DNA of 46,631 nucleotides, filler included, from Catajapyx aquilonaris (taxonomy: Eukaryota): the NCBI GenBank assembly GCA_000934665.2. It is 2 parts of 2 records of this genome, joined end to end, with 100 filler letters (N's around TTAATTAATTAA, not from the genome) between each part and the next. Parts side by side here need not be neighbours in the genome. Positions count along the whole stretch, not along the records: positions 1 to 23,874 come from JYFJ02005850.1; 1 more part is not named here. One strand, 5' to 3'. The notes under the pieces were generated by a model. It was not told the origin of the DNA and made no database searches. It saw only the letters and a list, made by a program, of their open reading frames with translations. A program made the translations under genes and the position numbers. Each line of letters opens with the position of its first letter. Position 1 is the first letter of the stretch. This document shows positions 1 to 46,631 of this stretch, piece after piece.

Positions 1-91
1 TTTCCGGACACGGGTTCCTATGTCAAAAATACTTGTCTTGGTCCCCTCTATTACCCCTGAAAGTCTTTGCAGAGTTACAATAAACACCCTG
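1..91. mobile_element. Right end of a Tc1/mariner-type MITE (truncated by the window edge)
   Basis: Ends ...CACCCTG|TATA, the same CAGGGTG terminus plus TA target as the complete MITEs at 21518 and 33816. Confidence 0.55.
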
Positions 92-1499
92 TATATATCA
101 GTTATTATAACATCTTATGTGAGCTGTGTACCCAGGTCATTATTAGCCCCAACACTAACTATAAAAAGCTCCACATCAGCTATTACTATTGATTAAAACG
201 CCTGCATCCGCTATTCACTGATTAAAAACATGCTCATCTGGGAAGCCTGTACATATCAGCTAATTGCCCTCAATTACACCACACACGAGAAAATTCCATG
301 CACACCCGTTCAATTATTTTTTTTTGTAAAATGTATAGTCTATAGACTCAATAGATCTATAGGTCTGTATGCAGCCTGATCGCCTGGTTGAAGCACTGTC
401 TATGCTTCCCAAATGGATGACACACGACTTGACGCAGGTCAATTTGTTTTCCTCCCCTTATGATGAGGGCTGGTGGGGTCGGGTAAGAGATGGCGTGCAT
501 CTTTACAGTGCAGCCTTTCTTTCAATCAGTTCACTTCCCACCGACAAGTCTCGACTCAATCTCGTTCGTCCTTCTGCATCTTCTACGCACTCCATTCGAA
601 TTATATGGTCCAGTCCTCCACCACCCCTGCTTGCCGATAACTAAGCTGATCATAACGTGAGGGTGGGCCCTTTTCTTCCATCCTCGTTAGTGTTGGATGT
701 CTAATGAGACCCGATGGGTGGGCTCTCATTAAAGTCTTTTTCAGGATTTTTTGGTCCTGATTGTTAGCTTCATTCAAGGGGGGGGGGGGGGGNAGGGTCT
801 CGGGTTATGGGAATGCGATGAGAACGAAGCTACAAAGGACCTTGATGGCCAATTGGTTCTTGGGTAGGCACATAATAGGTCCGTCCGATGCGGGGACCTT
901 CCAACGTTCGTATGATTAGGGATGAATTCACGTGACGCCCACACCTAGCAGCTGTTGGATGCTAGAAATTTTTTAAAAGTTTTAAATGGCAGGTCATATA
1001 CGGAAAGGTCAAGAGGTATTGCATAAGTTTGACTTCCTTGTTGGATAGTTCTAGGGAGGGGGATGAGAGTTAGGTGGACCACCCAAAATTAAGTGTGTCG
1101 GCAATTTGGGTCAAATGGTTTTTTGGGAATGGGGTGGGGGGTTGGGGGGGGGGGNCCCTTTTGTTCTGGAATTTGTCAATGGTTATGCAGTCGCTGCTTT
1201 TTTATAGGGATGATGCAGAAAGTACGGATCAATGCACTCGAGTGGTGCCATGCTGTGTGGCATACCATGGGGGTCATTTATTGCATGCCTGCGTGCTTCA
1301 AATGACTGTGATTGCTGGGTAGCTGGTGCCGAATTTTTTTACCGGATGCCAAAGGTGCTGGGTTAAATTGCGAGGGGGATGCAGCACATGAGAACATTAA
1401 TTGATGATTTAATTGTTTGGTTCAATGGGAGTAAATGAGAATCGTTAGTTAGTTTGGTACGGTTATGGAAATAAAATGTATTATTAAATTTTCTTTCAG

Positions 1500-1638
1500 T
1501 TTCGAGAGTACGTAGCGAATAGCAAGTTTGTCCCACCTTTCCTCGGATACAGCCAGGCTACCATATTCGCACCGACTGACGAAGCTTTTGGCAACTACCA
1601 AGGCGTTGTGGATGACACCATCTTGCGGTACCACCTGG
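1500..1638 (+). CDS. Fas1: Fas1 exon (FAS1 domain 1, FREYVANSKFVPPFLGYSQATIFAPTDEAFGNYQGVVDDTILRYHL)
   Basis: Acceptor ttctttcag|, donor G|gtaagt; H1 motif TIFAPTDEAF and YH motif; not in the ORF track because there is no start codon in this frame. Confidence 0.9.
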
Positions 1639-4600
1639 GTAAGTCTGCAGTATGGCCTGATATTTCGCCATTGGGGACGGAGGGATCAACACCTCAAAGT
1701 GCATTTTCCAGGATGAATGCTTTCCTTATGACTGATGGCATTATGATAAGTAGAGCTGGATAGTTGAGTTGAAAGGGCTCTGGAGCAGATCAGCTCCCAG
1801 TTTGAATAGCAGTAATGCGGTTTTTCGAACTAAGCTCCTCTAATACCAATTAGCCTGTGCAAAATACATGCACAAGTGAATTATAAGGATGTAATGAGAG
1901 CATCCGGTGCAGTGCTTTGTTGGAAAAATAATTGCTTCGTGCCATCAGTTTTCCGTCCTTTCTCCCACTCCCATTCTGCTGTACCTACAAGGGGATTACC
2001 AAAGAGACGAAGCCGATTTTCCCTGCTATTGTACGGTGGAGTGGAACTGCAATCAGCGGCTATTGTGTATGTGTGAGTGCGAATGTGTGAATGTGTGTTA
2101 TTGAGAGCTGCATAGATATGGAAGACTGCGGCCAGATGAGGGTTTGATGGGAGATTGTTCGTCATTGTCCCCGTAGCTCAGTGGCAGAGCACTCGCCAAG
2201 TGCGAATCTGGTCCCGGGTTCGATTCCCGGCGGGGAATGAGAGCACTACTATTCTACTAACCAGTGCGGTGACTCCCTATACACTGCATGTGATGATGAG
2301 TGTGAGAACTCTCAGTGGCGGATCGTTTGCTTCAATAACCTCCTGAGACCCCTGGTACAGTATACTGTACCTTTGTTTTTTCCAGCACCTTCTGACTAAC
2401 TCAAACGCGTAAAAAACCCAAAAAAACCAAAGGTACAGTATACTGTACTCCGGGTCTCAGGAGGATAATTTCTCTCGTCCATAAAGTGTGACTAAAATAG
2501 CTGCGAAAATCAGTGCATATCAGGTAATACAGTAAGTCGCCACGATTTGCTACTGAGAATGAGAATGCAAGGTATAAATGTTACACCGTGCAATAGCTGT
2601 AGGTCTGAGATAAGGGCTAATGCTTGCTGCACTAAACAATAATAACCCAGCATCATGCCGGCTTATCGACAATTAGTGTTGGCCAATACAATGTAATGCG
2701 GCTTCTTTGGATTTCCCTTGAGAATTTCTTGGCGCTGTGCCTGTAGGGCGAACCACTGAGAAATTCTGGTCCAATAGCACAGTCGATGCAGTGGCTCCAG
2801 GCCGATGGCCTTGAGTTGTCAATAATGTATAGGGCGTTTGAAAATTGTGATCGAGGTAGAAAATGGAATTCGAAATCGAAAATTCCTGTGGTGTTTTGTT
2901 GCAAAAATTATTGTTGAAGAATTTGATTGTGAAAAAAAAAAAGAATGTTCATTAAAAAGTGGAGTGGAAATATTTAGATGATGGTTGCTTCGGTAATCTT
3001 TCGTCCCATTTTTTACTTTCTACAGCAAATGTTGCACAATCTACGGACAAGTTCTCGGATATCATCTCCTCTGAACTCACTGGAAACCCCATTATTTGGA
3101 TCACCCGGCGTCACAACCCTGCAAGACAATCTACTGACATCTACGTGAATGATGCCATGATTATTGAATCAAACTTGTCGTGGACTGTGTCAGATGACAA
3201 TAAGGAGCAGGTAATGAGTCTTGGAATTGTTATTTTCTTCCATTGTACATTTTGTGTTCAACCCTAGGTGTTGCACATCATCGACAAGGTTTTGGAACCA
3301 GCGATTGCAGATTCTTCAGATTCTTCTCTGTATAGCCCGGATGCCTACAACTTTCTCAACATGTCATCCGTTTTTCGTCTCGGTGACCACAAACTCAGGT
3401 TGGTACTACTCATATTGAACATCCTCTTGGAAGATTACAGAAACTGTTCTTTCAGGAAATTTGCTCAGCAAGTGACAGCCCACAAGAAAAAGAACGTCTT
3501 CCAGGCATCAGGAAAAAATACGTTCTTCATGCCAGTAGATGCAGGGCTGGTAAATTTTTGGTTTGATTTTTCTAGTGACTTCCAGTACTGAAACACATCC
3601 TTGACTTTCAGGCTGTAGGAAAGGAAACTATTAACAACCAAGTCATTGATGGCCACATTATTCCCAATCACATCCTCTTCTCTCGATCTCTTGAACCACA
3701 TGTCGAGTATGAAACACTTGCATTGACAGACAACATCAAAGTATATGTGACCATGTACAGTGACAGTGAGGGAAACAGTAAGTTATATCGATGAGAGTTT
3801 CAGAACAATACTGATTAATTATTCCTTTTTTCTACCTATAGCATTTGTGGCAAGCAACACAAAAGTTGGAAACTTTAACTACCCAAAAGCCAGTGTCATA
3901 GTTAAGGTCATCAAAGGTAACATCCCAGTCAGAAATGGTGTTGTTCACCTCATCAGTAAGCCACTGATGATTGTGGACCAGACTGTCTACCAGATACTCA
4001 GTGTGAGTAATGTCACTTTTAGACATTTTTTTTCTTCATGTCTGGATATGCTTGAGTTTTTTTTTTCCTCTGTTTGAGTCTGGTGACTGGACATATTTTC
4101 ACAAAGTAGAAAAATTGGAGCAAATAACTGAACAGGAAATCAAATACATGACAAGGACATGTAAACATGTTTTATGTGGTGCAATGGTGTACATGTTGAA
4201 TGCTCATTATTAATATTCTCTGGGAAATACTGTGTTCAAGAAAATTTCAACTGAGCTTGGATTCAATGCATACCTCCATTAGCTCTTTCACCTACAAGGA
4301 AACATTGTTAATGTATGGTAACTGAAAATTTTTATGGTAGGTAACAGCCCACAGAGGGGTCTTGTGGGCCACTTCATAGCTCATTTGAAGATTTGGGCAG
4401 ATGGCTGTCCAAACTTACTTAAGCCAATTCAGTAGTCAACAAGACTAGTGTGGATTATTACTTCCCAGGATTTTTCAATTGACGAGTTAATATATATTAA
4501 TTTTTTCTGGCCTGCAAAACATCTGGTAATAATGTATAAGTAACATACCATTATTGCCTTACATAACAATACCCTTAGTCAGATGGTTGTTACATTAACA

Positions 4601-7600
4601 AGAAAGCAGGAATGATATATTTTGCTGGTAGACCTAAAGAAATAATTTGATAATATGGAAAGAACTTTTACAATACTTAGTTCACGTCACAATTTCTCTG
4701 GACCCTACTGTAAGATTTGACCTTGTCCAAGAATGTTTAGTTTGATTTCCTGTCTACAGAACATCCGTTTGTTGATTTAATTGCTTGTGCCAATTGAAGT
4801 TATATTGCCGACACATATATCATTCAACCCCTTGAGCAATACTTTTCCCCAGGATGTAGATGCTGTATATTAACAAGATATTATGCTGTAGTCATCAAGA
4901 CGCGCCTAAATTCAGAAATAGTTGGGAGCCAATGTAATGCCTCCATGCCATAGAATAGTTTATAGAGTGGTCATGGAGATATATCAAGTGTACAGAGATA
5001 ACTAAGGCCATAGTAGTTGACACAAAGTAATTAACTTCATTTCCTTCCTGTCTTTTTATAACCTTCAGAATGTTAAGGTAACACGCTTTCGCTTCTTCGT
5101 ATTCACTCCATTGCACGTTTACGGCAAGAAAAGCTACCATTTCAACACAAGCTGGCATGAACCACGACTGCACAAACTTAGAATCCTAGCCAAGAGCTGA
5201 ATGAGTAGCTGAGAGATACTGATGCTTGTAGAAGTGAACAAAGACTGAGCAGTGAGAACACATCTCTTGTGCTTCTTGGTTAGAGCATGGAATGAGCAGT
5301 CGACAGTTATACAATGGCTGAGAGGAAAGGAAGCGCACCCACAGTGACCCTGCCAGCAGTTACATTACATGTGTGCTTGGGTGTGCGTGGAGTGTGTGTG
5401 TGAGCGTGTGAGCGTGACTTCTAGACCTGAGCCAGCAGAAGGTTGAAACCCATCTGAGAACAGAATCTACTTGCTCCAGCGTGCACTCCACACACCCTTT
5501 TCAGTTGGGAATGTGTGTGAATACAGAGGCTCTCATCTTGACGCTGGCTTGACTTCACATACCTTTGTCAATGAATGGCAACACTTGTTGCATTGACATA
5601 CTTACTCCTCCTTGCCTGGGGACTGCTTTTTTTCCCCCTCCTTATTTCATCCTGGCTTACCAGCTTTGGTGAGGTTGCCCCTTATCAATTCTCTTGTCTC
5701 ACTTGCATGTCCTTTCCTTCTTCTTTTATGGGAGGAAAGAAGCCACTTGCTACTCTCTTTATAGTTTATAGCCAGTAGTGCTGATTTAGAGTAGGAATAT
5801 ATTAACTAATCTTGTAGCTGTGGTGTAGTTTTAAGGTATTTTTGATATTTTGAGTAGAATATTTTTTTGAGTTTTGTCAGTGAAGAGCATATACTAGCTC
5901 TTTCATATGTAAGAGTTTGGGAATAGTCACTTTTTGGTATGATACCTTCTAGACCTGCTGAAAAGAGCCAGAGCAATTCAGATATTTAACTCTGTGGGGA
6001 AGAATGGCGGTAGAGATGGTGATGATGTGCAAACAGTAGAATGAGGAGAATAATGATGTATTTTGCACAAACTGATCTACATCATCATTCAAAGTAAATG
6101 ACTCGGAAATATCCCCAACATAATGGTTGTATGTGTCACTGATACACAAACTACTTCATGAAGAGTTGCATTTGCAGTGAGTGTAGTCACACAATGATTT
6201 GTTTAGTCACAAAATTTGGTGAACCATACTGTAAGTAATTTGCCCAAAAAATTGCTTTGAAATATTTTGGCATCTGAAGAAACATTCTGCAGAGATGCTA
6301 ATGAGGCGGATAAGTTGATCAGCCAATAATATGACTACTTTAGCATACATTCATTGATTGTTCCTAGAGCAAAGCATTCAAAAACCTGCCTTTCAGTCCA
6401 CTTTTGGTTGAGATGAGAATAAAATAATGCTGAAACAGATGTGCTTGAGGGATTGGACTTTGCAATGAAATGTACAAGATTCTCCATGATTTGCCCGAGG
6501 TTTATCTGTAATTATCCTAGGATTCATGCCCTAAACATAGTAGATTCATGTTATTGCGTGGCCATGTGGACTGGCTACATCATTTTCTCCTGTACCCAAT
6601 AGTACAATTTTCATATCATATTATATCATATCATATCCATAATGGCATTTCCCAAATGAAATATGGGGTGCCAGCAAATAACAAGGTGGAGCTCCTCATT
6701 ACCCTCACACAACCAGTGCAAAAAAATTCTGGAGACTTGTCAGGTACTTGCAAAAAATAAGGGGAGGGGAATAGAACAGAATGCCAACAGCAACGGCTGA
6801 GCTGGGTTGTTTACATGGGTGATGTCCCTGGAGCCATCCACCAGGCAGGAGTGCTGTCTCAAATAAGATTTTCATGATGTGGAATTTGTGTGCTCACAAG
6901 GGTCACCTAAGGGACTTAACTCTATGTTATGGATGCAACAGGTCAGATTAGCTCTGTAAAAATTAATGGAGGGGAAGGGATATATGCTGAAAAGTGACCT
7001 TACGCCAATATGTTATTGTTATACTATATGTGCTCAATAATAACTTTAGTAATTTGATTTTACTGATGAGAATGTTTATGGCAGTACAGCAATGCTGTAA
7101 AAGAAAAGTAATATACTCTTCACGTTTTAAAAATATAGAATTTTAGGATGAAAATAAACACACATGTGACTATTTTGAAATTTATATTCTCATAATAAAA
7201 AAATCACTACTTGTGCTTTACAGACAGAGATATTTTTAAAACATTTCTCTTTCTCATGTGAGATAATTTTGCTGTCTTATTCTGATACCTTCTGAATAGC
7301 AAGTATGTCTTAACTTGCCAAGTCTGTTGAGGAGCTACTACATATGAAATGGAGCATAATGAAGATGAGACGAATATAAATTAATTGATGTTCTTGTTCA
7401 CTACAGGAGAAGAATGGGCAGCTTTCAAAGTTCTTTGAACTTCTGAAAGATCGAGATGCAGAACTGCTAAGTAAGATTGAAGGAGAGCGAGAACTGACTC
7501 TCTTTGCTCCATCAAACCAAGCTTTTCGAGATGCAGACCAGACTCGACTGAACGAAATAATATCTGATTCTGCCAAAGTGAGGGAGGTTCTCCAACTCCA

Positions 7601-10600
7601 TGTGTCTCCGCAAAAAGTGTATGCAGATGGGGATGCATGGACCACTCATTCCCAGGTATGTACATTTTGCTAGTCTTTTGCAAGTGTCTGGACCTAATTG
7701 CCTGGTTTAAGAATCATTGGTCTGAGTGTGAAATATGACACAGTTTTGTCATGTCTCTGGCAAGGAAAATGGGAAAAATAATCTGTTACCTAATAAATTA
7801 AAATAATGAATACATGTTCCTCACAAGTCACAAGGAGTGTAAAGATTGCCAATAGTCATTAATATCAGGGGTTTAGGGCCTATCGGCCAGGTCGACCCCT
7901 TAAGTCCCTACCTATGTCATTAATATCAAGCACATGCAGCACAAACAGCATTATTTTGTCAAAAAATTTAATACCCCTGATACGTCCAGGTGCCCTTTTT
8001 TTTTTGGGGGGGGGGGTACCCCAGGTGTACAAACGTGTGTTTAATGGCATAAGATCTGTATTCATGTTAGTATTGTAAGCTGCACCTTGGTTCTCAGGTG
8101 CATGAAGTCCCAACATGGGCTCATAGACAAAAGCTGTACTTCAACATCATGGGCCAGGGCCAGAACCGAACTATATCAGTTGAAGCAGGAGGTGTGAATG
8201 CTTCTGTGGTGCAGCCTGACATTGGAGCCACCAATGGAGTGGTGCACATAATTGATCGGATTTTGGGTGTGCCCTATGAGAGTGTCTTTCTGAAGTTGCA
8301 GCATCATCCTCTCCTCAAGTGAGCATTTGGAAAGATTGCACTGACTCCTCCTGTAACTCATTCACAAAATTTTAAACATTTCAGGAAGACAAGCGAAGTT
8401 GTGCGAGTAAGTGACCTTGAGCAAGAGCTGAGCGATCCCAACCAGAGACTGACATTCTTTGCGCCAAGTGATGAAGCATGGGAGCAGGCTTTTAGAGAAA
8501 TTCCATCTGCAGTGTCAAAGCTCAGTATCCCGAAGTATGGCTATCAAGTGCGTACAACTACCTACCTAATTCTTGCTTTTAGATGCAGTCCTGGGTGGCT
8601 ATGCGATGTAGAAAGTTCAATTCATTTGAAGACTAAATGGGGCTGATCCATAATGGTTCTTGTGACCTGTAACACACTTGCACTGTGTGTGCCCTTTATG
8701 GCCTTTTCTATTTTTGTCGGATTTTGTTTCCTGATTTAAATGCTGTTGATGTAATTTCGGGATCGAATTTTTGAAGGCTACCTAGATATCTGCCAGCTAT
8801 ACGCCAGGTGTGCATTTTTGGTCTTTCTCTACAATGCAAAAGCAGAGGTAGAGACTGGGGTGGACTTTCAAAATTCCACTCTCCATGCTGTATTGTCAAA
8901 ACAACGAGCACCCTGATTCCCTTCCTCGCCTTCACCTGTCACTTAAATCTTTCCAAGCTTGGCTGGACAGCCAATACCCACATTACCCTGCACCACCTGC
9001 CTCTCCAGCATCTGGAGTTACCCCATTAATTATTACCCCATTATATCCATTATGCTTGGAAGCGGCCAGTTGCCACTCCACAATGCTGGGGAAGAACCAA
9101 AAATGCACCCAAAGTGAAGAGCTGGTGGCGAAACTCCCAAACAGTGTAAGTGTGATGCTAGGAAAATCACATGATCCAGGTGTTCTTTCTGATTGACTGA
9201 TACAGTGTACGACACTAGTCCTTCCACATCCCAGGGATGCATCATGAGAGCTTTTTCAAGGACTTAACCGAATAGACCTTGTACTTAAACTGGTCCACAT
9301 TACAGGCACGCTACATTTTGGAACGCCACATGAAAAAGAATGCAGCCCTGACGATGGAGGCCTTGGCTCTCATACCTGGTCGTGTCCCTATGGTACGAGG
9401 CACTCTCAATGTCACGGAATACAGAATGAACGGTAAGGAATCAACTAGAGTTTTGACTTCGAAATAACCTACAATGCATTTGGTCTCATCCTTACAACAT
9501 GGGTCAAACTGGAGTGGACAGAGCTTTGCTTATGGCCATCCCAGTACCGCCAGTTTGACATGAACTCAAAAGACAGAGTAGTGCTTTATCTTCCTATGAC
9601 ACAACCTACTTTGAGTTGTCCTCTCAAAGAAGCTATATTTCATTTAGGCACATGCAGCCAACTAGATTAATCTGTGGGCAGAGTAGTGTGTACCCACATG
9701 CAGTAGTGGCTAAGAATACAGTCATTATGAAGTTACTATTTATTGGATGAAGCTTTAGCAGTTGAGAAGTGAATGCATGGACTTCCTGTACAAAGACAAG
9801 AATAGAGAAGAGAGATGGCTTTCTTGAGGAAAAGATATTTGCTGCATGTCCATTATCCTTGTTTGCCACATTGGCTGACAAGTTCGAGTTGCTCTACATT
9901 TGAATTTGTTTACATTGTATTGAAGATCAGCACTTTATTACGTTCCCTTTGAACCCTTTTATTTGAGGCCAGCTGCTGGTACAATATATTTGAATATAAC
10001 TAATGAACTGGGTGTTCCAAATGGAACGTTTCCCATGAGGGAACCGCCTGACATCTGAATGAGCTTCTTCCTAAGGTACTTGTATGGATTCCAAGAGGCC
10101 AGTCAATTGTATATACTTTTTTTCTTCAGAAAATAGGAAGAAGTTAGCGACAATCTTTATTCATGTTTGTTGTAAGAAATTCTGCCACTTGATCTAGATA
10201 AGCTTGGAATTATTTGATGTTTGCAAAGTAACTTTTTTATTTGCATGCACCAATCAAATGCTTGAAACATGTTGTCGCCATTTGCAGACTGGAAGGAGGA
10301 AAGTCAGCGAGGTAAGATGGCATCCAAAACATTCAGCTTCTTTTTTCTTTGCTTCTGTGCTTTTTTTGGCTTGTTTTTTTTATAGTTATGCTTGATATCT
10401 TAAACTGCCCACTTTGCACCAACTTATTTCCCCTGCCCATCCTATATGCCAAGAGCTTGGAAAATGTTATGAACATGTAACATTTTCCTTGCCCTGATTA
10501 ATGCTCTGACATGCAGTGTGTTTCACATGCGTGGTGTGTGCTCTGCAACATTGACAACAATCATCTTACAGTATGCCTCTCAGTTTCAATGCAAACAAGC

Positions 10601-10953
10601 TGATATGTGTTTGCAAACACTCTTGCATGACTTGGACAACCAAATTACCAGTAAACACTGATACAAACAAGAATGGCACTCACAAAAAATTATTACTGTT
10701 AATTCTCATGTTGTCTGTGCAATACCTTTGAGGATAACAAAAGAATTAATAAGTCACATCATTCACAGCCTACTGGATCGAACTGGATGGAATTCGAGCC
10801 AATGTGAGTCGCACCAATGTGGAGTGCACAAATGGCATCGTGCACATCATAAACAGACCGCTCTTTCGGGAGCGAGACGTGGTAGTGAGCCAGGCATCCT
10901 CCCTGCTGCTGCAGCTGCCACTGCTGCTTCTGGCTGCCATCCACCTTTTGTAA
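1500..10953 (+). CDS. Fas1: Fasciclin 1 orthologue (4 FAS1 domains, GPI-anchored cell adhesion molecule), spliced, 5'-partial: join(1500-1638,3026-3210,3268-3398,3456-3549,3612-3777,3842-4002,7407-7655,8098-8318,8385-8547,9306-9432,10288-10311,10769-10953)
   Basis: All introns are GT..AG and phase-compatible; the summed exons give 1845 nt (614 aa + TAA). FAS1 H1/H2 motifs occur four times (TIFAPTDEAF..VLHIIDKVLEP; NTFFMPVDAG..NIPVRNGVVHLISKPL; LTLFAPSNQAF..ATNGVVHIIDRILGVP; LTFFAPSDEAW..VECTNGIVHIINRPL), colinear with insect Fasciclin I. Hydrophobic C-terminus. Confidence 0.93.
2167..2237 (+). mobile_element. tRNA-derived SINE head / tRNA-like pseudogene
   Basis: A box TAGCTCAGTGG, B box GGTTCGATTCC in a CCGGG/CCCGG T-stem, acceptor-like TCCCCG/CGGGGA; the anticodon arm is non-canonical. 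Confidence 0.65.
2339..2464. mobile_element. 126-bp piggyBac-like MITE
   Basis: TIR CCTCCTGAGACCC / GGGTCTCAGGAGG; 4-bp TSD ATAA on both sides (variant of TTAA); subterminal palindromes GTACAGTATACTGTAC in both arms. Confidence 0.7.
3026..3210 (+). CDS. Fas1: Fas1 exon (domain 1, ANVAQ...SSELTGNPIIWIT...DIYVNDAMII...KEQ)
   Basis: Acceptor tttctacag|, donor CAG|gtaatg; phase 1 start matches the previous exon. Confidence 0.9.
3268..3398 (+). CDS. Fas1: Fas1 exon (VLHIIDKVLEP...GDHKL)
   Basis: Acceptor ccctag|, donor AG|gttggt; H2 motif of domain 1. Confidence 0.9.
3456..3549 (+). CDS. Fas1: Fas1 exon (KFAQQV...GKNTFFMPVDAGL)
   Basis: Acceptor ttctttcag|, donor CTG|gtaaat; H1 motif of domain 2. 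Confidence 0.88.
3612..3777 (+). CDS. Fas1: Fas1 exon (AVGKETINNQVIDGHIIPNHILFSR...DNIKVYV)
   Basis: Acceptor actttcag|, donor A|gtaagt; VIDGHIIPN resembles insect Fas1 VIDGHVIPN. Confidence 0.9.
3842..4002 (+). CDS. Fas1: Fas1 exon (FVASNTKVG...GNIPVRNGVVHLISKPLMIVDQTVYQILS)
   Basis: Acceptor cctatag|, donor AGT|gtgagt; H2 motif of domain 2. Confidence 0.92.
7407..7655 (+). CDS. Fas1: Fas1 exon (EKNGQLSKFFELL...LTLFAPSNQAF...VLQLHV...HSQ)
   Basis: Acceptor cactacag|, donor CAG|gtatgt; 83 codons, domain 3 H1 motif. Confidence 0.92.
8098..8318 (+). CDS. Fas1: Fas1 exon (VHEVPTW...VEAGGVNASVVQPDIGATNGVVHIIDRILGVPY)
   Basis: Acceptor ttctcag|, donor AA|gtgagc; domain 3 H2 motif. Confidence 0.93.
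8385..8547 (+). CDS. Fas1: Fas1 exon (KTSEVV...QRLTFFAPSDEAW...KYGYQ)
   Basis: Acceptor atttcag|, donor CAA|gtgcgt; domain 4 H1 motif. Confidence 0.9.
9306..9432 (+). CDS. Fas1: Fas1 exon (ARYILERHMKK...TEYRMN)
   Basis: Acceptor ttacag|, donor G|gtaagg; ILERH matches Fas1 domain 4. Confidence 0.88.
10288..10311 (+). CDS. Fas1: Fas1 24-nt cassette mini-exon (adds DWKEESQR)
   Basis: tttgcag|ACTGGAAGGAGGAAAGTCAGCGAG|gtaaga; strong splice sites, symmetric phase 1, stop-free, purine-rich. Confidence 0.65.
10769..10953 (+). CDS. Fas1: Fas1 last coding exon (AYWIELDG...NVECTNGIVHIINRPLFRERDVVVSQASSLLLQLPLLLLAAIHLL*), GPI-signal-like tail
   Basis: Acceptor ttcacag|; H2 motif of domain 4; small residues (SQASS) followed by a hydrophobic tail; TAA at 10951-10953. 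Confidence 0.92.
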
Positions 10954-12471
10954 GAGGCTGCTGTTGTTGCAGCCACCTCAAAGCGACAGTGCGTCACCAA
11001 TAGTCTCCTTCGGCCCAACCAGTCAAGGCGCTCGACAGGCTAAAAAGCTCCTCCTTTTCCATTCAAGGCCAGAAACTTAGACAAACTCCACAGGCTTGTG
11101 TTTTTCTGTGAATCTGGAGTGGAATGGCAGCACTCTGGCTTATCCCTCAACATGGGACACGTGTCATTCCAAATAGTTATACAGTATCTACATAATATAT
11201 TTTTTTTTCCACTGACACAGAAGGAAATCATGTATTTATCTCTTGGCAATTCCTCCTCATGTCTCCAACATGCTGTGAACTGCTACTGGGCGTAATGATT
11301 TTGTCCATAGAGTAGAATGTTGCAGCTGTAGGAAGAATGAGGAGCACTGAGATTACGATGTGCCTGTGGACGGTGGCAGAGATCGTCCCCATTGTTTAAA
11401 GCCCTCCTGTTGTGTGTCAAGTAGTGTACATGTGGCTTTGTGCGCCTGTGGCATCCCTTTGACTATGTTTCCAGATTCATATATTCGGACACACTAATGT
11501 TATTTTATGTGGAAGCCAACGCCCTTTTGGTCCAGATGTTAAGGTACAACCTATTCTGGAAGCCAATCATGGTTTGGATCATACATTGCGTTCTGAGTAG
11601 TGCATAAAGCTTGCAAAATTATGCCCTCTTACTTCAACTACATGGTGGGAGTCTTAAGGGCTCATGAACATGAGGGATATCCATAGCCCTTGTGATGCCC
11701 TCTCTTCTTCTTATTCACGTGTGTGCAACGTGTACATAATTATGTAGGAAGCTGCAGTTGCAGCTAACTTGTGAAATTAGTAGAGCGTACGAAATGTATA
11801 TCAGGAAAAATTAGAATTGCTAGCTACATGACACGTAGGTACAAAAAGTGCGAGGAAGTAGAGTGCATCTGTGCCTGTTTCACAAGTTGGCTGAACATGA
11901 AGCACCATGTTCATGTGTTGAGTAGCACAAGAATATTTTTCTTCATTGTACAAAAAAAAAGAGAGAAGGTGAATTTTAGCCAGTGGCGAGATGAAACCAG
12001 TTCTTTTTTTCATTCATTCCCAATGTTGGTCACAAGAATCTTAGACATTGTGTGTATTAGTCTCTCATGCACGGAATCTACACTCATGTTCTAGTCGCAA
12101 TCCCCAGCTCTAAAATTGTCACTTACCTTTGCATCATGCAAAATCAAAATTATAGTGAAGGTGTGAAATGCAACAGATGGTCATGAGAGAATGTGGCACT
12201 TGTTCCAGGCCTATCTTATCATGTGGAATGATTTGAAAAGTAGGTTCCTGTGACAGCAGAAATCTACATAAGAAGGGATATTTTACGTGAACTACAGCAT
12301 CCTCCTAAGAAAACCGTTTTATTTTTGTGAGAAATACTAGAGGTAAGGATTGTTTTATTTGCTGAGGCTCATTTTTTTCCTAAATTTAAGGTAAGCAGAG
12401 AGTACCTGCCATTTTGTGCATGTCTCTCAATTCCTGCTAGAATCTCATTTTGCTCTGTATTTGCAAGGACC

Positions 12472-12477
12472 AATAAA
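12472..12477 (+). promoter_or_regulatory. Candidate Fas1 polyadenylation signal (3'UTR about 1.5 kb)
   Basis: AATAAA at the end of a repeat-poor stretch after the stop codon, just before repeat-rich sequence resumes. Confidence 0.5.
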
Positions 12478-13331
12478 AAGCATCAGTTTTCACGTGGCCT
12501 GACCATTATTTCACAAAAACCCAGTCAATGTTTGTCACTTGTAAGGGTATAAACCAGGACTATAAAAACTTATTTCACATTAATCGACTGCAGTATACGA
12601 TGTCTGCTCCAGAAGGACGACTGACACAGCCAGGCGGCAACCTTGTACAAGTACAGGACGACAATTGTACGGAAGCCCCTATAAGGGTCAACCACAAACA
12701 CTCTTCTTTGGGGACAATCTTTCTCACACAGGCGCAAACACATACATGCCCGGGCACACACATATAAGGATCGACACAAATAGGACTGTGCAAACATATA
12801 GCAACACACAAACATATATAGCAACACACAAACATATAATGAACGAAACGAACTTGAAACCGTTCCTGTCTATGGTGTCCCCACCCTGACTGATACTCAA
12901 ACCAACCCACCACCCGATCCCTCTGGGATAGCGGTTTGGGCTGTATGAAAAAGGGTGAGGTTGTAAGGCCTCTTTGACCTACTGCCAATATGTCTCGCCA
13001 ACGAAGAAATATAGCTTTTTCTAGAAGACAAAGTAAAGATCTATGCCCTATGGTAAAGTTTTATTATTTTGATACAATCAAGTAGCATACTCTCTGTACA
13101 GTAGTAGTAGTACGCATTAAAAACCTGCGAATAGCTCATTTTTTACGATGTCGAGGACCAATCTCTCGATTATCCGTGTTTTACGATTATCCGGCAACAC
13201 CTGTGCAGTCATTAGCCCGGATAATCGGGAGTGCAGTGCACATATACGTACCTCTTCGATAGGATCAGCGTGAGTGGGTAGTAATATACAGTATAAGGTA
13301 CGTGCGGCCAGGTTCACCCCTAATTTTATGT

Positions 13332-13915
13332 CCGTTAACTTGGCCCAACCACTTTCGAATTTCGAAATTTCAACGATGGCAATCGTTTGTGCTACGTTTG
13401 TGCTGATTTGTGCTCGAATATGAGCGTTTGTGCTGGCTTGGTTTCAGAGTTATCGCGATTTCAATTTGGTTGGGCCAAGTTAACGGTAGCCCAACCACTT
13501 TCGAATTTCGAAACTTCAACGGTGCCAATCGTTTGTCCTACGTTTGTGCTGATTAGTGCTCGAATATGAGCGTTTGTGCTGGCTTGGTTTCAGAGTTATC
13601 GCGATTTTAATTTGGTCGGGCCAAAATAGCGCTTTTGAAATAAAGCGAATTTCAAAATTTCAACGATGGAAATGGTTTGTACTGCGTTTGTGCTTATTTG
13701 TGCCCGAAGATGGGGGATTTGTGCTGCAACCGTTCTCGAGATACAGCGAGGTCAGTATTGTTGTGTGGCCAAGTTAACGCTGGTCACCACAGCACTAGCT
13801 TAGCGAATTTCAAAATTTCAACTGGGCGAATCGTTTGTGCCCTGTTTGTGCTCATTTGTGCTCGACTATGGCCGTTTGTGCTGCTTCGGTTTCGAAGATA
13901 TCGCGATTTAAATTA
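13332..13915. repeat. Diverged tandem array, 4 units of about 145-158 bp, probably internal to a non-autonomous DNA transposon
   Basis: CGAATTTC(G/A)AAA(T/C)TTCAAC recurs near 13355, 13501, 13645 and 13803, with multiple TTTGTGCT motifs per unit; 20-bp IR CCGTTAACTTGGCCCAACCA (13332-13351 / 13467-13486). Confidence 0.8.
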
Positions 13916-15043
13916 TGGCGTTCCTTATATTCAGTGAGCAGCTACTGAAACAGCAGCTTATTAGCTGTAAGTGCCAATTTCCTGCATAAAATTGCAAATA
14001 GATCATTAAAATGGAATTCACACAGGAATATCTGAAGTAAATTGCATGTAATAATATACAATCGGCCATGAGACGGTGGGCCATTACGCAGCGTACTGTA
14101 TAGGAGAATAGATGGATCATTTGAAAAATACCATGATATGAGTGACAAAGTGACAACAGCCAAGCCCTCTGCACAAGTTGCACCACATATTACAATCTAC
14201 ACGCTATATGGGTCTTTGTGTCTGTCTGTCATGTAGGAAAATGTTTGGGAATTCTGCAAGGAACTACTATACTACTATAGGGTGATTCACTAAGTAGTTG
14301 ACCCAAGAACCTACTGTGATCTTGCCTCTTTTCGCATGGTAGGGGTAAACCATACAGTTATGGGACATTTAAGAAATTTTCCAAGTTCACATCATCACAT
14401 GACCCACAGTCATTACATCTGCATTTTGATTATATTTTTTTCTGAATCTTCAGAATGCTCTCTTTCAAGGAGCAACTGTAATTTAGAAATTTTCCTTTAC
14501 TGTCATTTTTGGCAATGAAAAGTCACAAAAGAGTCACAAAAGTACAGCAATGGGTCACTTTTCACAGTGATGGGCCGCCTTTGGGACAGTGGTGGGACAC
14601 CTAATTGAGGCGCTTAGGAAGAGGGGGGAGGGGAGGATTTTTTGGGGAAAATTTTTAAGACACCTGCTTAATGGGAGGGGGCGGTCACTTTTTTCGAAGA
14701 AAAAAGTCACAAAATAAAAATAAAAATAAAAATGATCAAGTGGCTTCGCTTGTGTTGTCCATCCCGGCAACCCCCGCCCTACACACCCCATTGTCCCTAC
14801 ATTTGTCTTATACCAGGGAGTTCCATTCTCAAACCTATCACCCCTCCAAATATTTAACCCTACAATTTAAACTATAGGTCCAATAAATTCACCAGCACAT
14901 GCAAATTAATCGGCACACTTTTTAGGGCATTTCCAATGGTTTGTTGCAGCCTGACCTTTGACCTGAAAGGCCCTAATATTAGGTTTTTGGTCTGGGGCCA
15001 GGCCCTACCTCGGTCTGCATCTGTCGGAGCTTTCGTAATGAGA

Positions 15044-15487
15044 CTGTACAGAGCACAGTACTTAGATATACAGTATATCTCTCGATGTGAGGTAGTATGC
15101 CCCTAGCCTGCTAGCCAAATGTAGCAGTCCGCCTGTCCTTGTGGGTATAGCGGGGCGGGGGTGGAAAGGGGGGAATATGTAAGGTCAAAGAGACAGGAAG
15201 GCGACCAAGCCTATACACCAAAATTTGCCTATCTAAAACCGCGTCGACGATATGCGCATCTCCACGTACAGCAGAAGCGTGTTGGAATTTATTATTTTAA
15301 TAATCCATAGAGCAATGCCACGAAACAGTGATGCCGCATGTCCGTCCTGATGACCCCAAGGAGGTGACCACTCGCCTACGTCACATTCATAGATACTGAT
15401 ACCTGCCACTACGTTTGGCTAGGGGCATACTAGGCCTACCTCACATCGAGAGATATACTGTATATCTAAGTACTGTGCTCTGTACAG
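15044..15487. repeat. Inverted repeat pair (65/71-bp arms, about 310-bp spacer) upstream of the EPC copy
   Basis: 15044-15108 is the reverse complement of 15417-15487 apart from a 6-nt GGCCTA insertion in the right arm. Confidence 0.85.
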
Positions 15488-15584
15488 CAGCTGCTTTATG
15501 TGCAATCAGTTATTTTGTAGCACAGTAGTACCGTATCATAATAATATAGAATTGGCTCGAGACTGTGCCTCTGTTTGTCCGGGG

Positions 15585-15627
15585 TGATTCTTATATGACC
15601 ACAGTGTATGTGGTCATATAAGAATCA
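15585..15627. repeat. Perfect 19-bp hairpin, probably a collapsed mariner-type MITE
   Basis: TGATTCTTATATGACCACA-gtgta-TGTGGTCATATAAGAATCA, preceded by CGGGG (mariner-like CGGGGTGATTC end). Confidence 0.6.
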
Positions 15628-15698
15628 ATATTAGAAATTCTGCAGTTTGCCCTTGCTTTTTTCAGACTGACTCTACTGGTGTCGTTGTTGGATCATCC

Positions 15699-17369
15699 AT
15701 GAGTGCAACTTCACGTATTGCAAAGAACAAGGTGTCATTTCGTGCACGTGCTCTGCTGGACCCTTCTAGACCAATGGCGATAATGTATGCTACATACTGT
15801 AGAGTTAGACTTGCCAGAAACTGTCATCAGCCGTGCTGTTCCGCAGATGCCTACTGGCATGGAGAAGGATGAGGAATGTGAGCACCACCTGCAAAAAGCT
15901 ATAGGCCTACATGAAGGAAATGCAATACCAACCTCAGGGGTGCTTGACCTATCTGATCCCGAAGAATATGATCAGTGCTATCCATGTAACTATACACACA
16001 TCCGGAGCAGTTAGTAGGCCGTGCAGAACGACTCGGTGGGTGTGTAACACCCCCAGCTAGGACATGGATTCGGATGATGAGGAGTGGTGTTCAGCTCATC
16101 ATTTGGAAGGCCTTCAATTTGAGGCAATGGTAGATCGTTTGGAGCAACAAAGTGTAAATAAGGTGGTTACACTGGAGGAAGCCCAAAAGTTATTTTTAAA
16201 ATCCCCTAATGATGTAATGGATGTGTACAATTATAAGCGTTTGGTACTGCAACGTCCTCTTCTGGTACGTACCACGTACCAAGATGGAACCTGTCCGTGG
16301 TGATGACCCATATGTGGCTTTTCGCCGTCACTCTGGACGGATGTAAACTTGTCGCAATAGAAAGAATGATGAAGGCTCATATGAGAAAATGTTGGCCTTC
16401 ATACGTGACACACGTAAAGTGCTGACAGCCTGACACTGCTTGACTTAGTGTCTCGTCGGGAAACAATGAAAAAAGAGAAACTCAAGGTGAATCTGAACAT
16501 ATTTGAAGCAAGATACAGTGCAGGAGACTTTGATGGTAAGTTGATTCGTGAAGTGACACCTCCATCACCACCAAGAGTACCACTAAATGACAAATCATTA
16601 GCATGGTAATGATGCAGACTGGGTACTGGGTGGAAAATCTCCGGCACACAAGTTCCATCCTGGCAAGCCTGCTTGGGTGAACCTGCATGATACACCACCA
16701 ACTGTTCCTAAAAGGCTTTTGTCAACCGGTGGGAAAACAAAGATGTCATGCACTACCCGAGCAATACCAAGAAATTAAGTGATGATGAGTCAGATGATGA
16801 AGATCCAAGATCCATTTGCATTTCACCCAAGGGAGAACTGCACCTACCTAGCACCAAAAGATGTATTACCAGATGTTCCAGTTTTGCCGGACCCTTCCAA
16901 AGTCGGGATAGTACTACGCCGAATAGGACGGGGTGGGCGTATCATATTTGACCAAGGGTATGGAGAACGCACTGAAGAGGTGAGGTATGAACCGAAGGAC
17001 ACCCCAGCGTCACCTCACCAGTTTCCTCCAGCCTTAACCATTAGAGATGAAAATGGTGAGGAAGTGATGTCTCTCAAGCTGGTAGCACCACTACCCTCAT
17101 CAGAGAAACCAACCCAGTGTACTTCATTATCAGGCAAGTCATCATCTACATTTTATGTTGACCTCCCAACACAAAAGTTTTTTGCAGCTGCAGGTAATGG
17201 TGAAGGAAAGGCACCTCCTCCGGTGCGACGATTAATGGCTGGAGAGATGTTGATTCGGCGCAACTATGGCGGTCAGCGCATTCCCATGCCATCTGGCGTA
17301 CAGTTTTCCAAGGTGATGACTACAAAAAGGGGAACGTTTGTCAAGCTGTCTGCTTCACAACTACTGTAG
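15699..17369 (+). pseudogene. E(Pc): Intronless, divergent Enhancer of Polycomb (EPC1/E(Pc)) homologue with frameshifts and stops
   Basis: Colinear EPC motifs across changing frames: KVSFRARALLDPSRPM; ISRAVPQMPTGMEKDEECEHHLQKAI; DMDSDDEEW; LQFEAMVDRLE..VVTLEEA; DDPYVAFRRHSGRM*TCRNRKNDEGSYEKML; RRETMKKE..FEARYSAGDFDG; DPFAFHPRENCTYLAP; RRIGRGGRIIFD. In-frame stops at 16058 (TAG) and 16344 (TAA); frameshifts near 15795, 15997, 16295 and 16430. No introns in the coding part. Confidence 0.88.
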
Positions 17370-18459
17370 CAAGTCTCAGGCAGAAGTCATTATCACCAGG
17401 AAAAAAAATAGTCCGGGGAGGCAGGGGAGGGAGCAAGGGAGGGAGCCATTTGGAGAGTCCACGTTCATAATCACCTGCGTGGATCTTTCTTGGGTGTGTT
17501 TCAGTATAATATTAAAAATATTATACAGGATTTGATGTAAAAATGTACCTGCTGCTTTATGGTCATACACCCATTGCAGATTCTTCAAAATGTTTGAACT
17601 TTATATACCCATTGCATTTAAGGCATAGAACAAGTTCATTTTCAAACACGTAGAAAATGATTTTATACCCTAAAAATAAAAATAAACAGCAGTCCTCTTT
17701 AAATTATAACAGTTAATATAGGTCAGTTACACTAAAGGTACCTAAGTTTATGAGTTATCTAACCTGATACGACAGCCCATATAAATGATATGTCCTCGTA
17801 TTATAATGCTCTTCTTCGTGCTCTTCACACTCAGGTTTTTATTTGGCATGGCAGTTGCGACAACTTCTCTGTATAGAGACCTCAACTGGTAGTCAGGAGA
17901 ATATCACAAATAAGACGATCAAATCCTTTTAAGGCAGAGTGCGAAAGATATAATTATTGGAAAGGGCATTTACTGTATACCACCCTGATATTTAATAAGC
18001 ACTTATACATATTAAGATCTATAGAGTACATTGCACAAAGTGTAGATTAAAGAGTCTTGCTACCTGCTTGCTACATGGCAGCTTTTATATGGAGTGGTAT
18101 TGGTGCATTGCAAGTTGTGGTACAGTATAGTTACTTTTTAAAGACATAATTTATTGGGATGGGACCAGAGCAATGATGATTTTTCTACTACACTCTAAAG
18201 TGGAATTAGACCGTATATTTTCTGCCGTATATTTTTTTATCAAGGTGTACTGTACACCTTGTTTTGTATGTGCTTTTACTACATTTTGTGGGTAAAATGG
18301 CAAATTGAATTCTTTTGATGTAATGTACTTCTTTCTCATATTGGGAAAGCTAATTTAGAATACAACAGTTGCTATGCAGGCTTCATTTTTCACATCTGTA
18401 AGTAGGAGTATACATAAAGAAGATTGATATTGAGCATTTTGCATTACTTTGTAGTATTT

Positions 18460-19130
18460 GAGGGGGTGAAAATCAAAAACCGACAGCTCCAAAAAACCAA
18501 AAAAATGAGTTAGCGCCGGCAATGCATTCCTCATGCCATGGAGTACATAATACCTTAATATGGTATTTAAAATCCTGCAACAAAGCCGTCAAATGCAGGG
18601 GTGAAAATTGACCTCCGTAACAAAAACCGCCAGCTCCATCCCCACTCGCAGAAAATTACAGATCAAAAACCGCCAGCTCCATCACGAAACTAAAGCTATG
18701 GGAGACAGTACATACTGCGAAGCTCGTACGGATAACGACGGTGCGAATTTTACAGAATTTACAGAATTTTAACAGAACACCTTGCGTAATGCAATGGAAC
18801 GTTGGTATGTAAGCGTGGAATAAACTTCAACATTTACACGCCGGATAAACCTGTGTTTCATGTTTCCCTCACTCAATTTTGCATCAAAAACCGCCAGCTC
18901 CAGCCTGTTGCAAATCAAAAACCGCCCAGTGGCGGAATGGACGGTCCTCAGCTCCTTGGGTAATGGCGGATGATTTCATAATAACTTACCAATGGTTGAG
19001 TTGCTAGTAAAGGAATCTATAGCCGCTACATTCAGGTGTCTACGTTGACATACGGCGAAACTGTAGGTTTTTCTCGTTTTTCTCCGTTACGTTTATGACG
19101 GAGCTGTCGGTTTTTGATTTTCACCCCCTC
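18460..19130. mobile_element. Non-autonomous Sola-like DNA transposon (671 bp)
   Basis: Perfect 31-bp TIR GAGGGGGTGAAAATCAAAAACCGACAGCTCC; GAG..CTC termini; 4-bp TSD ATTT (18456-18459, 19131-19134); internal CAAAAACCGCC repeats at 18621, 18664, 18885 and 18916. Confidence 0.8.
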
Positions 19131-19370
19131 ATTTGGTTTAGTTATTTTTCTTTGAACTCTGAGGTGGGGGAAATGTCCATGTGCCAAGTTTTTCTCTAAT
19201 AATTTAGAACAAACTGCAAGATTTGATCTTGTAGAGTATGATCTCGAGTAATATAATTTTCCTGCAGGTGTAGTCAAGCAATGCCAGATGTTTACATTTA
19301 GGCTAGTAGCTTGTACGTGTGTATGCCCAGTTGTGCTATTCTAGAGAGGGAATTTTGTATATATCACGTA

Positions 19371-19870
19371 CAGTAAAACTTATATAAGTCGAATCTCCAT
19401 GGGACCGGGAAAAAACTTCGAGTTATAGAAGATTCGAGTTAGAGAAGTTTGGAATTTTTTAAGCACATAACTCTATAAGGAAGCCTACCTTTATATCCAG
19501 CGACGAAAGGTGTTCAAAACTTAAAAATAACTGTCACTATCACACTTACAATGTTCCTCGTTGTTTTGTTGTAAAAAAAAAATCTGCGTCATGGACATTT
19601 GCCTACTCTATCTCTCTACTTAGATTCAAGGATCCAATTGTCACAATCCAGTCAAACACTTCTTTCGGTACGTCTGGTAGACGCGGAGATCAGGATAGTG
19701 AAGCCTTTCTGTACATGTGGCCTACTCTCGACCCTTCGGCTGGGAAATGAGAAAATTTTCCGTACTCGCCAACATGAACTTGGACTTCGGGAGACTGAAA
19801 ATGCATTGATATCACATCGTATAAGGCCCTGCCAGCACTTCGAGTTATGGAGAACTTCGAGTTGTGGATA
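19371..19870. mobile_element. Tigger/pogo-type MITE, right end degraded or interrupted
   Basis: TA|CAGTAAAACT left end with repeated TTCGAGTTA subterminal motifs near both ends. Confidence 0.5.
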
Positions 19871-20749
19871 TATTGGATAGTTACCTGATCAAATGACCCT
19901 GTGACCCATTTTTGAGTGGGAGGGGGGCAGAGGTCAAATTCTGACCTCACCTATTTCTTGAAATTTGGTGCATTGACATATGAGGCGCCTTCTTCCTAAA
20001 CCCGATAAATCCAAGATAAATGGTTCCGAGATAATTGAGAAAAAGCTGTGGTGCCGAAGCTATAATTAATATTACAAGACTTAGGAAGTCGAAGACGAGG
20101 AAGACGAGGAAGTCCATCTGCTACATATGTGGATGCTGCATATGATGAGCTTTTACAAGAAATTGATCAACATCGTCAAGTCGTAGTTTCAGGAATAGTC
20201 GTTGTGGATATATTGATTTTTGCTGCAAAGAGAGTGGATTTGGCGGTTTTTGCAAACATTGAGGAAATTTGAAGAAAAAAAAAATATACAGTTTTACTCC
20301 TCTGAATATTGTTTGTTAGTGCTTTTCTGCATATTGTTCGCCACTACAATGATTAGGGGGCACGGCAGTGCCCCCGCCAAGTTCTCACCGCACTGCCGGA
20401 CCACCGTTACCCGACACAACTCACATCATTTTGAACCCCTCGAATCTTCGCACTGGTGAACATAGGTGGCTTCAAAATTTTTATTTGGGTAGATAAAAAT
20501 TCGTTAAAAATACTACCCCCTTACTTCCATGTTCATATCTCTTTTCATCTCCGACTTTAAAAATCCTAAAAACTCCCAAAACGGCCAAAAAATGACACTG
20601 ACTGACTGATCATCAAAATTAAAGGGAACACTTCCAGTGGTCCTGGGGTGCTGAAATTTGGTATGATGGTAGCGCTTGTCAAACAAACATCCGAATAAAT
20701 CTGAAAACGGCACTTTTTAAAATGCTAAAATATCTCCTGTCAATTAATA

Positions 20750-21508
20750 TCGAAAGTCTACTCTTGTTTTTTTCCGGAAATGTCAAGAAAACATCTCAGG
20801 CTTCATTTATAGCGCAATTCAAAAATTTTCAAAAATGTCCATTTCTGAGAAAAACATAAATCAAAGTTTTGGACGCCATCTTTAACTCAAAATTTTGATA
20901 TCTTACAAACATGAGTCCTACTGTCTGAAAAAGAGTTCAAATAGCTTCCCAACGCATGAATCAAATTTGGAATTTGTAACAATCTCCTGGCAGTTATGGG
21001 CCTCCAACTGAGTGCGGACGGAGGCAACATTTTTGTATGCGCTTTTAGAGTTTTTAAATAACGCGAGTCTACTCTCGTTTTTTTACGGAAATGTCAATAA
21101 AACAATGTAGGGTTCATTTTAAGAGCAATTCAAAATTTTTAAAAAATGTCCATTTCGGAAAAAAAAATAAATGAAACATTTGGACGCCATCTTTAATTTG
21201 AATTTTTAAAACTTTACGAACGTGACTCATACTGTCTGAAAGGGTGTTACAATAGCCTCCCATTCCATTAATCATATTTCGGATATGTCGCAATCGCCCG
21301 AAGTTATGGCCTTCCAACTGAAGGCGGACGGAGCCAAAATCCGTAAAAATCCGCACCTTTCGCACCCTGTAGATATGCAACCACGCGTCGCAGGGACAAA
21401 CAAAAAGAGGTCCTTGCTCACAGCCATGTGTACTACAACATACTCGGTTTTGGTGGAAATCGGAAAAAATTTGTCGGGGAGGGGGGTCCAGTTGACGTGG
21501 AATGCCTC
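20750..21508. mobile_element. Non-autonomous DNA element ending CGTGGAATGCCTC|ATAT, with an internal about 310-bp duplication
   Basis: Units starting GTCTACTCT near 20756 and 21066; the terminal ~150 bp is homologous, inverted, to 21947-22100. The left boundary is uncertain. Confidence 0.6.
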
Positions 21509-21517
21509 ATATATATA

Positions 21518-21941
21518 CAGGGTGTATCTGAACTCAGTGCCCCGACATATATGACTGCCTTCCTAGCCACCAGAGGATCGATTTAAGTATAGGAATCATT
21601 ATGTTTGACCGCCGCATTACGGAGATAATTGGTCGCAAACATGTAGTACAAAATATCCTGTTGGTTAGGCCACCCATCGAACCCTCCCCCAGTCAGAAGG
21701 CTCTGGAAGGTCTGGGGGCCGGACTTTGTTGGTTTGTTGCCCACAGGTGGTAAGGCCTCTTTGGCTAGTTACACCAGAAAATTCTATTTGAAGGTCAGAA
21801 GGAGCGATTAGGCAAAAATCGCTAAAGAGTGTATCTCCGTAATGCGGCGGCCAAACATAATGATTCCTATACTTAAATCGATCCTCTGGTGGCTAGGAAG
21901 GCAGTCATATACGTCGGGGCACTGAGTTCAGATACACCCTG
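21518..21941. mobile_element. Mariner-type MITE family A, copy 1 (424 bp)
   Basis: About 110-bp TIR starting CAGGGTGTATCTGAACTCAGTGC; TA TSD; near-identical copy at 33816-34240. Confidence 0.9.
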
Positions 21942-21946
21942 TATAT

Positions 21947-22400
21947 GAGGCATTCCACGTTAAGCGGGCCACCTTTCCGACAAATCTTTGAGGACTTGAC
22001 CAAAATATAATGACATGTACTACTCATCGACCTATGCAGGAACCCAAATTATTATACCTCTGCGTTGCGTGGTTGCGTAACTACAGGGTGGACAAGTTGC
22101 TATTTTTCACTCATTTTACGCTGTCATGGCTTAGAATGGAGGCCAGTAACTTCTGAATCCCTAAAGTGATTCCAAAAGTGATTAGTGATTTGGACAGGTC
22201 TGCAAACGCTCTTTAATACTATGTCATCAAGAATTTTGAAAAAATGAACATTTCGATTTCAAAATGGCGACCAAATTTTGATTTTGATTTAGCTCAAACT
22301 TGGACATTTTTGATATTTTTTGAATGTCTCTTAAAATGAAGCTTGAACGATCCTACTGATATTTCCGAAAACTCTCGAGGACCCTTTTTTGATTTTTATC
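21947..22400. mobile_element. Related element beginning ATAT|GAGGCATTCCACG, facing the element that ends at 21508
   Basis: Shares the terminus and the subterminal CGACAAAT and GCGTGGTTGC..TACAGGGTG motifs with the reverse complement of 21360-21508. The right boundary is uncertain. Confidence 0.55.
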
Positions 22401-23127
22401 CGCTACAAGCTGCGATAGGACCCCCCCGCCCCCTCTCTTATTCCCTCTGCCTTCCGGCCGGCCGGAGACCGATTAATATATTGCGCTGGCGTGGATCGTC
22501 TCTGCTGCAGCTGGCTCACTGGATCTCACTTTCTTACATGCCCAACTGAAGGAAGTAAGTGTGATAGACACATAATATAGACACTGCCCTTCCCTGCTTA
22601 CTCTACGAGTAGAATCATCAGCAGACACTAACATTGGGAAATATGACGAGAGTAGTATTCGGAGCAGTACAACAACAACAACAACTTTATCTGCTAACCT
22701 ATGCGCTTGTCCTATACCGACTCACTCCCAGAATTTATTTAGCTGAACTGATAACCTCTATGATCATTTAAAAAGAAACTAAAGGGTCAGTTTATAACTA
22801 GCCCATAATGTTAAGGGAAGAAAACTCAGTTCACATCGCAAATGAAATATGAGAACTTTCCTCCCTATTGTGACGTACAATGTTGATGATAGCTGACTAA
22901 CTCCTGTTTATTTCAATATTAAAACTACCATGCTTTAATGCTAATCAAGATAATTTAATTATATTGAGTATGACGTGAGGGTTGGATATGTGTAGTGAGT
23001 GTGACATACCGGTATTGCATTTGTTGTAAATACGATTTTAGCCATAGCGTTGTAAAGTTTAATAGGTTCTGGGAAAGGCCTTCTCAATCCGGAGGGGGGA
23101 GTGAGGTAGGGCGTGGGTCCCTTAGTC

Positions 23128-23187
23128 CACGGAGCTTTGAGTCATCCAAGCACAGTATACTGTGCTTGGATGACTCAAAGCTCCGTG
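23128..23187. mobile_element. 60-bp perfect palindromic mini-transposon with 8-bp TSD (hAT/P-like)
   Basis: CACGGAGCTTTGAGTCATCCAAGCACAGTA|TACTGTGCTTGGATGACTCAAAGCTCCGTG flanked on both sides by CCTTAGTC. Confidence 0.85.
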
Positions 23188-23365
23188 CCTTAGTCTCCGG
23201 GAAGATTAGCGAAAGGAATGTATTGAGAGGGCTTCCCGGTCCGGCGTTGCCGAAAACGAGTTTGTCCCTTCATTCTGTGTGCAAAGGGGAACAATATTCT
23301 CAGAATTCTGTAAAAACCTAGTAAACTAGGCAAGACAGGAGAGAGGTCGGAGGCTACCTTTGAAC

Positions 23366-23368
<3 letters not shown>

Positions 23369-23445
<77 letters not shown>
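23369..23445. repeat. (TA)n microsatellite
   Basis: Pure TA run. Confidence 0.95.
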
Positions 23446-23448
<3 letters not shown>

Positions 23449-23874
23449 ACCAAATATATATATGTATATATGTATGTATATATATATAGTTCAAAACTGC
23501 AAGAGTCATGACACAAACAATACGCGTATTGCATTTTTCGTCAGTGAAATGCGTATTTCACACTATTGCCGCATGAATGCCGCAGACTAGTAGGTCTCGA
23601 TTCAGCAAGTAGTAGCCTCTCCCACCTAGTCAAGTTAATTAACAGCGAGCGAGAAACTATTTTAATATTATCAACAATCAATATTATGACCTCTTGAGGT
23701 CAGAGTGACGACCTATCGAGGTCAGATCTCAAATTCGCCCCTAGACGTGGGTGACCTAGAGATAGTGGGAAGGTTAAGGACTTTTACCTTGGCACATGTG
23801 TCACTTATTGGACCTATGTGAGCCGATTTCGCGCTTTTGCCAAGTTGGGGGGTCGTGCATTGGGGGGGTCGTGC

Positions 23875-23974
23875 NNNNNNNNNNNNNNNNNNNNNNNNNN
23901 NNNNNNNNNNNNNNNNNNTTAATTAATTAANNNNNNNNNNNNNNNNNNNNNNNNNNNNNNNNNNNNNNNNNNNN
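23875..23974. other. Assembly gap (100 nt) with artificial TTAATTAATTAA spacer
   Basis: N runs on both sides of a 12-mer at 23919-23930 that puts stop codons in all six frames. Confidence 0.9.
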
Positions 23975-24077
23975 CCCCTGGATCCGCCACTGTTACTACG
24001 TGCATTATCATCAAGTTGATGATAATGTATAATAATGCAATTCAAGTAGGCTATACCGTGCATTTGTGCAGTATTTA

Positions 24078-24137
<60 letters not shown>
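24078..24137. repeat. (AAT)n microsatellite
   Basis: Pure AAT run. Confidence 0.95.
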
Positions 24138-24138
<1 letters not shown>

Positions 24139-24339
24139 GTATTTAAAATGTAAAGTACAGAATACATATTTAAGTTGAAATCATTGCGTTGCCTCTCGCT
24201 ATAAGAGTTCGCTAATCAGATGCCTTGCGCAACCATTTCCAAGGGATAGTCTAAGTTAGTATACTCTGTACGGTACACATGCAGATCAGCCAGAATTTTT
24301 TTGTTTCACATGAACAATAACGCAATGGCTGGGCCACTC

Positions 24340-25008
24340 TGTAATGTTACCTCAGTAGTCAGTAATACATCCATGGTAATAAGGCCACTGCAAGGAGACG
24401 GAAATTGTACACAAAAATACAGCTCCACGCCCACTACCTAAAAATGCCGCAGACGACAGAAACACCATCGTACTACTTGAGAGATCCGAAATAGGGACGT
24501 AAACAATGTCAAAAAAAAAGTAGAGCGGGAGATTTTTAATACACTCAATAACAACAACCATCCACTTGTGGGTATCATACATGTTTGCTGTGGCATTGGC
24601 ATACCTGCAGCAAACATGTATGCCGGATACCCACAAGTATTGCACATACCTGTATACACTATGTTGACTATATAAGATAAGCTTATACATCGTGATGCGA
24701 AATACTTGTCCGATTGATGTGGTGATTTTTCCCCCCTAATTTGCTTATTGTTATTAGTTTATATAAGTAACTGCAAGAATAACTGATTAACAATAAGCAG
24801 ATTAGTGCAAAAAATCGAACCAGAAATCGGACAAGTGCTGTCATTTGGATCACCCTGTACTCTTGATAGCCTCGAAAAGTTCGAAAGTGAATTTTTAAAT
24901 AATAAACAGAGATGTGCAAAAACTCCGAAAACTCATTAAGAGCCATAGGCTATACACACCAAAGAACTAGTGTCTGGAATAATATTTTTCCGATAATACT
25001 TGTATAAT
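24340..25008. repeat. Dispersed repeat X, copy 1 (uninterrupted)
   Basis: Highly similar to 29088-29502 joined to 30975-31226. Confidence 0.9.
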
Positions 25009-25427
25009 ATTAGTAATGTATGACAGTCCTGGATTAAACGGTAACATTGGCAGTCCTTCTGCTCCTATGATTAAAATTAGCCTATTCTGATCACGAAGAA
25101 TTTCTTCTACTTTGATAATTCATACCCAATTCATACCTCATGACCATCAGCGTTTACCGTGATAGTTTTTTTCAGATTTAAAGCAACATGTTGCTTTAAA
25201 TCAAACGTATAGTTGAAAAAAGCAGTAGTTTATTTCCGAATTCCACATTTTCCTCAGAAATATCGATATATTGGGTGTCTTTTTTTTGTCCTTCTGCTAA
25301 AGTAATGCATTACCTGTTCACAATTAATTATACTGTAGTAACCATGTAACCCATGAGAAAGCTTATATGAAAAAAAAATCAGAACGATTAGAATCATGCT
25401 ACAGAGATTTATCAGAACAACGTTTTA

Positions 25428-25553
25428 GGGCCGGTTTCACCGAGCTCAGTATATGATAAAACCAGGGTTCTTTCTCAAAATCCCTATCTGTTTGTATGGA
25501 TTTTCCTAAAGAAATCTGGTTTTATCATATACCAAGCTCGGTGAAACCGGCCC
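25428..25553. mobile_element. PIF/Harbinger (Tourist-like) MITE, 126 bp
   Basis: TIR GGGCCGGTTTCACCGAGCT..; TTA TSD on both sides; arms extend about 38 bp. Confidence 0.85.
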
Positions 25554-27295
25554 TTAGTAATATGCACCTCCCCACATTTTTCAGGACAGTGATTTTAGTT
25601 CCTTATCTTAACTAGAGGTGCCGCCAGTGAATCAGACGACTCTGAAAAACCAACTGTACGACCCATGAGCCTGAATGTCCCATACTGACAGTACAACACA
25701 TGCCACAAAGATGAGTGGGTGCTGCAACCAAACTTTCTCAAGAGCCGAAAAGTTGGCCCCCCTCCCCCCCCTCCCCCCTCTTTTTTTTAAAGGGTCGCCT
25801 CAAGTTTGAAACCGGTTTTTGGGTGTTCCGATGAAAAGCGTGAGTCCAGATCGGCAGCATTAGGACTTTTGAAGACTGCGTCCTGCTTGGCCGAATCGGG
25901 AGGAAATAAATCAAGGCGATGTCTTTTTGGAAGTTTCCGACGAATTATTTTGTCACTTTGCATGACAAAAGCGGGCCGGATGGGGGAGGATTATTTTACA
26001 AAGTGCGACAGAGAAAAGTTGAGAGTTTTATTCGTTCCGATAGAATGCGGAGTGGTTGAGACTGTTGAGTGGCCCCCGGGAGAAAGAGAAGATTGAGCAA
26101 GGCGGAAGGAAAAAGCTTTTCGTTCAAGTCACACTCTGAGAAACCCCAACATCCAAATTGGATGGCGTTTCTTCCGGGCCGGCTTACCATTGGTCGGATT
26201 AAGGGAGGGAAAAAGGGAAAAAAGGCGGGGGAGGGAAGGAGGTAGAGGGAAAAAGGGGGGGGGGTTTTAAAAAANGGGGGGGGGATTTTAAAAAAAGCTT
26301 GATAAATTAGCTTTTAAAGCGCACCTTCCGCAACCTTAATCAAGGAGGAGATGGGCCGGAAGCTGCTTTAATCATTAGGTAATTACTTCGACAATTGTGC
26401 CAGCGCTTTTTAGACTGCTCGACGCGACGACGATAACGTCACGTTTTGTATGCCTACTTAGATCCTTCTACGGAAAGAACTTTTCTCATCTACACTCAAA
26501 AGAGTCATTAAGTCATCAAGCCGGGGTACTTCCGTCACATTTGTAGCCTCGGAACATTTTGGAGCAGGCATATATACTAGAAACCTGTGGGTAAAATGGA
26601 AGGTAGAGGAAAGAAAGGGATAAGGGGGGGGGGAGAGGGGGAAGGAGGAGAAAGAGTTCATTTTGTTGGCACCAAACGAGAAAACAAGCTCGGCAGCTAA
26701 GTTTCGTGTTTCGACTGCCTGTCGTGAAAAGCCAGAAACACGTAGCCATTACGGACTTGTTATGTTACATTATCTTGCATTAACGTTCGTATTGAGTTGC
26801 TAATCCAATTCCCGGCAATCCTACCAGGTTTGCAAAGTTCAGTTTTCGCTCCATAATTGGCCTACAAACAGTGGGAAGGACTAAAGGAAGTCTACTATTC
26901 TTGATGTCAATGTGGTTAGGTCTAATTAGGATCTAAGTACGCGCGAGCTGATAGACTCTCGCTACCACTCAGACTGCAATTTGTCTACATGTAATGAACG
27001 CCTCGAAGAAACAACCTTGCCTGTTCTGATGAAATTTACATCTCCTGCAGTTAAATATTGTTAATTGTATCAACATCTTCCTGGAATTTGGTAATGTAAC
27101 GCTAGTTCTGCATTATAAAGGGTTACCTGGAAATCTGTATAGGTCGATTCCGAAAAGGTGGTGCACATCTGTCGGAATAATGGATTCAGAAAAATGAGAC
27201 AACTCAAGTGCCTCTTTACAATGTTAAAATTTAGGAAAACGATGCTTCATCTCCATGAAAAATAAATTTGCGGGTGGTTTCATGAAATACGTATT

Positions 27296-27366
27296 TACTC
27301 TCTAAAAAAATAAGAGTTAAAAAAACTCAATAAGAGTTAAATTAACTCTTATTTTTTTAGAGAGTA
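27296..27366. repeat. 71-bp foldback element (CACTA/EnSpm-like end)
   Basis: TACTCTCTAAAAAAATAAGAGTTAA ... TTAACTCTTATTTTTTTAGAGAGTA, a 25-bp IR; no clear TSD. Confidence 0.6.
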
Positions 27367-29502
27367 GTGTCACTTTGAGCAGTTCTACAGAACGCGTGAC
27401 AAAATAACTCACATGAAATACTATTCACTTCTCAAGGGTCGTTTGAATCACCGTGACAACTTAGTGTTCTGTGGTGAATGGTGTTTACATTTTGTTTACG
27501 GATCAATTTAGCGTATACAATTACACTATACTGTATTTTAGCATAACTAACTGGTTGACGTATGATTAGTTAAAAAGTTACAACTGACATAATCGCGTTT
27601 CATCGCTTTGGTCCTGTCTATTTCTTCAGGGGAGATAAGCCTCTCAGAGCGGGATTGGCTATATACTAGAGTGGGTGATGATAATAGGCTAGTGCAGTAC
27701 ATAACAAAGCAACTATGGCTATCTGGCTATGAGAAGACGCAAAGGTGGGGCAGATGGAGAGAGACACGAAGAGGAAAGAGAAGATAGGAAAGACTGGCAT
27801 AATTATCTCTGAGGCTGTCTCCTATACCCCCAAGACCTGTCCGACTTGGGTGACCCTGCCAGTAGACAAAGGTACCCCCGGAATAGCTCTTGGGGGTCAT
27901 GGGATACACCGGGGAGAAAAATCATTGAGTTAGACGTTTTTGATCATTGTTACCATCATGTGGTCCCAGCTAGCACTTCCTGTTTCTATTTCCGAAGGAG
28001 ACCCAATTGCCCTTGCTCCTATCCAATATCGTGTTTATTCGCGCTGAATATATACAACAATACAGCCGCTATTATATCGCACCCATTCTGAATTGTTTTT
28101 AAAGGTATAAAATAAAGGACAAAATAATGAGAGGCTGTAGGGCAAAGAAAACTACAGCGTATGTAAGCAGGTCGATTATGTAGGATGAACAAGTCATTTG
28201 GCCTATTGGCCTGTGTAATCACGAGTAGGAAACATGCTCTTCGAATTGGGTGAGCGACCTCTCCAGGATTGCAGAGTCATCCTCTGAGTGGAGAAAAGAA
28301 ACCGAATGGTTACTTTTCTCGTTAACAGTGAAAAAGGAGAAGAAAAAATGGTACCAATGATTGTCACTTCCGATGACTTTCTGGAGCTTGCCAAAGAGAA
28401 GTTTGAAAATGTAGCTTGAAAATTAATGTAATCTACTCGTACATTAAATGCCAAGGACTTTTCAAAGTGTTGTTTCCTCTCTTTTCAAAATGGAGTTTAA
28501 AAAGAAGTCATCTGAAAAATAAGAAGTCCGTCCTATAGAACCCAGTATCAAATATTCGACGCCGTTTCTCAAAATGTCAGCTATAATAATTTTCAAACTT
28601 CATTGCAATAAGTTACATATCTGAAAACGGTGTAAACTTCATCCAGGAATGTCCACTTTACATGGTGACACACTGCCTAAGCCTTAAGGTGACACCTCCA
28701 ACAATGGAGGTGAGGTAAAATGTGACTGAACGGCCTGTTAAAGCCCTCACTATTTGAGCCTTCGTCGCGCAACCGACTTTTCTGTCGGCCACACAAATCG
28801 CACCGATCGTTTACGCCATTCCGACTAGAAGCATGTGACACATGTGCTACGTCGCACAGCCAGCGAGGTGTGCGAGGTGAGGAGTGGGGGGTCAAGTGGG
28901 AGGGGCTGCTCAAAATTCCTTGAGCTCCTGAGCGGGAAATTAGTCGGGTTTCAAGTCAACAGAAGTTGGAACCCAACAATGGTCCAAACTTCTGTGTGAG
29001 ACTTGACCTTGGGATTTTGTTACTATGTAGAGAGTAGGAGTAAGAGCACGACGTCGTACAAAGCAAATATAGGTACTGTGCAGGTAATGTAATGTAACCT
29101 TAGTAATACATCCATGGTAATAAGACCACTGTAAGGAGACGGAAATTGTACACAAATATCCAGCTCCACACCTCCACTCTCACAACCTAAAAATGCCGCA
29201 GACGACAGAAACACCACAGTACTACTTGAGAGATCCGAAATAGGGACGTAAACATATGTCAAAAAAAAGTAGAGCGGGAGATTTTTAATACACTCAATAA
29301 CAACAACCATCCACTTGTGGGTATCATACATGTTTGCTGTGGCATGCCTGCAGCAAACATGTATGATACCCACAAGTATTGCACATGCACCACCTGAATA
29401 TATTGCACATACCTGTATACACTATATTGACTATAAGATAAGCTTATACATCGTGATGCGAAATACTTGTCCGATTGATGTGGTGATTTCCCCCCCCTAA
29501 TT

Positions 29503-30974
29503 CGCGGATAAACTATTGTTTATCCGCACCTTAACAACACGGTCGGTGTTAGGCGGGCGGGGGGCCTCCCGACGGTTGGCAACGTTGCGTCGCAAACAAT
29601 CGGGTGCCTATTGATACTGCTGCATGGTTACATGGAACTGTGCTTTATTATTCTTTTCGGGCTTTCGGGGATTCTATACGGGAGTTTGAGGTGATTAAGT
29701 GGATGGAATAGCCCTTTGTATTGGTGTTTCTGCATGGCTTTTTGTTACCGCAACAGTAATACTGTACATTGTTGTGGACCTGCCAGGCACTGAGGCACGG
29801 TACGTCGCCCGTGCGTGATATTTTTAGTTTTTGCGGAGCGATAGCGGAGCTGGGCGCTTATTGTGGGTTTCTGTATCCGCAACAGTTACTGTCCGTTTTG
29901 TGGCGCCGCAGGCCAACGAACGTTATTGTGGCTTTGCCAAGCGCGAAGTACACCTTCACACAGTCCGTTAAACCAACGAACTACATGGCGCCAAGTTCCG
30001 CCCGCCACCACCCGGCTCTCCCCTCCAATCATGCCCACGACTCACTCTGCAGGAATACTACTGCACACGCTCAGAAAACACGCCTTTTTATGGTGTGACA
30101 TCATATCGTTCTTTTGGTTAACAGACTGCAGCAACCATCATGGCTTTCATATTTCCCACCTCCTTCATTAATACTGTGGTCCTAGCACTACTCGTCTGAA
30201 CGGTTCGCGTGGCAGGGGTAAGAAGACGCCCTTTGTTAAGGCCTCTACCACGGCTGTAGAAGACTCAGGTTAGGTCACTCCCCACCCACCCCCTGCCGAA
30301 GGATTACGCACCGGGTGCTCACTTGAGAGCGCCATGAGACATTTTCCAGAGCATTTTTGTGGCGACCCTACCGGACTAAGGCTGAACTTTATAGGTACGA
30401 AGGGGAGGGCTACATTGGGGGGCCCAACATGGCCGCCTGCGGCCATGTTGGGCCAGCATGTAGCCCTCCCCTTCGTACCTATAAAGTTCAGCCTTAGTCC
30501 GGTAGGGTCGCCACATAAATGCTCTGGAAAATGTCTCATGGCGCTCTCAAGTGAGCACCCGGTGCGTAATCCCTCGGCAGGTGATAAGCCCAGAAGATAG
30601 GGGTAGTGTCCGTGGGCTGGCCTCTACACAAAATCGGCGGAAGGTTGAGCGGGCGGAAAACGTGCGATTGGGGCGCGGGATGGGAGTGGTGGCAATTCAC
30701 AAATTCAGCGGTGGCGCTGCGGGCGGAAACTGGTGCGCTGTGGGAATCGCTCAAGTCCATCCGGATATACTCGTGCGATTGCCACCGCTCAGTTCCGCGC
30801 CCCAAACCACGCCCCCAAACGCACCCTTGCCGCTCTCTCAGCCTTCCGCCGAATTTATGAAGCGGCCTTTATGCTTTCCCGGCAACCGGTTGTTTGCTAC
30901 GCGTAGCCAACACACGACGCCCTGCCAATCCCGCCGCGTCGCTAGGTGCGGATAAACGATAGACTTTCCTAATT
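29503..30974. mobile_element. 1472-bp non-coding insertion with terminal direct repeat and subterminal inverted repeats (Crypton-like, tentative)
   Basis: Absent from paralogous copy 1 (empty site CCCCTAATTTGC near 24733-24744). CCTAATT at 29496-29502 and 30968-30974. IR CTATTGTTTATCCGCACCT (29513-29531) / AGGTGCGGATAAACGATAG (30944-30962). Confidence 0.7.
30292..30581. repeat. 290-bp near-perfect palindrome
   Basis: Arms of about 145 bp centred on GGCCGC-CT-GCGGCC (30431-30444); only two mismatches in the outer ~120 bp plus one small internal loop. Confidence 0.95.
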
Positions 30975-31456
30975 TGCTTATTGTTAGTTTATATAAGTAA
31001 CTGCAAGAATAACCGATTTAAGCAGATTAGTGCAAAAAACCGAACCAGAGAACGGACAAGTGCTGTAATTTGGATCACCCTGTACTCTTGATAGCCTCGA
31101 AAAGTTCCAAAGTGAATTTTTAAATAATAAGCAGAGATGTGCAAAAACTCCGAAAACTCATTAAGAGCCATACACACCAAAGAACTACTGTTTGGAATAA
31201 TATTTTCCCGACAATACCTGTATAATTAGTCGGGTTTCAAGTCAACAGAAGTTGGAACCCAACAATGGTCCAAACTTCTGTGAGACTTGACCTTCGGATT
31301 TTGTTACTATGTAGAGAGTAGGAGTAAGAGCACGACGTCGTACGTTTCCAAGTCGACCAAACTTCCAAGTCGACTAAAAGGACCATCTTATACTAGCTGT
31401 ACTACAAATCAAATATAGGTGCTGTGCAGGCTGCCCATTGGGCGGAGCACTAAACC

Positions 31457-31457
<1 letters not shown>

Positions 31458-31512
<55 letters not shown>
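31458..31512. repeat. (ATT)n microsatellite
   Basis: Pure ATT run. Confidence 0.95.
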
Positions 31513-31513
<1 letters not shown>

Positions 31514-32959
31514 ATCGTGAGGGCGTAAACAGGCCTTAATTCCAGAATGAAATCAGTTTTGATCATCTGTTACAGTCACGGCAGAGTTCCATGGACATTT
31601 ATAATAAAAGGGGAGTTGTGTGTAGTTGTGTGTAGTTACACAAACACTACATAAACGTGGCCGGAAAGTGTGCCGGGACTTTAGACATATGCCAGTGCAT
31701 GCTAGTAGCAGTGGAAAAAATGGGCAGCACATCTTTTAGGTAAATCAAAATGCGCGCAGTTTATCGCCGGTATATTTGGGATGTGCGGTCAAATATGCAG
31801 CACGACGAAGCCGCAAAATTAGCATGGAACTATAGCGTATAGGTAACAGGATTCTTCACTATTCGGAGAAGTTGGGGCAAATTGTCCACCAAAAATGAGG
31901 AAATTGCAATAAATGCAGCTGAACCGTGGTAGGCTGCTGTTTTTTTTCTTCACCTGTTGTGGTCGTGTTTTGAATGTCTGGAAATAACAGCATCGCATGC
32001 ATTTTGGTCAGACATTTGAATGACGCATATTTTGCATATTTTCATGTTTTTGCGTCTCCTTTTCCATTGCTTATAAAAGCGTACATGTATGTGTGTATGA
32101 ATATTTTGGCTAGAGCATCACAAATTTCAATCAAATCGCCAGAAAATTACCTTCAGAACAATCGGTTGTACTATTACCTCAATTTCGAAAATCTCCTACT
32201 ACGTGTGTGGATTTGCGTTCACACTCGTACACTGAAACCGTCAACTGAAAAAACAAAACAAAATCAGTCCAAAGGTTTGAGTGGGATATCAAGTAACCAT
32301 GCAAAAATAATTTTGAGCCAATTCGGCTGCTTATATTTAGAGCTATCGTGAATCTAGAGTAGGCCTTCGTAGGCGTAGCATTAGTCAAGATACGGTTACC
32401 TCATTAAAATAATGTCCCTACAAAAATTCAATGATATTTTTGCACAGAGTGGGCAAATACTCTCTAGTACGTTCGTCCAGCTGCGCGCGAGATGGCCGGG
32501 ATCAAATTCGGACTGGCCGGTCCACCCCCCCCCCCCCCCCCCCCNCAGTTTGCGCCCCCCTCCGTTTTTCTTCCTCCAGGCTGCGGTTCTATTGGCCAAA
32601 ATGGTCTACACGTGACTTTTGTCGCCAGAGACCCTTCGCCCGCCGTCGCCGGTATCTGGGTCTAGCAGATCCTGGCGATGCGATGGGCACCAAATCGGTC
32701 GCTTGGACGGGAACTCCGTCGCTGCGGGCACCGCGTCGTGGATACGTGAACACTCCGTCGCCAGCGTCGGGACACACACCCCCTATGTGAACGGATATGT
32801 GAATTACTCGCTCCAGTTGCCCATGCGCACTCCAGTCCCATGTACACAACGGGACCTGCCAGGGGAAATTCGCGTGCACGAATGAAGCCAGTTGTCACAT
32901 TTTACCGTGTTCCATTGGTGGAGGTGTCAACTTAGGTAATATACACCCCATCGAGGGAG

Positions 32960-33120
32960 GTGAAGTGGCGCTGCCGTAAGGCACGCGCCCACGGATGTTA
33001 AGGTCCCGTGTTCGATCCCAGCCCGTCAGAGTTCATCACGTGCAGAGTTTGGGCCATCTCTGGCTTCGTCTCGGGTGGGACTCCTTAGACTAACCATCCG
33101 GGGGAGTTCACAAAATGACC
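32960..33120 (+). mobile_element. Degenerate tRNA-derived SINE
   Basis: A-box-like GTGGCGCTGCCG and B box GTGTTCGATCCC at tRNA-like spacing. Confidence 0.45.
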
Positions 33121-33815
33121 TCACCCACGACATTGCACTGGACTTTGCACACCCCCTCCTGTCATCCTTCCCGCATTGATTTGACACTCTTTTACTAATA
33201 TTTCATTCCCCTTAAATGCTTCTACTATTACGGTAACATTTTTGGTTTGGTTTATCCTTAAACTTATGCTATCACCTTTGGAGGATAACAAAAGTGTAAG
33301 GTTAAAAGCTACTGAAAATAATTGCCATCTGGGTAATATCGAAGAGAACTGAAAAATATCACATAAAATATGGGGGTGTCCCACCCCCCCCTAAGAGAGC
33401 CAAGGGCTCTAGCACGGGGTAGCAAATATAATTTAAAAAATCAAAACAATCTGCATAATGAAAAGGAACGCCTGAGTGACCAGTGTTTACAGAAGGAAGA
33501 ACTGTTCTACAGCTGACATTTCCATCAGACAATTTTTTGATGTTATGTGAACCAACAGAAACACAGCTGAAAAAATATTTTGTTAGAATTTCTGTATTTA
33601 TGTAGCCTAACGGCATAGTAACTTAACTTTTTCCCTCCTTTTTGGTGCCACAAGGGTTAAATACTGTACAATGTGAAACTCAACTGAAGGCAAGAGAGTA
33701 TAATCTTGGTTTCTCCCATGCAAATGTGTAAGTCGGGATGTTAAATAAATTTGAATTTAATTTAATTGATGCCTTGACAAAATATAATGCCGATTCACAA
33801 CTCAGAAATGATATA

Positions 33816-34240
33816 CAGGGTGTATCTGAACTCAGTGCCCCGACGTATATGACTGCCTTCCTAGCCACCAGAGGATCGATTTAAGTATAGGAGTCATTAT
33901 GTTTGGCCGCCGCATTACTGAGATAATTGGCCGCAAACATGTAGTACAAAATATCCTGTCGGTTAGGCCACCCATCGAACCCTCCCCCAGTCAGAAGGCT
34001 CTGGAATGTCTGGGGGCGGGACTTTGTTGGTTTGTTGCCCACAGGTGGTAAGGCCTCTTTGGCTAGTTACACCAGAAAATTCTATTTAAAAGTCAGAAGG
34101 AGCGATTAGGCAAAAATCGCTAAAGAGTGTATCTCAGTAATGAGGCTGCCCAGACATTATGACTCCTCTACATAAGTTGATCCTCTGGTGGCTAGGAAGG
34201 CAGTCATATACGTCGGGGCACTGAGTTCAGATACACCCTG
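33816..34240. mobile_element. Mariner-type MITE family A, copy 2
   Basis: Same TIR and core as 21518-21941; TA TSD. Confidence 0.9.
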
Positions 34241-34244
34241 TATA

Positions 34245-34697
34245 CAGGGTGTGGAAATTTGACCTACCGTTTCGTCGCTTTGGGGGATGATAGAGAGCTT
34301 CCGGGCGATCATTTTAAATATAGGAATCGGGGGTCTCCGCAGCATAGTTACGGCGATAATGTGCGTCAAACACAAAGTATAAAATATCCTGGCAGGTATG
34401 CGTCCCTCCACACGACCTTAACTTTTTCATTTAAATTTTAGGTGTTGCCATGTAATGTAATAATTATAATTTACGATCATATTAGGTGACTAGGTGTAGC
34501 AGAGCGATTGGCCTTAGGCGATGGAAGCATCATAAGCAATAGCCGAAACCTATGAGCTGGTATAATGCACTTTTTATTTAATTCTAATTATCTCGGTAAG
34601 TATGCGGCGGAGACCCACGTTGCATATACTCAAAGTGATCGCCTAGAAGCCCTCTATCATTTCCCAAAAGGACGGTAGGTCAAATTTCCGCACCCTG
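34245..34697. mobile_element. Mariner-type MITE family B
   Basis: TIR CAGGGTGTGGAAATTTGACCTACCGT / ACGGTAGGTCAAATTTCCGCACCCTG; TA TSD; abuts family A across TATA. Confidence 0.85.
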
Positions 34698-36821
34698 TAC
34701 TTGTATAAATAATATTATTCCCCCCGGTTTGATTGAAAACAGTTTCCTCAAATTCTGGCATTGTGAAAAATCACTCTTTAACTTACACACGGTATTTCTG
34801 TTTTAGAGGAAAACCCATTAAGTGAAAAGGCACTAATATTGAACCAAAATCTACCAAAAAAATATTTCATGATGCGAGCGCGACACGGTTCGTATATAGT
34901 TCGTCCCCCAAGTTTGATCTCAGGATAATGTGAGTGACAGTATATTACAGAGTGTCCGCATGCTTTGACTATCCATGATTCTCTTTGAGGTAAGGTAGGC
35001 AACTACAGCAGGTTATAATACAAAAAGTAGGCATATACCTCTTTGTGTATAATAAATCCCTAGTAATGTGCTGCATCAACTTGTAATCATATATAAGATT
35101 TAGGCTCCAGCGATTAATAGTTGAATACAAATAACTCACAGGAATGTTAAGAAATATATATTTTATACTGCTTGGACCCACGATTGGTATCCAAATGGTC
35201 TCAGCAAAGATATTACTTAACATTTAGAAGCGAAGCGAGAAGGTAATGAGTTACCAGAAGCTAAGGACCGGTATGTGAAACCAAATGAGAATCTAATATT
35301 GCCCTAGTATTTCTCTAATTGCATATCTCTAATTTTACAAGTGTGCCCTTGGAGGCCTAAATATAAGTTTCGAAATGGGAGACCAAAAAATTTGCGTTTG
35401 GTTTTAAAATAACAAGCATAACTCGATAACGGGTGTAATGTGCCCGCCAGCCTTTGCTCACTACGCCATACTGCATAGGTCAACCCACAATTGCATTGCC
35501 TAAAAAATACTGTAATTTCATTGATCATTCACGCCATTTAATACAAATCCATCAGCAGAATTCATTTATTCGTGCGCACTGCACACTATAGGATATAATT
35601 AACTTCCAAACGCAGTGATATATACAGTATAGCGCATTCAATATTATGAAAGATTTGACCATTGAGTCTCTGACCTGTACTGTACAATATAATTTATAGG
35701 CCTACATTTATAAGAAACAACGCGACAGCCAATAAATGAACAGGGCTAAGTTTGTATTTTCTCTATATCAGACGTAACTACAACGTAATGGAAATGTGAT
35801 TATTACTCGCATTTCGAATCACTCCAATATCCGGCCCTTCAATTAGCTCACGTAAGCTACCAGTACTTTTATTGGAAGCTTCCTAATTAATAGCACTGCT
35901 CTTAATGATTTGTAAACATATCCAATTCTATACTACAACCTAATGCCGGTCTTTCAATAAGAATGTTCGATTTAACCTGTCAGTTAACTGATAGTTTACA
36001 CTGATAGTTTATTGATAGTTTGCACATAATCTGCTTTTGTCCCCCTTAATAAAATAAATTAATATGAAGACCTGATAAGTAAAACCATTATTAGGCATAA
36101 TTGCCTGATTTCGGTATAGTAGCCCACTGTTTGAAGATTGTGATGATTTTTATGAATATTTATCGAGAGGGAATCAGAAATCTGACCTGACACCAGAAAT
36201 CACCTTTCAACAATGCCTAACTCAATCCGACCAAAACGTTGAGTCTAACAATATACCACTATAGTATAGCGCTATCCTGGAAGGCGTCCCACCTGCGCCA
36301 GAAGGAGCTAAATTTTTCTGGGTGCGGATGGGTGTAAAATTAATCTGCAATTTGTATTCGAGGGAGCGGAGTAAGGAGGCTGGGCGGCACTCCTTGAGTC
36401 CGGATCTGTTACCATGACGACGTATCGTGCGTCAAGTGGGGCGCGATGGGGGACTGAGTTTGAGGCAAAGCGGCGGCGGCGCGTTCATATCCACATCACA
36501 GCCTAGGATCGCTTCTCATTTGCACACCCTCCCTCCTACCCTCCCTGAAACCCCCCCCCCCCCCCAACTCTCCCACTTTCCGGATGACCTTTCTGAGAAA
36601 GATCCATGTGCAGTGAATCCTGTTTCTGCGGGGTTGCAGGGGGTTGAGGTGGAGAGGGGGAGAAACCCGGTCCCGGATTGCAGCGCACGTTTCCGGGACG
36701 CCGAGGCAATCTTGGGCCGTCTCCGGGGACGCCAGTGGGAAGCGGCGCTTAGGAGCCAATCTCATCAGGCGACGCCGCCCCATTCTCCGCGTGGATGCTC
36801 CCGTCAAATGCCGACGCCACC

Positions 36822-36854
<33 letters not shown>

Positions 36855-37291
36855 CCCCCCCCGCCCCCCGCCTCTTCTTCCCACCCGCCCACCTTACCCT
36901 ACGCCCTCCACCCTCTTACACCCACTCCAGACACTGGGTGCCACAAAAGGAAGACTGCAGACTGCCAGACTACTAGGATGGCCATGACATCCAGAGGCGA
37001 AGGCTCCAAGTCTGAAGGAGTTTCGCTGATATGTGGAAATTGGCATCCTAGATTGTAATGTGCCCCCATCCCCATCCCTTGTAATCCCCATCCTTACCCC
37101 ATATCCTTTCATACTTGCACCGGAGTCAGAAGAAAAATTACGGAAAAATTGAAGGATGGTGGTATTCCATCCCCTAAAAGGACCTATGGCCCTATCACGG
37201 GATAACGTTAAAAAAAAATATTGTCATGTGCGTAAAAGTGTAGGGCAGGGAAGCTAGTACCTACTGGTGTAATAGAATTGCTGTAGAAGTA

Positions 37292-37584
37292 CAGTGTTGG
37301 ACATTAATCGCGTCATACTGCTTGCGACATTTCTGATGCGGCAGAAGTGCAAATCGAGGTGATAAGAGTGTGAGCCGTGCGAGTAAGAAGAGGTAGGCCC
37401 AGGGTAGGCCTTGAGTGACGTCACCGGCTGGGGGGCAATTGAGAAAAGGATTGTCCCCAGCCAGTGAAGTCACCAAGGGCTACCACTTTTCACTCGCACT
37501 GCTCGCACTCTATCACCTCGATTTGCACGTCTGTCGCATCGGAAAATGTCGCTATCAGTATGACGGAATTAATGTCCAGCACTG
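37292..37584. mobile_element. Tc1-type foldback MITE (293 bp)
   Basis: TA|CAGTGTTGGACATTAAT ... ATTAATGTCCAGCACTG|TA; imperfect IR extends almost to the centre. Confidence 0.85.
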
Positions 37585-40523
37585 TACACATATCCAGTAG
37601 AATACTTAACAATCATTCGATGAAAATTGCCTTGAAATGTTTCTTACATTTTTCTGTCCAGCAGTCAACACACCTTATTCCCGTCGCTTGCTTTGTATCC
37701 GTAGAATATACTGTACTGTACATGGCTCCTAAATAAATGAAAAAGTTCGTTTCAAAAGGGTCCGTTCTTCTCACGAGTTACATGGGGGTAACAAATGGAC
37801 GAAACGGAAGCGAAGGTTCCATTTGTACGGACAAATATCCATGGGATGACACTTGGAAGTGACAATGAGAAATGGAAGTACAGAAGGAAGGTTTGAGAGC
37901 CCCTTATTGACTCCCCCTCAGCTCTTTTGTCACCTTCCAACCACGGCTCGTAATAATACTTTCATCAGTTTCACAAAGGGCGAGGCCCTCTGTGTGAGAG
38001 AATTTCTTTCCTTTCGACTGCCCCAACCCATATACGCCTGTATGCATCAAGATTGCGGGATGCATGGAAGGCAATACAAAAAAAAAAAAAAAAAAACGGG
38101 CAAGAATCATACGAGTGTTTATCTTGTTTCTGGTGCCACCTTAGGGAATAGCACACAGATGAACTCATTTCTTGCCAATTCGAAAAGCTTCCAGGGCGAG
38201 ATTACTGTTTCTCTTCGCTTGAAATGCTGCCGTAATACTACAGAAACCAACTTATTGGATGCATTAAGGAGGTAATAAAGGTTATGGCGACCAAAAATAT
38301 TCATTCTATGCGCCGAACTTTCCGACTTTGTTTGTGCAGGCAATCTCAAAGACTATTCGGGCCCATTTCCATGTAGGCTACGGGGTTCACTGACGATGCC
38401 TCCTTGATGACTCTCACAAGAAGGGGGGCCACTAACTTATAACGTATAACATATCCATAGCAGAAACTGAGCCTGTGCTTGTGGCAAACTTTGCATCAAA
38501 TTTTGTCTGGGAAAGGCTAATTTTTCTTTAGAACGGAAATATAGCTGTATTTGTTATACGGTACCTGTAGTTCAGTAGTTCTCTTTTCGCATTCAACTTT
38601 TCTATAGTATACAGAAGGTACAAGTCCACTTTCATGATGTGTAATTTAATTTTAAAATTCTTCAGAGTTTTGTTGTCATATATTTTCAGTTGTACTGTAA
38701 TTATGCATGAATACTACGGAATAACGCATTGTGAAGTTCCAGGAAAAATAATACAGCCTTATACGAGTAATAAATTATTGCGAAGCGAACAGCGCTTATA
38801 CGATCCACAAGAATGAGTGTCACAAAAATGACATAAAATACCTCCGCGCCAGTAAAATTACGGATAAAATTTATTAATACAGTATGTTAGCAAATGAGGA
38901 ATTTTCACCACAATAGAACAATAATTACAATTTGGATAGATGGTGGGAAATGTTTGCTGATAGAGATTGTTGCACTTCTGAGCTTTTACAAAAACCGAAA
39001 ATGTCGGAGTGAGTGAAAAATGATCGATTTACAAATTATGCGTCTTCTCCTCCCCTTCCAACCTGTAAGACTTGTAATTAAGAGATATAGATTCATTTGG
39101 CATTAATGTTTTCTAATGTTTATTAATTCTGCTGCATGAATATGCAATTCGTCCTAGGACGAGAATGTAATATGCTGTGCAAAATGAGGGAATGAAAATG
39201 TTACGCGTATTGGAAGTGTATACAGTATAGAAGATTATTTTAAGAGAGGTAAAAAATGCTTAGCCTTCGTACAGTTGTATGACGTTAGAAATACTATATG
39301 AAGTGCATGACTTCAATTATCGGAGAATATATCACCCATTATTTTTATCGAAAAAGATACTGGGATCAAATTTTGAACCATGAACACTGGGAATTGAACA
39401 GTAATGAAGAAACTAATGTAATTGTACAGTATACCTTGTGACTTCCACACGAGAATACATCATGTACAGTAATGTAGCCAATTGAACAAAGGTAATAATT
39501 CAACCTACCGCATATCCAAAAGCTGTTTCCCTACTTTAAACTTAATAATAATTGAACACCTGAAACACCAAATGTCGACGAAACCTCCTAGTCTTCCAGG
39601 TAATTTCAACCAAAATGCCACCTGTTCAGAGTCAGATAAACCCCTTTCTCCCTAAAAATCCATTGGAAAATCCCTGTAGCAGTAGAGTCAGCAAGCTCCT
39701 TGCGATTGACGCCCTGCATGCCTTCTCCCCAGCAATCTCACCCACCTCCCCTCCTCTCTCCTTCCCCCCCCCCTGCCTCCCCCTCTGGAGCGGGGTCCCC
39801 GCCCAATTTGCTTATGCAGCCAAGATAATCTGGGCCTTTCACCGCTCAGCCGTGAACCAATCGAGCCAGTGCTCGGGCGTCGACGTGCCCCCCATTTGGT
39901 GGCGACCAGGGTCCCAGCCCATGAATAGCAAGCGAGGCACGGGCAGGCAGGCAGCCAGCCAGCCAAGCCAGTAAGCCAGCCAACAAGCCAGTCGGCCTAC
40001 CCATGCTCCTCTTCCTCCTGAAGGCCCGCAACCGACCACAACTCTCCAGGACAGCGTGCATGCTAACCTCCAGGGGATATGGTCCACTATCGCAACANAA
40101 CTCAGGCGCCAACCGCCTATTCCCGCTACACCATAGTTGCGCTGCTCATAGCGAGATGTAAGATATACCTGGCCAAATTGGGTTTGCCATTTCCATTAGG
40201 ACTCCAGAGGTGTTGGTGTTTATACTGTATACAAACAGTGATCATGATATCTGTTAAATAGCTTCTTGCAGTCTTATATTATATTGTGTGAAGCCATCCC
40301 ATACTGTATACATGACGGGAGGTATGCCTGCTAAAGGGTCAGTCAATGAAGTTCGATGTCAATTATTATAATGTGCCATTTACAATCGGAAATTAATTGC
40401 AATTTAGAGATTACATGGGTGATTTGGCTCGGACTATTATTTATTGTTTCCATCAACCATTAATAATTTCCTTTTAACCCTAGATAGATCATTCAATGGT
40501 TCAACAGGGCATTAGTCTCCAAC

Positions 40524-40720
40524 AGCGGTTCTTAACCTGGGGTGCCCGCACCCCCAGGTGGTGCGAGGTGGCTCCCGTGGGGGTGTGAGCAAGGTGCACC
40601 TCTGGACTTACTAGTAGCTTGCTAGTCGTCTAACTATCACCCCTGGTATAGGGGGTACGACAAGGACCAACTGTCTACAAAGGGGTGTGGATGCCCCCTG
40701 GTCCGGCTACAAGTAACTTA
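40524..40720. mobile_element. hAT (Charlie-like) MITE left end, partial
   Basis: CAGCGGTTCTTAACCTGGGG terminus followed by GGGGTG(C/T)G subterminal motifs. Confidence 0.45.
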
Positions 40721-42709
40721 CAAAGAATACCGTATCTATAAATGATCGCATTTCTGCACACATTAACATGAAAATCGATGTTCCACAAATTCACACAGTA
40801 GTAGCAATATAACAACGACAACAACAACAATATGGTAACGTAGCTACTTATTGATGTGGTGTCGAATAGTTTTTGTTGTTGTCCCCGCTGGGAACTTTGT
40901 AATCTAGTAATATTATTGGTGTGCGAATCATGCATTTCATTTACAGACTTCATTGCATTTGCAAAATTGAAAAGATTATCGTGTGCAAAATAGTTCACAA
41001 CACGAATTGGCGGAACCAGCACCCCGTCAAAACTATTCCGATAATAAACTAAAATCAGTTAAATAACCCCCATGCACTGATTTCCTTCCATCAACCATTC
41101 AGTTACAAACTGGTCACTACCCTATCTCAGCCCCCNNNNCCCCCCCAGCCCCTGCCATTCCTCCCATCCAACCCCGCACATAGAGGCAAAAAGCCACTAA
41201 TTATTCAGGCCCACCCAATACATGCGCACAGCTTAATTCATTATTTCAGTTTGCGGTGATAAATCGATACGTGCCGTCCAATAACTGCGTTCCCTTAATG
41301 GAAGAGACATGTAGCAAATGCAGCAGATTGGACCGGACCTGATGGAGAGGGACTAGGTCGCAATCAGAACTGTGGCTCCACCCCACATCTATTTTTTTCC
41401 AGAAAAAAATGACAAAATATATACAATATAAAAAAAAAAACTAAAGAGGGGCTAGGGGTAGCCCCAAAAACCGGTGGACTAATTGTCGGATTGCATGACC
41501 CCCCAACTTTTTGGGCTTATTAGACCTACTCAATCAGTGAAGAGGAGTTGGCAGGACGGTATTTTGGAGAGACCCCCTGTTTAATTTGGCTGCCAGGATT
41601 CCAGACCACCCATCTTACTCCAGGGGTCGCCCAATCGTTGTTCGATAGGTGTATACGCTAGCATGTTCCAACAATGCAGTTACCCCCTTTTAAGGCCACT
41701 AATGGTGAGATGTCGTGGCCCCGGCCGTGGGACAGATGGCCACAAGGCACGGCACCCCCACCTAGGAACAGAAAACCCAACCCAAATCCCACACCTTGTT
41801 GTTGTTATTGTTTCCCCCTCCCCACCTACCCCCCCCCCCCAACCCTTACCATCTCCCCCCATCTAGCTCTCCAAAGCATTTCATCGTCTGATTGCCGCTC
41901 GACATGCCAAGAGAACGCTGGGGGAGGGGGGGGGGGAGTGTAAGGTATAAAAAACAAAACAAAAAAAAGTTGAGGGCCAAACCCACTTCCGTTGGACGGT
42001 GCCTTAATTCGCATCTGGGCAGTTTGATCACATTCAGAGATATACACGAGTTGCATAGAGGCATGTATGAGCAGCATTCATCATGTTATACAAGCACGCT
42101 GGACTGTATAATAATTATATGTTTTTGCAAAGAAAGGGTAATTTTTTGACATAAAATAAATAGATAAGATCCAGAGCCACATTTGGTCCATATGTATACC
42201 TACGTCGTAGAACCCGCCAATCATATTTTTCGTGGCGTTTTTATTTTAACCGACTCGAAGGCATTCACAGAATATTAAATATTTTCTCTACCGTGTTTAT
42301 ATGAGGCAATTAGCCAACCGAATGTACTGTAGGCTACATATGGTCTGACCATTTGGAATATTCGTGCAGTTTACAAAATTAATGTGTGAAGATCTGAAAT
42401 GCAGAACGATCATAATCACATACGACGGATTTCTAGATAATTATGTCAGTGTTTGAAAAACAGTTGCTTTATCCCGTATACCTTACTGGATAAATACTTT
42501 TCAGTGAATTTTCAAGACATCACTTGCTGTATCAGAAAACTTATTTACCCACTATATTCGTTTGTTTTTATTTGTTTTTATTTGTTTTTACCCCGTGATA
42601 GGCCTACATGGGCCCTGTTGGGGGGTGGTACACCACCATCAATTTTCTTGTATTTTTCTTTCTTTCCTCCACTGCAAGGGGACAGAATAGGGATAATGAG
42701 GGGGGGGGG

Positions 42710-42910
42710 GGACACTAATCGGGAGGTCCTGGGTTCGAATCCCGGGGCCGACGACNCCCCCCCAGGACAATTCCGGGGTCGTTTCCGTAAAAAATAGGCC
42801 ACAGCAGCTTCCTTCCCTATCCCTGGTCCCATCCAATGGTGGTAATCCACCCCCCTAAGGGAGCCAAAGGCTCTAGCACGGGGTATGAAATAAATAAAAT
42901 AATAAATAAA
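42710..42910 (+). mobile_element. tRNA-derived SINE with a 3' stem-loop and (AAAT)n tail
   Basis: B box GGTTCGAATCC; body CCAGGACAATTCCGG..TAGGCCACAGCAGCTTCC shared with 44770-44917; tail CCCCTAAGGGAGCCAAAGGCTCTAGCACGGGGTA followed by an A-rich repeat. Confidence 0.7.
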
Positions 42911-43859
42911 TATAGTAATGAAGAACAAGTTGCCTTTCACTATCAATCACGCAATCGTACTGTCAAAACATATTTCCATGAAACATATCCTGTCCTATAT
43001 GACGAGCTGATGGTTGTATTGTAGAGAATGCGTTTGACAGAATTTTTTAACGCGTAGTACTATACCTCAGCCATATCACGATATGCAACTTTTCCGCTCT
43101 AAGAATGATTTCAATTATTTCAGTAAATCTTACGAACGCTATTTCTAATTAGCCTCTAGAGAGTTTGCAAACTTTCAAGGTTCCGTGTCTTTTGAGTAGA
43201 CTAAGTTAAGCGTGTAGTTGCCATCTCGTGATGATGATGAAACTAAAACTGTACGGGCAATACCAGTCTCATTTCATCATTTCAGTTTGTAGCCGGCATA
43301 TAATTAAGCGTCACATTCCCACCCTGCAATTAATAACACGGCAAAATTTTTTACTCTCCTCAAGAAATGTTACGCAGCAACGATATTTTGTAGATCAGTG
43401 CTCAGAATGTAGGAATTATGAACAACGCACGTGGCCCAAAGTTTGTGGAATCTCACCATCCACCTAAACCTAAAAAATATTTTGGGAAAATAAACACAGT
43501 TATGTAGTCTAAGTTGTCACGTTACGAATTCATACTGTAGCCTATGTCTCATAATTATAATTATCAACTCCATCTAAAATTGAGGTCCTCGTCATCAAAA
43601 GATGTCAATTTGGGTCTGGGAAAGAAAATACTGTTGTCCGATAATAATTCTTGGAAACACTGTTACCACTCGGCACCCCAGGTTGCCAGGACTGAATGCG
43701 GATAGGTGCTTTTAGAGTCAGCCCTGGGGAACCCTATATACATTTGTGAAGTATTCGCAGCAGTATGTGCGGAGCAGTGCCTGTTCAAAATGTACCCATT
43801 TACGTGAGCGCCCTAAGACAGTGGACAGGCGACGGATCTACATGAAATTGGCCAGGAAA

Positions 43860-44340
43860 ATTGGACAGCAACATCAATACCATAATTGCAACATCATCTC
43901 CGCCCAGAAATTCGTCTTAAGTGGAAGGATTTGTTGCAGAGGGGACCCATGTGTCTTCCACGACAATGCTCGCTTCCATGTGGCTATTGCTGTTCGGAAA
44001 CTTCTTCAGAAATGGGAATGGGAGCTGTTGGAACATCCTCCTTAATTGACCTGGCATGAGTACATGTGACCACAATCAAATCTAAAAATGAAGAACCCAT
44101 ATGCGACTTTCGCTTCTGTACGAGGGAAGCATGCCTTATAGGGCGACTCTGCATGACGCCTCCACAAAAGATGCTGCTGACAGTGATTGAAGCTTTCCAT
44201 GGATATGGAATAATGTAATAAAAATAGCTGGGGACTACACCGTCCTAGAGGTAATGTGAAATGTTCATGTGTACCCATATACTGATACGAAAATTACAGC
44301 AGTGTTGCCAATTAATTATCTTATACGACCCACTATTAAG
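43860..44340 (+). pseudogene. Decayed mariner transposase C-terminal remnant
   Basis: FHDNARFHVAIAVRKLLQKWEWELLEHPP* matches the mariner HDNARPH..WEVLPHPPYSPDL region; downstream KMKNP..RF and W..VI..GDY fragments; stops and frameshifts. Confidence 0.8.
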
Positions 44341-44769
44341 ATAAACAAGCTTTGGACCATAACAAGGAAATAACCAGGATAACAACTAGATAATCGTCTT
44401 GAACATGAAACCGGCCTTCACAGGAGAGAGCAGAGGAAAAGCATGCAGCGAATGGTGGTGGGGAGTGTGGGGTACAGCGGATGCTGGTCGCGATAGGAAA
44501 TAAAAAGCTCAAGTCTGAAAAACAAGCACTTATGTTGGACTCACTGCGCAATCGACGTGGGAGTGGGAAGTACACTATACGTGATATCGCGTGTCACATT
44601 TTACACATGTATCTGCGCCCGGATGTAGTGTATAATTCCGTAATATAATATATTAAGTTTGCATGACAGGCAAGGAATAAAGACGGTCAATTAAAAGATG
44701 ATCCCCCTAAGAGGCCCAAGGAGGCCTATCACGAGGTATCACCGAAGCAGTTGGGAGGAGGGGATATGG

Positions 44770-44917
44770 TGTCCGACTACTAATCGGGAGGTCCTGGGAT
44801 CAAATCCCGGGTCCGGCAACTCTGACCGTGGTTTTCTGTGGTTTCCCATGGTCCTTCCAGGAAAATTCCGGAGTTGCTTCCGTAATTAATAGGCCACAGC
44901 CACTTCCGTCCCTATCC

Positions 44918-44962
<45 letters not shown>
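44770..44962 (+). mobile_element. tRNA-derived SINE ending in (TAT)n
   Basis: ACTAATCGGGAGGTCCTGGG(A/T)TC(A/G)AATCCCGGG shared with the 42710 copy; GGTTTTCTGTGGTTTCCC body; (TAT)n at 44918-44962. Confidence 0.7.
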
Positions 44963-45934
44963 GAACAGTTTTCATATTGGTTCTATGGTGTACATTGCCT
45001 ACGTTGTGTGTGGTTGTTTTTCTTTCATGGCTGTTTTTTTTACGTAAGCCCACATTAGAGCAGCATCGTGGTGGGAAATTGCACTGCGCTGTTCCGGCTA
45101 AACGGATAACTTAGATAATCCATGTTATGTCCACGTCATGAATACACGCCAGCCTGGAACTTTCCCCCTCCAGCTGTATCTCAAACGCCAGGTTTAAAAA
45201 GCTCTTATTGAATTCTTAACACTTTTATTTGATCAAAGGGCCTTAAAACTAAAGGCAACGGATTTCTTAGAGTGAACAGACACGCCTCCCCGGGCGAACC
45301 AATGGGGTCGCCTGTATGACCGTGCGTCACAGTGAGGTTGCCAGGTGAAATATAATAAATGTAATTGACTGTGTATTTTAAAAAGGAATTCGACCGATAT
45401 CAATTATTTGGTTCTGACATAATTTATGAACACTAAATCATTATTTAGAATAGCGTTATTAGTTACTAACGCGAAAAATTAAAATCAGCAACGTTGCCAC
45501 ATGGGGACTACTTTCAAGGCGAGAGACAAAAGAGCATCGGGATCCGTGCCCGCGTAATTTCGAAGCATTGTTCGAATCTAAGGCAACGGTGTTCGAATCT
45601 CTTCTTTTCACTTCTTTTCGGCGCGCATAAGCACCATCGGAATAAGGTGTCCGGCTCTGGCGGAGGGATACATGTTGTTATGGTGCCAAAGTGGTGGGGG
45701 GGAGGAGAGAAGTTTGTTTGGGGGCTGGGCCATGGGCCCAGCAGTTCACTCTAAGAAATCCATTGCCTTTAGTATACTGTGTATAAAAAGTAAACACGCC
45801 CTTACCAAAATTTGACATTGCCACGAGCTCGCAGTGAGGTCGTGTGGACCCTGCAACCTCGTATGGAGCTCGCAATCACATCGTGCCACCTCGCAGACCG
45901 GATTACTGAACAAATGATCAACACTTTCACCTCC

Positions 45935-46270
45935 AGCTCGTGGAAAGTGACCTCGCCGCGAGCTTGCGTTTCACGACGTGTACCTTGCGACCTCGCCCGA
46001 TGGTCGCAAAACACGACGTCTCCGCGAGCTCGTGGAAAGTGACCTCGCCGCGAGCTCGCATTTCACGACGTGTACCTTGCGACCTCGCCCGATGGTCGCA
46101 AAACACGACGTCTCCGCGAGCTCGTGGAAAGTGACCTCGCCGCGAGCTCGCGTTTCACGACGTGTACCTTGCGACCTCGCCCGATGGTCGCAAAACACGA
46201 CGTCTCCGCGAGCTCGTGGAAAGTGACCTCGCCGCGAGCTCGCGTTTCACGACCTCGCTCGTAGGTCGCA
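45935..46270. repeat. 92-bp tandem repeat, about 3.5 near-identical GC-rich copies
   Basis: AGCTCGTGGAAAGTGACCTCGCCGCGAG starts at 45935, 46027, 46119 and 46211. Confidence 0.95.
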
Positions 46271-46631
46271 AAATGCGCGAACTTATTGGCTCCTGGCAAC
46301 TTCCCGCGTCTAGATGGCGCTGCTGATCGGATTCTCGTTACAAGTCTGCTCCGATTTATCCCACAACAATGCGAATTAATTTTGGCCATTACATGTACGC
46401 AAAGGTGGCAGGAGACTCCATTGCATGCGGCTCATTTGCCCCCGACTTACTTCATTGTGACATAAATTTGCTAGAGGCGGTCGATGGCAATGCTTATGGT
46501 GCGAGCAGGACAATCCGGGGCATGGAAAGGCGGCTCGTCGCCAGGTATGGAGAGCATGTTATAAGTAGTTCATAATACAACCTATAGGCGGCGGACGACT
46601 ACCTGACGGCACGGCCGTGAACTGTTTCGAA

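Follow-up and report, generated by a model that had tools for sequence, protein, structure and literature searches.

Positions 15699 to 17369 (plus strand) of the window, by which we mean the whole stretch of 46,631 nucleotides from Catajapyx aquilonaris that was analysed, hold an Enhancer of Polycomb (EPC) remnant without introns that is broken by about ten lesions. It is tentatively read here, with somewhat less than even confidence, as a defunct copy from a small family of host genes for compact EPCs, which would represent a second EPC lineage spread by host duplication. The parts of the locus and its immediate surroundings are as follows.

15044 to 15487, no strand assigned: MITE-like insertion, unrelated to the EPC unit, with terminal inverted repeats of 52 nt that match perfectly
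15544 to 15587, no strand assigned: truncated end of a very high-copy element (depth 971-1686 in its bin, loose ends on both sides)
15585 to 15627: 43-bp near-perfect hairpin between the high-copy element end and the EPC start (inverted-repeat search)
15589 to 15698, plus strand: short 5' flank, where depth is no more than about double that of the window copy itself (read contigs)
15699 to 16560, plus strand: EPcA-homologous region (alignments, motif reading and, over part of it, zero-difference read contigs)
Lesions of the EPcA region, plus strand: frameshifts near 15795, 16008-16046, 16267 and 16421, stops at 16058 and 16344 (alignment)
Near 16230, plus strand: invariant tryptophan missing, with a small in-frame gap (alignment)
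16561 to 16808, plus strand: variable linker with an acidic patch and frameshifts near 16602, 16618, 16723 and 16800; its frame assignment is uncertain between about 16620 and 16750
16809 to 16967, plus strand: shortened EPcB with both conserved ends present (alignments, sister contig)
16968 to 17369, plus strand: open tail of about 133 codons that ends at TAG (ORF and homology searches)
17370 to 18450, plus strand: 3' flank common to sister copies, probable 3' UTR (read contigs, depth)

A first-pass annotation of the locus had described colinear EPC motifs, an absence of introns and about ten disabling lesions, and this was borne out by frame reading, by the match to human EPC1 and by alignment to five canonical EPCs. 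The motifs lie in colinear order between an ATG at 15699 and a TAG ending at 17369 and are scattered across all three plus-strand frames. Human EPC1 was matched by the frame-1 read-through in four colinear stretches with an E-value of 4.8e-12. In protein searches with this read-through, 2043 of 2331 candidates in the size class of 305-973 aa passed an E-value of 0.001, with nearly all named proteins among the 120 matches listed being EPC, and 37 of 201 were retrieved in the class of 974-2780 aa. The best protein matches reached at most 58 bits, with the exception of a nematode protein with a duplicated segment (77 bits), and no close intact relative of the window copy was found in the protein collections searched. 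Frameshift-aware alignment to the five canonical EPCs gave 42-48% identity over 394-451 aligned residues and counted 8-10 frameshifts and two clear in-frame stops at 16058 and 16344; a third stop near 16599 appeared in only one of the five alignments. EPcA homology spans about 280 residues, and identity over 252 columns was 41-50% to 12 arthropod or arthropod-like EPCs. The Pfam family EPL1 gave no match on the broken single frames of the window copy, and 120 EPC queries found no second EPC stretch elsewhere in the window at E < 0.01.

Three of the lesions are perfect 7-nt tandem duplications (16267, 16618 and 16800), of which 0.09 would be expected from 300 codon shuffles, and an imperfect 8-nt duplication lies at 16421. 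The three perfect duplications are possibly excision footprints of one DNA-transposon family, or repair scars. The duplication at 16800 brings several ATGs in frame with the last 187 codons of the EPC gene, which are free of lesions, as opposed to about ten in its first two-thirds. They belong to the longest ORF of the whole window (16779-17369, plus strand, 195-196 aa), which carries only the EP400/DMAP1-docking plug and the tail. Separate selection on this last ORF was considered and rejected, as 11 of 11 listed differing codons were non-synonymous and no constraint was shown.

Further copies were identified in read contigs. Three DNA runs (X1, X2 and X3) of one sample, which is probably the source of the window's assembly, were aligned to 15490-18450 at 80% likeness; four DNA runs of this sample, these three included, contain 75-84% of the sampled window words. 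Nothing from a further run (X5) aligned to this stretch, and no RNA run was listed among those containing the window words. Of 542 records, 387 substitution rows and 160 indel rows, 24, 40 and 12, respectively, were listed, and the results below on single records and sites refer to these. Among these records, contigs with zero differences to the window copy were found in all three runs over 15564-15870, 17157-17508, 17486-17845 and 18034-18341 and in one of the three runs over 16166-16461, and no zero-difference record was listed for the lesions at 16008-16058 and 16602-16800. Since zero-difference contigs span 15564-15870 and 16166-16461, the lesions inside these parts are present in the reads, and assembly error was rejected as their source for the parts spanned.

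At least two further sequence variants, about 89-91% alike to the window copy, overlap most positions. Within the ORF, four sister records (records 2, 4, 11 and 19) differed by 8.6-10.9% (25 of 290, 27 of 309, 62 of 569 and 70 of 696 letters) and contained many gap letters. Summed depth in the ORF bins was 54-109 (X1), 68-144 (X2) and 84-152 (X3), and the zero-difference records had depths of 8-19, 16-18 and 21-39, respectively; such contig depth is not equivalent to copy number, and the window's own records vary about twofold. Plausibly, the family comprises 2-5 further loci. Homology of the sisters runs through the 3' flank to the end of the aligned stretch at 18450, which is at least 1.1 kb (records 7, 14, 15 and 23), and the bin just 5' of the ATG has only about twice the window copy's own depth, i.e., the 5' flank is little shared. 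Both conditions under which the first-pass annotation would have been abandoned, a single copy and frameshifts made by the assembly, thus failed, the latter for the part of the lesions covered, and its expectation of several copies with a shared flank proved right for the 3' flank.

A reading of the sisters as divergent alleles of this single locus, with a null haplotype in the window and a sample that was either pooled or very heterozygous, is very improbable. The evidence for other copies comes entirely from contigs of one sample, and the twofold variation in depth among the window's own records would suit this explanation as well. However, 9-11% substitutions together with many gap letters are far above the usual allelic divergence, the 5' flank is not shared at equal depth, and up to 4-5 contigs carry the other letter at single places. 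At each listed difference site, the other letter is shown by 1-5 contigs.

The listed sisters appear less damaged than the window copy. They lack its extra letters at 15753, 16267 and 16800. Over 15865-16192, two sister records have 13 and 10 letters fewer, so that the net frame offset of the window is cancelled there, and sisters carry extra letters at 16212-16231, where the window lost the invariant tryptophan. At the near-invariant positions L235 and R448 (reference numbering), the canonical residue is retained by the sisters; in one column of 50% conservation, the window has the canonical residue and the sisters differ from it. No intact family member was seen among the records and the substitution and indel rows listed.

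The branch that separates the window copy from its sisters is neutral, and the window copy is dead. Of the listed substitution rows, 22 fall in the ORF and affect 21 codons, 19 of them non-synonymously and two synonymously, with 8, 10 and 4 substitutions at the first, second and third codon positions. For the non-synonymous share, the neutral expectation is 0.742 (P 0.064), whereas an omega of 0.3 gives P 3e-5; counted as 17 events, the same test gives P 0.15 and 4e-4, respectively. As 19 of 21 differing codons are non-synonymous, the data fit neutrality and not an omega of 0.3. Listed sister divergence was 122 of 1295 letters in the ORF versus 46 of 719 in the 3' flank (Fisher P 0.019, from records that are not independent). 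The ORF is no less diverged than the flank, so there is no sign of purifying selection among the copies, and this is what all-dead copies or positive selection alike would give. It is unlikely that at least one sister is intact and expressed and that the family consists of rapidly turning-over, amplified alternative TIP60 scaffolds, which would still bring the acetyltransferase to the complex but with a swapped tail and would probably be germline-restricted. If so, the 19 of 21 non-synonymous codons and the higher divergence of the ORF than of the flank would point to positive selection, as in germline conflict families.

A neutral terminal branch does not account for the ancestor. When compared with 32 canonical EPCs, the window copy retains the consensus residue at 70 of 86, 40 of 69, 28 of 71, 18 of 62 and 10 of 64 positions from the most to the least conserved class, for which canonical leave-one-out means are 0.99, 0.85, 0.69, 0.49 and 0.26. 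Neutral decay was simulated from nine sources at six levels with 200 runs each. Simulated decay of a centipede, spider, sea-spider or mite EPC matched the middle classes only at 0.3-0.4 changes per base, which leaves invariant residues at 0.45-0.55 and predicts 9-11 stops, whereas the window has two; the probability of at most two stops at 0.3 changes per base is 0.01 or less. A fast-evolved source with 0.10 changes per base fitted all five classes (0.80, 0.56, 0.41, 0.31 and 0.16 for source P0042; 0.81, 0.58, 0.39, 0.29 and 0.16 in the window). Because neutral decay of a slow EPC cannot give this retention profile with only two stops, we infer that the ancestor was selected and fast-evolving.

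The proposal of the first-pass annotation, a compact source EPC that evolved fast under selection as opposed to a slow gene in decay, is therefore upheld by the retention profile, the simulation and the EPcB segment described below. Its check for neutral differences gave a divided answer, as the copy's own branch is indeed neutral, but neutral decay of a slow EPC cannot explain the ancestor. For the same reasons, it is extremely improbable that a slow conventional EPC left just one old processed pseudogene here, which then decayed neutrally: the locus is intronless, broken and neutral on its own branch, as such a pseudogene would be, but read-contig variants show that it is not single, and its graded retention with two stops was out of reach for neutral decay of any slow EPC tried.

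In a tree of 34 sequences, from which one nematode row with a duplicated segment was left out, the window copy formed the longest branch (2.01 versus a median of 0.17). Its placement among arthropods was not resolved, with a weak 86/88 group with arachnids, in a reference set that contains few hexapods or crustaceans. When neutral change of about 10% is corrected for, the source would come to about 62% identity with the centipede EPcA, and canonical EPCs range from 56% (psyllid) over 58% (copepod-like) to 66% (fly) in the same comparison.

In excerpts of published work on human EPC1, EPcA (human residues 1-280) is described to bind KAT5, MEAF6 and ING3, and the MBTD1 binding site is placed at residues 644-672 (PMC9296003). 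EPcB is described as a long loop (400-440) followed by a three-stranded sheet clamped by DMAP1 and EP400, with K407 and H416 of EPC1 contacting EP400 (PMC11330486), and the same EPC1/EP400/DMAP1 hub appears in an excerpt of PMC11578891. An acidic cavity receives R457, R458, R461 and R464 of EPC1, and EPC1(1-464) is enough to tether the acetyltransferase module, as stated in excerpts of PMC11995519.

Alignment to human EPC1 showed that the equivalents of all four of these arginines are present in the window copy, and EPcB with the arginine plug was recognised by a profile match with a probability of 97.4 and an E-value of 9e-12. Basic residues stand at the equivalents of human 407 and 416, and the stretch from there to the arginines is 21 residues shorter in the window. 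Gone are the W-P-W loop, whose motif occurs in 29 of the 34 canonical rows aligned, and the beginning of the first EPcB strand. The EPcB segment thus comprises 34 residues in the window versus 47-90 in 159 measured EPCs (143 fetched proteins of 160 scanned and 16 metagenome locus ORFs). One sister record (record 11) has 696 letters over 16788-17512, with 67 gap letters and a net 29 fewer. It can hold at most 19 added letters, so that the EPcB gap is common to this sister, and the gap is thus a family trait and not a product of decay.

Alignment of the last ORF to the EPC profile is limited to its first 53 residues, and for the tail past residue 53 no relative was detectable in protein, Atlas and metagenome searches, in line with the short unrelated C-terminus noted initially. 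Among 1.84 billion representatives, the last ORF gave three weak matches with 23-30% identity and 9-10 repeated stretches each; these were rejected as relatives and read as compositional. The Atlas search with the last ORF returned no usable match, none of 101 matches from a metagenome pattern search was confirmed, and the HFRP motif of the EPC family consensus is absent from the window tail. From these features, the ancestor may have been a TIP60 scaffold of an alternative kind, with about 530-540 residues and a foreign tail, that remained tethered. A role as a piccolo-only or untethered scaffold was rejected on account of the retained anchoring arginines, and the previously suggested role as a Tip60 antagonist is not favoured, as the residues that tether the TIP60 core are retained.

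The first-pass annotation had taken the intronless and short form of the gene as evidence for a paralogue. Both properties are true of the window, but they carry less weight than assumed. Among 80 metagenome loci, multi-exon EPC genes are interrupted at about codons 51/52, 103/104, 184/185, 220/221, 243/244 and 270; the window copy has no intron-sized insert at these ancestral sites, and none of the sister records in the joint table of read contigs spans an insert that resembles an intron. Empty intron sites are what a retrocopy would show, although the parent may have been single-exon itself. Intron remnants were considered and rejected for the lesions near codons 103 and 243, as these are few-base shifts or a short duplication and not intron-sized. 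Intact canonical EPCs with a single exon were found among ordinary-looking genes on arthropod-like genomic metagenome contigs; from stop to stop they measure 479 aa (L008 5941-7380), 650 aa (L009 5893-7845) and 684 aa (L019 1176-3230). A mite EPC has 527 aa. Since such single-exon compact canonical EPCs exist, being intronless and short is no proof of a paralogue. The shortest of them, with 479 aa, ends soon past the EPcB plug and is a natural match to the human EPC1(1-464) truncation.

A serious, if doubtful, alternative is therefore that the source was the host's only EPC, which had become single-exon, compact and fast-evolving, with the window as one of several ordinary pseudogenes. The single-exon canonical EPCs among ordinary genes speak for it, as does the corrected divergence of the source, which lies within the canonical range, and nematode-type EPCs also lack the W-P-W motif. 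The first two of these points count against a second lineage as well, together with the absence of an intact member among the listed records and of a close relative in the protein collections. On the other hand, none of the 159 measured EPCs has an EPcB segment of fewer than 47 residues, the tail has neither a relative nor the HFRP motif, and several copies of a housekeeping gene would need explaining. In that case, what remains of the finding is an orthologue that is trimmed to an unusual degree, together with its pseudogene copies.

The surroundings of the locus bear on how the copies spread. A fasciclin gene on the same strand ends about 3 kb upstream of the EPC locus. This multi-exon gene (1500-12480, plus strand) has Fasciclin Pfam matches on four ORFs, three of them at or above the cut-off. 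It is Fasciclin-1-like; several of its introns measure about 60 bp, its hydrophobic C-terminus ends near 10950, and what is probably its 3' UTR reaches an AATAAA near 12472. A search with one fasciclin exon confirmed none of 102 candidates. In one of its introns, at about 2165-2235 (plus strand), a tRNA-like sequence was recognised by eye, possibly the head of a tRNA-derived SINE. The 3' flank of the EPC copy contains AATAAA at 17675 and 17681 and ATTAAA at 17511 and 18046. Neither a poly(A) tail nor a target-site duplication was found near the stop, and the shared unit extends to at least 18450.

Many small inverted-repeat elements surround the EPC locus, but no transposase or viral Pfam family was detected there. 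Two MITE copies (21513-21945 and 33811-34244) are 95% identical and have 115-nt inverted ends, and the first is nested in an older, larger inverted-repeat element (21082-22371). Tandem arrays with 146-bp and 92-bp units and two long fold-back elements were located at 13343-13914, 45935-46253, 30292-30581 and 37289-37587. At 18475-19115, a 16-nt motif occurs five times without mismatch (four times on the plus and once on the minus strand) where 0.02 would be expected by chance, which is typical of subterminal repeats of DNA elements. No Rfam match was obtained in 12000-24000. A 100-base joint at 23875-23974, made of a 12-base word with stops in all frames and 44 N on either side of it, is probably an artificial linker, so that the sequence past this joint is not necessarily continuous with the EPC locus. 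In that part, at about 43950-44045 (plus strand), a peptide resembles by eye the end of a mariner-type DDE domain, without a Pfam match, and a hydrophobic ORF at 40678-41058 (minus strand) has a sub-threshold match to Astro_1A (E 0.002, 18.4 bits, cut-off 27), probably by chance.

The suggestion that the compact EPC was cargo of a mobile element (Pack-type DNA transposon, Helitron or Maverick) or a virus, and might recruit or block Tip60, fared less well and is now considered decidedly unlikely. It would account for the 3' flank of at least 1.1 kb that is common to several copies, for the high-copy element end and the hairpin 70-155 bp before the ATG, and for the repeated 16-nt motif that marks an element from 18475 on. 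However, no transposase or viral Pfam family was found in six-frame read-throughs of 12480-15690 and 17370-23870, so that 3.2 kb upstream and 6.5 kb downstream are free of mobile or viral genes, nor in 89 ORFs of at least 72 aa beyond 23975. In IMG/VR, none of 55 pattern matches encodes EPC; this collection consists mostly of prokaryotic viruses. No partner of the upstream element end (15544-15587) was found in the window, and the copies have little of the 5' flank in common. Within 15490-18450, cargo is a poorer fit to the long shared 3' and short shared 5' side than either a duplication of host DNA or copies of a transcript whose 3' UTR is long. The observed-to-expected CpG ratio is 0.53 in the ORF and 0.36 in the 3' flank, versus 0.24-0.42 in the fasciclin gene body and 0.77-0.86 in element-rich DNA. 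The CpG-poor EPC unit thus resembles a host gene more than the elements, which is a weak argument, as local methylation could have the same effect.

Returning to a second lineage of compact host EPCs, the following course of events might be proposed. The window pseudogene would belong to a small, lineage-specific family with at least three loci, the ancestor of which was an intact, single-exon, fast-evolving EPC of roughly 530-540 residues. This ancestor would most likely have arisen by retrocopy and persisted as a second EPC beside a conventional one in the host. It would have retained EPcA, which builds the Tip60/ING3/MEAF6 acetyltransferase module, and the arginine plug docking into the EP400/DMAP1 pocket, but lost the EPcB loop and exchanged its C-terminus, becoming an alternative tethered TIP60 scaffold with other tail partners. 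The gene and its 3' UTR may then have been copied by ordinary host routes (retroposition or segmental duplication), and the window copy, having landed 3 kb downstream of the fasciclin gene, would since have accumulated neutral change of about 5-10% as well as about ten lesions, including several short tandem duplications.

The window itself holds only a dead copy. A lineage with EPcA and the docking arginines but without the EPcB loop and the whole tail amounts to a natural deletion experiment, in agreement with the human truncation result that EPC1(1-464) retains tethering. A living second EPC, if there is one, would point to a specialised TIP60 variant in an arthropod, plausibly in the germline. 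Loss of Epc1 or Tip60 disturbs H4 hyperacetylation in mouse spermiogenesis, as given in an excerpt of PMC6792021, and E(Pc) and Tip60 act together in the fly testis according to PMC5308785. By analogy, one might guess at a germline role of the compact EPC family. At the level of titles and the beginnings of abstracts, no literature on EPC paralogue families or on transposon- or virus-borne EPC was found, which is a weak blank.

When compared with known systems, the window shares colinear EPcA, linker and EPcB with canonical EPC, the NuA4/TIP60 scaffold (human EPC1/EPC2, Drosophila E(Pc), yeast Epl1; PF10513), and keeps the near-invariant residues (70 of 86) and the four anchoring arginines. 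In contrast to canonical EPC, it is broken, multi-copy and the longest of the 34 branches, its EPcB is at least 13 residues shorter than any of the 159 measured, and its unrelated tail lacks the EPcC/MBTD1-binding region, which is also missing from many arthropod EPCs according to Pfam annotation. The three single-exon canonical EPCs from metagenome contigs are likewise without introns and compact (down to 479 aa, stop to stop), but they are intact and retain the W-P-W loop, with EPcB segments of 57-61 residues. They are not close to the window copy, as their summed tblastn scores of 138-176 bits are no better than those of other EPCs.

Families of processed pseudogenes are similar in being intronless, in sharing long 3' and short 5' sequence and in decaying neutrally. 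The compact EPC differs from them in that no poly(A) or target-site duplication is seen near the stop and in that the common ancestor of the compact EPCs appears to have been strongly remodelled under selection already. Stellate, which derives from CK2-beta in Drosophila, is an amplified, fast-evolving germline duplicate of a housekeeping gene with birth-and-death turnover. Like Stellate-type families, the compact EPC is a trimmed duplicate of an essential regulatory subunit with several copies, dead members and many amino-acid differences; unlike them, it shows no intact member among the listed records and no tandem array in the window.
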